Origin: a virus
IMG/VR virus record: IMGVR_UViG_3300034375_003182
Span: 18,756-82,755 of that record
Direction: 5' to 3' (one strand)
Length of the DNA stretch: 64,000 nt
Shown here one piece after another: positions 1 to 64,000 of the stretch. The position numbers and the translations under genes are program-made. A model generated the notes under the pieces. That model was not told where the DNA came from, did no database searches, and saw only the letters and a list, made by a program, of their open reading frames with translations. The stretch's first letter is position 1. Every line of letters begins with the position of its first letter.

Positions 1-2
1 CG

Positions 3-155
3 CATCCCGCTGCTGATGCTTATACTGGTGGGTCTGCTGGGTTTCATACTAGTGGTACCTTTCGTGCTATTAATGACTTTCTTAATATTCCTATTAAGTG
101 GAATACACATTGTGGTGAGCCTTTGCCTCTTGAGCGTAGCGAAGTTCCTTTCTAA
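3..155 (+). CDS. ung: Uracil-DNA glycosylase, C-terminal fragment (truncated by window edge)
   Basis: Not in ORF track; manual translation HPAADAYTGGSAGFHTSGTFRAINDFLNIPIKWNTHCGEPLPLERSEVPF* resembles the family-1 UDG C-terminus (HP motif ... GF ... F..IN.FL..PI.W). UDG is common in Crassvirales replication arms. Confidence 0.7.
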   Translation, partial: HPAADAYTGGSAGFHTSGTFRAINDFLNIPIKWNTHCGEPLPLERSEVPF

Positions 156-165
156 ATTTTAAATT

Positions 166-723
166 ATGAAACAGTTAGCAAGAATTATTAAAGACTGTGG
201 TCACCGTGGAAAGGTGGGCCACATTTATGAAGTGATAGAAAAGAATCCAGGAGATGGATTTAGATTAGTAATACCAGGTCAAACTCAATTTACATTTTGG
301 TATCCGGAAGATTGTATAGAAGAGGTTGAGCTTGGGGCGTGCACTGTGCCGTCCTTTGATGTAGGTAAGTGGACAGAAAGTATAAAAGCTTTAGAAGAAA
401 CTACTACTGGTCTAGATTTAGAGGATATAAAGAAAAAATCTACTTGGAAAGTCCCTGAGAATGCAGATTTTGCATGGCACTTGGACAAAGTTACTGAATC
501 TATCACGGATTTATTGAAGGAAAAGAACGCTGCGTATGGAAACACGGCGCTCAATCCTCTTGGTATCTTTAGCAAGCTTGGTGCAGCTGAAGCTATCAAG
601 GCTAGGATAGATGACAAGTTAGCCCGCATATCTAACAAGGGTCTTAACGATGATACAGAAGATACAGCTAGAGATCTAGTTGGTTATCTTTTGTTATTGT
701 TAATGGCTATCGATAGGGATTAA
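166..723 (+). CDS. Nucleotide-modification-associated domain 1 (DUF1599/Nmad1-like) protein
   Basis: C-terminal ITDLLKEKNAAYGN...RIDDKLARI...EDTARDLVGYLLL pattern; converges on and overlaps the end of the 707..5698 gene. Confidence 0.7.
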   Translation: MKQLARIIKDCGHRGKVGHIYEVIEKNPGDGFRLVIPGQTQFTFWYPEDCIEEVELGACTVPSFDVGKWTESIKALEETTTGLDLEDIKKKSTWKVPENADFAWHLDKVTESITDLLKEKNAAYGNTALNPLGIFSKLGAAEAIKARIDDKLARISNKGLNDDTEDTARDLVGYLLLLLMAIDRD

Positions 724-3700
724 CCTTGTTTTGTTCGTACACTTCTAGTATACGTGACATCTGCTTATAACCAGGGAAGAATGGCAACGAGTAATATCCC
801 CATGGGGTCTTATCTCTGTTGTCTTCTCTTTGGGTTATAGCATCTACTACCTCATCCCATGTATTGTTTGTAGCTTTTAATGCATCTATTACTACACCTG
901 TCATTGGTACAGGAGTTCTGATAAAGCTTACCATTTCATTTGGATTACTTAAGAATCCAAGTTCCATTGCTGTTCTTGATAGCGATGCATACATTTTTCT
1001 TGTAGCCCAAGTTTTAGTATATAGTCTTTCATCGTCGTCTCCTTTCATACCAAGGGCCATCAGTGATAGTGCTAGTAATAATACCATTCGTAGTTCTGCA
1101 GCTGCTGCTCTGATCTGTCCCTGTCGCATTGAGAAGTACTCATTGAAAGACATCTTTTGTATGTTTGGATTATCAGGATTGTCTTGTATGTATTGTTTGA
1201 ATAGTTTTTCTGCTACCTCTTTGTTAGCTTTCATTTTATATCCTAAACCAAAAGTAGTTGCTTCAGCTGATAGTTTTAGTGCTGTAGCCAGAGTTCCTTT
1301 TATTTTACCAAAGAAGTTCTCTTCTATTTGCCACGCTTCACCTGCTACTACACTGTAACGACCTTGTTCGTATACATCTGCTACAGGGTTGTATCTAAAT
1401 GTACCTAGCCTTTCTCTAACTAGACGTGGCATCCAGTTTTTAAACTGCATAACAACATTACCAGTTAGAGTTGTGTTAACTACATTAATATCTTCATCAG
1501 ACATCTGCCCTTTTACAGATCCTCCAACGTATCTTGCTATGCCTCTGAATTTATTCATGCCTTCTTCAGACATTCCTTCTATTTTTAGACCATCTTCATT
1601 TATAGTTGTTAACTCAAAGATAGACTTGCTTCCTTCTGGTAGCAGTTCTAATCTTTTAGGCATGCCGTCTTCGTTTACGCCATAGTTCTGGGACATAGCT
1701 ATCAAGATATTGTTATCAATCATCTCATCCGCCTTACGATATGGGTAGTAAAGTTTATCCATAGTAGCAGTCTTTACTAGTTTACTAGCAGATAAGTTGT
1801 TTGCTACACGCATAGTAAAGTCATCTTGCCAAGGTTGGAAGAAGTTTACTAGTCCTAAGTATTTATCTTTTTGTTTGTAGAATAGACGATGTGTTTCCGC
1901 CATCTGCTTGTTTGTATAGTGTAATCCTTTAGCTCCCTCCATATATGCAGAAGCTTTGGCTGCTAAGTATGCAGCTGAACCCGGTATGAATGCAAGGCCT
2001 AATACTTTAGCAGAGAAGTATTGTTTAGCTCCTAGTATTACTTTGTTCTTACTATAACCTCCCCAGTCTGCATCTTTTGTTTGGATACGCTGTCCGTATA
2101 GATAGAAGTTTACATACAGTTGTTCAAATGTTTCTAGCGTATCTCTAGAATTCATTTTTTCTGCTAGTTTACCTGTCTTGTCTAAGAATGCGTTGCCGGT
2201 TGCATCACGTAGTGCAGCTGGATTATCAATTAAGAAACTTTGTAGTGCTAGTATGTGCGCTTCAATCTCTGACTTGTGTGCATAGTTGTGTACGGATTTA
2301 CCCATCAAATATAATGCGCGTCCTAAATCTTTTGTTTTTAAACTATTATCTACCTCACCATTAGCATTTCTAACTGGAGCCATGTACAGTGCAGGTATAG
2401 TTGCAATAGGTAAACCAGTAATCTCATCTAACATTCCGCCTTTGAAGTTATCATCTTCACGGATCTTCAATCCTTCTAGTAGTGTGTCAGAACTTAAGTC
2501 GTAGTTACCTGCAGCAATAGAATCAATTATATCTTGATGTATGTTTGCTATGAAGTTACCTTTAATACCTAGGCCTGACATCTCTGCAAACTTTCTATTT
2601 GTTTTTTGATAGAAGTCAAAGAATTCTTTTAATGGCTTTCTATCATTTAAGTACTTGTATTTATCAGAATAGTACAGCGCTTCTTTTTCAGGCTTAATCT
2701 CTAAGTGATACCAAGCTTTTGGACTTGTCCATGCTGAATCTCTACTGAGGTCATGTGTGTTTAACCAGGCCTGCTTCATTGCTTCACGCTTCTTTCCACG
2801 AACATTATTTGGATCAGGTACCTTCTCATACTTACCTGTCTTCTCATTATACTCTTCGTAGTCTGCAAACATTTCATCTATTCTTGCAAACTCTCTTTCT
2901 TTCCACTTATCAAACTTCTCTTGGTAACCCTCTTTCTTTTGGAATGTTTCTTTTGCCCATGCCACATCTTTGTTTTTTGCGGCATCACGAACTCTTTCAT
3001 AGTACTCAGGCGTATATTTACCAACCAGGCTGCCAGTGTTCTCATCTATCATTAGTCTGTAAGCATCCATCAGTGACATGCCATTGTCTTTGGCCCACTG
3101 TTCTACGCCGCCCTGATATTTTTTTATTTCTTTTTCTAATTCATTCTGTGCACGACGTGTTCTTTGCTGTGCCTTGTCTATGTATCCCCAAGCTGTTTGG
3201 AATACAGGATGGTCAAACTCTGACGCAGTGGCAAATGTCTTAGTTAAGAAGCTAAACTCTTTTACTAATCTAGTTGGATCTCCTACACCAAACTCTTGTC
3301 CCATACCAACAACTCTATCAGCCAGCTCAGCCTTTAAGTCTTCGTGTGTTCTTTGTATAACACCACTAGCTCTATCAAATCTTTGTACTAATTTATTATA
3401 TGCAGCCTCATCAGACTGTTGTAAATCTTTGAAGAAGTCTCTTGAATATTTAGACATACCTGTATATAAACCAAACTTATCTATCAGGTCTACCAGTTCG
3501 TCCATTTCTATGTAGTCCGCATTTTCTGCGCCGTCTGGCAAGAACTTATCTTTTACTCCTATTCTTTTTTCTAAAGATCTAACCTGTCTTGCAACTTCAG
3601 TAAGAACAGTATCTAATCCTCCATTCAATTGTAGAGCGGTTAGACTTTGTTGTATAGATTCTATCTCTGCAGATAGTTTATCATATTTTTGTGGATTGTT

Positions 3701-5698
3701 TCTTACCTTACTTCTTTTTTGTACCAGTGCGCCTTTTCTAGATGTAAGTCTTTTTATAAGTTTATCTATACCTTTATCACCAAACATCTCATTTGCTAAT
3801 GGTATTTGTTGTAAGAACTCATTGCCTGATAAACCTGCTGCTTTACCACCGGCTTCCATCTTGACTACTTTACCAGTTAGCTGGTATTTACCATTTATCT
3901 TTTTACTTTCATACTGTACATGTATAGGTATAACACGAGATTTTCTTACATGTTTTATACCGTACTGTCTTTGTAGTATATCTTTATATGCACCTATCTG
4001 CATATTGTACTGATCCATCTTGCCTACGTGTGGATTCTCTACAATTCTAGCATTCTTTCCATAACTAACTACCTGTTCTGGTCTCGGTGTAATAAACTTG
4101 TAGTCTAGTATATCTACTGTACCATCAGAGTATACAAACATAAGGTCAACTGTACCTGCAGTTTCTTCTGCCACTAAACCTTTTCTACCTATAGGGTCAT
4201 ACACAATCTGCTCTGTCTTTACTACAAGCTCTCCCTCAGGATCTATCTTTGCTTGCATTTCTTTTGCATTTGCATACTGCTCAGCTGCTAAAGAATACAG
4301 TACATTGAACTGACCTTCAGTTAAACCAGACTCTTTTTGTATTTGTTTTTTATCACCCTTCTTTTCAGATAAAAGAATCATTACACGCTCCATAGTACTA
4401 TGATGTTGTGTACCACCGCTTCTTTTTACCTCGTTATTTTTGTTTGCATTTAATTCTATTGCACGCTCTTTACCCACGTTACGTATAAATGCTGCGCTGG
4501 GCCTATCACTTACCCTGTTAGCAATAATTTTATCTGCTTCTGTATCATAGTAACGTGGAGTTGTTCCTGCGGGATCTAATACTATCTGCTTACCAAGTGC
4601 AGCTAGCTCTTCAACCTTTGCATTCTTTACATCTCTGCTTTCTAGTCTTCTACTAGTTTCGTCTAGTTGATCGAGTATCTTTTCAGTTCGCTGCTTGTCT
4701 GACATTGGATTTGTGTCTTCCGCCTGGAAGAACTGCTCTGTTCCTAAGTCAACGTTCTTTAATTCTTTTATACCGTTAAGCTGGTCATTCATTATAGCAA
4801 ACGACGCCTGCGCAAACGGATCACTCTTAGGCATCTTAAATGTTTTTCTGATAAAGTTCATCACCTTATCAAACCATCTTCTAAATCTTGACACTTTCTG
4901 TGGTGTGTCAGCCCCGGTCTCTTGTGCTACTATTTGTTGTGCAATTACTTTACCTATTGCCTCTTCCCTCATTAGTATAGGATCATTCTCATACTGCTTT
5001 TGATAGACAGGATTGTTCATTACATTCCCAAACGCCTCATACTGTTCTATCTCACGCATCATAGATTTGTACAGCGGGCTACCTTTTGCTCGTAAATATT
5101 TTACAAAGAAGTGAGCTGCTTCTTCTGGTAGAGTATCTAGTCCGGCCTTGCCTTCTATGACTTCAACAACTCTGTTTAACATGTCAGCTTTTGCTACAAC
5201 ATCTATTGGGCTACCATTTGCATCTAGTATCTCATCTACTGCTTTATACTCTACACCTATTGTGTCTAAGAAGCTTCGCATTTTATTGTTTAGCTCTATA
5301 CCGGGATCTCCCTTGGCAGCTACCTGATACTGTGGCGGTAAGAAGTCTCCGACATCATTGAACTCACCAACAGCTGTAGCAAATGGCTCTGCTATATATT
5401 TATCTCTGTTAAAGTTTTCTACTATATCATACGAGTACAAAGTAGATTGGCCTAACTTTTTATAATTAATACGATGCCTAGTATTCATCAAAGCATTGTA
5501 TTCTTTTAATTTTTTGTTTACATTTCTTACCTGCGCGTTAGACAAACCTTTGTTAGGGTCTTTAGGTAATCTTAGATCTACCTGGACGTTAGGAGTCTTA
5601 TTGTTGTTCTTTGTATACATGCTATACGCTCCATACAAACCAACGTTTGATACTAACTTAATCCAGTCTGGGTGTTTTCTATTGGGACATGTAGCCAT
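707..5698 (-). CDS. Large ejected virion (cargo) protein with PD-(D/E)XK nuclease domain
   Basis: 1663 aa directly downstream of the vRNAP, as in Crassvirales; TLPEEAAHFF zincin-like helix; GTQHH..ME / E / GTVD / ILDYK / Q...Y nuclease motifs. Confidence 0.75.
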   Translation of the reverse strand: MATCPNRKHPDWIKLVSNVGLYGAYSMYTKNNNKTPNVQVDLRLPKDPNKGLSNAQVRNVNKKLKEYNALMNTRHRINYKKLGQSTLYSYDIVENFNRDKYIAEPFATAVGEFNDVGDFLPPQYQVAAKGDPGIELNNKMRSFLDTIGVEYKAVDEILDANGSPIDVVAKADMLNRVVEVIEGKAGLDTLPEEAAHFFVKYLRAKGSPLYKSMMREIEQYEAFGNVMNNPVYQKQYENDPILMREEAIGKVIAQQIVAQETGADTPQKVSRFRRWFDKVMNFIRKTFKMPKSDPFAQASFAIMNDQLNGIKELKNVDLGTEQFFQAEDTNPMSDKQRTEKILDQLDETSRRLESRDVKNAKVEELAALGKQIVLDPAGTTPRYYDTEADKIIANRVSDRPSAAFIRNVGKERAIELNANKNNEVKRSGGTQHHSTMERVMILLSEKKGDKKQIQKESGLTEGQFNVLYSLAAEQYANAKEMQAKIDPEGELVVKTEQIVYDPIGRKGLVAEETAGTVDLMFVYSDGTVDILDYKFITPRPEQVVSYGKNARIVENPHVGKMDQYNMQIGAYKDILQRQYGIKHVRKSRVIPIHVQYESKKINGKYQLTGKVVKMEAGGKAAGLSGNEFLQQIPLANEMFGDKGIDKLIKRLTSRKGALVQKRSKVRNNPQKYDKLSAEIESIQQSLTALQLNGGLDTVLTEVARQVRSLEKRIGVKDKFLPDGAENADYIEMDELVDLIDKFGLYTGMSKYSRDFFKDLQQSDEAAYNKLVQRFDRASGVIQRTHEDLKAELADRVVGMGQEFGVGDPTRLVKEFSFLTKTFATASEFDHPVFQTAWGYIDKAQQRTRRAQNELEKEIKKYQGGVEQWAKDNGMSLMDAYRLMIDENTGSLVGKYTPEYYERVRDAAKNKDVAWAKETFQKKEGYQEKFDKWKEREFARIDEMFADYEEYNEKTGKYEKVPDPNNVRGKKREAMKQAWLNTHDLSRDSAWTSPKAWYHLEIKPEKEALYYSDKYKYLNDRKPLKEFFDFYQKTNRKFAEMSGLGIKGNFIANIHQDIIDSIAAGNYDLSSDTLLEGLKIREDDNFKGGMLDEITGLPIATIPALYMAPVRNANGEVDNSLKTKDLGRALYLMGKSVHNYAHKSEIEAHILALQSFLIDNPAALRDATGNAFLDKTGKLAEKMNSRDTLETFEQLYVNFYLYGQRIQTKDADWGGYSKNKVILGAKQYFSAKVLGLAFIPGSAAYLAAKASAYMEGAKGLHYTNKQMAETHRLFYKQKDKYLGLVNFFQPWQDDFTMRVANNLSASKLVKTATMDKLYYPYRKADEMIDNNILIAMSQNYGVNEDGMPKRLELLPEGSKSIFELTTINEDGLKIEGMSEEGMNKFRGIARYVGGSVKGQMSDEDINVVNTTLTGNVVMQFKNWMPRLVRERLGTFRYNPVADVYEQGRYSVVAGEAWQIEENFFGKIKGTLATALKLSAEATTFGLGYKMKANKEVAEKLFKQYIQDNPDNPNIQKMSFNEYFSMRQGQIRAAAAELRMVLLLALSLMALGMKGDDDERLYTKTWATRKMYASLSRTAMELGFLSNPNEMVSFIRTPVPMTGVVIDALKATNNTWDEVVDAITQREDNRDKTPWGYYSLPFFPGYKQMSRILEVYEQNKVNPYR

Positions 5699-8600
5699 TT
5701 AACATTCAAATATTGTGCGCAACGTATCTAAGTGTGCTGTTAACGCAGGGTTAGTGCTATCAGGTATAACTAGTTTTATGTTTGGATTAGCGTCGAGTAA
5801 ACTTTTTATTATAACTACTCTAGAATCTATTTCTTGTTGAGTAGATTTGTTACCAGGTTCTAATCCTAGTGGTGGTAGCAAGAAGGTCTTACCTGGGTTC
5901 TTCTTTGCTAGCGTATCTATTTTACCTATACTGTCTGCAAATATAGCAAAATCTACCGGTTCTCCATACTGTGCTTTTGTAGGCGCAGATATTACATTAG
6001 CTTTAGCTGTAAATTTTTTTGCTATTGGCAAACCTTTTGCTTTGGCAACTCTAGCTAAACCATTTGCAAATGTTCCTGACTGATCCACTGGCACAATTGG
6101 TATGCCGGCTATATTAAATATGTCGCCTGTAACAGTTTGCTTGCCTCTACGCATCTCTTTTACATTTGGATCTAGAGTTTTATCAGTATGGTCTTTGCCA
6201 TCTAATGTGATATTATTAGAGTTAACCATTGATATTATTCCCTCTGGCCCATACTCTTGTAAATACATTCCATTACCTAGTGTAGTTATTTGCTCCCATA
6301 CCATAGTCCATGCGTTACCTATTTCCTTTCTCTTGCCTTCAGATAGTTTTTTAACTACAGTTTTATAGTTTGCTTTAGAGTCTTCAGTAAGTTTAAATAG
6401 TTTTTTAATTGTAGTTTTTTTGCCTGCTTTTATTAATCTTGCTTTCTGCTCTCTTGACAATGATGTATCAGGAATTTCTACAGATATAAACTCTTGAGGA
6501 GGCCTATTAGGAGAGGCTATTTGTAATGCTCTAGCCCCAACTATTCTAACCTTATTGCTTAATCCAGGGGGTATTTGTGTTTTTCCTGTGTCTGCCTCAA
6601 ATCCATACGTAGCCTCATCAACCTTTTGTTTCATATATTGAGGAACTACGAATGGATTTTTAAAATTGTTTTTATAGAACTGTAATCTAAAGTTATCTAG
6701 ATTAACATTGCTTTGTTCTTTTGTTCCTGCTAAATACTTTTTTAATATAGGATCAACTATGTCTATGTATTGCTGAGCCGGTATCAAATCCATAAAAGAT
6801 ACAGGGGATGTTTGCTGTCCTGATTGTAGTATTATAAACTTAACAATATCTTTTGCAAGCTCTGGATCTTTCTCCATTAGTACTTGCATGTCTTCTATTA
6901 ATGCATTACGCTCAAAAGATGTAAGACGTTTGTTAAACTTCTTTATATTTTCCGTGGCATACTCAGGGTGTGTAGGATCATATGTCTGCAGTATTGGGAA
7001 TAACTCATTTAGTATTAATGACTTCTTAGTATCCTTCTTCAATTGCATTACTCTTCTAGCTAAACTAGGACTGTCTTTAGTACCTTGGAATAATCTAGAA
7101 GCATCCTTAAATAACTCTTGCTGATTTTCTGTTCTAACTGTTTGTAGTATATAGTTTACTAGTGAGTTTTCTACAAGGCCTGCAAATCTTGCCTTATCAT
7201 CATTTCCTATATCTCTACGATTTATAATATCTACTATTAAAGAGTCTAAAATAAATTCAGCATCTGCTTTACGTGTAGTAGCAAACAGACTATCAAACAT
7301 TCTAGATGAGCTTTCTAAAGATTGCTCAAATGATTTTTGAAAACTTTCATCTAGATACTTATCTAAGTTTACAAATTTGTTTTCAGCTTTTAATGTATTT
7401 AACTTCATTACCTGCATTTTAGCTTCCATTCTATTTTTAGGAGCTAAACCAGATCTGTCACCGGTAACTGCTTCAGATAGCTCTTGCATTGGAATAGTTA
7501 AGCCGTCACGGATATCAATATACTTTTTCATTGCCTGCATTTGGAATGTATGATAATCAATTAGGTCTTGCGGCGTAAACTGATCTAACAGTTTTGCTTT
7601 CTGCTCAGGAGCCATGCCATTAGACATCTCTTCAAACTGTCTTGCCTTTTCACCTAGAGCTAACATTCTTTCCATTGCTGGAATAGTATACTCAACTGTT
7701 GCATCAAAATCTGTAGGTAGCCCTGATAGTGCAGCAATGTCTTTAGCTTTATTTTCATGTTCTTTTTGAAGAGTCTTACTTATTTCACCTAAACCAGTAG
7801 CCGGGTTCTCTGTCTTTGTGGCAACCATCTCGAATAGAACAGGCTGTGTCATAAACTTAGATACAAACTCTAAAGGAACACCTGCTCTAAGCATAGATAT
7901 GTACGTACTAGCAGTAGTCAAGTTACCGTTTATATCAAATACAAATGGATCTTTGGATACATCTACAAAGGCATTGATAAACTCCCCTATAATTTCTGAC
8001 ACATAGTTTAATCCTAACGCATCCCTAGTTCCTCCCATTGGAATAGCTAGGCTCCCATCTTCTAGCTCTATCATTTCATATGCAGGCATGCCTATAGAAA
8101 AGTCTGGGTCTACTCTTAACGCTAGTCCGGCACGTTGTGCTTTTATCTGGTGTGTATTAGCTACAGCTGCAACACCTAAGGCCTTCTTACCTGCTAAGAA
8201 TCTGTTACCCATTTCCTGTATAAACTCAAACTTAAGAAGATCGCTAAATCTAGGGGATTGATTAGACTTTCCTTGCAGGCCTCTAATAACATTAGCCATG
8301 TCTTTTAGTCTCTGAGCTCCAACCGGTCTAACTAGTTGTTCATAGTTAGCCTCATTTAAAACAATTTTTCTAGAGTTAGTTAAGATTTGATTCTGAATAG
8401 CTTGTGTAGCATTCTGTCTTTCTAATGGTATGTCTTGTTTGTCGACTGCATTAGCTATTTGTGAATCAATCTTTTCAAACTCTTTAGATATTTTATCTTT
8501 AACACTTTGAATAGATACATCCATGCCAGTGTCCGCATCTTGTATCTTAGCCATCCTGCGCATCTCTAGTAGTCCTATCTCAAAGTCAATGCTATCTCTT

Positions 8601-11600
8601 TGTGATCTAGGGGCTTTCTTTCTCTTCTTATACAGATTATCAATCTGTTTGCTTACTTCTTGTACCTCTGGGTTCTGATAGTTTTGATAATCTAGTTGTT
8701 TTAGTTTAGCAAACTCTTTATTCATTGCTACAACTTTATCTACAACAGATTCGCCCAATCCTACCTGCTGTGCTAGTGTAGCATACTTTCTAGGATTTAA
8801 AGTTCTAAGAGCTTGTACTCTTTGAGTGCTTGTAGAGTTTGCATTAGTTAGGAATGGTACAACATTTAGTTCATTCTTACTACGGTTATATGTATAGTTA
8901 GGTAGGAATATAGATAGTTTATCAATATCGTAGTCACTACCAGCTTTAACTACAATCTCTGAAGGTACCATGATAGCATCACCAGCCTCTTGCGGTAAGA
9001 AGCCTGCTATCTCAATTGCTTCTATAGAGTTCAATGCTGACGTTGGAATACGGAATCCATATACTTCAAGCATCTCTTTGCCTCCTATCTTTTCACCGTC
9101 TCTATATACACCATCTTCTCTTATAGTAACATTCTCTCCAATCAGCTCTTTAAAATAATGTGGTAACATTACCTGCATTGCTTTTACCTTACCATCTTCT
9201 TTTCTATAGAACTGTAGTGCAGCAACGTTCGCCCCATACTTATGTTTATCTTGGTATACAGTACGTTGTTCTACCTCTATACCTGCAGATGATACTTGTA
9301 CCTTAGCGCCTCCAAATGTTTTATAGTTTACAATACGATTAGATACTAAAGAGTATAGAAGGTTTTCTATCTTAGGCTTATTACCTAATACATCTAGCAC
9401 TCTAGTTTCTCCTGATAAGAATTCTTCTAGACCATCTAAGTATGCATCGGACATGTCTCGTCTTTCAGCCTCACCTCTTAATACTTCTGTAAGCTTTTCA
9501 TATCCTTCCTCACTGATAGTAAACTCATTGCCTGCGTCTTCTATTCCAAACTCTCGTTTTAAAGACTCAAACTCCGCATCAACTAGTTCATTTTCTAATA
9601 CCTGTAGTCTTTTATCTATAGCAGCAACTTCTTTATTTACAACCTTACCATTCTCATATGCATTAGAAGCAAGTAGTGCTCTTTGCTGACTACCTTTAGA
9701 TACTTTTGTTTTTACTGGGTTCTGAGTTTCAACTTGTATACCCATAAAGTCGTAGTACAACTCTGATACATTAGCCTGGTCTATTCCCGCATAGTCTCCA
9801 GACTCATCATAGAAGTCATTAGATGCATTATCTGCTCCTACAACTTTACCTACTTTAACACCACTTTCAAATACCGCTAGCCCCACCTGATTATCTATCA
9901 TGTCGTCTAGCATCTTACCTAAATTACTACCCTTACCAATAGACTCTACTAGTTGTGGGTATATAGGTAATACAGATAGCTTGATAAATGCAGGTGAATA
10001 TATACCTGTAGCGTATGTAGGCCCGTAGTACTGTGGTTTTAGTGGAGGGAATACTGCCATCTCTTGTGCAGATAGTGGTTGACCCTCTCTAACTTTTTTA
10101 TATGCAGTTCTTTGATCTGGCGTAACATTACCTACACGCTCTAAGAATTCCATATACTCATCAATAGTCATGTAACCTTGCGCATCTGCCTCATCAAACT
10201 CTAAGTATGGTCTTAGTATTTCGTATACTTCTTCTGTCTTAGGGTCTAGTTGTACATTAGGTGTTTCTAATTTAATTTGTATAGCCGCAGGATCTGCTCC
10301 ATATGCTTCAGCATACTCTAAAAATCTTTCATTAGTTATAGAAGCTTTTACATCTCTATAAGTTATGTGGCGCATCTTGCCGTCTGCAGTCTTACCATCT
10401 AATCTTTCATAGTTTTGGTTTAACCAGTCATTTACTTCTACACTGTTATCTGCAAAGAGCTTAGGCCCGTGTGGTCCTGATGTACGTTTAAAGAATGAGT
10501 CTGGCTTAAAGAATCCTAAGTCTCCTAGTACAGCTATAGTCTGCTCTATGTTACCTGCTTCATGCAGCATCACAAACTTCTTAAGCATGTTCATTACATC
10601 TCCCTCTAGCATAGAGTTGTGAGTACCACTCTTCTCAAAATCTAAATTGTTCTTAGCAAGTATTTGATCTGATACCTCAACGTTATATTTTATATTGTTT
10701 TCAGGATCTAGCTTAATTAATTTATTTTCTATGCCTGCTCTAAACAGTTCTTCAGCTCTAGTTTTTAGATGTGTTCTTAAGTCTGCTTCTATAGCCTCTT
10801 TATTCTCAGCCATATATGCATCTATGTTTCCTACTCCACCTACATCTTGTAAATTTACTGAGGTTACATAGTCAAATACTCTTAATTGTCCCTTGTTTCT
10901 ATTGTAACCATCTATAGAGTTACCATGATTACTAAGAGCTTTGTATATTTCTTGTCTTAAATACTTTGACATTTGACCTACATACTCTGCTTCTGTCTTA
11001 GGCATAAGATCTATAAGTGCAGAGCCTTCTTCATTTCTTGCATTTAAGTCAAATACAAATTGTGATTTCTTTTCTGCTGGTCTTATCTGTGGTATTCTAC
11101 CATCTAGCACAGCATTGAAGTCTGTTCTAAATCTTCTAGAAGGCGAGTTGTTTTCATATACAAACCCTCTACGGTTACCTTCTTTCTTGATACCATTCAA
11201 TGTACCCATACCTATCTTCATGCCTCCCATACTTCCTTCTAGGAATATAGAACCTTTAACAGACTCCATTAGTTCCCCGGTTTCAGGATCTATAAAGAAC
11301 TCAGGTACACGACCATTGTTTAGTCTACCTACTATATTAGTTGTAAAGTTATTTGTTATTACACCGTAAGCAGTTTTACCATCAGCTGTTTGGAATTGTA
11401 GGTCCACAGACTTTTCAGTTCTATCAGCTTGTATATCTATAATCTTTTTAAATCTACTAAACGCTCCGCTTTCTCTGCTGAATATATCCTCTATACTAAC
11501 GCCCTCTTCACCAAGCTCTACTAGTTTAGATAGTATACCTGTACCCTCTGATGGTACAAGCTCTGAAAGAATATTCATTCTTTGTTTAGTACTAAGAGAC

Positions 11601-14600
11601 TCTGGGTTAGTAAACTCTACACCCATGTAGTTTAATATTGCAAGAGCATCAGCCTCATTAATGTTGGCTCCTTTACCTGCAAGCTTAGCAAGAGTCATTT
11701 GACGACCATTAACATTAAATGCTTTATTCGGCTCTATCACTACTCTACCAGTTTCTGGATCTACAGAGAAAGGTCCTTTACCTTCTTGTACTCTTTCTTT
11801 AAAGTTAGCTCTAAACTCTGACATGATAAGAGCAGACTCTCTATCTGCGTTAGCAGGCATAAATGTAACATGTCCATTCTCTGCGTCGTATATAGCTATA
11901 ATATCTTCACTATTAAATTTATGGAACTGCTGTCTAAACTGTCTTTGTAGTTTAAACTCATTAGCAGTTAATGCAGATGCATCTTTAGTTACCTGCAGTC
12001 TGTTTATAAGAGTTGTAATAGGACCAGGTGTACCAGCTATGTCAGCGTACTCTGGGTGTTCTATAGCTAACTCTCTTAGTTTATTTATCTGATCTGCAAA
12101 TGACTCAGTGCCTGCTAGTCTTTTAAGAACTAGATTGAAGAAAGGCTTGTAGTCTACTAGTCCTAAACCATAAGCACTATTTGTATTCTTCATACTTCTA
12201 GATGCAGGCAGTGTAGCAATTAATAGTTTTACAGCAGCTGGGGCAGTGTCCTTTAGATTAATTTCATTATTCTCATTTATATTGTAGCTATCTCTTAGCT
12301 TAGTAGACTCTGCATTTTCTTTTATCTCTAGTTGTACCTTAAACTGCTCTAGAAAGTCAAATACAGATTGTGTAACAGCTGTTGTATTGTGATAAACCAT
12401 CGCAGCTAAGTTGTCTATATCCTGCTGTACTTCTGCGCTTGCGTTTTGTCTTATCTTATTTAGATTTGTAAAGTATGTACGATACGTAACATTCATTAAC
12501 TCCTGCATCTTTTGTTTCTTTGCATCTGAGTTATTCTTAGATGACAAGTCTAACAAGTCAGCCATACTGAATCCAGCCACCTGACCATTAAACAAGTGTC
12601 CAAACATTATACGAGTTAGTGATTCTGTAATAGCCTTGCTTTGATCTACGCTTATCTTAGAACCATCTGCTAGTGTAATACGCTTATCCATGGACATTGC
12701 AAAGTCCGGGTTGTTTACAGGTTGTACAAATCTGTTATCTCTAATACTATCAAAGAACTGTTGTAATCTTTGTCTGTCCGCTGCTGGCCCTCTACCAAGC
12801 ATTGTGTTAAAGAACTCTTTGATTGCATTAAAGAATCGTTTTATAAAATTACTATCCTTATTTGTTTTGTTGCCTATCTTATACTTATCTCCTACTAACA
12901 TGTAAGATCTAAACTCTTCAGCAAGTCCCTCTTCTATATTTTCTGTTTGACCAGTAAGTCTTGTGAATGCATCTTCTATCTCCTGCTTAGTTTCAGGAGT
13001 AGTAAATCTACCTGATACTACGTGGTACGCCTCGTGATATACTGTACCTTCTTGTGCTAGATCTGATAGTAATACTCTAGCAGCATTTAAAGTTCTACCA
13101 TATGACTTACCATCAATAAGTCCGTCTATTACTTTGATTGGTATGTTAGGAAACTTACCTTCAAACCATGCTATCTCTGCAGGTATGTTAGCAGCTTTGT
13201 ATTGTTCTGTAACTTCAGAAGCTAACAAGTCTTGTACTTCAGGTCCCATAGTAGGATCTTCCATCTGCCCACCGAACTTAGCTAATATGTCTACAGTAGA
13301 CGGAGCTTGCTTTGATTCGGAGTCTTGTGCACTGTACGCTTCTAGTATAGCCTGATCCACACTAGTAGGATTAGTCTGTTTAGCAGCATCTACTTTTGGT
13401 GGAACTATAACATTCTTTTCTGAGATTTCAAATCCAGCGGTAAGGCCAGGGCTTACTTCTTTTATTTTAGATACAGCGCCCATAAATGATAAATCTTTCT
13501 GAGCATTATAGAAGTCAATAATCTTTACAACATTAGTGTCAACATCATCACTCTTAACAATTATCTTGTTATCATTACCTTTACTTATCTCATAGGTTCC
13601 TATAAGTGAGCCATCCGCTTTGGTAACAGTAAGATTGTAGTCTTGTCCAACTACCATATCAGGAGTATCAAGACCGGTGTCTTCTTGTGCTCCTTCAGTA
13701 AGGTCTGTAGGTGCATCTGTTTTTGCTACAGGAGTAATAGGAGACTGCTGAGCTACAGATTGACCATAGTCATACTTTAGGTATGTTCTCTTTATCTGTG
13801 TATTGTTTACATCTTTAGACATTGGAACTATACCTGTAGTAAGTGGAGGTGTGGTGCCATCCTCTCTTTGTAGGAACAGATAGTCATTGTAGCTATCATA
13901 TGTAACACCAGGTTGTGTACCTTCAGGTGTTACAACTACAGATGTGTATGGCTTATTAGGCTTGTTTAAAAGGCTCTTATCTATGTTGTGATTCTTTGTA
14001 GCTAAGAACTCTTTTAACAATTGTACGTTTGCTTCGTTATATATATCTACAGTTGTACTGATTGGATTCCCATCAGCGTCAGTGCTGTTAACTACATCAG
14101 CTGGGGCGTTTGGATCTAGACTTCTTATATCTATCTTATTACCGCCAAAGTTTAGGTATGTTACATCGCCTTCTCTTGCTGCATATATCTCAAATGACTT
14201 AGAGTTAGGACTGTCTGTAGCTCTTCTGTTAAATCCAATTAAACTATTAAGGTATGGACGAACTTGAACATCAGTGCCTTCTATAATGTTGGCAGCAGCT
14301 GCAACATCTTTATCAGTTGAATGTAGCTTTGTACCATATGCTGCAAGTATTTGTACAGCAGTTTCTATTTCTGTATCAGTAAGTGTTCTAGTTTCTAGTG
14401 GTACCGGGTAGCCTTTGTGCGCCGCATATGGCATACCTCTAACTACCTTATACTTATTACCACCTTCTTGTATAGTTGTAAACCCATCAGGACCTGTTAC
14501 ACCTGTGGCTATATTAACTTTTATTTTCTTAAGTTTCTTTTCATCATTTGTTATTCTACCTAGAGCAGCACCCTTTACGTAGTTACCATCTGCGTCTTTC

Positions 14601-17600
14601 TGCATAACAGCGGTGCCTCTACCTTTACCTGAAATTCTAAACGACACAGGCCCTCTAGACAATAAAATCTTTTTTCTAGAAACTTTATATGCCTCTGTAA
14701 GAATATCAAACTGAGCTTTGTTGTCTTCGTTTACACCAGAAAACTTACTACCATCTTCATTGGGCAATAGTTGTTTTGTGTATATAAGTCCGCCATCCTC
14801 TGATCTAACATATTTTTTATTTACTTTGTCGTAAACTGCCAGTACTATATCAGCGTTTTCCGGTGTAGCTTCTGAACCTGTAAAGAATTCGTCTTGGTTT
14901 AATGCATCTATGTCTTTCTGCTCTAAACCTGCACTTTCTACATTTCCTCTGTGGAATGCACGAAGTTCATACTTATCATTTCTTATATCAGTAGGTAGTA
15001 TACTGTCAACAAACTTAAAGAATCTTCTTTGGTCTAAAGACATGTTCTCCTCACTGGTATCCTCAAACTTATTCTCTACGTCTATACCACCAGTCTTACC
15101 ATATCCTATATCAAATGCATTAGGTTTAGTATGTGTCTTATCTTCATTAGAAATAAAGTCAGCTGTTCTACTAGGACCATCTATTGTTACAGCCTCATTA
15201 GATTTAGGAGCTGGCGCAATTACACCCCTGCCCATCACCTGGTCGTATACTCTACCTTCTTCTATAACTATAGCTGAGAGCTTCTTCTGTAAGGCGTTAT
15301 AGTTTGTACCAAATATAATACTACGCTGTACTTTCTCCATGCCTTTGTATTTATTATCTAAGGCATCAATCATAGCTGCTTCTCTTTGCTTAGCGGCACG
15401 CAATGTTGTTTCTAGTTTTTCTAGCTTCTCTTCTGTGGCAAAGAACTCGTCCTCCAAGAACCTTTGATCTTCTCTTTTCTTATACAAGTCCTGGAACTCA
15501 GAATACATCTTTGGTCTATTTACCAATAGATCTGCAAACTCAGGATATTGATTAGCTAGATCAGCTTGTTCATTAGAAAACTCTATAAACTTAGCAGCAT
15601 CTAGAGGATTTGCTCCTGGATATGTTTCTTTGAATTTTGTATATGCATTGAAGAACCTGTCTTCCATAAGTATATCCTTCAGCACATCATAATAATTCTT
15701 TGCTTTTTGTGCACTATCTTCAAGAACAGCTATCTGATCCATCAACTCTTCTAAAGCCTGCTCAGTTCTACTTATAGATCCTTGAGCATTTGTATCTAAC
15801 TCAGTTCTAGTTGACAGCTTAACGCTACCATCAGGCTGTAAGGTGGTGCCTGATATTCCTAATTGTTGTAGGCCTTGTTCTTTTAGTTGTTTTTCTAACT
15901 CAAGTCTATCTTCCATAGGAAGCATAAATGCAGACTCAGTCTCTTTCAACATCTGATCTAGGAACTTAGCATTCTCTTTTATAAGCTCCGCGTCTTCTTG
16001 CAGTTTATCTCTCTTTTCACCAAGCTCTTGATACAGGGACTCTGCCAGCATCATATCACTCTCTAGTTGGTTTATACTTACAAACCTACCTTTTTCATCA
16101 CGACGAGTTTCATATCTCTTAAGCTGGGCTCTCATAGCCTCAGCTCCATAGTTCAGTCTTTTATCTAGTTCCTCTATTTCTTTCTGTATCTCTACTAGTC
16201 TTGAGGTATCAGTTTTCTGTATTCTTTCTATAGCCTCTGCTACTTTACGTCTTTCTATTGCATTCTGATTTAGTATAGATACGCCAGGTCTATAATCACC
16301 ATTTGACATAATATCATCCATTGATATTTTGTCATTAGCATCTTTTACATTATATAAGGTAGTCGGATCTAAGAATCTATAGAACTTTTCTTTACCGTCT
16401 TTGCCTAATATTCCAACTTCGTTCTCTCTGTTTTCATTATAGAACCTTACTTTATCATTCTCTCTAACAGCTTGCTGAGTTGCTACTGCCTGGCGCTCAG
16501 CTTCTTCCTTATTATAGTCGTCCATGTAGTACTCAATCTGCTGGAACGCCTCTCTCTGACCTTCAGGGTCAGTCAGATTATTATATAAATCAATAAACTG
16601 CTCACGTCTAGCTCTAAGCATTCTAAGATCTCTAAGTGTGGAAAGCATCTCTTCTTGAGATTCTGTTTTAGCAGCTTCGTTAGGATTATTATTTATAAAC
16701 TGATTCATAATGTCAGCATCCTCACGAGTGTTCTGACCAAAACCATTTAAAGCACTTTGTTGCAGGGCATCTCTTGCAACTTCTAACTCCGCTCTAGCTT
16801 CTGGTGATAGTTTGTCAGGACTACTGTCTTCTAATGTATCATCCTTTCTAAGCACATCCTCTATCTGTTGTAACTCCCTATTGACTGTAGGAGCCTTTTG
16901 ACTATATGCAGCATCAAAATCTATAGTAGTACCAGCTAGCTCGTTTACTCTTTTTTGTAAATCAGCTTCTCTTAAATCTACATTGTCTGCTACAGCTACT
17001 GCATGTGTTAGCATGTCTCTTACCTCTTTTGAATACTGCGCAAACTTTGGGTTATTGTTTATCTGATCATGGGCCTTCTTTATCTTCTTAGCCTTTTCTA
17101 TTGCAGAATCTACTACTTTATTCTTTCTATCAGTAAGTTCTTGATCAGTCATAGTAGAGGTATCGTAGCCCATATCTCTTGCAAACTGTTCATTACTAGA
17201 TTCTCTAACAGCCTCAAAGTCTTCCATTACATGCTCAAACAATCCAGCCTGTATTCTAGAATCTACATAGCTATACATCTGATCATTCTCTGCATTTTTA
17301 TATGCAAACATGTTTTGTTCTGCTAACGCCGCATCCATCTCCTGCTGTAAGTTTGTAGCTTTAGAGAAGTTCTCGAAGTTAGTCTGCATGTTCTTTATAG
17401 TAGCAGCCGCATTAGGGTTTTTATTTAGATAATCTACTAATCTATCTGTACGTCTTCTCTTATCCTTCTGCTCTCTGATGGCACCTACGATACCCCCTTG
17501 TATTTCAAACTGTCTTTTACCAGTAGTTTGAGACTTAGCATATGTAGGTATACCCATGGCACCTAGCAAGAACCCTAAACCTATTTCTTTCTGTGTATCT

Positions 17601-18976
17601 TTAGCTCCGTACGTTTCTATGAATGTATCATCCAAAGATCTTATCAAGTCTAATGCTGCGTTAACACCATGAGGTCTATCCTTTTTAGAATAGTACTCAG
17701 CTGATGCGTGCCTACCTGCATTACTTAACCATGACTGTCCACCTTCTTCTACAAAACCTTCGTAGAATGGATTCTTAAGAGCGTGGTATGCAGCACTAAC
17801 GTACTTACCTTTACCCATAGATCTATATGCTGCTCTATAAGGAGCTGCTACTTGCTTCCCTGCATCTCTTATGATCTTTCCAAAGCTTCCAGACATAGAA
17901 CGTGCTCCAGGTCCAAATATTTTTGGGAACTGTAGCATGTTACCACCACCTACAAGAGCGAGGTTAGTTGTAAATACAGAGTTAGCTGATTGTGTAGCTA
18001 GGTCTTTTATAAAAGCTAGCTCTTCATCTGTAGGCTGTCTTCCATTCTTAGAAACAAAGTCCTCTACACCGTCTTTTACTACACTGTCTAAGTGATGTCT
18101 TGCTTCTACACCTGCCTCATACCCAGCACCTGTAACAAGCTGTCTCATTACCTTGGATGCACTCCTAGCTTTTTGCATAGCTGATAGCCCTCCACGAGTT
18201 AGCCTGGCAGCATCACCCATCTTATCAGTTGTCTTTGCAGTTTTACCTGCAATTTTAAATATCTTTTTTGCTTTTGATAGCAAGCTTGCAGTTGCTACAG
18301 CTTGTGCAGGAGCTGCGCCACCAAAACTTGCAGCGGTAGTAGCTGTCAAAGCCGCCTCTGTTAGGATAGCACCTGCTATAAAAGATAGCCCATTAGTAAA
18401 ATCATTTGCCCAGAAGTTCCCTGTACCTAAGCTTTTAAAAAACCCTAAGTCTCTTTCTTCTTTTGCTATATAGTTAGGTAAGTTGTAGTCTAAGGCTTCG
18501 TTTATATCATCAAGACCACGTGTAAACTCATTATCAAATACAGACTTAAAAGAGTCTGCTGCATCAGCGTCTGTCATTGCATACTTACCCAAACCATGCA
18601 AACTTGTAAATATAGTTCCTATACCACCAACTGTAGCTGTAGCAGTTTTACCAGCTAGTTTACCTACAGCGTTACCCCACTCTGTAGCATTGCTTTGACC
18701 ATACGCAGCTAGATCTGTAAGGTCATCATTCTCAATATTAATTGGGGCTCTTAGAAAGTCTGGAGTTTCATATAGCTTTGCAGCTCCCTCTGAAGCATCT
18801 TCAAATAACTTTTGATCTGCAGATGTTCTACGAGTAAGACCCATAAAGCTTTGACCTTCAACTGGATCTACGTCCAACGAAGTCTCAGCCTCTTTTGCTT
18901 TTGTTAACCCCTCTTCTAAACCTGTATCTTTATCTATCTCAGATTTAAACTCCATTAAATTTTTTAGTATACCCAT
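5699..18976 (-). CDS. Virion-packaged two-barrel DNA-dependent RNA polymerase (crAss-type), multidomain
   Basis: 4425 aa; catalytic loop AGSDYDIDKL (DxDxD at 8921-8935) preceded by GFRIP; DAQGY and PPLKP motifs of crAss RNAPs; HEAYH zincin motif (13022-13036); hydrophobic Gly/Ala N-terminal segments; C-terminal macro-like domain. Confidence 0.9.
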   Translation of the reverse strand: MGILKNLMEFKSEIDKDTGLEEGLTKAKEAETSLDVDPVEGQSFMGLTRRTSADQKLFEDASEGAAKLYETPDFLRAPINIENDDLTDLAAYGQSNATEWGNAVGKLAGKTATATVGGIGTIFTSLHGLGKYAMTDADAADSFKSVFDNEFTRGLDDINEALDYNLPNYIAKEERDLGFFKSLGTGNFWANDFTNGLSFIAGAILTEAALTATTAASFGGAAPAQAVATASLLSKAKKIFKIAGKTAKTTDKMGDAARLTRGGLSAMQKARSASKVMRQLVTGAGYEAGVEARHHLDSVVKDGVEDFVSKNGRQPTDEELAFIKDLATQSANSVFTTNLALVGGGNMLQFPKIFGPGARSMSGSFGKIIRDAGKQVAAPYRAAYRSMGKGKYVSAAYHALKNPFYEGFVEEGGQSWLSNAGRHASAEYYSKKDRPHGVNAALDLIRSLDDTFIETYGAKDTQKEIGLGFLLGAMGIPTYAKSQTTGKRQFEIQGGIVGAIREQKDKRRRTDRLVDYLNKNPNAAATIKNMQTNFENFSKATNLQQEMDAALAEQNMFAYKNAENDQMYSYVDSRIQAGLFEHVMEDFEAVRESSNEQFARDMGYDTSTMTDQELTDRKNKVVDSAIEKAKKIKKAHDQINNNPKFAQYSKEVRDMLTHAVAVADNVDLREADLQKRVNELAGTTIDFDAAYSQKAPTVNRELQQIEDVLRKDDTLEDSSPDKLSPEARAELEVARDALQQSALNGFGQNTREDADIMNQFINNNPNEAAKTESQEEMLSTLRDLRMLRARREQFIDLYNNLTDPEGQREAFQQIEYYMDDYNKEEAERQAVATQQAVRENDKVRFYNENRENEVGILGKDGKEKFYRFLDPTTLYNVKDANDKISMDDIMSNGDYRPGVSILNQNAIERRKVAEAIERIQKTDTSRLVEIQKEIEELDKRLNYGAEAMRAQLKRYETRRDEKGRFVSINQLESDMMLAESLYQELGEKRDKLQEDAELIKENAKFLDQMLKETESAFMLPMEDRLELEKQLKEQGLQQLGISGTTLQPDGSVKLSTRTELDTNAQGSISRTEQALEELMDQIAVLEDSAQKAKNYYDVLKDILMEDRFFNAYTKFKETYPGANPLDAAKFIEFSNEQADLANQYPEFADLLVNRPKMYSEFQDLYKKREDQRFLEDEFFATEEKLEKLETTLRAAKQREAAMIDALDNKYKGMEKVQRSIIFGTNYNALQKKLSAIVIEEGRVYDQVMGRGVIAPAPKSNEAVTIDGPSRTADFISNEDKTHTKPNAFDIGYGKTGGIDVENKFEDTSEENMSLDQRRFFKFVDSILPTDIRNDKYELRAFHRGNVESAGLEQKDIDALNQDEFFTGSEATPENADIVLAVYDKVNKKYVRSEDGGLIYTKQLLPNEDGSKFSGVNEDNKAQFDILTEAYKVSRKKILLSRGPVSFRISGKGRGTAVMQKDADGNYVKGAALGRITNDEKKLKKIKVNIATGVTGPDGFTTIQEGGNKYKVVRGMPYAAHKGYPVPLETRTLTDTEIETAVQILAAYGTKLHSTDKDVAAAANIIEGTDVQVRPYLNSLIGFNRRATDSPNSKSFEIYAAREGDVTYLNFGGNKIDIRSLDPNAPADVVNSTDADGNPISTTVDIYNEANVQLLKEFLATKNHNIDKSLLNKPNKPYTSVVVTPEGTQPGVTYDSYNDYLFLQREDGTTPPLTTGIVPMSKDVNNTQIKRTYLKYDYGQSVAQQSPITPVAKTDAPTDLTEGAQEDTGLDTPDMVVGQDYNLTVTKADGSLIGTYEISKGNDNKIIVKSDDVDTNVVKIIDFYNAQKDLSFMGAVSKIKEVSPGLTAGFEISEKNVIVPPKVDAAKQTNPTSVDQAILEAYSAQDSESKQAPSTVDILAKFGGQMEDPTMGPEVQDLLASEVTEQYKAANIPAEIAWFEGKFPNIPIKVIDGLIDGKSYGRTLNAARVLLSDLAQEGTVYHEAYHVVSGRFTTPETKQEIEDAFTRLTGQTENIEEGLAEEFRSYMLVGDKYKIGNKTNKDSNFIKRFFNAIKEFFNTMLGRGPAADRQRLQQFFDSIRDNRFVQPVNNPDFAMSMDKRITLADGSKISVDQSKAITESLTRIMFGHLFNGQVAGFSMADLLDLSSKNNSDAKKQKMQELMNVTYRTYFTNLNKIRQNASAEVQQDIDNLAAMVYHNTTAVTQSVFDFLEQFKVQLEIKENAESTKLRDSYNINENNEINLKDTAPAAVKLLIATLPASRSMKNTNSAYGLGLVDYKPFFNLVLKRLAGTESFADQINKLRELAIEHPEYADIAGTPGPITTLINRLQVTKDASALTANEFKLQRQFRQQFHKFNSEDIIAIYDAENGHVTFMPANADRESALIMSEFRANFKERVQEGKGPFSVDPETGRVVIEPNKAFNVNGRQMTLAKLAGKGANINEADALAILNYMGVEFTNPESLSTKQRMNILSELVPSEGTGILSKLVELGEEGVSIEDIFSRESGAFSRFKKIIDIQADRTEKSVDLQFQTADGKTAYGVITNNFTTNIVGRLNNGRVPEFFIDPETGELMESVKGSIFLEGSMGGMKIGMGTLNGIKKEGNRRGFVYENNSPSRRFRTDFNAVLDGRIPQIRPAEKKSQFVFDLNARNEEGSALIDLMPKTEAEYVGQMSKYLRQEIYKALSNHGNSIDGYNRNKGQLRVFDYVTSVNLQDVGGVGNIDAYMAENKEAIEADLRTHLKTRAEELFRAGIENKLIKLDPENNIKYNVEVSDQILAKNNLDFEKSGTHNSMLEGDVMNMLKKFVMLHEAGNIEQTIAVLGDLGFFKPDSFFKRTSGPHGPKLFADNSVEVNDWLNQNYERLDGKTADGKMRHITYRDVKASITNERFLEYAEAYGADPAAIQIKLETPNVQLDPKTEEVYEILRPYLEFDEADAQGYMTIDEYMEFLERVGNVTPDQRTAYKKVREGQPLSAQEMAVFPPLKPQYYGPTYATGIYSPAFIKLSVLPIYPQLVESIGKGSNLGKMLDDMIDNQVGLAVFESGVKVGKVVGADNASNDFYDESGDYAGIDQANVSELYYDFMGIQVETQNPVKTKVSKGSQQRALLASNAYENGKVVNKEVAAIDKRLQVLENELVDAEFESLKREFGIEDAGNEFTISEEGYEKLTEVLRGEAERRDMSDAYLDGLEEFLSGETRVLDVLGNKPKIENLLYSLVSNRIVNYKTFGGAKVQVSSAGIEVEQRTVYQDKHKYGANVAALQFYRKEDGKVKAMQVMLPHYFKELIGENVTIREDGVYRDGEKIGGKEMLEVYGFRIPTSALNSIEAIEIAGFLPQEAGDAIMVPSEIVVKAGSDYDIDKLSIFLPNYTYNRSKNELNVVPFLTNANSTSTQRVQALRTLNPRKYATLAQQVGLGESVVDKVVAMNKEFAKLKQLDYQNYQNPEVQEVSKQIDNLYKKRKKAPRSQRDSIDFEIGLLEMRRMAKIQDADTGMDVSIQSVKDKISKEFEKIDSQIANAVDKQDIPLERQNATQAIQNQILTNSRKIVLNEANYEQLVRPVGAQRLKDMANVIRGLQGKSNQSPRFSDLLKFEFIQEMGNRFLAGKKALGVAAVANTHQIKAQRAGLALRVDPDFSIGMPAYEMIELEDGSLAIPMGGTRDALGLNYVSEIIGEFINAFVDVSKDPFVFDINGNLTTASTYISMLRAGVPLEFVSKFMTQPVLFEMVATKTENPATGLGEISKTLQKEHENKAKDIAALSGLPTDFDATVEYTIPAMERMLALGEKARQFEEMSNGMAPEQKAKLLDQFTPQDLIDYHTFQMQAMKKYIDIRDGLTIPMQELSEAVTGDRSGLAPKNRMEAKMQVMKLNTLKAENKFVNLDKYLDESFQKSFEQSLESSSRMFDSLFATTRKADAEFILDSLIVDIINRRDIGNDDKARFAGLVENSLVNYILQTVRTENQQELFKDASRLFQGTKDSPSLARRVMQLKKDTKKSLILNELFPILQTYDPTHPEYATENIKKFNKRLTSFERNALIEDMQVLMEKDPELAKDIVKFIILQSGQQTSPVSFMDLIPAQQYIDIVDPILKKYLAGTKEQSNVNLDNFRLQFYKNNFKNPFVVPQYMKQKVDEATYGFEADTGKTQIPPGLSNKVRIVGARALQIASPNRPPQEFISVEIPDTSLSREQKARLIKAGKKTTIKKLFKLTEDSKANYKTVVKKLSEGKRKEIGNAWTMVWEQITTLGNGMYLQEYGPEGIISMVNSNNITLDGKDHTDKTLDPNVKEMRRGKQTVTGDIFNIAGIPIVPVDQSGTFANGLARVAKAKGLPIAKKFTAKANVISAPTKAQYGEPVDFAIFADSIGKIDTLAKKNPGKTFLLPPLGLEPGNKSTQQEIDSRVVIIKSLLDANPNIKLVIPDSTNPALTAHLDTLRTIFEC

Positions 18977-18977
18977 G

Positions 18978-21194
18978 TTATAGTCCTAATAGTTTTGGAT
19001 CGTATGTTGTGCTAAAGTAACTTTTTTCTATAGCCTTATACTGATTGTGTTTTGGATGATCTTGATTACTCTCTATTTCTCTAAGCTCACTTAAACTGCT
19101 TATACCCATTTGAGTTCCAATCAAATTTAGTAAATTATTTTCTATGTTAATTAAATTAGTTAACGTGTAGGCAGCTAAAGCTTGTTGTTTTGATGGAAGT
19201 TTTTTATGATCAAACGCCATAGGATCTTGTACCATTTGCATAATAGTGCTCATATCAAATCCTGCTCGAACTAGTGGAGCTAGTTGCTGCTGTTGTTTTT
19301 TATTATTAAAGTCAGCAAACGTCATTTCACCATGAATTAAAGCATCATAGTCCCCTTCATTACTTTCAAACTGCTGTGAAATTCCTAAACTCTCTGCAAT
19401 GCTAGACATAAGATCATGATGTTTTGCACCTTCACTAACATTTTTAGGTTCCACTGTGTAGAATTTACCTTTATAGTTTAATGTTAAAGTTGCCTGCGTG
19501 CCTGTAAACATATCGGGCATAGTAAGTCCTGCAAATGTTGCACCGCCTTCTGTTCCAACGCTTTCTATTATTTCTTCCATATCGTTTGTGCTAGCAAAAG
19601 TACCATCTGCTCTCAAAAAGCTAAAGTCATTCATAGATAGTTGGCCTCTCATCACATTATTTACTTTATTAAGTTCTGAAGAACCTTCAGGTGCAAAAGC
19701 TATTCTATCTGAAGTTTTAATTGAAGCTGTATTAGTATGATGCTCATATAACTCATCCCCGCCTTTATCTTTATGTATAGTATAATATTGTTCAGCAATC
19801 TTTTCAATATTAGCTAAATCATCCTGAGTGTAGTTAGTGCCAAACATGTCATTAATATCATTAATACCTTTTCCTAGTTGAAGCATTAAATTCTTAAGCT
19901 CACCTTTACGCCCTAGCATTGGAGATCTTACATTTCTAAAGCTAGTACGAGTAAATAGAGTGTTATCTGCAGTATAAATAGATCTCTTAACGTCTCCACC
20001 AAAAGCTCTATCAGTGCCAAAGAATGATTGATCTGCAACCAACTCCATAAGCAGTGGTTCTATAACCTGATACTTAGAGTTGTCACCCTTAAATAAACCT
20101 TGCATTAGCTTGTAAGCATTTTTTGCATCTTTACCTGCACTCTTCATAGAGTTAGCGAACATGTTGGTACGCTTATTAGTTATGTTAGCTAGCTGTATCT
20201 GAGCATCTCTTTTCTCTTCATTAGTTTTTGCATCTCGCATTGCATTTAACGCTGCAGCATAATCCTTTTCCACTTGCTCGAATGTGCCCATACCTGCATC
20301 AATAGCACTGTTACCTGGTAGTACCATTACATTACTAAGATCTCCAAACCCTGATGCACCGCTTTGCTCTGGAGCCTGCATATAAGAAGGAACCATACCT
20401 ACCTGCTTCTCAGCTACATCTCTCATGCTTTGTACTATACTGTTGTATGCTTCTTCTTGACTTAGCCCGTCAAGCTGTGTAAGCTTTTTTAGTTCTTGTT
20501 GTCCTTCTGATGTTGATATGTATTCTTCTAGTAAACCTTCAGCTATTCTATCAGCTTTAGCACCACTAACACCCGTCCATCTTTCTAGCAGTCCTAAAAT
20601 ATCACTAGGACCTAGTTCTGATCCAGACTTAGCAATGCCTTGTAGCATCTGTTGCTTCTTAGCATCATAGTCCATCATTAACTCTGTACCACCGTGGTAT
20701 ATATTACGAGTCATAGAACCATCTTCATTTTGATAAAAAGATTTGTGTGCATCAAAAGCATGCCCAATTATTTCTCCAGTCTCTTCATCTCTAACCACGT
20801 TGAAGTCTAGCACTTTTCTACCAGTCTTCATCTCTATCTCACGAGCAGCTTTTATCTCTGCCTGTCTATTTGCATAAGATTGTGACGCTAGCTTAAGTCC
20901 TTCATTCATAGCAAAGTCTTGAGCAATACCATCTACAATAGCACCAGAGTTTTCGTAGTCTCCTACCATAACTGTGTTTGCCATCTTATCATTTATATCA
21001 GCTATAGCATTATCCTTTATATACTGATCGCCACCACCCACTTGAACGCCAGCTAAGCTTCTCTCTACTAAGTCATGCTTCTGCTTGTTATTATCATAAC
21101 GCTGTCTTAGTAATTGATTTACTTGTACACTTTGTGGGTCTACGTATTGAGATACATAAGGTGTAAGACTATATTTACTATACTTGTTTGCCAT
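18978..21194 (-). CDS. Putative ejected cargo protein
   Basis: 738 aa helical protein with MANKYS...YVSQYVDP start, positioned just before the vRNAP as in crAss-like cargo blocks. Confidence 0.6.
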   Translation of the reverse strand: MANKYSKYSLTPYVSQYVDPQSVQVNQLLRQRYDNNKQKHDLVERSLAGVQVGGGDQYIKDNAIADINDKMANTVMVGDYENSGAIVDGIAQDFAMNEGLKLASQSYANRQAEIKAAREIEMKTGRKVLDFNVVRDEETGEIIGHAFDAHKSFYQNEDGSMTRNIYHGGTELMMDYDAKKQQMLQGIAKSGSELGPSDILGLLERWTGVSGAKADRIAEGLLEEYISTSEGQQELKKLTQLDGLSQEEAYNSIVQSMRDVAEKQVGMVPSYMQAPEQSGASGFGDLSNVMVLPGNSAIDAGMGTFEQVEKDYAAALNAMRDAKTNEEKRDAQIQLANITNKRTNMFANSMKSAGKDAKNAYKLMQGLFKGDNSKYQVIEPLLMELVADQSFFGTDRAFGGDVKRSIYTADNTLFTRTSFRNVRSPMLGRKGELKNLMLQLGKGINDINDMFGTNYTQDDLANIEKIAEQYYTIHKDKGGDELYEHHTNTASIKTSDRIAFAPEGSSELNKVNNVMRGQLSMNDFSFLRADGTFASTNDMEEIIESVGTEGGATFAGLTMPDMFTGTQATLTLNYKGKFYTVEPKNVSEGAKHHDLMSSIAESLGISQQFESNEGDYDALIHGEMTFADFNNKKQQQQLAPLVRAGFDMSTIMQMVQDPMAFDHKKLPSKQQALAAYTLTNLINIENNLLNLIGTQMGISSLSELREIESNQDHPKHNQYKAIEKSYFSTTYDPKLLGL

Positions 21195-21196
21195 AA

Positions 21197-23863
21197 TTAA
21201 ATATATTTTTTAACTCCGCCGTACATAGCGCTTTGTTGCTCTTGCTGATTCTTAAGCATTTGCATGTAGTAATCCTGAACTGCCTTCTTATACTCTGCAC
21301 TGCTCGGATCTAGACCAAGACTATCTTGTACCATCTTTCCAATCTGCTCTCTTGTATATACACCCGTGCCTCCAGAGATAGCTCGTGCTAATCTTTCTTG
21401 AGCATCATACTTAAGCCTATCAGTATTCATAGTAGCCATAGATTTAAACGCATTGTCTAACGCCATCAACTTTCTATCTTCTACTGCAGCATCAGCAGAT
21501 CTGTTAAACTCATCAGTATACATAGCATTCTTTATGTTGTTTAATCTAGCTTGCTGGTTAGCCATCTTAGTTTGCATAGCTATTTGAGCTTCTTGATTAC
21601 CAATCTCAGTGTTTACTCTAGATTCTTGTGCAGCAATCTTTAAATCGCCAGTCTGCTTACGTCCATAAGCTGCCATCTTAGCAATGATACCAGCTGGTCC
21701 AATACCACTAGTCTCAATAAATCTGTTCATAGCCCTAGCGTCAGCTGCATTCTGAGCACGCTCTGTGTTATAACTTACTCTATCTAATCTTTCAGCTCTT
21801 ATGTTATTAACCTTTCCAGGTTCAGACATGTACTTAGGCTTAGTAGCAAATGCTGCGGCTGCAGGTATAAGCTGACCTATCTGTGCTGCACTTGTAAGTA
21901 GATCACTGTTCTTTAAACCTTTCTTAAACTGATCTTTAAGGTACTCACCCCTAGGTAATACTCTCTTCTTTTTCTTTTGATTATCATCATCTTTCAAGTC
22001 ATCAGGCAACACAGCCGGTATTAACTTAATCTCAGACTCTGGAAGATCTATCTTATCAATTGTCTTAGGCTCAATATACTCTATAGTCTCTTCTTTTCTT
22101 TTATTAGTGTTAGTAGTAGTAGACTTCTTTTCCTCTTTCTTTTCCTCTTCAGGTTTTACATACACACCATTTTCAGCATCCCATATATACCCCTGATTTA
22201 TCATATTAAAATGCTCTTCTCTTTGTCTACGAGCTTCATCAGTCATAAAACTTTCTGTTTCATCATCCCAGGACACAGGACTGTCTACAGTATTATATGA
22301 GGTTTGTGTAAAGTCCATAAACTCTCCTCCCTTATTATACATATTGTATCCACCTGCTCCTAGTTTTACAGCATTAGGATCTCTACCTGCTTTATCTTCT
22401 TGTAGCTTGGCTAGAGCATCAACATCTCTTTGACTTCCACCATTCTTTAATATCTCTTTATGTCTCTGTGCAAATGACTTACCTCCCATCTTTAAGTGTT
22501 GTGAGAAGAAGTAATCTCTTTTACCGCCCTTCTTAGCTATAGTAACTTGATCCATAGTCTCTCCACCTTCTACTTCAGTCATAGGATCTACCATGATACC
22601 ACCCTCATCGTGTGATTGTCCTTTAAACTCTACAGCATCAGATCCTGGTATAGGATTCATACTACCACCCGGTAGCTGTACACCACCCATTTGATAGTAA
22701 CCACCATACTTAGCTACATCAGTACCAAAATCAAAGCCTGAATATTCTTTAGACTTCATTTCCTCTATTTTTCTTTTTGATGCTAGTTTTCCTAACTCTC
22801 TCTTCTTTTTATCTTCAGCTTTTCCTTCTTCTCTTCTAGCTTTACCTCTTTGTATAAGTCCTTTACCTAAACCATATATAGCACCACCTACAACACCAGC
22901 TGCTGTACCTACAGGTCCTAATGATGATCCCAGTAATGCTGCAGTTGACATAGCTGCACCAATACCTGTGCCTATACCTGATAGTCCAGATCCAATAGTT
23001 TCACCTGTATTCATTGTAGTAGCATCTTGATCATCAGATGCCATCTTAATACCCTCACCTGCAAGTGATGCAATAGCTCCAACGCCACCCATGCCTATAC
23101 CTGCTCCTGCTCCGGCAGCAGTGCTAGTTGTAGCCTGTGCTAACTGGGCAGTTCCTTCTTGTGCAGCTTTCATACCTGCAGTTTGTACACCTGTAACTAC
23201 TTTAGGTGCTACCTTTTGAAATGCTCCAGGTGCTGCTTGTTCTAAGGCTGCCTGTGTAGTTTTAGTACCAACTACTTTAGCAGCTTCTTTTGCAGCTAAG
23301 TCTTTAGCTTTTTGAGCAGCTTTTTCAATACCCTTTTGTTTAAGCTTATCAAATACTCCAAGCTTGTCTAGTCCTTTTACACCTTGTGATAGCCCTTGTT
23401 CTATACCACTAATAGTAGAAGCTTGCTTTTGAACTTCTGCTTCTGCTTCATCTTGATACTTTGTAGACTCTTGAGCTTCTTTTAGCTCATCTTCCAATGC
23501 TTTTAGTTTAGCAGGGTCTGCTTCCGTGTAAGTAATTGACGCAGTCTCTGGAGCACCAGGCATGGTATTAGCTCCATACATAGGTGCAGCTCCTAAGCCA
23601 CCTGCTTGGTAATAACCCATACGCTTCATAAAATCATTCTTGTCACTCTTAGGGTATCCGCCTTCCTTTTTTTGATCTACTTTAGGAATGCTTGGAGGAA
23701 CTGTATATGTGTACTTCTTGGTAGTTTTATTATAAGTAAGAACTGCGTTCTTTGGTATTCTACCATTAAACCTATTCTGAAGTTTCTTTCTAACAAGTGC
23801 TTGATCGTTTGCGCTTACTCTTATTGTGTCGTTACCACCACCATTATTATTTTTCTTTGCCAT
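21197..23863 (-). CDS. Putative ejected cargo / DNA-delivery protein with Gly-zipper membrane segments
   Basis: 888 aa right after the muzzle gene; Gly/Ala-rich hydrophobic stretch (GSSLGPVGTAAGVVGGAIYGLG), GQSHDEGGI..EVEGGE motif, many xxxGG motifs. Confidence 0.65.
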   Translation of the reverse strand: MAKKNNNGGGNDTIRVSANDQALVRKKLQNRFNGRIPKNAVLTYNKTTKKYTYTVPPSIPKVDQKKEGGYPKSDKNDFMKRMGYYQAGGLGAAPMYGANTMPGAPETASITYTEADPAKLKALEDELKEAQESTKYQDEAEAEVQKQASTISGIEQGLSQGVKGLDKLGVFDKLKQKGIEKAAQKAKDLAAKEAAKVVGTKTTQAALEQAAPGAFQKVAPKVVTGVQTAGMKAAQEGTAQLAQATTSTAAGAGAGIGMGGVGAIASLAGEGIKMASDDQDATTMNTGETIGSGLSGIGTGIGAAMSTAALLGSSLGPVGTAAGVVGGAIYGLGKGLIQRGKARREEGKAEDKKKRELGKLASKRKIEEMKSKEYSGFDFGTDVAKYGGYYQMGGVQLPGGSMNPIPGSDAVEFKGQSHDEGGIMVDPMTEVEGGETMDQVTIAKKGGKRDYFFSQHLKMGGKSFAQRHKEILKNGGSQRDVDALAKLQEDKAGRDPNAVKLGAGGYNMYNKGGEFMDFTQTSYNTVDSPVSWDDETESFMTDEARRQREEHFNMINQGYIWDAENGVYVKPEEEKKEEKKSTTTNTNKRKEETIEYIEPKTIDKIDLPESEIKLIPAVLPDDLKDDDNQKKKKRVLPRGEYLKDQFKKGLKNSDLLTSAAQIGQLIPAAAAFATKPKYMSEPGKVNNIRAERLDRVSYNTERAQNAADARAMNRFIETSGIGPAGIIAKMAAYGRKQTGDLKIAAQESRVNTEIGNQEAQIAMQTKMANQQARLNNIKNAMYTDEFNRSADAAVEDRKLMALDNAFKSMATMNTDRLKYDAQERLARAISGGTGVYTREQIGKMVQDSLGLDPSSAEYKKAVQDYYMQMLKNQQEQQSAMYGGVKKYI

Positions 23864-23865
23864 AA

Positions 23866-26800
23866 CTATCTATAGAATTTTTTTGCAGCCACTTCGGTGG
23901 AATACAAATTTATTAATTTTTTTGTAATATTGTCGTATTTTAAGCGAATTCCTATCCATTTATCTGAGAACTTACGTTGATTGTTCCACACTTTTCCTGC
24001 ATCTATAAAAGCATTGTTTACAGTTTCGCTCATGCCGTCTATGTTAAACATGGGTGAAATGGTTCCAGAAGTTAAACTACTTGTTATATTTGTACCCGCA
24101 ACACTTGCACCTGGTACGCCAAAGTTAGATCCTGCTCCTGCGGCTACTGGTGTGTTTACCAAGGCTGCCATATCCCTAAACTTATTTATTTTCCATGCAT
24201 TACCTATGCGTCTAGTGTTTATCATATACTCTATATCTAGTTCTCCAGATATTTGATGAGTATCATAAACATAGAAACTACTAAAGCCTTGATCATGTAT
24301 CAAAACATTATTAGTATTATATACATCTATCATGTACTCAAAGCTATAAAAAGTCTTATCTAAGTTTTTACCTGAGTTATATATAAACTCAAACTCTGAT
24401 GCATAGTCTGTACCATAAAACTTTCCTCTGTTAAGCTCATCATTATGTACCCATATACCTGTAGACCCTTCAGTAAATGAAGCTAACTCGTCTGCAGATC
24501 TAGTATATTTGTAAGGCACATAATCGTGGAATGATACCCACACATTTAGTTCTACATCATATGATACAGTCCAACCTGAGTTCTTAAAGAATGTAAAATT
24601 ATCAAATTTTATTATAAGACCACCTTGTCTAAATCTATGGATACTAGAATCATATATAATATTACCTAAATTATATTGATTTATAAAAGTTTTAGTAGGT
24701 TTTAAATCTCTCTTAGTTAGTATTACCCTGTCATATCTCTCATCATACATTGCATGAAAACCTATACCAATAATAGGATTATCAAAGTAACTAGTATCTA
24801 AACCGTATTGCTCTAATGCAAATGGAATATTATCTTGAAACCATGACTCTAACCCGGTCTTGCCTATGTCATACAGCTGATCTTTAAACATAAACACTCT
24901 ACGATTTCTATAGTCCATAGTAAAGTATCCGTGCTTAGTCACCATACATACCCACTGTGATTGTGTACCTCCATAACCAAACTTTGTTTGTATAACCTCA
25001 TCCGGGTCTTGTGTAAATATATCACCACTACCTACAAAAGACTCTGTACCATCTGACATTTGTAGTGATTGTTTACCCTTAGTTCTAAATAAACTATCTG
25101 TTGTATGTAAGTATAGTAAGTTATTAAGACTTATAAGCTTCCATAAATCACCTCTGTTACGTGGTAAGTCTTTGAATTGTAATGCTAAGTGTACACGATA
25201 GTTATCTATAAGACTTGAGTTGTCAGCTTTTGCAGATCTTTGTACTCTTGTTTTAAATATGCTAGGATCAGACTCTCTTAATGGGTATGGTATAGCAGGC
25301 TTTATATCTGCAATGCCCAAAGAGAATGATTCATCATATTTCATATTATCTTTCTTAGTAAGATCTATTTCAGCTTTTAGTGCTAATATTTTTCTTGCTG
25401 GAGATCCTGGAAAATATGAGCTATCTTTATCTGTTTCGTGTCTAAAGTTTATGTTATCTGTAGATTCACATATTGTATAAAGTATAGATTTATGATCTCT
25501 AGGGTTTGTACCAGCTACTTCAGGCCTGTGTGTTATACGATACCCATGTCTACATATAAAAGTATCTCCTCCAAATATATCTCCTGTATTGTGAGTAGCT
25601 CCCACAGTAGATGTATTATCATCTTCAACAGTGTAGTTAGCTAAATTATCAACGCCAAGTACTTCAAAACCTGTCCACACTAATTCTTGTGTATCATAAG
25701 AAAGATACATATCTGTTTTAAATGCATTAAGATTATGCAATTCCAGTCTAGGCATAGTATGATTCTCATATGAAAATCCTTGACCAGACGCAGGAGTTTG
25801 GTGCCATACGGCTCCTCCACCTGCCGGAGTAAAATTATAAATAGGGGTTCTACTAGGATTATATGCTAACAGTATAGAACTTTCACCTCCTATATTATAT
25901 ATCCTTTTACCAAAACCTATTCCTCTACCATCATATATAGAGTCACCATTTAAGTATGTTTTACATTTTTCTCTCAATGGAAAGTGTTGGAATGGTTGAT
26001 TATTAGCTGTAAAATTAAAATAGTCTGTTCCTATATGCAGAGCAGGATAACTCATCCCTAATAGACATTCATCTCCTATATCATCAGTCACATCTGCATA
26101 TCTATCACCTGGACCTAAAAATGATCTTACATCTACAAAATATTCTTTACTAGTATGAGTTGCTGGAACTAAACTATTTCTTCTGTTTAATAAATAAAAA
26201 TCATGAAAAGTAGCTGTATTAACAGTTCCGTCATATAAAGATCCTGCAGATAATATAAAATCTTCAGTAGATCCATTACCGCTTATAGAAGTATTACCAG
26301 TACCACATCCTGCAATATCCCAACCATCAGCATCATTAGCTCTTTTTATAAGATCCTGACCTAGTACTCTTCTATTCTCATGCTTCCTTTCTGCATAGTA
26401 TATCCTAAATCCTTGTACTTTATCTGCTATAGTTTTTGGTATTTTTATATCCTGAAGTCTTATTCCTAGTGCTTGTACTTCATGTGATATAAAACCGTTT
26501 TGTGTAACAGCTGGGTATGTAACCTGCCAAACAAATATTGCATAGTTTGTTTGTCCTGGTACTTCATCCTCTCCATCACCTCCACTACCATACTCAGTAT
26601 AAGGTTCACTAGGTGGAGTTTGATCTATCCTAACCTGATCTGTTCCAGGCAAGTACTCTGTAACAATTGCGCTGGTTCCACCTGAAGTATTGATACTACC
26701 ATCAGGACCATCTGCAAACATGTAGTATCCTGTTACACCTTCTAAACTTTGGCTAGGAGCTTGATATTGCCAATTACTATAGTTACCAAAAACTCCTGAT

Positions 26801-28764
26801 ATATAATTAAAAGCATTATCATATCCTACAGGCCATCCAGATTCATTGTTTGCGCTATAATCAAAGCTTGTTATACATGTTGTACTATGAGTGCCGTGAT
26901 TCATTAGAAGATTATCATTAGACTGACCTGACCCAGCTCCGTTCTCTACACCCCCTTGTGCACTCCCTCCTGGAGTATTAGGGTTACAATCACCAACTGC
27001 AAAGTAATAAGTCTCAGTATAAGTGTCTGCAGAAGGTATAAAAGTTCCTGTATTACCAGCTATTACTTCTCTACCACTATTAGTATTACAAGGCATATGG
27101 TGGTGCCTAACATTACTACCTTTAAGATCTTCTACTATAACTCCAGGATTATTAGCGTCAATCATTTCATAGTCATCCGTACTAGGATAGAATTCATTTC
27201 TGTTTTCCCAAAAATTTGTGTTTCTATTACCAAATATAGAAAAGTCATAAAAGTGAAATAGCTTACCTTGTCCTTGTGTTAAGTCTGTTAAGTCTGGATC
27301 ATTTACATCATCATCCTCATTTACAGTTAATCCATTCAAAAACGATACGCCCGTGTTTGGGTCTTGATCTACTTTTCTAACTTGAGATCCTGTTTGATTT
27401 GTAAGTCTTGATCTACCTGGTATGTGGTAAGCATATGACATGCTACCATCATTTAATACGAATGATATATAAAATGCATACACTTCATCTCTTGTATATC
27501 CTTTCTTGTTTTGATTTCTAGATGAAAGATTATCTATATCTCTAAAACCCATGTTCTTTACTATTGATGGGTCAGGCTCTGTATCTAAATACCCATAGTC
27601 TAAGTTATCAGCCGTTAACTCATAAGAATCAAAAGGGTCTAGCGGGTCAGAAACTGTTGTCGTAAGCTTAATAAAGTTAGCATATTTCTGATAGCCTATA
27701 TCTTTAGTGCCTGCAAGGTTACCTAAATAGAGTATACTATCTAATTGTGTCAATGTCTTAGCAGTATCATAAGCCACAGTATCTATAATCGCTTCTTCTA
27801 CTGATGAAGACTGGTAGCCTTCTAAACCTGAAAACACTATAGTTCCTGTATTACCGCTTACATCTACATCATTAAGTTTAAAAGCAAACTCAGCGGGAGC
27901 GCCTTCTTTATCTAACGTTCTATGTACTACTATAGGTCTAAGAAATTCATAATCTGTATTTAGATTAGTTACATTCCAAACAATACTTTTTCCTGTTTGT
28001 GTATCTGGCTCGCAGCCATCATACCTTTCTATGGGCCTAACACTCTCATCATCTTCCACAATGGGTACCGTCAATGAATAAGACACAAAGTTTGTTTGTG
28101 TAAAGTTTTTATCTACATACGCTAAAAATAAAGTATATGTTCCTGACTTTAATGCGCCGCCATTAGCTATTCTGGTAAAAGATATGCTAGGCACAGGGCC
28201 TGCATGTGGAAACAAATTAAGCCTATCTATGTAATTTTTGTTAGGAGATGTAAAAGGATTTACACCATATATTCTAGCGGTAGTGCTTTCGTTTATTTGT
28301 CTTGTAATATTTAGTGATCTAGGAGGATTATTATTATCTGTCCAGTATACTATAAGATTGTTATCTGGATCAAACTTATATGTTCCTTCTATAGGGTAAT
28401 CCCAACTAAATTTTAAATCAAAGTCTGCATCACTACCCCCAGCATTTATTGGGTGAGCAGGGTTAATTACAGGCTCAGTTCTTAATACAAGATTTACAGA
28501 ATCTGTACTAGCAGCATAGATATATATGTGATGAACATCACTATTATCTGTAGTAAATAGAACTACAGTATCATCTGTAACTTCAATACTACCTATAACT
28601 TTATGTCCATTTGCTATAGCTGAGTTAACACTTATGTTACCAGGCTCATTAGATAATGCACCAGCAGTTTCATTAGATAGCATATTCTTAGCATATCTGT
28701 ATGATCCTTCTGGCTGATCTACTGGAGCTGTGTCTTTATTTAATCCTTTTATATACTTAGCCAT
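23866..28764 (-). CDS. Tail stabilization / muzzle protein (P22 gp10-like, crAss type)
   Basis: 1632 aa; N-terminal KGLNKD...P.GSYRYAKN, YWTDNNNPPRSLNI, RDEVYAFYI, WVSFHDY motifs; follows tail tubular gene. Confidence 0.85.
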   Translation of the reverse strand: MAKYIKGLNKDTAPVDQPEGSYRYAKNMLSNETAGALSNEPGNISVNSAIANGHKVIGSIEVTDDTVVLFTTDNSDVHHIYIYAASTDSVNLVLRTEPVINPAHPINAGGSDADFDLKFSWDYPIEGTYKFDPDNNLIVYWTDNNNPPRSLNITRQINESTTARIYGVNPFTSPNKNYIDRLNLFPHAGPVPSISFTRIANGGALKSGTYTLFLAYVDKNFTQTNFVSYSLTVPIVEDDESVRPIERYDGCEPDTQTGKSIVWNVTNLNTDYEFLRPIVVHRTLDKEGAPAEFAFKLNDVDVSGNTGTIVFSGLEGYQSSSVEEAIIDTVAYDTAKTLTQLDSILYLGNLAGTKDIGYQKYANFIKLTTTVSDPLDPFDSYELTADNLDYGYLDTEPDPSIVKNMGFRDIDNLSSRNQNKKGYTRDEVYAFYISFVLNDGSMSYAYHIPGRSRLTNQTGSQVRKVDQDPNTGVSFLNGLTVNEDDDVNDPDLTDLTQGQGKLFHFYDFSIFGNRNTNFWENRNEFYPSTDDYEMIDANNPGVIVEDLKGSNVRHHHMPCNTNSGREVIAGNTGTFIPSADTYTETYYFAVGDCNPNTPGGSAQGGVENGAGSGQSNDNLLMNHGTHSTTCITSFDYSANNESGWPVGYDNAFNYISGVFGNYSNWQYQAPSQSLEGVTGYYMFADGPDGSINTSGGTSAIVTEYLPGTDQVRIDQTPPSEPYTEYGSGGDGEDEVPGQTNYAIFVWQVTYPAVTQNGFISHEVQALGIRLQDIKIPKTIADKVQGFRIYYAERKHENRRVLGQDLIKRANDADGWDIAGCGTGNTSISGNGSTEDFILSAGSLYDGTVNTATFHDFYLLNRRNSLVPATHTSKEYFVDVRSFLGPGDRYADVTDDIGDECLLGMSYPALHIGTDYFNFTANNQPFQHFPLREKCKTYLNGDSIYDGRGIGFGKRIYNIGGESSILLAYNPSRTPIYNFTPAGGGAVWHQTPASGQGFSYENHTMPRLELHNLNAFKTDMYLSYDTQELVWTGFEVLGVDNLANYTVEDDNTSTVGATHNTGDIFGGDTFICRHGYRITHRPEVAGTNPRDHKSILYTICESTDNINFRHETDKDSSYFPGSPARKILALKAEIDLTKKDNMKYDESFSLGIADIKPAIPYPLRESDPSIFKTRVQRSAKADNSSLIDNYRVHLALQFKDLPRNRGDLWKLISLNNLLYLHTTDSLFRTKGKQSLQMSDGTESFVGSGDIFTQDPDEVIQTKFGYGGTQSQWVCMVTKHGYFTMDYRNRRVFMFKDQLYDIGKTGLESWFQDNIPFALEQYGLDTSYFDNPIIGIGFHAMYDERYDRVILTKRDLKPTKTFINQYNLGNIIYDSSIHRFRQGGLIIKFDNFTFFKNSGWTVSYDVELNVWVSFHDYVPYKYTRSADELASFTEGSTGIWVHNDELNRGKFYGTDYASEFEFIYNSGKNLDKTFYSFEYMIDVYNTNNVLIHDQGFSSFYVYDTHQISGELDIEYMINTRRIGNAWKINKFRDMAALVNTPVAAGAGSNFGVPGASVAGTNITSSLTSGTISPMFNIDGMSETVNNAFIDAGKVWNNQRKFSDKWIGIRLKYDNITKKLINLYSTEVAAKKFYR

Positions 28765-29714
28765 TAACCTCTATATAAAGTTTCTCTTTCATTTAATTCT
28801 TCAAAGAAACATGCGTGCCTATTAATATCTGGTACAAGTCTAACCCATTGATTCATATAAGACTCGTATTTTTCTATGTCTGGGTAGTTAGCTGCATTTC
28901 TAGCTTGAGTACAATAGTACTGCCATTTCTGATCTGCAAAGTTATAATCTATCTTATTGTTAGGCTTGTCGTATCCACCTAATAACATTTGTTTGTATAT
29001 ATACCAGAACATAGCTTCTTTATAACTTATGTCATCTGGCACCATTGGAAAACAATCATCATCTATTGGAAATGCTGTATAGCTTATACAAACTTTACCA
29101 GAAGCAAAAGATGTTTTTATATAATCACAATCCACTATATAACTAGATATGTGGTTTGAGTATTCATTTACGCAATCGTCACAGTGCATAGATTTATGGA
29201 AGGTGCTAGCACTATAGCTCAAAGGCTGTAGGCCCACACCTCCATTATCAGTATTAAAAAATATCCCCTCTAAAACGGTTATCCTACTGATTAGTTCTCT
29301 TAGTTCTGCTACGTTAGCTTTATATTGTGTGTCATATACATTCAAGTCTGCATTGGTAATACTGCTACTATTTGCAACATCATCCTCAAGAGTGCTATTA
29401 TATTCTGCTATTTCAGCTCGTAGTTTACGAACCTGCTCTGTCAATACATCTAACTCCTCACTTGCTTCAGGAGTAGAACTTGTACTGATAGCTACTTGAT
29501 TTATAAAATACAAGTCGCCTGGTAAACATGCTTTGTGATCTTCAATAGTAAGAACACACTGCTTCTGACACAGCTGTGAAGCTGCACCTATATGCTCTAA
29601 AGCTTCTCCCATCCACTCTATTGCATCATCTATCCATTCATCCCCAGTAGGCTTCAAATCTCTGAAAACCTTTCTAATAATCATCTTACTTGATATGTTC
29701 TTATATACTGCCAT
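28764..29714 (-). CDS. Tail tubular / ring protein (P22 gp4-like, crAss type)
   Basis: IEWMGEALEHIG, KACLPGDL, YIKTSF..G.V.ISY.AFP.DDDCFPMVPD, W..YC.QAR motifs; position before muzzle. Confidence 0.8.
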   Translation of the reverse strand: MAVYKNISSKMIIRKVFRDLKPTGDEWIDDAIEWMGEALEHIGAASQLCQKQCVLTIEDHKACLPGDLYFINQVAISTSSTPEASEELDVLTEQVRKLRAEIAEYNSTLEDDVANSSSITNADLNVYDTQYKANVAELRELISRITVLEGIFFNTDNGGVGLQPLSYSASTFHKSMHCDDCVNEYSNHISSYIVDCDYIKTSFASGKVCISYTAFPIDDDCFPMVPDDISYKEAMFWYIYKQMLLGGYDKPNNKIDYNFADQKWQYYCTQARNAANYPDIEKYESYMNQWVRLVPDINRHACFFEELNERETLYRG

Positions 29715-29716
29715 GT

Positions 29717-29989
29717 TTATCTCCAGTTACTACAGCTACCACAGTTCCATGCACGTAGCGATTTATTAATTCTTGAATTAGGATCTCTTTGACCTTTAGC
29801 TCCTGTACGCTTAGATTTCATACCGCACATTCTACTACAGAAGCTAGAACGTCTTTTGTTTCCCTTCTTCTTACTAGGAGCTTTCAAGTTACCTCCTGTT
29901 GATCTATTGTAAGAAGCTCTACCTGCAGCGTTTAATCCGCCGCTAGGGTTCTTGCCTGCTTTTCTTGTCCATGCCGCTGTCTTTGCCAT
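29717..29989 (-). CDS. Small basic protein (DUF6321-like)
   Basis: W.RK.GKNP.GGLN..GRASY...RR.SFC.RM.GMK...DPNSRINKSLR.W.C pattern known from marine phages. Confidence 0.7.
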   Translation of the reverse strand: MAKTAAWTRKAGKNPSGGLNAAGRASYNRSTGGNLKAPSKKKGNKRRSSFCSRMCGMKSKRTGAKGQRDPNSRINKSLRAWNCGSCSNWR

Positions 29990-29991
29990 AA

Positions 29992-30282
29992 TTATATTCT
30001 TGCTGGTCCAGGTAATATAAATCCACCACCCTTTGCACGTTTAACTTTCTTTTTCTTTTTATATCTACTAACTCTACCTTTAGTATTCTTCTCTTTCTGC
30101 GCTGCTGCTTTCTCAGATTTTGACAATTCAGACCATGTAGATGGTGTATCCTTAGATATACGTCTAGTAGGTCTAAATGTATTTTCACCTTTAGAGTAAT
30201 CCTTCTTACCACTAGGTGTTGTCCACTTCTCTTTAAACCAACGCTTTAATCTAGCGCCTGCAGCAGTCTTTCTTACAGCCAT
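29992..30282 (-). CDS. Small basic protein (DUF5872-like)
   Basis: LKRWFKEKW...RPTRRISKDTP.T.SEL pattern; very Lys/Arg rich. Confidence 0.65.
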   Translation of the reverse strand: MAVRKTAAGARLKRWFKEKWTTPSGKKDYSKGENTFRPTRRISKDTPSTWSELSKSEKAAAQKEKNTKGRVSRYKKKKKVKRAKGGGFILPGPARI

Positions 30283-30485
30283 TACTTCTTCTTTTTAAGA
30301 GTACGGCTACTTCCGTAAGTATCAGATAGAATACTATTAGCTATTCCACCATGCTTTTTCTTTTTACTATTTCCCCAGTTAGCAGCTCCAACCTTACGAC
30401 ACTTAGCCATTGCACCACTTCTGTATGCAGACGTCTTAGGACCGTAACGGGCTACAACTTTATGATAACACGCGTCTTTTGGCAT
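30282..30485 (-). CDS. Small basic protein
   Basis: DACYHKV.ARY...SAY.SGA..KCRKVGAANWGN pattern familiar from marine phage proteins; stop overlaps next start. Confidence 0.65.
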   Translation of the reverse strand: MPKDACYHKVVARYGPKTSAYRSGAMAKCRKVGAANWGNSKKKKHGGIANSILSDTYGSSRTLKKKK

Positions 30486-30487
30486 CT

Positions 30488-30952
30488 CTAATTCTTTTTA
30501 AATTTTAAATAATCTAGTTCGTCTAACTCCTTCAGTTTACCTTTGTTACCCTTCACTCCTCGTGTAGCATCAAATCTGTAAACTGTTTTGTTCTTTACTT
30601 TGCACTTACCCTTACGCCAGTAGTATTTAAGATACTCACTGTCCGTGTAGTATATGTGCCATTTGACACCGTCTCCAGTGTCCTTATCAAAAAGCTCATC
30701 ACCATTTGCCAGCAACTCAGCTTTATACTTATTTGATTCACCCCAATCTATGCCAGGGTTTCTTGGATCTCTCTCCATTCTTACGATGGAAAGAGTTGAT
30801 AGGTTATAACCCATATTAAACTCTTTACCATCTAGAATGTAATCTATAATCATCATGTTAAACTCACTGCATATATCAACAAAAGTTTGTTTAGATACAC
30901 TGCTGTCAGTTTCTACATAGTCATTGTATATATGAGAAATCGTGTGCTGCAC
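30488..30952 (-). CDS. Divergent IHF/HU-like protein (conserved crAss structural-module gene)
   Basis: 154 aa; DICSEFN..I.DYILDG.EF.M...L..L.I...IDWGES...W.K...Y.F..TR pattern; typical location near ring/tubular genes. Confidence 0.55.
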   Translation of the reverse strand: MQHTISHIYNDYVETDSSVSKQTFVDICSEFNMMIIDYILDGKEFNMGYNLSTLSIVRMERDPRNPGIDWGESNKYKAELLANGDELFDKDTGDGVKWHIYYTDSEYLKYYWRKGKCKVKNKTVYRFDATRGVKGNKGKLKELDELDYLKFKKN

Positions 30953-31533
30953 TAATCTCTGTCTAAATCAAATACAGGCATTTCTAAAAATCCACCAGTC
31001 TTGTACATAGCTGCGGATAGTCTTGCTGCTGCGCCTTGTACACCTTTTTTAGTAGCTTTTCTTTGTTTTCTAGCAGCCTTCTTTAACTTACCTTGAGCAG
31101 TAGCTTGATCACCAGCTAGTCGTTTTCTAGAAGCAGCTTTCATTTTTCTATCTGCTCTTTTATTAAGACCTTTTGCCACACGCTCTCTTTTATTCTGACC
31201 TCTCTGCTCTTTTCTAGCTTCCTTCTGACCTGAACGCATTTCCTTTCTATCTTCCTTTTGCTGCTTCTTAAGGTCCTTCATTAGTCCACCTTTTTTAGCC
31301 AATAACTTAGGCTTATTATCTACTCCAATAGCCGGCTGTTTTACAAATGGTTTCTTCTTACCTTTGGCCTGCTTCTTATCCTTTACAGCATTTTTCATAG
31401 GCTCTTTCTTATTGCCGTCTTTATCCATATCAAGATAATCAGGCTTAGCTCCGCCAGCCTTCATCATTTTCTTTTTACCACCGTACATCATCATCTTTTT
31501 CTTAGATCCTCCGTACATCATTTTCTTTCTCAT
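30952..31533 (-). CDS. Very basic low-complexity protein (possible core/DNA-condensing protein)
   Basis: 193 aa, Lys/Arg/Met rich; tandem KKMM(M)YGG repeats; KPDYLDMDKDGNKKEPM (DxDxDG loop). Confidence 0.65.
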   Translation of the reverse strand: MRKKMMYGGSKKKMMMYGGKKKMMKAGGAKPDYLDMDKDGNKKEPMKNAVKDKKQAKGKKKPFVKQPAIGVDNKPKLLAKKGGLMKDLKKQQKEDRKEMRSGQKEARKEQRGQNKRERVAKGLNKRADRKMKAASRKRLAGDQATAQGKLKKAARKQRKATKKGVQGAAARLSAAMYKTGGFLEMPVFDLDRD

Positions 31534-31556
31534 TTTAAAAATATTTATAATTATAG

Positions 31557-40450: not shown

Positions 40451-40812
40451 TATGCTTTTTTCCAGTATGCGTATTCTAAAATACAACTAGCTGTATCAGC
40501 TCTTGCTTCTAAACCAGCCCCGTCATTTATAGGGAAAAATGCAAACTCACCAGGATTCAATCTAGCGTACTGTACACTTGCTGTAGTTTGAAGTATAACA
40601 AAGTTAGTTGAGTCAGTGTTTTTAGCATAGAAGTAAAACACTCCACTAGTTCCTTCGTCCACTAACTCCTGGTCATCAGCTGTTGTTATAGTCTGTCTTG
40701 ATATAGCTACTATAGGCTCTCCGACTACTACTGTTTTTGAAACGCTAAGATTTAATGCATCGCTTGTAGCGTTGTTACTTGTTAATGTTAATTTTGCTGT
40801 TAATGTTGCCAT
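40450..40812 (-). CDS. Hypothetical beta-sandwich virion accessory protein
   Basis: YAKNTDSTNFV...L.PGEFAFFP...ADTA.C.LEY pattern typical of small marine-phage structural proteins. Confidence 0.55.
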   Translation of the reverse strand: MATLTAKLTLTSNNATSDALNLSVSKTVVVGEPIVAISRQTITTADDQELVDEGTSGVFYFYAKNTDSTNFVILQTTASVQYARLNPGEFAFFPINDGAGLEARADTASCILEYAYWKKA

Positions 40813-41213
40813 TATTCAATAATTTTATCAATGTTAATAATTTGTTCTCCAGTAATATCTGCCGGTAAACAGTCCTCTGGTATAGCATGCAGCTCAATTT
40901 CAGTTTCTTCTAATAGTAGTTTATCTACTTCAGCCAACTGTTCTTTTCTTGCATCCACAAGTTCTTTATTCTCTTCTTCTAACTTAGCTATTGCTTCATC
41001 ATCTTTCTGATTCATAAGAACCTGCATTTTTTGTGATAGTCCTAAAAACTCTTCACTAGGCTTGCTAGCTTCTTCGATGTCCTTAAGTTCTTCTTGTATT
41101 ACTCTAATATTCTTAGATACTAATAATCCAAACTTAACTCCTTTCAAGGAATTCACTGCACTTAGTCCGTTAAATAATTCAACAAACTCACCATTTTTCA
41201 TTTTTACTTTCAT
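40812..41213 (-). CDS. Hypothetical helical protein (possible fibre assembly chaperone)
   Basis: 133-aa acidic helical ORF directly after a fibre-like gene. Confidence 0.5.
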   Translation of the reverse strand: MKVKMKNGEFVELFNGLSAVNSLKGVKFGLLVSKNIRVIQEELKDIEEASKPSEEFLGLSQKMQVLMNQKDDEAIAKLEEENKELVDARKEQLAEVDKLLLEETEIELHAIPEDCLPADITGEQIINIDKIIE

Positions 41214-41238
41214 TGTCTATATAATTAATTGGTTAATG

Positions 41239-42765
41239 TTATCCGATTCTGTACATAGTTACTGCACTAGCACCGGTTCTTCTTATTCTAAATCTTCCTA
41301 CACCAATAGATACTGCATCATCTGTTGCATCCTGTGCGTGTATTACCATATTACCTACAAGTGTTACACCTGTTCCTCCTGTAAGCGTTACGTTATCTTG
41401 TCCGTCAGTTGTTAAATTAATAAAACTAAAATCAAAACTATCATTATCTGCTGTTAAATCCAAACCTGATACTAAATTAGATGCAGTATCTGTAGCTTTA
41501 GATCTATCAGCTGTAGGTGTACACTGCACAATACCTGTTAGTATATTAGCAGCTGATACTGCTGTAGTACCATCATCTGTAGTAGCTGGCGCACCTTGAT
41601 ATTGTATAAATGCTGCTGTACTAGATGCTCTTGCATAAATAGGTTTAGCAGATACAAATAACTTACCTGCATTTACTGCAACATCTTGTGAACTGTCTAC
41701 AGTTATTGCTGTAGTTGCTGTTCCTCCAGTTGTATAAGTTCTTACTCGTACACTACCAGGCGTTCCTGACGCAGCATCTCCTGCAACTATATCTACATTT
41801 CCTCCAGCTCCACTGCCTGTAGCTGTTCCTGCATATAATCCAAGAAGACCACCAGCCATATTTCCACCACCTGCAGTACCTGCGTAAATGTGTAATTTAG
41901 CTCCTGCAGTTCCTGATGATGATGTTGTAGTTGTAATATCATAATTAGCTTGATATGCACCAGAGTTACCTATCTTAATTGCTGTAGTAGTTGTACCTTG
42001 TATGTTTAACTGCCCTGTAGCATCTCCTGTTGTTAGTGTAGATCCTGAGTCGTTAAGTATTACTTTACCATTAGTATGTACATATAAACCTCTATCAGAT
42101 CCATCATCACTAATATAGTTAGTATTTAAGTCAATGTTATAACTACCTGTATCTAGATTAGCTGCTAGACTTGATAAGTTAGCATCAAGAGTAATTGTAC
42201 CTGCTCCATTAACAATAGTTAGATTACTAGATCCGGCTGCAAGTGTTGCTACTGATGGATAACCATTAGTTGCATTACCTATTAGCAGTTGTCCATCTGT
42301 AGACATTGCCGATGTAGCTGAAATAGCATCATCTGCGCTAGCATATAATATTGCCCCTTTAACTATAGTGGATAATCCTGTGCCTCCATTTGTAACCGCA
42401 CATGTACCAGTAACTGTACCTGAAAAATCTACACCAGTCAAAAAGCCTGATGTTGCATTGTTACATAAGCTAAGGTCTATACCTGCTTCTAATACCGTTA
42501 ATACTATATTGCTTGAAGTAGTTGCTACTGTTAACAAACCTGTATCTCCAGAAGCAATACCCTTAAATACTATCTGGTTTTTATTTGTTAATGTTGCACT
42601 AGTATATAATGTTTCTGAACTTGTACCTGCTGTAGACACTGCCGGAAACAATGTTTGTAGTTGTAACTTTTTAGCAGCTTTTGTGCTAGAGTTGGCTACT
42701 AATAAAAATTCATTAGCATCTACGCTAGTTTTTGCAAGGGTACTTAGTGATGTTATTTCTGCCAT
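41239..42765 (-). CDS. Fibre / spike-like structural protein
   Basis: 508 aa Gly/Ala/Thr rich; AVTNGGTG and GQLLIG motifs; Gly-rich segment similar to one in the 34399..36339 fibre. Confidence 0.65.
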   Translation of the reverse strand: MAEITSLSTLAKTSVDANEFLLVANSSTKAAKKLQLQTLFPAVSTAGTSSETLYTSATLTNKNQIVFKGIASGDTGLLTVATTSSNIVLTVLEAGIDLSLCNNATSGFLTGVDFSGTVTGTCAVTNGGTGLSTIVKGAILYASADDAISATSAMSTDGQLLIGNATNGYPSVATLAAGSSNLTIVNGAGTITLDANLSSLAANLDTGSYNIDLNTNYISDDGSDRGLYVHTNGKVILNDSGSTLTTGDATGQLNIQGTTTTAIKIGNSGAYQANYDITTTTSSSGTAGAKLHIYAGTAGGGNMAGGLLGLYAGTATGSGAGGNVDIVAGDAASGTPGSVRVRTYTTGGTATTAITVDSSQDVAVNAGKLFVSAKPIYARASSTAAFIQYQGAPATTDDGTTAVSAANILTGIVQCTPTADRSKATDTASNLVSGLDLTADNDSFDFSFINLTTDGQDNVTLTGGTGVTLVGNMVIHAQDATDDAVSIGVGRFRIRRTGASAVTMYRIG

Positions 42766-42790
42766 TTTATTTTATTTTATTATTGTTATG

Positions 42791-45700
42791 TTAGCTTAAA
42801 CCTGCAAAATCGTCTTCACCTGCAATTTCATCGCTATCGTCTGTTGATCCTAAAGGACCAGTTAAATCTGATTGATCTGCTACATCATCAAACGTAGCTC
42901 CATTTACTGTCACACTAGTTCCTCCAACATTAAATCCACTTGTAACATTAGAGCTTTTTGAACTTGTTCGTCTATAAGCTGGTATACCACAATCTTTACA
43001 ATACTCTTTTGCAAAACTAAGAAAATTTTGTAAATAATCTTGCGTCTCATCTAGTATCTGATAAGTTATACACTTTTTCCAACCGCTTTCAGGATCGTTA
43101 GCAAATGGATCTACATCCAAACCTGTATTAGATATTGCTACATAATAAGGAGCTGGTAAATTATTTGGGTTTGGTGTATAAGGTCTTCTTACATATGACC
43201 CTATAGTAAATGCACTTGCATTTGAAGGACTCCAGAACTGACTGCCTGAACTAATCCAGTTATCTTTACAAGATGTTTCTGCAAATTCTAAACTAGGAGT
43301 TGAAGGATCTGTACAGTTGTATATACAAGGCAATCCTTGTCTAGACATTAGGTCTTGTATAATAATCATTTTCCATGTTTCCATGTTAGAACAATCACTG
43401 CCTAGACCAGTTATATGTTTAGTGTAAAATCTATTGCCAGCTCGTGCAATACATTCAGCATTATAATCTAATAATCTCTTAATACCTTTTGGAACGCATC
43501 CTGGCATAGTTGTGGTTACTCCATCGCAATCTTCTATACATCCATTATACTCATATTCACAAGGGCATGTGCCATCTTGATAATTAGCGTTTGGATTATA
43601 ATTCAAAGCATTTGGGTCCATGCAACCGCAGCTTGGATTATCTGGACAGCAGCTAGGATCATAAGTAAGTACTCCTGCTATATCTGAACATAAACATCCA
43701 CTTGGCGGTGGATCATTTACATACTCACAACATCCATCATCTACATTTGCATTTGGAACAGAAACTCCTGCACAATTTACAAGATAGTTTGTAGCAGTTG
43801 GATCTAAACAGCCGTGAATATTAGTAGTACCAGCATTGTCATCACAGTCTTCTAACACTACATTACCTGTACCAGATAATTGTGCGCATTGTCCTAGAAT
43901 ACTATTTGCTGTTGTAACAGGAAGATCTATCTCTCCATTAGAATTTAGAAATGCACTGTCATATAATGAAACAGATATAATATATGCACCACTAGGCACA
44001 TTATTTAAAACTATTTGAGTGTTTGCTGTAAGTATATCATATGGAGCATTTCCTCCATAACTTGGTATAGATGCATTATTAACCTGTCCTGTAAACCAAC
44101 TTCCGTATGCAAATTGACCAGCATTATGCTGTACTAACCATATATATCCTACCCCATTTGGATTTGTAATATTTGATAGTAAAGATGTTGCATCAGGAAG
44201 ATTAAAAGTTAAACTACCTGTAGAATCATCATCACATAATCCTGTATCACTATTATATGTTGAAGTAGATCCTCCACTACTAAATGTTATATTGCCTGTA
44301 CTTTGATACTCTTCTAGCAAACAGCAATCAGATTCATTTGCTGCGGCAAGTAAACACTCAGCCTCTGTAACATATCCATTAGGTTCATCTAGATCAAAAT
44401 CACAAACGTTGCATATTTTAACAACCCAAGAACCTGCATTTCCATACTCGCAAGATCCATCGTCAATTGTAGCTGCTGCATTATAGTTGTTAGCAGTTAC
44501 ATCAGTACATCCTAATATATCATTCGGCTCTGGGTAGTCACAAGTCCCATCGTCTGTTGTTGCAGCTGGGTTATAATTGCTAGCTTGTGGATCTGTACAT
44601 CCTGGAGTTTCAGGCTCTTCTGTAAGACAGCAAGCATCCATTGAAGCTTGTTGGGCTGGAGTAAAAGGAATAAATTCAGTAACATTCTCACTGTAAACAT
44701 TTAATTCTCCGTAGTTGTATGAAACTTGAACTCCTTGAGGAACCCCATAACTAGCTATTGCATCACAAATCCATTGACTATAAATACTAATATTAGGGCT
44801 TATCATAAACTCTCTAAGAGTATCATCTCCTGAACTAATCAGAGTGCCATCTCCCATTACAACAGCATGTTCTATTACAAAACCATGTGTAAAGTTTTGT
44901 CCGTATCCTGGAATAACGCCTCCCATCGGGTCGCCCGATGTATCAAAATCTCCCTGAGCGCCAGAAGGAAGCCCCATATCTCCATTTGTATATGCTCCAT
45001 CATTTTCATTGGGATTAAATATACCATAGCATAGCACATTAAACCAAACAAATTTTGCAGCTACTTGTCGACCGGCTATATCAAGACTAGTAGGTGAAGT
45101 TGACGACCCTCCATTAATAAACTGCCCATTATAATATCCTCCAGCAACATTAAATCCATTAACTCCTGCGTCAAATACAGCAGGATTCGTAGCAAAGAAA
45201 TTTGTAAATTTTATATCTACAATTCCGTATTGTGGATTACAACTCGCTTCAAGTTCAAATCTAAGCTTTGGCTGATCACAGCTTTCTGTCTCTCCCTCAA
45301 CAAAACATGATCCATCCTCAACAGTAGCATCAGGATTAAAGTTTGGAGCATCTTTATCCGTACAACCACTTTGCCCTACACCCATGTAGGAACTAATTGT
45401 ATAACACTGTTCTACCTCATCATCTCCATCTTGTGTTCCATCATTATCATAAACAGCTACAACATAATAATCACCTTCTGTAAGACCTGTAAATGTATGA
45501 GCTCCTCCGGTAGTTGCTACCGTAGTAACTAAGGTAGAGTTATTAGCAATGAAAGTAAGCCCGCTTTGTCCCGCATCTATGGTCGCTTGTACAGTTCCAG
45601 GACTTAGATACATATTTGGTTTATATAACCTATAGTCAATTGGGCTAGCCTGATTACTAGTAGTAAACTCTGATGCAGGGCTAAAATCTAAATTATTTGG

Positions 45701-47161
45701 AGCAGGTAAAACATTATATGATCCAGCAAAATCAAATCCTGCAAATATAAGTGAACCATCACTAAGAGAAGTACCTGAAGGGTCTGAAGTTGCAGGTATA
45801 TTTGGAGATCCACCAGGCAATTGCACAAAAGCTGGTCCTAATGTTTGTAAATATTTGCCACTACCTGCAAATAAAAGTCCTGTTGTAGCATCACAAAATA
45901 CACAAGAACTTTCATAGTGCGTAGTAACACTGCTATCAAAATTAATTGCGTTTGAGTTAGTTTTACATCCATAGCTTCCATCTACATCAGATATATCTTC
46001 TCTAATTGTAAAAGACGATTCAGCTGTACAAGCTGTTCCTGATGTAGAATCTGTTACTGAAATAGAATATGTTCCTGGAAATAAACTACTAATAGTAAAT
46101 GTATCTGTAGATATACTATTAACAGTATTTGTAGTGTATGTTAATGTAGGATTGTCTAAGCTTATAGCTTGTATAGTAGCTGAATAGTTTGTAGTACCAT
46201 TTGTAACTGTAACATCAATAGTACCATTAGCTGTATCTGTATCTGCTGGAGTTTGTGATCCTATAGATACTGCATATCCATCACAGCCAGTAGTATATTC
46301 ACAACATCCTCCATTTGCATTAACATAACTATTAAGTCTTTGTGAAGTAAGAGCAATTCCGTCACAATCATCTGCATGAGTAACACCAGAATCTGTACAA
46401 GGAAGCTGTTCATTAACACATCCTGTTAAATAATAGTTTGAAGCTGTAGGATCTAAACATACTCTATTTGTAATTAAATCTCTAGGCTGCATTGCTACAG
46501 ACACGATACCACCTCTTACTTTTGGCTGGCTTGTGCCTGTTATCTCTGGAGTACAAGTAAATAATAATGCACTATTATCATCAAAACCTCCTCTAATCTT
46601 ACCTAAGTTTCCTGATTCAGATCCTCTGTTTGTATATCTAATACTATTTAAAAACTGATTCTGTAAATCACTAGAAGCTATATAAGCTGTATTCCCTGAA
46701 GATAAATAGTAAAAATCTGTTCTTGAGCTTGTATCTAAATGTGGGTTTCTAGATTCTGGAAATATTACAAGTTGTTTATGTACAGTTTTGTCATAGTATA
46801 AGGCGTCAGAAATATCATATCCAGTATCACTGCCAGATGCAACATCAAATGAAAAAGATCTTTGTAAGCTTCCAAAAGGAACTGATAAAGCTTCTGCAGA
46901 TGATGGCTCTACTATAGATATTTGTGTGGTAGCCTTATTATTAAAAAGAGCTGTTACGTCTCCTGAACCAGTATAAGTTTGTATTATCTCGTTAGTACCA
47001 TCTCTTAAAACTTGTCTAGTTTCTGAACTAATTCTAATACTACCTGAAGGTAATAAACTTATAACAGGGTTTTCTCCAGAAGAATTAACTATAAGATAGT
47101 TTACTCCTGCCGCATCTTGAAAGTATTTAAAAGATAAAAAAGTCTGTAGTACCTTTGCCAT
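42791..47161 (-). CDS. Large Cys-rich structural / adhesin-like protein
   Basis: 1456 aa; about 6-7 GCTD..A.NYNP.AT.DDGSC repeats; SprB-like units (GTIDVTVTNGT..Y...ISSLFPGTYSISVTDS); no signal peptide; lies after the hub-like gene. Confidence 0.65.
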   Translation of the reverse strand: MAKVLQTFLSFKYFQDAAGVNYLIVNSSGENPVISLLPSGSIRISSETRQVLRDGTNEIIQTYTGSGDVTALFNNKATTQISIVEPSSAEALSVPFGSLQRSFSFDVASGSDTGYDISDALYYDKTVHKQLVIFPESRNPHLDTSSRTDFYYLSSGNTAYIASSDLQNQFLNSIRYTNRGSESGNLGKIRGGFDDNSALLFTCTPEITGTSQPKVRGGIVSVAMQPRDLITNRVCLDPTASNYYLTGCVNEQLPCTDSGVTHADDCDGIALTSQRLNSYVNANGGCCEYTTGCDGYAVSIGSQTPADTDTANGTIDVTVTNGTTNYSATIQAISLDNPTLTYTTNTVNSISTDTFTISSLFPGTYSISVTDSTSGTACTAESSFTIREDISDVDGSYGCKTNSNAINFDSSVTTHYESSCVFCDATTGLLFAGSGKYLQTLGPAFVQLPGGSPNIPATSDPSGTSLSDGSLIFAGFDFAGSYNVLPAPNNLDFSPASEFTTSNQASPIDYRLYKPNMYLSPGTVQATIDAGQSGLTFIANNSTLVTTVATTGGAHTFTGLTEGDYYVVAVYDNDGTQDGDDEVEQCYTISSYMGVGQSGCTDKDAPNFNPDATVEDGSCFVEGETESCDQPKLRFELEASCNPQYGIVDIKFTNFFATNPAVFDAGVNGFNVAGGYYNGQFINGGSSTSPTSLDIAGRQVAAKFVWFNVLCYGIFNPNENDGAYTNGDMGLPSGAQGDFDTSGDPMGGVIPGYGQNFTHGFVIEHAVVMGDGTLISSGDDTLREFMISPNISIYSQWICDAIASYGVPQGVQVSYNYGELNVYSENVTEFIPFTPAQQASMDACCLTEEPETPGCTDPQASNYNPAATTDDGTCDYPEPNDILGCTDVTANNYNAAATIDDGSCEYGNAGSWVVKICNVCDFDLDEPNGYVTEAECLLAAANESDCCLLEEYQSTGNITFSSGGSTSTYNSDTGLCDDDSTGSLTFNLPDATSLLSNITNPNGVGYIWLVQHNAGQFAYGSWFTGQVNNASIPSYGGNAPYDILTANTQIVLNNVPSGAYIISVSLYDSAFLNSNGEIDLPVTTANSILGQCAQLSGTGNVVLEDCDDNAGTTNIHGCLDPTATNYLVNCAGVSVPNANVDDGCCEYVNDPPPSGCLCSDIAGVLTYDPSCCPDNPSCGCMDPNALNYNPNANYQDGTCPCEYEYNGCIEDCDGVTTTMPGCVPKGIKRLLDYNAECIARAGNRFYTKHITGLGSDCSNMETWKMIIIQDLMSRQGLPCIYNCTDPSTPSLEFAETSCKDNWISSGSQFWSPSNASAFTIGSYVRRPYTPNPNNLPAPYYVAISNTGLDVDPFANDPESGWKKCITYQILDETQDYLQNFLSFAKEYCKDCGIPAYRRTSSKSSNVTSGFNVGGTSVTVNGATFDDVADQSDLTGPLGSTDDSDEIAGEDDFAGLS

Positions 47162-47163
47162 AA

Positions 47164-47682
47164 TTAACAGTTACATCCACAGTGCCCAGCACACATGTCC
47201 TGAGCTGTTAGATATTTTCTTTTTGCATTGTCGATAACAGCTTGTATTTGGTCTATAGTACCTTCTGTATCTACAGTAGCGAGTTCTGACTCTGCTACTT
47301 TTAGTAATAAAAATATTTTTTGTGCTTCAACAAAATGCGGAGAGCATTTGTTACAATCACAGTCGCAGTCTAATAGTTCTTCTATTTTGTGAGCAATACA
47401 GCATAAAACATCGCATGCCATTAGCACTGCTGTTTTTGCATATATTTCTCCATTAACAAAATGGTCAATAACAAATACACCATTACCTCCACCAGCTTCT
47501 TCTATTGTTACAATTCTTATATTGTCTAGTCCTCCTGGAAATGTATAGTTAAACGATCCGTTAGGACCAGTTACAACTACTTCATGATTAACTGGTGCAG
47601 TTTTTCCGCCTACAGATTGTGGATTTGTAACAGTGATTATAACTTTATTACAATCTGCTGTTTGAGATGTATTTATTGCCAT
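47164..47682 (-). CDS. Cys-rich putative tail hub protein
   Basis: CDVLCCI...DCDCDCNKC...CAGHCGCNC; position after capsid-accessory genes as in crAss-like phages. Confidence 0.5.
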   Translation of the reverse strand: MAINTSQTADCNKVIITVTNPQSVGGKTAPVNHEVVVTGPNGSFNYTFPGGLDNIRIVTIEEAGGGNGVFVIDHFVNGEIYAKTAVLMACDVLCCIAHKIEELLDCDCDCNKCSPHFVEAQKIFLLLKVAESELATVDTEGTIDQIQAVIDNAKRKYLTAQDMCAGHCGCNC

Positions 47683-47697
47683 TGTTTTATTTTTTAT

Positions 47698-47738
47698 AAA
47701 AAAAGACCTACAGGGGAAACTAGTCCCCTGTGAGTCTT
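47698..47738 (-). terminator. Intrinsic terminator
   Basis: Stem aagac..acagggga / tcccctgt..gtctt with 6-nt loop, followed on the minus strand by a T run (A tract 47698-47704). Confidence 0.75.
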
Positions 47739-47752
47739 ATGTTGGTATTAGC

Positions 47753-48262
47753 TTATGCTAATTTTCCTGTAAGTACGTAATCTATGTACAAAGATACTCT
47801 ACCCGCTGTTAAATCGTGAGTAGCACCTGTTACTAAAATTACTTCCTCGTTAGCAGTAGTTACGTGATACGTAGCTGCTTTCAAAATTGCTTCTGCGTCA
47901 TCAGTAACTGCAGCACCTGTAAGTGCTAAAAAGCCAAGTGTAGGAGATTGTTTTGCTCCTAAATTTGCCATACCATCAGAAGTATTATTTAAAGCTACTG
48001 CTGGAAAAAAGATTGCTTTGTTAGAACCCGCTGATCCTGTTGCAACACCTGCAGTACCAAGACCAAAAGATACAGTCTGTGCTGCATTTTCTCCTGATAA
48101 AGCTGTGTGTACAAAAGCTACACAGTTAGTAATCATTGCACCTTCTGGAATTATCACAGGAGTTGCGCATCCTGCGGATACAGCTTCTGCTACCGTCCCC
48201 ATCTCTGCAAGGTCAAATGTAGCAACCGCAGTATATTTGTTATTTAAAGGATTATTTGCCAT
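47753..48262 (-). CDS. Putative capsid decoration / accessory protein
   Basis: 169 aa; IIPEGA.IT....V.TA...DLTAGRVSLYIDYV single beta-sandwich pattern; followed by a terminator. Confidence 0.55.
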   Translation of the reverse strand: MANNPLNNKYTAVATFDLAEMGTVAEAVSAGCATPVIIPEGAMITNCVAFVHTALSGENAAQTVSFGLGTAGVATGSAGSNKAIFFPAVALNNTSDGMANLGAKQSPTLGFLALTGAAVTDDAEAILKAATYHVTTANEEVILVTGATHDLTAGRVSLYIDYVLTGKLA

Positions 48263-48287
48263 TTTTTCTAATTTTTAAAAGTTAATA

Positions 48288-49226
48288 TTATAAGTTAACA
48301 GAACTAAATCCTACTGAGTTCAAATACGGGTTAAGCGCTCCCTCAAATGCTTGAGTTGAAGTAGCTGTACCATCATCAAGTGCGATATAGATTTCCATTA
48401 AGTTATCTACGCCATTGATTCCTGAAGTTGTACTTCCGTCTTTTGTAGCTACAATGTGATACATGTCATAAACATTACTTGTAACACTGTGAAGTGTTGG
48501 TTGAATTGGTAACTCAACTCTGTTGTAGTATCCAAATCCAGAACCTTGTAATTCTTCTTCAAATTCTCTGATGTAAAAACCATCACCTACACCTCTAGAA
48601 CCTGGAGTTGAATAAGTAACTGCCATTGTAGTAAGACATAAAGCTTGATCATTTTCATAAGCAAAGTCCATGTGAACTAATTCTTCTTGTATAGAACCGT
48701 CAGCTTTAGCTTCACCTTTTTTCAAACCTGTGATAGATAAAACTCCTGAAGCGTTTGATGCTGGTGTAGTTACTTTCATCCAGTGTGCTGGATCAGCGTT
48801 AATAGCATTTTTAAAAGCAACTGCAACGTCAGTTACAGAACCACTAGCTGCAATTTCTACTTCATAAGATTTAAACTCAAATGGCTCAGCGCCGTTAGTT
48901 AAGTTTATAACTTTAAGTGTATAGTTTGTAACTACTGCTGCGTTATTAGTAGTAAATGTTGCTACAGCAACTTCTGCTGCTTGAGCTACACCTGATTTAC
49001 CGCCATATGCTACAACGTTTTTTCCTTTAATCCAAGGGCTTACAATTTGCGTACCCCCTGTTCCTTGTACAAATCTGATACTATCAGAATCTGCAACTGT
49101 ATCACCAGGAGCTAAACTTACGGGCCCGTCAGATGATAATTTTTGTATATCAATGCTACCGCTTGCAGTTAAACCATTAGTAATAGTTCCTACAGCTGTA
49201 CCATCTCCAATTAATAATTGTCTCAT
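48288..49226 (-). CDS. Putative auxiliary capsid / structural protein
   Basis: 312 aa; PGSRGVGDG..I...E....G...Y and YD.Y.I pattern; third gene after MCP as in the conserved crAss block. Confidence 0.55.
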   Translation of the reverse strand: MRQLLIGDGTAVGTITNGLTASGSIDIQKLSSDGPVSLAPGDTVADSDSIRFVQGTGGTQIVSPWIKGKNVVAYGGKSGVAQAAEVAVATFTTNNAAVVTNYTLKVINLTNGAEPFEFKSYEVEIAASGSVTDVAVAFKNAINADPAHWMKVTTPASNASGVLSITGLKKGEAKADGSIQEELVHMDFAYENDQALCLTTMAVTYSTPGSRGVGDGFYIREFEEELQGSGFGYYNRVELPIQPTLHSVTSNVYDMYHIVATKDGSTTSGINGVDNLMEIYIALDDGTATSTQAFEGALNPYLNSVGFSSVNL

Positions 49227-49255
49227 TTTTTTATATTTTAGTGAGATTAATAATT

Positions 49256-50419
49256 CTATTCATTCTTTGTAACTTCTCCAATCGCTGTTTTATATCTTGG
49301 ATCAGAGATAGCTTCTAAAATGCTACTTACCGTCATAGACACAATTTCTTGATGCGTATGCTCTGGTAATTCGCAATTTACCCCCAAAGGTAAGGATATT
49401 TCTTGTGGCTTTCTGATGTACGTTATTTTTAGCGTATCTATTATAAATATATCACTAGTGTATACGTCTATAGATCTACCTCTCACTGTTGTTAATGGAG
49501 AAGTGTGCTTTGTTGTATTAAACGGGTCATCTAAAAGCTTAAATATGTCGTCTTGTTGAGAGAATCTATTTCCCTCTTGTATTCTTGCAGAAAACTCTAA
49601 TGGCTCTCTTCTTTCAGAATATGTTGTATCCATAACCTGTCCTGCTTGTTGTGCAGGTTGTGTAGCCCCTGCTACAGGATTACCTACTGCATGGCTAACA
49701 TTTCCTGCAGATAAATCATAGTTAAACCAGTCATGCTGATCTGTATCTACAATAACTACAAACTGTCCTGGAAAGTTTAGTGTTTCATATTCTTCCCAGT
49801 ATACATCAAAGCCAGGTCCTGAATTATCTAATATGTCTTGTTTTACCGCCTCTATATTTGACGGGTATGATTGTGGTGTCCAGCCTGTAGCTAGTAATGT
49901 AGCTGATGGACTCCATATTGAAGCAGATGTAGGATCTGTGCCTGTAATGTCTGCTACCATTTCTATACTTTGTACAAATGCTGTAGAATCTCCAAGCTGG
50001 TTATTAAGTACAAAATTGTTTAAATCTAATGTAAAGAACGAAATTGCTGGTGGATTAACTAAGTTGTATGATATTGTTTTACAATTATTAATCCAAAGCT
50101 TTGACATCTGATTTACCAAGTACATATAATCATTTGGTAATTGAAATGTGTCAACAAATATTCTTGTCTTTAGTTGCTCCTTAAATGATACAGGAGCTTC
50201 ATACTCGCGCACAAGCGTACGTAAGTCATCTATTCTTTTTTGGGATTCTTCAAATCCTTTTCTGTATAGGTTATTTCTACCATACTTGGTATTGATAAAC
50301 CTAAACATATTTTTGTTTAATTCAATGTCTATCTCTTCGGATAGCAAACTGTCAGCTTGGAGTGAATTAATCTTATCCACTCCTTGCTGTACAGCTATAT
50401 GCATTTCAGTTACATTCAT
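49256..50419 (-). CDS. Ring / head-tail connector protein (conserved crAss gene)
   Basis: EMH......DKI.S....L.EEID..LN, GFEESQKRIDDLRTLV, LP.DYMYLV, YIRKP, CELPEHTHQEIV motifs. Confidence 0.8.
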   Translation of the reverse strand: MNVTEMHIAVQQGVDKINSLQADSLLSEEIDIELNKNMFRFINTKYGRNNLYRKGFEESQKRIDDLRTLVREYEAPVSFKEQLKTRIFVDTFQLPNDYMYLVNQMSKLWINNCKTISYNLVNPPAISFFTLDLNNFVLNNQLGDSTAFVQSIEMVADITGTDPTSASIWSPSATLLATGWTPQSYPSNIEAVKQDILDNSGPGFDVYWEEYETLNFPGQFVVIVDTDQHDWFNYDLSAGNVSHAVGNPVAGATQPAQQAGQVMDTTYSERREPLEFSARIQEGNRFSQQDDIFKLLDDPFNTTKHTSPLTTVRGRSIDVYTSDIFIIDTLKITYIRKPQEISLPLGVNCELPEHTHQEIVSMTVSSILEAISDPRYKTAIGEVTKNE

Positions 50420-51228
50420 TAAGATGCTAATGTTTTAAGTTTTGCTCTTAAAGTAGTTAATTTTCCTGAGTTCTTTTTGTCATTCAGGTGTATAACAGTG
50501 TCATCCATTGTTTCTCCTAATACCTCATCAATAAAGATAACTTGGTTACCTATCTTTCTTAGTACTCCTGCAGATACCATTGTCTCGATTTCTGCTTTCA
50601 GTTCTAAGTGCTTATCTTGACATACTTTGATAAACTTCTTAGGTGATTTTTCCTTAATATCATAGAGTAAGTTTTCTACTTGTTCTCTAGTCAAAGTTTT
50701 AGGATCAATACTTCCTAATAGTCTAAACACTCTTCGCATTTGTTTTTCATCAGTAGATACTTTGATAAATGCCTTGTCAGCATCTTTCTTAACCTGAATA
50801 TCATTATTACGCTTCATATCCTTCTTAGCCAGATCTTGAATGTAAAAACGCTTGTTTGAATCTGCGTTCATTTCTTCTTCTGTTAATGCTACGTGAGGAT
50901 GCTTCAATGCAAAATTATATTTGATAAAATCCGTAATGTCAATAGGAGATCCATCTTCTGTCTTTCCTACTTCTAGTTCTACACCTTCAAAGCCTACTGG
51001 TATGGTAAATTCCGACCAGAATTTTTTGGTGTGTTTTGGCCACTCCATGTGACCGCCATCTACATCTAACATACCATCTAAATATTTCTTCTCGTCTTGT
51101 GGACTAAAAGGTTTTAGTGGTTGTCGATTTACATACACGCTACTTAGTCTTCTAATAGCGCTTGCGTTAATTTCCTTTGGCAAATGATTATTAATCGATT
51201 TTGCTCGTAAATAAACTTTTTTACTCAT
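50419..51228 (-). CDS. Conserved crAss protein downstream of MCP
   Basis: 269 aa; FW....I.V...G..L and P....D.IKY.F...HP.VA pattern; conserved position. Confidence 0.7.
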   Translation of the reverse strand: MSKKVYLRAKSINNHLPKEINASAIRRLSSVYVNRQPLKPFSPQDEKKYLDGMLDVDGGHMEWPKHTKKFWSEFTIPVGFEGVELEVGKTEDGSPIDITDFIKYNFALKHPHVALTEEEMNADSNKRFYIQDLAKKDMKRNNDIQVKKDADKAFIKVSTDEKQMRRVFRLLGSIDPKTLTREQVENLLYDIKEKSPKKFIKVCQDKHLELKAEIETMVSAGVLRKIGNQVIFIDEVLGETMDDTVIHLNDKKNSGKLTTLRAKLKTLAS

Positions 51229-51284
51229 AATCTAGTACTTTTAAAGTGTTAATTAGTGGATGTAAAGTATAACTCTCCAATATT

Positions 51285-51317
51285 TTAATAGAAGAAGTGG
51301 GGGCACTAAGCCCCCAC
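51285..51317 (-). terminator. Intrinsic terminator after major capsid gene
   Basis: Perfect 8-bp stem gtgggggc / gcccccac (51297-51317), 5-nt loop, then TTCTTCTATT on the minus strand. Confidence 0.8.
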
Positions 51318-51377
51318 GACCTCAACCAAAAACCAATATATAGACTTGCGAATGCTCGCCTCTTTTAACTCCCTAAA

Positions 51378-52820
51378 TTAGGAAGCTACACATTGAATAT
51401 CCAACGAAGTATCAAATCTACGTAAGCAGATACCCGCTGTCTTCAACATGTGTACACTTGCACCATCAACGTCTGATGCTCTTGCGTCTGAGCCAGAGAA
51501 ACCTCTAGGAACTACAGAACCTGCAACACACCAACGCATCATCTCACGACCTTTCTTAGAGATCATTGTAAGATTAGCTTGTCCGTCATAGTTAGACTGG
51601 TCTACAAATACCATACGGTATGACTCTAATGAGTAACCAGTAACTGGGTGCTTTCCACGAGCCTGTGCAACAGGACCATGATCAAATAATGGTAATTTAA
51701 CCACATTGATTACGTGTCCATCCACATGCTCGTAAGTAGTGAAGTAACCAGTCAATCCTAAGTTACGTCCGCTACCTGTTATAAATCTATTCTCACCACC
51801 TACTTTGAAAGTGTTAGACGAGAAGTGAGACTTAAGTGCTTCATCAAATTCACGAGCTCCACCTGTACCTGTGTACAATGTAACTTGCTTTTGATTAGCA
51901 TCTGTCATTTGATAGAATAAGTCACCAATGATGTTTTTCAACTTAGTTTCAGTCATAGTTGAATAAGTATCAGTGTTTACGATCTGCTCGAATAAACCAG
52001 GACCTACAATAACAGGCTGTCCATTCTCATCTTTCATAAACGTGTTACCGTTTGCATCATAAGTTTTTTGTCCGTACCAGTAGTACATCTCACACTCTTC
52101 TTTAAAGTCAAGCATGTGCTGATACTCTTCATAATCCATCCAAAGGTTAGTAGAACCACCACCTTTAGTTGGTAAAGTAAACTCAGCTACATAATCTTTA
52201 GCATGTCCTGACATGTGGTAAGATTTACGTACTGTAGTAATTTTGTTTCTCACTTTACCTGGTGCTTGCCAGTTAGAAGCGTTACCTCTAGAGAAGTCAA
52301 CACCTACTGGAGCATATAGTTGTGCCCAAAGATCACCTGCAGTAAAACCTGAAGTTAATACTGTAGCTGCCGCTGGATTTACTAATTGTAAAGTGTATTC
52401 CCAACCAGAACCACCTACATAAGGCTTAGGTTCTGCCATAATACGTGCTAGTTCACCCGCAGAGTTTACTAATACGTAAGGAAATACAAATCGTTTATCA
52501 GGGAATACCAACGTAAAAGTTGATCCTCCTTGTCCTAAGTTAGTGCCCGCATTTGTCACAGCCAATGGACGAGTTCTCAATTTGTGGGTTGCCACACGAT
52601 ATTCATACTCTAATCTGTCGATTGATTGAACGTTACCAGCTCCTTCAGTTAAGAAAGATAATGGGAAACGCTTATCATCCTTACCAGACAAGTGTGTGAT
52701 AATCGGAGAAAGTTCAGTTGGTTTTGACAAAAGAGCATTTGCCAGACTGTTCATGTCTGTCATTTGTGAATCATTATAAAACGTCTTTTGAACGCTTATA
52801 TTTGTTCCTGTTAAGCTCAT
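51378..52820 (-). CDS. Major capsid protein (crAss type)
   Basis: 480 aa; TD.NSL.N, FPL..LTEG, W.YTLQLV, RN..T..RKS, G.GL.EQI, LYTG.GG..EF motifs; position after portal and scaffold; downstream terminator. Confidence 0.9.
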   Translation of the reverse strand: MSLTGTNISVQKTFYNDSQMTDMNSLANALLSKPTELSPIITHLSGKDDKRFPLSFLTEGAGNVQSIDRLEYEYRVATHKLRTRPLAVTNAGTNLGQGGSTFTLVFPDKRFVFPYVLVNSAGELARIMAEPKPYVGGSGWEYTLQLVNPAAATVLTSGFTAGDLWAQLYAPVGVDFSRGNASNWQAPGKVRNKITTVRKSYHMSGHAKDYVAEFTLPTKGGGSTNLWMDYEEYQHMLDFKEECEMYYWYGQKTYDANGNTFMKDENGQPVIVGPGLFEQIVNTDTYSTMTETKLKNIIGDLFYQMTDANQKQVTLYTGTGGAREFDEALKSHFSSNTFKVGGENRFITGSGRNLGLTGYFTTYEHVDGHVINVVKLPLFDHGPVAQARGKHPVTGYSLESYRMVFVDQSNYDGQANLTMISKKGREMMRWCVAGSVVPRGFSGSDARASDVDGASVHMLKTAGICLRRFDTSLDIQCVAS

Positions 52821-52872
52821 AATTATCTAATTTTATTTAAGTTAAGTTGCATTTTAAAATTGCCATTTTTAA

Positions 52873-53985
52873 TTAAAAGTTAAGATCTAAATCATCTAAG
52901 TCTACTTGCTTACTCTTGCGCCTTGACGCTTTTCGTGCGCTTTTAACTCGCTCTTCATTTCTAGAAATTCTATCTCTCAACGATTTAGCATTTGATGTCT
53001 TAGCTTTCTTCTCTACCAATTTTGATAAATCAAAACCTTTGTACATTAAATAATCAATCGCGAGTTTAGTTTCTATTTCTGCTCCTGCGTGATCTAAATC
53101 TCGCTGTGTCCTACCATCCTGTGACACTGGTCGAGAGAGGTATTCAAAAAATTTGTTTTTCTCTCTCTTTGGAACCGTAATGCCTGCAAACTCATCTGTT
53201 TCTTCAATAGTTTCATACACACCATTCCAAAATTCTTCTTGCTGCTCTTGTTGCTGTTGTCTTTCTGCTTTTCTCTGCTGTACTAGCTGAGCTCTACTAT
53301 TCTCTTGCATCTTAGACAGTGCGCCTTGTGCAGCTTTTGCTTTATCTAATAACTTGCCGTTATCCTGGTAATCCTCAAGCAGTTCATTTATAAACTCTTG
53401 TTCGTGACCTTTTGTGGCAAAGTAATCAGACAAAATAGCTTTTTGACTTCTTACATCGTCTTCTGCAAGCTCAACCTTACCGTAATCCAAATTAGGATCA
53501 TAAGCTTGCATAAAGTCTTGAGAGTCTCCTCCGTTAAGAACGTATTCAAGATGATCTTTAACTAATGGAAAGTTTTCAAACAGATTATCTAACTGATCTT
53601 CTGCAATTTGTTTTCCTACATCTTGAGTCATAGCTAACAAACCTTCTGTCGTATCATCATACTCTTCGTCAGTTTCATATCCCAACTGGTCTAGTATTTC
53701 AGATACTACTGTATTAGCTACAGGTTCTCTATCATCATCTTCATCCTCATCTTCATCGTAGTCTTCGTCTTCATCTTCATCCTCTTCGTTATCATACTCC
53801 TCTTCTTCCTCTACGTCTTCAGACTCTTCTAATTCTTCTGCATCCGCGTCAAGCTCTTCAGCTTCATCACTTGGGTTGTCTATTGCGAGATCGTCTGCTA
53901 CTTCTGAGCTTTCTGATCCTCCTGTAATAACATCGTCAAATGAAATATCATCCAAACCGATGCCTTCTTCTCCTGGTTCTATCAT
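52873..53985 (-). CDS. Acidic scaffold-like protein preceding MCP
   Basis: 370 aa with long Asp/Glu tract, then coiled coil; conserved position in Crassvirales. Confidence 0.7.
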   Translation of the reverse strand: MIEPGEEGIGLDDISFDDVITGGSESSEVADDLAIDNPSDEAEELDADAEELEESEDVEEEEEYDNEEDEDEDEDYDEDEDEDDDREPVANTVVSEILDQLGYETDEEYDDTTEGLLAMTQDVGKQIAEDQLDNLFENFPLVKDHLEYVLNGGDSQDFMQAYDPNLDYGKVELAEDDVRSQKAILSDYFATKGHEQEFINELLEDYQDNGKLLDKAKAAQGALSKMQENSRAQLVQQRKAERQQQQEQQEEFWNGVYETIEETDEFAGITVPKREKNKFFEYLSRPVSQDGRTQRDLDHAGAEIETKLAIDYLMYKGFDLSKLVEKKAKTSNAKSLRDRISRNEERVKSARKASRRKSKQVDLDDLDLNF

Positions 53986-54006
53986 AATCTATATATTAAT
54001 TTTTTA

Positions 54007-54014
54007 CAAAAATA
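54007..54014 (-). promoter_or_regulatory. Possible Bacteroidota -7 promoter element for scaffold/MCP
   Basis: TATTTTTG (TAnnTTTG) 21 nt upstream of the ATG in an AT-rich intergenic gap; no clear -33 TTTG. Confidence 0.45.
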
Positions 54015-54073
54015 GTTAATTATACAAGTAATATCACATACATATAAGTTTTTGGATATGTCTTTATTATATA

Positions 54074-56518
54074 TCACTTGCGTTTCTTTTTTCTAAGTTT
54101 TTTTCTGTATCCTCCATATCTATTTCCAGCAATCAGTTTGCCTTCTGGAGTTAATGCTTGCTTAATTGTGCTGACTCCTTCAATAACTTTGCCTCCGACG
54201 TTCTTTGCTGCTTCTGGCGTAGATTCAACTAAATCAGTGTCTGTAAATTTATTAAGTAGCTTAGTTCCATATTTAACCAAAGGATTTTTATCACCTAATA
54301 AAGATACAGTTCTTAAAGCTGCACTATCATAATCTTTATCATACAAATCTTTACCTATCTTAAATGTATCTTTAATCTTTGCTAGTTGAGGAACAACATC
54401 TGTTGCTTTCTTAAAAGCTTGAAGCCTGTTATCCACAGTTCCTTCACCTTTAATCTCACTTTGCGCTTGATTGGCTATAATACCATATGCTTGCGGAACC
54501 GCCATACCTTTCATTGTATTATATGTTCCTGATAATAAACTCCCTGTTTTTGATTTAGCAGTTTGCATTAAAGTTTGACCAGCAGGAGATTTACTCATAA
54601 TATTAGTAAAATCTGTTGCAGCTTTAGTTCCATACCTTTTTATAGGAGCTATTAACTTTTGGGCAGTTGGTTTTAATATATTTGTATAAGCAGATTGTGA
54701 ACCTGATCTTACTAACTGTTGACCTGCATATCCTAGCCCTAACTCTGCCCCTATAATTCCAGCGGTCGGTAACCCTAAAGTTGCTAAAGCAACCTTTTCT
54801 CTACCGCTTTGTTGAACACCTCGTATTACAGGATTAACTTCTTGTGCATATGCTGCGGATTCTAAGGTAGAAGGACCTGAGCCTCTCTCTGTTACAATCT
54901 CTACCTCTGGAAGCATTTGCATATTAAGAGTTGGTTCTCCCTTTTCATCATAAGTAGTGCTAGCTACCCTGCCCTCTTTATATGCTTTGTTATATTCTTT
55001 ACTTCCATATGTAACATAATCCATGTCATATGGAGTAACTTGGTCATTACCTCCTTCTTGAAACTTCTGTGGATATTTTGGTTTGTACCCTCCGCTCTTT
55101 CTCTTACGAAGTGCTGGTGCTACATCTTTATATTTTTCTGCAAAGTATCTTGCATCTTGCTCACGATCAAACTTAATAGCTTCATCTGTTCTAGGACCTG
55201 TGTATTGTAAACTACCACCTACATCTTGTATGTTTGGTATAGCAGACTTACCATAGCTACCCATATGATGAGTTCCTGTTCTACCATCACCAAAATCATA
55301 TGATTTATCAGTTGGCTTTATCATTCGAGATATGGCTGGGTTATTGCCAAATTCATTTTCCATGGCAATCTTTGCTTTCATCATACCCGTCATACCTTCA
55401 TTACTTGGTATAGCTCTAGGACCGTCTGTTCTACGAGGACCCCCATCTTGAAAAGTTTTAAGTCTTATTACTGCCTTTGCAGATGAGGCAAGAGCTTTGG
55501 TAGCTACACCAGCATTTTTACCAGGCTGCACAAGATCCAAAATGTCCCCTTTAGTAAGACCCATCTTTTTTCTATACTTTTTTATTCCAGAAAGGTCTTG
55601 ACCCATAAGAATTTTAAAAGCATCACCTTGTCCAAAATCTTCATTTTCAGACATTGCTTCTGTATATGGAGAGCTTAAGGTATTTATAAGTCGTGTAAAC
55701 TCTTGGACTTCTGCGTCAGTAAGCTTATCGAGTGCAGGAAGCACCTTATCCATAGCTTTGTAGACTGGAGCATTTGTCATTTCCCTACCACTCTTCCATG
55801 TATAGTCTGAGTACTCAGGAATATCTTTAAAATCTTCATAGTTATTTAGTATATCACTACCTACAAAATTTTCTTGATCAAGCCTTCTTTGATCAAAAAG
55901 ATAACTCAATCTTTTGGCTTGTAGTTGCTCAAATTCTTCTTCACTTAGAGGTTTTACGTACTCTAATTTGGCTGCTTTATCTGAATACTGCTGATAGGTT
56001 TCGTTTTGAATTTCTTCAAGATCAGATTTAAACACTAGTTTGCCATCAAACTCAACATAATTTTGCATCTCATGTGGCTTTATGTTAGGAATAAATTCAT
56101 AAGAATCTTTTACTACATCAAGATTTTTAAAAGCGTCAAAAGTTCTTTCAGATATTACTGGCTTGTCATCATAACCTGTAGGTTGCTTAGGATTAGGATC
56201 TTTAGTACCACCCTTTTCCATCTTCTGTATAAGCATACCTTCTGCTGGTCCTGATGGTAAGTTTCTCAGGCCAGGAGGTGCACTTTGATAAGATTGTACT
56301 AAGTGTCCTTGATTATCTTGCACAGGAGGTCGTGCGCTTGCAGGGTTTATTTGTGGAGGGGATGCTGGGGGTACAGGCATTTCAGGCATCTGCTGCTGCA
56401 TAGCTACACCTTCAGGACCTTGCGGTTGCTGTTGAGGTTGTAGAATTTCAGCAAGACTGCCTTTATAATTTGACTTGATGGCCTCTTTCAAGACCTGCAT
56501 CTGCTCCTCGTTCGTCAT
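54074..56518 (-). CDS. Modular hypothetical protein inserted between portal and scaffold genes
   Basis: 814 aa, start overlaps portal stop; Gln/Pro-rich N-terminus, segments delimited by xxxGG motifs, hydrophobic helix, poly-basic C-terminus. Confidence 0.7.
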   Translation of the reverse strand: MTNEEQMQVLKEAIKSNYKGSLAEILQPQQQPQGPEGVAMQQQMPEMPVPPASPPQINPASARPPVQDNQGHLVQSYQSAPPGLRNLPSGPAEGMLIQKMEKGGTKDPNPKQPTGYDDKPVISERTFDAFKNLDVVKDSYEFIPNIKPHEMQNYVEFDGKLVFKSDLEEIQNETYQQYSDKAAKLEYVKPLSEEEFEQLQAKRLSYLFDQRRLDQENFVGSDILNNYEDFKDIPEYSDYTWKSGREMTNAPVYKAMDKVLPALDKLTDAEVQEFTRLINTLSSPYTEAMSENEDFGQGDAFKILMGQDLSGIKKYRKKMGLTKGDILDLVQPGKNAGVATKALASSAKAVIRLKTFQDGGPRRTDGPRAIPSNEGMTGMMKAKIAMENEFGNNPAISRMIKPTDKSYDFGDGRTGTHHMGSYGKSAIPNIQDVGGSLQYTGPRTDEAIKFDREQDARYFAEKYKDVAPALRKRKSGGYKPKYPQKFQEGGNDQVTPYDMDYVTYGSKEYNKAYKEGRVASTTYDEKGEPTLNMQMLPEVEIVTERGSGPSTLESAAYAQEVNPVIRGVQQSGREKVALATLGLPTAGIIGAELGLGYAGQQLVRSGSQSAYTNILKPTAQKLIAPIKRYGTKAATDFTNIMSKSPAGQTLMQTAKSKTGSLLSGTYNTMKGMAVPQAYGIIANQAQSEIKGEGTVDNRLQAFKKATDVVPQLAKIKDTFKIGKDLYDKDYDSAALRTVSLLGDKNPLVKYGTKLLNKFTDTDLVESTPEAAKNVGGKVIEGVSTIKQALTPEGKLIAGNRYGGYRKKLRKKKRK

Positions 56519-58782
56519 TAACTCTTACGCTTCTTGTTTGCTTCCCTTTTTATTTCTTCATTAGCTCTGTTAGATCTAGCGTCCTCATCAGCTTCTTTTG
56601 CCTTAATAGCAACCTCTTGTGACTTAACTTCTTGATCCATCATAGCTTTTTCTAGATTAAACTTGCCAGCATTTTCAGCCATACCAGCTTGTATCATTGC
56701 AATATCAATCTTGTTCTTTCTATCAAGCTCGTTGTTTTGATTTGCATTATCTAGCTCTTGCTGTTTCATTTGAGCTTGTAGTTGTTCTGACTGCTGCTTA
56801 GCTTGCATTTCTGCTTGCTGTTGCTGCTGCTGTAATTCTTGCATAGACTTCTCAGCTTCTTTCAGCTTATGCTTAATCTCAGTAAAGCTTTCTTGTTCTA
56901 GTAGGTCTGCCATAGCAGATGCTGGCATTCCGTTTTGTATCATAGACTGAGCCATTTGTCTGATAGTATCTATCTTTTCTTTCTCCTTACCAGAGTTAGT
57001 TACAAATATACCGTAGTCTGCTTCTAAGTGTGATAACGGATCTACAGTTAAATACTCTACAGTTCCATCAGGCATTACATATGCCCCGCTCTTACCTGTC
57101 AACCAAGCTTCTTTAGAGTAGTCAAGTAATGCTTGTAAGTCTCTTTGCTCTAAGTGCTCAAACTTTCTAAACATATCTTCTGTAATATGTGAAGATTGTA
57201 CAATAGCTTGCTGTGTAGATCCTTTACCTTCGTATTGTCCTACACTACCTTGTCTTTGTCTGTTTACACCAGATAGCTTTTCCCATTCGTTTAGTATAGA
57301 CTCTAGCAAAGTAATGTATTGAGATATAGTCTTGATTGACATATCTAATACAGACTGGTGCTGTGGATTTAGTGCAATACCTTCTTTGTTGTAATCTACC
57401 CACGCTATACCTGTACCTTCTACGTAGTACATAAACTTATCCATGTCCCACTTCTTTGGTATCATGTTAATATCAAACTGTGCTATAATATCTTTTGATC
57501 TTGCAATAGCTAGTTCTAATCTATACTTGTAAATGTTGTAGTTCAACTGGTAGGGTATACCTAGTGACACTAGAGATATGTTCTTTGCATTTATGTCTGA
57601 ATATCGTCTACCATTTATAGGTAACTTACAAACAGATGGGTCATTCATTGTGTTTCTTTGATTAGATACAGGATGTATATCTACATACATTCTACCATCT
57701 ATTCTTGTGCCCTGCCATACTTCATTTACCCAAGTGTACTTTACTTTAGCACCCATAGCTTTCATTTCTGCAGGCATTCTAAAACTTTCATCAACAATCT
57801 CTTCCTCTATTGTACCAGTCATTGGATCTGGGTATGTCAAAAATCCTATACGTTTTCTTGATTTCCAGTATACTGTTACAACTTCTATCAATCTATTTCT
57901 ATATGCATTCTCATCCTTAGATGTTTCAGCTCGTCTAAATAGTAAGTATGAATCAATATCTGATTGTCTAGGCTGTTCTAGCTCTAGTATTTGTTCGGGT
58001 GTTAGTAGGTCATAGAAGTGATCAACTACTGTTGAGACATGTACGTACTTACGAACTAATGCCCAGTCTCCGTCTTCTACAAACTCTAGATCTGGATCTT
58101 TGTCGTAATCTACGTCAAGAGGATTAAGTATATCATAGAAAGGTTCTCCATTACGAACACCTCTCTCTGTGTAAACTTCTCCAGATATTAGATAGTGAAA
58201 CCAGCCTTTCTGTAATTTATCATACACTTCTGCATTTTGCATTATGTAATTCATAGACTTCTGACCTATAATAGCTCTGTTGTCTACGTAACTTCTTTCA
58301 AAAGACTTTAATATATCTTCAGGTAATTGTATCTGCTGCTCTTGCATTTCTTCAGGAGCAATACCCATCTGCATCATCTTATTAGCAAACTGTGCCTGCA
58401 TATTTTGCATAAACACCATCTGCTTTGCTTTTTCTTTTTCAGATACTACATCCTCGTTAAGGACTGCTACGGTATAATTGAGAGGTCGTTTAGACTTCTC
58501 ACCTAATAGAAGATCAATGATAGGCTTGATAATAGGATAGTTACGCATTTTAGAGGGGAAATTATTGCGGGACTTGCCATATGGGGCAAGAACGTAACGA
58601 TAGTCTTCCTCTTCAATTATACCATTGTAGTAGTCATACAGTGTTCTGATGTAGTCTCTTCTCTTAGATACACCTTGATTAGATAAGTCGATAAAAGCTT
58701 CAACACAAGCTTCTTTCCACTTTTTATTTTTCTTTGATAAAGGCAGCTTTTGCTGCGGTATTTTTTCTCCCCCTAGATACAT
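56518..58782 (-). CDS. Portal protein
   Basis: IPQQKLP..KK...W, NYPIIKPIIDLLLGE...RP, PYQ..YNI, SGV.RQR.G motifs; C-terminal Gln-rich coiled coil; follows terminase. Start set to ATG 58782. Confidence 0.9.
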   Translation of the reverse strand: MYLGGEKIPQQKLPLSKKNKKWKEACVEAFIDLSNQGVSKRRDYIRTLYDYYNGIIEEEDYRYVLAPYGKSRNNFPSKMRNYPIIKPIIDLLLGEKSKRPLNYTVAVLNEDVVSEKEKAKQMVFMQNMQAQFANKMMQMGIAPEEMQEQQIQLPEDILKSFERSYVDNRAIIGQKSMNYIMQNAEVYDKLQKGWFHYLISGEVYTERGVRNGEPFYDILNPLDVDYDKDPDLEFVEDGDWALVRKYVHVSTVVDHFYDLLTPEQILELEQPRQSDIDSYLLFRRAETSKDENAYRNRLIEVVTVYWKSRKRIGFLTYPDPMTGTIEEEIVDESFRMPAEMKAMGAKVKYTWVNEVWQGTRIDGRMYVDIHPVSNQRNTMNDPSVCKLPINGRRYSDINAKNISLVSLGIPYQLNYNIYKYRLELAIARSKDIIAQFDINMIPKKWDMDKFMYYVEGTGIAWVDYNKEGIALNPQHQSVLDMSIKTISQYITLLESILNEWEKLSGVNRQRQGSVGQYEGKGSTQQAIVQSSHITEDMFRKFEHLEQRDLQALLDYSKEAWLTGKSGAYVMPDGTVEYLTVDPLSHLEADYGIFVTNSGKEKEKIDTIRQMAQSMIQNGMPASAMADLLEQESFTEIKHKLKEAEKSMQELQQQQQQAEMQAKQQSEQLQAQMKQQELDNANQNNELDRKNKIDIAMIQAGMAENAGKFNLEKAMMDQEVKSQEVAIKAKEADEDARSNRANEEIKREANKKRKS

Positions 58783-58788
58783 ATCCTG

Positions 58789-58796
58789 CAAAATTA
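58789..58796 (-). promoter_or_regulatory. Possible Bacteroidota -7 promoter element before portal
   Basis: TAATTTTG(CA) immediately upstream of the ATG; no clear -33 element. Confidence 0.35.
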
Positions 58797-58859
58797 ATAT
58801 TTTTTATACACACATTAACGAGGTGTATACATTTTAAACTATTATTTATATATATAACA

Positions 58860-60851
58860 CTAGCGATAATTCTTATCAAACCAATCGTTTGATGCATTAT
58901 CTTCTAGTATCTCTTTAACCTCCGCATTGTATAACTCTCGTGTATGGTACATCCCTACCATCAGTGCCATTACACGGTCAAAGTTACCCTTATGATTAAA
59001 CTTTATTAGCTCCTGTAAAAGACCTAAATCATATATCTTATGTAAGTTAAGTGTTACCTTATCTCCATCATCAGATCTTACAGCGTTCAACCAGTCTCTT
59101 ATATACAACTCACCCTGCCTCTTCCTAGCTTCTGTTGTATGCATACCAAAGTTACGTTTTACATTTCTAGATCTTAGTTCTTTCTTATCTAACATCTCAA
59201 ACTCTTCCTGTAATCTGTGTAACTTTCTGTGCTGCTTTGCGTATTGTATTACAGCACCACGATCGTTCTCAAATCCTATCTTAGCATTGTAATAGTCAGC
59301 TAGCATAAATAAATTTTTGTTATATTCGTCCTGCGTGTGTGGCCTACCTACATAGCTAGCAACAATTAAATCATCAGGCTTTGATATATTATTTATTCTC
59401 TTTATCACATACGCAGCACCAAGAGAACTGGAGTCTGCTGATTGGTTTTGTCCGTACGGGTCATGGCAAACTAGATATAGGTTATGTGGAGTTTGTCCCT
59501 CCTGGTTTCTATAAGGACCTTCGTAGAGAACAATGGCTCCTTCCAGATTATCTTCTTTACGATGTGGAAATCGAAGGATTGGCCTAGCATCTCCATCAGG
59601 CTCAAACTTTATTCTATTTTCTTTACCATAATACAGTTTACCTGCAGTACCTATAGCATGTAGCTTGTTTGCTTTTACCTTATTATATTGCTCTTGTAGT
59701 GATGATATATCAAATAGATTTGAAGATACTTGTAATGTAGCTTCTGCCGGGCACATAGGATGTTCTGCTATATACTGATCATATGCTTTTGGATCATTAG
59801 TACCTTTCTTTTTGTTCCTGTTTCCTTCTTCAAAATCTATAGCCTTATCTACAAAAGAGTTACCATCATCATCTATAAACCCTTCTAAGTTCTCAAATAT
59901 TGGCACAAAGTACCCACATTCTGTGCCCATAGCACCATCATCCCACACATTCTTAAAAGCTAAACAGTCATACGAATCTGGATTGTAGAATAGCTCTTCC
60001 ATACCTTGAAAATCTGATCCTTCTGTACCACCTGTACCAAATGCAATCATTGTACCTAATGTCTTACTACCTTGACGCATTGTTGGCATAGCAACTTCCC
60101 ATGCTTTTAGTAGTCCTGGAAATGACCCAGCCTCTTCAAAAAATATAAGTTCACCTGCCTTACCACGGACTTTGTCTGGATCATCTTTTAGTGACACGCC
60201 TATAATTTGTGATTTCATTCCCATCTCTACAAGTGCACCATTTACATTCTTTTTGTACCCAGATTGTTTGTGCATTTCTCTGTCTCGTAGTCTTGGCTGC
60301 GTCCATGCTGTATTATCATCTACAAATGACATAATATCCCAAGCTTTGGACAGTAGTCCATCCCCAATCAAGTACTCTTTCTGCCCTGCAAAAACATAGT
60401 TTTTACTATTACGCATATGAAAGTAGTTACGTACAAGCATAGCAGCAGCTTTATAAGAAAATCCTTTACGACGTGCTTTTAATACCGTCATATGCTTGTT
60501 TTCTCTCCTACATCTATCTACTGATAAGAAATATTTCCAATCTCCGTCGTAAAATGCTGGGAATGTACGCTCTCTTCGCGCTATAATTGTACCATCTGGT
60601 AGTTCTTCATCAACAGATCTGTCAATGGGGCAGTAGTTTAGATAAAAATAATGATTACCTGTTATAGTTACACCATTGTGAGTGTAGCCATACAGACATC
60701 TACGTCTCTCTTCATCCCAATATTCAAAGTAAGGCTTTGTTCCTGGTAATGCATCTGTATAGTAACCATTTTTTAAGTACTTATTTGCAGCTGGAGCTAG
60801 TCCTCTGGTGCGCTTAAATACTTCTTTTTTAAATTCAATAACTCTTGACAT
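58860..60851 (-). CDS. terL: Terminase large subunit
   Basis: Walker A LKARRKGFSY, Walker B IFFEEAG, FGTGG coupling motif, nuclease CHDPY and NFDRVMA. Confidence 0.93.
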   Translation of the reverse strand: MSRVIEFKKEVFKRTRGLAPAANKYLKNGYYTDALPGTKPYFEYWDEERRRCLYGYTHNGVTITGNHYFYLNYCPIDRSVDEELPDGTIIARRERTFPAFYDGDWKYFLSVDRCRRENKHMTVLKARRKGFSYKAAAMLVRNYFHMRNSKNYVFAGQKEYLIGDGLLSKAWDIMSFVDDNTAWTQPRLRDREMHKQSGYKKNVNGALVEMGMKSQIIGVSLKDDPDKVRGKAGELIFFEEAGSFPGLLKAWEVAMPTMRQGSKTLGTMIAFGTGGTEGSDFQGMEELFYNPDSYDCLAFKNVWDDGAMGTECGYFVPIFENLEGFIDDDGNSFVDKAIDFEEGNRNKKKGTNDPKAYDQYIAEHPMCPAEATLQVSSNLFDISSLQEQYNKVKANKLHAIGTAGKLYYGKENRIKFEPDGDARPILRFPHRKEDNLEGAIVLYEGPYRNQEGQTPHNLYLVCHDPYGQNQSADSSSLGAAYVIKRINNISKPDDLIVASYVGRPHTQDEYNKNLFMLADYYNAKIGFENDRGAVIQYAKQHRKLHRLQEEFEMLDKKELRSRNVKRNFGMHTTEARKRQGELYIRDWLNAVRSDDGDKVTLNLHKIYDLGLLQELIKFNHKGNFDRVMALMVGMYHTRELYNAEVKEILEDNASNDWFDKNYR

Positions 60852-61075
60852 TTCTCGTACTCTTCTGTTTCTATAAAATGTTCTATTAACAGATCTAGCG
60901 TAGCTTCATCTCTGCCATCACTGCTTATAGGGTCAAACGGTAGGTAAAACTCCTCCATTCTACCAGATTGCTCTGCTTTTTCAAATATATCGTCAAGTGT
61001 TATTCTTCTAGTTACAAAATCATATGCATTATTCATTGAATCGTAGTAATCTTGCATGTCATCTAAAAAATCCAT
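60797..61075 (-). CDS. Small protein with UVR-like helical motif
   Basis: LIEHFIETEEYEKCQEL at C-terminus. Confidence 0.55.
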   Translation of the reverse strand: MDFLDDMQDYYDSMNNAYDFVTRRITLDDIFEKAEQSGRMEEFYLPFDPISSDGRDEATLDLLIEHFIETEEYEKCQELLNLKKKYLSAPED

Positions 61076-61084
61076 AACCCAAAT

Positions 61085-61588
61085 CTACGAACTATATTTG
61101 TTAACTACAACTCCTCCGCGTGTATTTGTATTAACTTGCTCTTGTTTAGCAACCTGCTCCTCTAATTTAGATAATCCATTTACTACATCCCCCATCTTAG
61201 ATAAGTTGGCAACCAAATCCTTTGCATGAAATATAGGTCTACCATTATCATCCATTAATGTAAGATCTACAGTTTCAAAATACTTTTGTAGTTTTATTAC
61301 AGATGACCTAGCAGCATTTAGTAATTTTACTGCAGATGTTTCTTTTAATTTTTTATATACATCACAAGCCGCTTGCACTTTTGTAGATGCTTTAGATTCT
61401 TTACCATATACACCTAACATTACTTCATTATGTCTAGAGTCTAAATCATATACTGCATACGGTGACTTATGATCACACATAAAGTAAACATATGCAAGTT
61501 CTTTTGCATTCAGATTCTTGAACTCCAAAATACTTTTAGCATATGGAGAAGGCACTGCTACATTATCGACTATCTCTAGTAATTCCAT
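61085..61588 (-). CDS. Conserved crAss protein upstream of terminase (candidate small subunit)
   Basis: KELAYVYFMCD.KSPY...AC..Y...T...LL pattern and C-terminal RGG; position just before terL. Confidence 0.55.
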   Translation of the reverse strand: MELLEIVDNVAVPSPYAKSILEFKNLNAKELAYVYFMCDHKSPYAVYDLDSRHNEVMLGVYGKESKASTKVQAACDVYKKLKETSAVKLLNAARSSVIKLQKYFETVDLTLMDDNGRPIFHAKDLVANLSKMGDVVNGLSKLEEQVAKQEQVNTNTRGGVVVNKYSS

Positions 61589-61781
61589 TTATTATATCTC
61601 TTCTTTCTTTTTTAGAGTGAAACTTTCCAAAATATGGTAGCCTAATAGAGTCAAATTCACCTCCTGACATAACTTTAGCCACATACTTAAACTGACTGTT
61701 TACAATTCTTTCTATCTTCTCTAACGGTAAGTTATACTTTGTCGCTAGTGTTTGTATTATCTCCTTTTTTGACTTCGCCAT
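61563..61781 (-). CDS. HU/IHF-like DNA-binding protein
   Basis: KKEII..LA.KYNL......IV.SQF...SIRLPYFGKF matches the HU fold. Confidence 0.7.
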   Translation of the reverse strand: MAKSKKEIIQTLATKYNLPLEKIERIVNSQFKYVAKVMSGGEFDSIRLPYFGKFHSKKERRDIINGITRDSR

Positions 61782-62031
61782 TATCTTGTGCTTTCCATTT
61801 GTTTATAGGACATGTAGTTGTTTTCCATTTTGCTTTATGCTCTATCAAACATCCGCACTTACCACACCTCATTTTATCTCTTACCAAGTATTCACAACTG
61901 TTACAGTCAGATAACCTTTGTGTGTAATCTGTTTCAGACACATTAGGTGACCCGTTTGCTACATACTTAGTAAGATCTCTACTAAAACTTTTTGCCATTT
62001 GCCATAAACTTGGCATTTCATCTTTACTCAT
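61732..62031 (-). CDS. Cys-rich putative Zn-binding protein (DUF6171-like)
   Basis: RL..C..C......RC..CGC...KA......CP..KW. Confidence 0.65.
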   Translation of the reverse strand: MSKDEMPSLWQMAKSFSRDLTKYVANGSPNVSETDYTQRLSDCNSCEYLVRDKMRCGKCGCLIEHKAKWKTTTCPINKWKAQDNGEVKKGDNTNTSDKV

Positions 62032-62356
62032 TCCAATTTATATTTACTTCTACCTTTACAGTTTCTAAATCTAGTAATCTATTAAGTATATAGTTCTTAT
62101 TCTCTTTACGTATAGCTTTTTTGTCTTTCATCTTCTTTACGTAGTTATTCAAAGTGTTAAAGTCAGACAAGCCTAGTACTTTTGCAGCTTCCTTCTTAAC
62201 TTTTGCAGAGCATATACTAGGATCTTCTAATACCTTAGCAGTATCAACAAGTGCTGACAAAACTCTAAGCTCTGTGGATGTCAGATTAAACACACCATTC
62301 CAGAACTGTAAATACTTAAGTGTAGAGTTTACGTTAATCGTTATCTTCTGTTCCAT
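62024..62356 (-). CDS. Winged-helix / HTH DNA-binding protein
   Basis: LTSTELRVL...KKEAAKVLGL....LNNYVKKMKDKKAI; start revised to ATG 62356. Confidence 0.6.
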   Translation of the reverse strand: MEQKITINVNSTLKYLQFWNGVFNLTSTELRVLSALVDTAKVLEDPSICSAKVKKEAAKVLGLSDFNTLNNYVKKMKDKKAIRKENKNYILNRLLDLETVKVEVNINWNE

Positions 62357-62516
62357 TCGCTTCTTCTTTTTCTTGTAGATAGGCAGCAAGTATAGCTTCG
62401 TACTGCTCTATCTTTAGTTTTTGGTTTTCTAATAATTCATACACAGCATATTCTACCTTCATAGGTTGACCATCTATATATATTCTACGTTTATTCTTTT
62501 TCTTCGCTGCTTTCAT
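62334..62516 (-). CDS. Hypothetical protein
   Basis: 60-aa ORF in an overlapping gene run. Confidence 0.55.
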   Translation of the reverse strand: MKAAKKKNKRRIYIDGQPMKVEYAVYELLENQKLKIEQYEAILAAYLQEKEEANGTEDND

Positions 62517-62682
62517 CTATTACTGTTACTATTAGTGTATACTCATGGTCACCTATTAGGACTTGTATGTCCCATGTACAGTTTATATTTTTTTCTGACC
62601 ACATCTCTAACTTTGTTTCAAATTCATCATACAATCTAAAAAGCTCTTCCCAACTACTCGTCTGAAATTTTGTTTTTATCAT
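62491..62682 (-). CDS. Hypothetical protein
   Basis: 63-aa ORF in an overlapping gene run. Confidence 0.5.
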   Translation of the reverse strand: MIKTKFQTSSWEELFRLYDEFETKLEMWSEKNINCTWDIQVLIGDHEYTLIVTVIDESSEEKE

Positions 62683-62920
62683 CTTTAAATTCTATTGTAG
62701 CTCGACCATCTTCCACAACTATCTGTGCTGTTTTAGATTGTCTGTTAAATTCTTCTATATAACCAACCACATCATCTCTGGTACACAGGAATGATAGGAA
62801 TACAGACATCTCTTTAGCTGCTCTAGCTGTAGAATCACGCAATTCATTTGTTTTTTGCGTATGCTCTATCAACTCTAAGTAGTCGTCTAGATTTATTGTA
62901 ACTGTGCCAGGGAGCTTCAT
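62654..62920 (-). CDS. Hypothetical protein
   Basis: 88-aa ORF, start overlaps GroES stop; TVTI.LDDY.EL pattern. Confidence 0.6.
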   Translation of the reverse strand: MKLPGTVTINLDDYLELIEHTQKTNELRDSTARAAKEMSVFLSFLCTRDDVVGYIEEFNRQSKTAQIVVEDGRATIEFKDDKNKISDE

Positions 62921-63195
62921 TAGAATTTACCTAATACTTGAAACTCACTAACAAACAAATACTGTACTTCATCAATATGAATCAGCATTGCCTCTGTATT
63001 TGGGTCTACCATAATCTTGTCACCCTTTTTACATTGCGTAACTTGCGGGCCTACCGCCAATACTTCTACTATGTTTGTTTGTAATGCTTTTGCAGTTGCA
63101 TCGTCTAAGATAATTCCTGACTCTGTAGTTTTTGAGTCTGGACGTGGTACAACTATCCACGCTCCGAAGGGTTGAAATGTAAATTCCTTTGCCAT
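62920..63195 (-). CDS. groES: Co-chaperonin GroES (Cpn10)
   Basis: FQPFG..IVV......TTESGIIL...VEVLAVGP....KKGDKI...YLFVSEFQVLG; start revised to ATG 63195. Confidence 0.88.
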   Translation of the reverse strand: MAKEFTFQPFGAWIVVPRPDSKTTESGIILDDATAKALQTNIVEVLAVGPQVTQCKKGDKIMVDPNTEAMLIHIDEVQYLFVSEFQVLGKF

Positions 63196-63220
63196 TATTT
63201 CTATAATTTGGTTAATACTG

Positions 63221-63253
63221 CAAAGGTATAACAAAATACTTTATAAATCCAAA
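63221..63253 (-). promoter_or_regulatory. Bacteroidota primary-sigma promoter for groES / late operon
   Basis: TTTG (63250-63253) - 21 nt - TACCTTTG (63221-63228), matching TTTG-N19-21-TAnnTTTG. Confidence 0.8.
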
Positions 63254-63259
63254 TGTTTT

Positions 63260-63540
63260 GTGAAGAACTTCACTAATAGATACACCACACCCCTAGGCGT
63301 TTGACTATTTCAGTTGGAATTTTACCGCTGGCAGTGCTGTCTTTTGGACTACCTAAGGACACTAAAACTGATGTTAATTCATCACACCTACCTCTGTGTA
63401 ATGTGCCCTAACCGTTGGCTATATCCGCCTTTTTAGAAGCTATTGGAGAAAACTCTAACCTTTATTTAAGGTCTACAATCCAACGTCTGACCCCATAACT
63501 ACCTCTCGGCCCTCTGGGGTGATACACGTATTGTGTGCTT
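63260..63540 (-). ncRNA. Candidate structured non-coding RNA / long structured leader
   Basis: No ORF in track, GC-richer than flanks, directly downstream of a consensus promoter, several nested inverted repeats. Confidence 0.5.
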
Positions 63541-63547
63541 CTGAATG

Positions 63548-63578
63548 CAAAACTACTAAAAAATTTTTAACTACCAAA
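63548..63578 (-). promoter_or_regulatory. Second Bacteroidota primary-sigma promoter
   Basis: TTTG (63575-63578) - 19 nt - TAGTTTTG (63548-63555). Confidence 0.75.
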
Positions 63579-63667
63579 ATCTTTGAGAGCGTAGGGGTAT
63601 TATGAAACACACCCCACCTTAAGTAGAGTATTAACAGTACCCCCGGGTACACAAAACTAAATTGATT

Positions 63668-63964
63668 ATGGAAAATATTCCAGGTGTAGTAGTAGGTTCA
63701 GTAGCTCGTTCCTATGAAGGTAACACATACTACAGAGCTACAGCAAAGACAGCAGAAGGACTGATTTCCTTTAAAATAGCAGAGCGTCCTGCTTCAGGAC
63801 AAAATGTATTGCTAGACATTTACAAGAAAGGCACCAAGCTACCATTTGGAGATGGTTCTATTCTTGAGAAAGATTTGGCAGTATGTAAGTTAGATAGCTT
63901 CGATATTGAGGTTGTTAAGACAGCAGACGCGTTGCTAAAAGAGCTAGAGGGTATTACTTTGTAA
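63668..63964 (+). CDS. Hypothetical protein, first gene of the divergent arm
   Basis: 98 aa from ATG 63668 after an A-rich leader; beta-rich, possibly OB-like. Confidence 0.65.
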   Translation: MENIPGVVVGSVARSYEGNTYYRATAKTAEGLISFKIAERPASGQNVLLDIYKKGTKLPFGDGSILEKDLAVCKLDSFDIEVVKTADALLKELEGITL

Positions 63965-64000
63965 TACTCTTTATCTATCTACACAACATTAGTGTGTGAG

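Follow-up and report, generated by a model that had tools for sequence, protein, structure and literature searches.

A two-domain structured RNA with covariation support heading the virion arm in uncultured marine crAss-like phages

The put RNA of phage HK022 is about 70 nt long and forms two stem-loops, and the EAR RNA of Bacillus is about 120 nt long. Both are located just downstream of a promoter and act in cis with no dedicated protein, and RNA antiterminators are described as acting in cis only (PMC8191782). A larger system described in the same source is conAn2, found in pLS20 and other conjugative elements, which spans 260–600 bp, acts only in cis, and heads a conjugation operon; a separate abstract gives the length of this operon as over 32 kb. 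Sequences of conAn2 are poorly conserved (30–40% identity), rely on a GC-rich stretch and stem-loops, and follow the gene of their protein partner, ConAn1 (PMC8191782). Among phage RNAs, GOLLD (RF01998) and ROOL (RF03087) are large, ornate, and supported by covariation, and a preprint reports that both form RNA-only multimers (bioRxiv 10.1101/2024.12.08.627333). Additionally, the marine crAss-like phage phi14:2 of Cellulophaga, a phage with a Bacteroidota host, produces highly abundant and persistent non-coding transcripts from its early region, between g004 and g006 (bioRxiv 10.1101/2020.03.07.982082).

The RNA analyzed in this study is comparable to conAn2 in size and position, and it was identified in a window of 64,000 nucleotides (positions 18,756 to 82,755 of the IMG/VR virus record IMGVR_UViG_3300034375_003182), to which coordinates refer unless stated otherwise. 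The first 440 nt of the contig repeat the last 440 nt at 95.9% identity, and hence the record closes on itself. The genome is composed of two divergent arms, and the RNA sits where they part. The replication arm spans 19 kb on the plus strand and encodes a family A polymerase, DnaB-like and SNF2-type helicases, a 5'-3' exonuclease, a uracil-DNA glycosylase, and a DnaA-C-like HTH protein. The virion arm spans 62 kb as a minus-strand block of 41 ORFs (19462–81989 in contig coordinates), with the RNA and then groES at its head, followed by genes that include the terminase, the portal, and other virion genes. The large terminase shares about 40% identity with its counterparts in gut crAss-like phages, and the source phage is assigned by sequence to an uncultured marine branch of this group. 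No tRNA or tmRNA genes were found by ARAGORN in the whole window.

The RNA lies within an intergenic region of 466 nt, flanked on its promoter side by a divergent 100-aa ORF (63662–63964, plus strand) and on the other side by the first protein gene of the virion arm, a GroES/Cpn10-like gene (62920–63195, minus strand; Pfam Cpn10, E 1.7e-7; PHROG co-chaperonin GroES, E 7.8e-12). The original prediction, made from this sequence, had described an ORF-free and GC-richer segment at the head of the late operon. All three properties were borne out: no credible ORF was found in the region and no conserved ORF on either strand, the RNA segment has a G+C content of 44% compared with 37% for the genome, and the RNA heads a co-directional block of virion genes.

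Using the GroES-like protein as a query against viral contigs, 51 loci were identified, of which 38 contained the intergenic element (blastn, 69–99.6% identity). In the 12 loci whose GroES relatives are distant, the element was found by neither blastn nor the models R1 and R2. A search for exact copies of two conserved motifs recovered at least 115 stretches in viral contigs, and nhmmer identified 149 copies among 167 loci. The working set comprised 95 distinct full-length sequences, which formed 61 clusters at <92% identity and shared pairwise identities of 50% to 100% (median 63%). Exactly one copy was found by R1 and R2 in each of 96 sources, with R1 scores of 160–337 bits. The copy in the window (63260–63548, minus strand) scored 336.6 bits with R1 and 283 bits with R2, a match given by construction because this sequence is part of the seed alignment; 68 sources outside the R1 seed also matched R1, at 160–285 bits.

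Outside these contigs, the RNA was not encountered. The exact two-motif pattern had no match in one genome for each of 185,579 prokaryote species, a result that excludes near-identical copies only, and neither the 466-nt region nor a member of subtype B had a blastn match in 50,697 deposited phage records. Similarly, R1 and R2 matched nothing in the replication arm of this genome, and nothing at the phi14:2 locus, in its record, or in its first 12 kb; as judged by these models, the non-coding RNAs of phi14:2 are not homologous to this family. Three divergent members were also searched against Rfam 15 (4227 models, including GOLLD, ROOL, riboswitches, 6S, tmRNA, RNase P, and phage pRNA) at E-values of up to 10, and nothing relevant was recovered. 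The matches returned were TCL6_1 alone for 62800–64000 of the window (14.6 bits where the cut-off is 60, located beyond the RNA and on the opposite strand), RgsA for member L120 (11.5 against 88.4), and Plastid-psbA-1 (17.6 against 54.3) and P24 (12.1 against 100) for member L104, all of which are chance-level matches. No description of this RNA was found in the literature searched. One catalogue, that of Fremin et al. 2023 (PMC10690425), lists 8,495 candidate RNAs of 29–151 nt from IMG/VR, and fragments of this RNA may be among these short candidates. The locus almost certainly represents a gene-sized module that encodes a structured RNA of two domains and about 265 nt. The family of this RNA is uncatalogued, and it is restricted to one clade of marine crAss-like phages that are uncultured.

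Gene order around the RNA was consistent across relatives. A GroES-like ORF was located downstream in at least 79 of the 95 relatives and was the first ORF in 62. By a crude ORF caller, 655 of 681 downstream ORFs were co-directional with the RNA and 271 of 324 upstream ORFs were opposite to it, with the nearest upstream ORF being divergent in 63 of 88 loci. The gap between the RNA and the next gene varied from 0 to approximately 600 nt, and its sequence varied as well. Some relatives carry small Cys-rich ORFs on the same strand upstream of the RNA, which are not found in the window.

The structured core is approximately 264 nt long (63279–63542, minus strand, beginning with P1 and ending with P10) and was matched by R1 and R2 in all 96 sources. 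The segment had been predicted to be a structured RNA of about 290 nt; the structure proved real, and since the core ends near 63279, the length was revised to about 265 nt. Domain 1 (63435–63542) is closed by P1 (63542–63537 with 63440–63435), which is paired in 90.2% of cells with both sides changed in six of its six pairs. Enclosed within it are P2 (63536–63533/63527–63524, 98.3% paired), whose length varies between members; P3 (63520–63515/63495–63490, 91.8%), with an inner 3-bp stem capped by a GAGA tetraloop of the GNRA type; P4 (63484–63479/63447–63442, 100%), with a large internal loop that flanks P5; and P5 itself (63473–63468/63462–63457, 99.6%), where both sides changed in five of six pairs. 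The internal loop of P4, GGAUUGUAG ... UAGAGUUUUCUCC (63445–63481), was invariant in every collected member, an invariance seen in the members found through GroES, since later members were collected by that very pattern. All of these elements, like those that follow, are on the minus strand.

Domain 2 (63279–63425) is closed by P10 (63425–63420 with 63284–63279), which is 85.5% paired overall with five core pairs at 97–100%. It contains Pa (63413–63411 with 63332–63330, 90.5% paired), which has only 3 bp in the subtype of the window, a three-way junction of P6 (63409–63403/63362–63356, 99.8%), P7 (63399–63396/63387–63384, 97.1%), and P8 (63383–63380/63373–63370, 100%, with the loop AAUUAA), and the variable hairpin P9 (63349–63347/63341–63339, 95.4%), which differs in length among members. 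These are followed by a conserved tail (63286–63327) with the motifs GAAAU and UGAAAU and a G-run, which is GGGG in the window and GGGGG in most members. Just after the core, a GTGAAG/CTTCAC hairpin (63260–63273) with no U-run behind it is specific to the subtype of the window.

Folding of the single sequence gave -79.3 kcal/mol compared with -68.1 +/- 5.1 for shuffled sequences (z -2.2). The segment thus folds better than shuffles, but only modestly so, with 3 of 200 shuffles doing as well, and folding one sequence proves little at such a z-score. Comparison of homologues was more informative. Inspection of an initial alignment already showed compensatory changes. On the alignment A1 (28 sequences), a hand-built structure was paired in 95.7% of cells compared with 87.4% in shuffles. 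On the alignment A2 (96 sequences, 95 distinct), the final model of 61 pairs and 12 helices was paired in 94.7% of cells, against 82.1% in shuffles and 34–46% in slid controls, in which partners were moved by 1–3 columns. Both sides changed in 35 of the 61 pairs, and the covariation score of 0.411 (0.201 in shuffles) was matched by none of 500 shuffles. Since ten of the twelve helices were part of the model to which A2 was fitted, their values are flattered; Pa and P10 were absent from the model behind A2 and still paired in 90.5% and 85.5% of cells. The 12-helix, two-domain fold is hence backed by covariation on 95 distinct homologues. Together with the Rfam result, this upheld the view of a multi-junction RNA of an unrecognized class.

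The strand of the RNA was fixed as that of groES (minus) by its G-U pairs, one of which, located at the base of P5, is invariant (95 of 95 sequences). Pairs of this kind become A-C mismatches on the other strand, and together with the compensatory changes they argue against the view that the conservation reflects a DNA site, such as an operator or packaging site, or a small protein-coding gene. Such a view draws on the placement of the region within the control region between the two arms and on a closed antisense ORF of at least 25 aa in 92 of 96 members. However, no antisense frame anchored in the alignment was open across the family (minima of 1–17 aa), and two antisense frames were about equally open, which indicates an effect of composition. 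On the sense strand, a closed ORF of at least 25 aa occurred in only 39 of 96 members, with scattered starts and with any one column covered by such ORFs in at most 23 of 96 members, and hairpin lengths changed by non-multiples of three. Small ORFs were considered on either strand, and no frame was conserved across the 96 members. An explanation other than RNA is therefore regarded as very improbable.

Eight specific pairings had been named from the single sequence, and the family supported two of them: 63356–63362 with 63403–63409, which is P6, and ACCTT/AAGGT, which is P5. The other six were paired in 63.9% of cells, close to the 62.6% in shuffles. For example, the helix proposed to close the ends (63288–63293 with 63516–63521) was 70.7% paired, and its CCCC strand instead covaries with the nearby GGGG in P3. 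Similarly, 63413–63418 with 63480–63485 was 45.2% paired, while its GUUGGA strand pairs locally with UCCAAU in P4 in 100% of cells. The pairing of 63330–63335 with 63348–63353 reached 60.1%, the long-range CAGTT/AACTG pairing 77.1%, and the terminal GTGAAG/CTTCAC pairing 50.3% across the family. The GAG/CTC pairing never varies and thus carries no information, and it overlaps P4. Candidates raised during modeling were also discarded. A long-range GUUGGA/UCCAAC helix came from a first RNAalifold run that missed P1, and the wider family favored the local P4; a hairpin around a GUAUA loop was only 58.1% paired and was replaced by the closing helix P10.

No consistent helix was found for the tail: RNAduplex on 94 tails returned shifting partners with energies from +0.2 to -13.5 kcal/mol. 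Mutual information among tail columns was set aside, as it mainly tracked the two subtypes, with one column correlating equally with several others. A genome-wide search for complements of eight conserved single-stranded motifs, allowing at most one mismatch, returned only chance-level matches and the gene's own opposite strand. The G-run of the tail can pair with the CCCC strand of P3 in 92–100% of members at four positions through G-U wobble, a possible alternative conformer without covariation support, and the GGU after P6 can compete with Pa for GCU. Such competing pairings could be expected of a riboswitch-like sensor leader, in which one or both domains would bind a small molecule or ion that reports the state of the host, and alternative pairing would set the passage of transcription or translation into the virion arm. 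The 5' leader position, the invariant nucleotides of junctions and loops, and the variable lengths of P2 and P9 also fit a riboswitch. However, the competing pairings rest on G-U tolerance and not on covariation, no Rfam riboswitch model matched the three members at E-values of up to 10, and an expression platform was not seen, as there is neither a terminator stem with a U-run nor a sequestered start site. In addition, the next gene is set apart by a separate promoter or by a gap of 0 to several hundred nt. A sensor function is consequently considered unlikely.

Two promoter-like sites were matched on the minus strand at the positions given by the original prediction, using the pattern TTTG-N-TAnnTTTG. 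The first, with a TTTG box at -33 and TAGTTTTG at -7, precedes the RNA (63548–63578), and the second serves groES (63221–63253). The arrangement of TTTG, a gap, and TAnnTTTG is one that we take to be the promoter consensus of the host type (Bacteroidota). The pattern had six matches in the whole window compared with 3.1 expected, and since six or more were reached in 8 of 100 shuffles, the count by itself was not significant. Within the window, only five matches were on the minus strand, two of them at the head of the arm; these counts cover the host-type pattern only and miss promoters of other types.

The position of the promoter was more informative across the family. In 87 of 96 members, the distance from the end of a -7 box of the form TAnnTTT[GA] to the first paired base of P1 was 3–7 nt, in agreement with the claim that the RNA has its own promoter, and in three further members the box was displaced by the edge of the alignment, as judged by eye. 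The remaining six of 96 had no promoter of their own, and their RNA abuts the stop codon of a small upstream ORF on the same strand. It is strongly indicated that a host-type promoter places the transcription start at the foot of helix P1. A second TAnnTTTG box was found 19–46 nt past the end of the RNA model in 59 of 95 relatives, typically where groES follows. The original prediction held that groES does not need the segment as a leader; the second promoter agrees with this, but nothing was found to stop transcription from running out of the RNA into groES.

No terminator-like site was present in 62800–64000, the 1.2-kb stretch of the window scanned around the RNA, and transcription should therefore run into the downstream genes. 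Moreover, in 20 of 95 relatives the next ORF began at most 20 nt behind the RNA with no -7 box between them, which implies that this gene is transcribed through the RNA and that the RNA is made as an operon leader. It is strongly indicated that transcription of the 62-kb arm begins with the RNA. In agreement with such an arrangement, one contig from an RNA library, at ≥99% identity, bridged 63162–63312 from the 3' part of the RNA into groES. Parts of the RNA were covered by contigs from four libraries of four studies, two of them at ≥99% identity; the four runs are seawater or marine metagenomes, and the contigs establish presence in RNA libraries and show neither transcription, ends, levels, nor a discrete species. 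The stretch 63541–63680, next to the predicted start, was uncovered in the contigs of all four libraries, a hole that proves nothing in contig data; the contigs also did not end at one common place.

The folded leader is tentatively proposed as a candidate cis-acting processive antiterminator of the virion arm, a reading based on sequence and held with well under even confidence. The leader would stay with the elongation complex of the polymerase that transcribed it and would enable the host RNA polymerase to resist the terminators that lie within the long virion arm, and transcripts from the second promoter, lacking the RNA, would stop early. The RNA is preceded by its promoter and followed by a long operon, with no terminator-like site seen ahead of the operon's genes, which is the position of the antiterminator class. 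Terminator-like sites were in excess in 40001–60000, where 18 were found compared with 9.0 +/- 3.0 expected (both strands counted), including two strong, GC-rich hairpins on the minus strand at 51317–51297 and 47731–47710, and they were not enriched in 1–20000 (9 compared with 10.8) or 20001–40000 (5 compared with 8.0). The local excess speaks for antitermination and the lack of enrichment in the first 40 kb against it. Also in favor are the transcription of the RNA ahead of all else on the arm, its character as a leader and not a terminated gene, and the few host-type promoter matches on the arm. In phi14:2, also a crAss-like phage, middle and late genes are transcribed by the host RNA polymerase (bioRxiv 10.1101/2020.03.07.982082).

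If the antitermination reading is correct, the RNA would resemble put and EAR in its location just downstream of a promoter, its action in cis, and its independence of a dedicated protein. In contrast, put and EAR are much smaller and simpler, and the far larger size and intricacy of the present RNA (about 265 nt, 12 helices) speak against such a function. With two separately closed domains and a GNRA-capped stem, the fold is more reminiscent of an RNA that stands alone or of the RNA component in a ribonucleoprotein. Also against antitermination, the second promoter (59 of 95 loci) frees groES and later genes from the promoter of the RNA, and the fixed position could be mere inherited gene order. 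While conAn2 follows the gene of its partner, no partner gene was seen here: as judged by gene order only, conAn1 is not found immediately upstream, and no antitermination or RNA-binding domain was detected by Pfam (26 ORFs of the replication arm and 10 near the RNA) or PHROGs (10 ORFs). The domains detected near the RNA and on the replication arm were those of replication genes, an HU-like protein, DUF6171, and GroES. The lack of a partner of the conAn1, NusG, or Q kind among the scanned genes weighs against antitermination in general. A self-sufficient, RNA-only device that would ride the host RNA polymerase through the 62-kb virion operon is considered rather doubtful. The tightly conserved 12-helix, two-domain fold also differs from the poorly conserved sequences of conAn2 with their GC-rich stretch and stem-loops, and the phages described here are those of Bacteroidota; no homology is implied.

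The core is bounded at its start by the closing helix P1 and on its 3' side by the closing helix P10, and such boundaries are typical of stable RNAs. They suggest a different possibility, in which the leader would be cut in the AU-rich stretch after P10 and a 265-nt RNA would accumulate and act in trans. It would bind a host or phage protein or self-assemble, and thereby take over or protect a host function in the manner of large phage-borne RNAs. Such a processed RNA is nearly as likely as antitermination, and it too is less than probable. The 12 helices, the sequence-invariant loops and junctions, and the GNRA-capped stem would suit it, and so would the second promoter, which allows mRNA to be made without the RNA, and the RNA-library contigs that cover parts of the RNA. 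A precedent is found in the abundant, persistent non-coding RNAs of phi14:2 (bioRxiv 10.1101/2020.03.07.982082), although those arise from the early region and the RNA described here lies at the head of the virion arm. Against a trans-acting RNA, no terminator marks its 3' end within 62800–64000, the promoterless genes right behind the RNA in 20 of 95 loci need read-through, and no candidate partner protein was recognized by Pfam or PHROGs in the scanned genes.

Self-assembly was considered through the palindromic P8 loop AAUUAA as a self-pairing contact and was set aside, as some members carry single-base variants of this loop, which argue against loop-loop self-pairing. GOLLD and ROOL are two to three times longer than this RNA, and their role is likewise obscure. 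Self-assembly of the kind seen in GOLLD and ROOL is not supported here, and there was no match to their Rfam models in the three members searched.

The place of the RNA in the genome bears on one further explanation. The cumulative GC skew reaches its minimum at the RNA locus, at about 81–82 kb of the contig, and its maximum at the point where the arms converge, at about 19 kb. At such a site, the transcript could prime leading-strand synthesis, or form an R-loop for it, where the arms diverge, with the fold positioning the G-run for a persistent RNA-DNA hybrid. This would follow ColE1 RNA II, generally known as a specifically folded transcript, driven by a promoter and a few hundred nt long, that contains a G-rich segment, lacks a terminator, and depends on a family A polymerase, features that are similar here; in contrast to ColE1, neither an antisense regulator nor an RNase H site is known for the present RNA. 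A family A DNA polymerase and a 5'-3' exonuclease are encoded by the phage alongside a DnaB-like helicase and a DnaA-C-like HTH protein, and the conserved G-run near the 3' end is followed by AT-rich DNA with no terminator. However, GC skew also tracks gene orientation, and hence the origin is not located by skew; the G-run comprises merely 3–4 G in the subtype of the window; and nothing requires priming by transcription. An origin RNA is thus judged to be as improbable as a sensor.

In both the gut and the sea, crAss-like phages rank with the most abundant viruses that infect Bacteroidota, and to our knowledge, little has been described about the control of their long virion operons. Well over a hundred viral contigs from the ocean carry the family described here, in every case where the replication and virion arms meet, and it represents a large structured RNA with unusually clear covariation that is not in Rfam. 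Its novelty is at the level of the family, as large phage RNAs of obscure role have precedents. As a stand-alone RNA, it would be added to the small number of large RNAs with an obscure role, and its size would permit structural studies. As an antiterminator, it would constitute a new way of steering the host RNA polymerase and the first processive antiterminator known for Bacteroidota or for phages of this group, and it would far exceed other RNAs of its kind in elaboration. Antitermination would also explain how the whole virion arm is expressed from one control region beside the likely replication origin.

The cumulative GC skew of the contig reached its minimum at approximately 81-82 kb (window ~62.3-63.3 kb), the divergence point that contains the RNA, and its maximum at approximately 19 kb, where the replication and virion arms converge. 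This pattern is compatible with an origin of replication at the RNA locus, although it is confounded by gene orientation. The record is labelled linear by its source. A comparison of contig positions 1-440 with the last 440 nt (window 63561-64000; stretches L053 and L168) revealed 95.9% identity, including an exact core of 99 nt, and hence the record closes on itself. This closure reflects either a circular assembly or a terminal redundancy assembled from two strain variants. Within the last 440 nt, a 100-aa ORF (63662-63964) duplicates, in variant form, the gene that opens the replication arm (contig 105-404).

An inverted repeat was found between the two divergent transcription units at 63637-63650, approximately 15 nt ahead of the opening gene of the replication arm. 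The repeat is composed of two 6-nt halves separated by a 2-nt spacer (GTACCC and GGGTAC, read on the minus strand), and it may serve as an operator or as a hairpin-type promoter element.

In the virion arm, small genes were located directly after groES (61563-61781 and 61732-62031, minus strand). One small gene past groES matched an HU/IHF-like DNA-binding protein (Pfam Bac_DNA_binding, E-value 4.3e-7), and another matched a Cys-rich DUF6171 protein (E-value 1.7e-10). Further inside the arm, the minus strand carries two strong terminator-like hairpins, both GC-rich and followed by U-rich tails, at 51297-51317 and 47710-47731; in the 40-60 kb stretch, 18 terminator-like sites were observed versus 9.0 +/- 3.0 expected.

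Immediately 5' of the RNA, some relatives (L004, L006, L008, L010-L012, L002/L003, and L028-L034) included a Cys-rich small ORF of 61-85 aa on the same strand, with the C-terminus ...DPDCENCGS. In four of these relatives, the stop codon of this ORF adjoins the first helix of the RNA, P1, and the RNA itself lacks a promoter. The interval from the RNA to the groES promoter carries differing inserted cargo genes, each without its own promoter (L002-L008; L028, L031, and L013; L091, L078, and L062; L087; L125, L145, and L071). The cargo gene in L002-L008 lies approximately 11-13 nt past the RNA. The cargo products included a 102-aa protein with the N-terminus MKYLL, a 117-147-aa protein with the N-terminus MKLIKHKG, a basic protein of 71 aa, and ORFs of 268-409 aa. 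The position directly 3' of the RNA appears to be a hotspot of gene addition.
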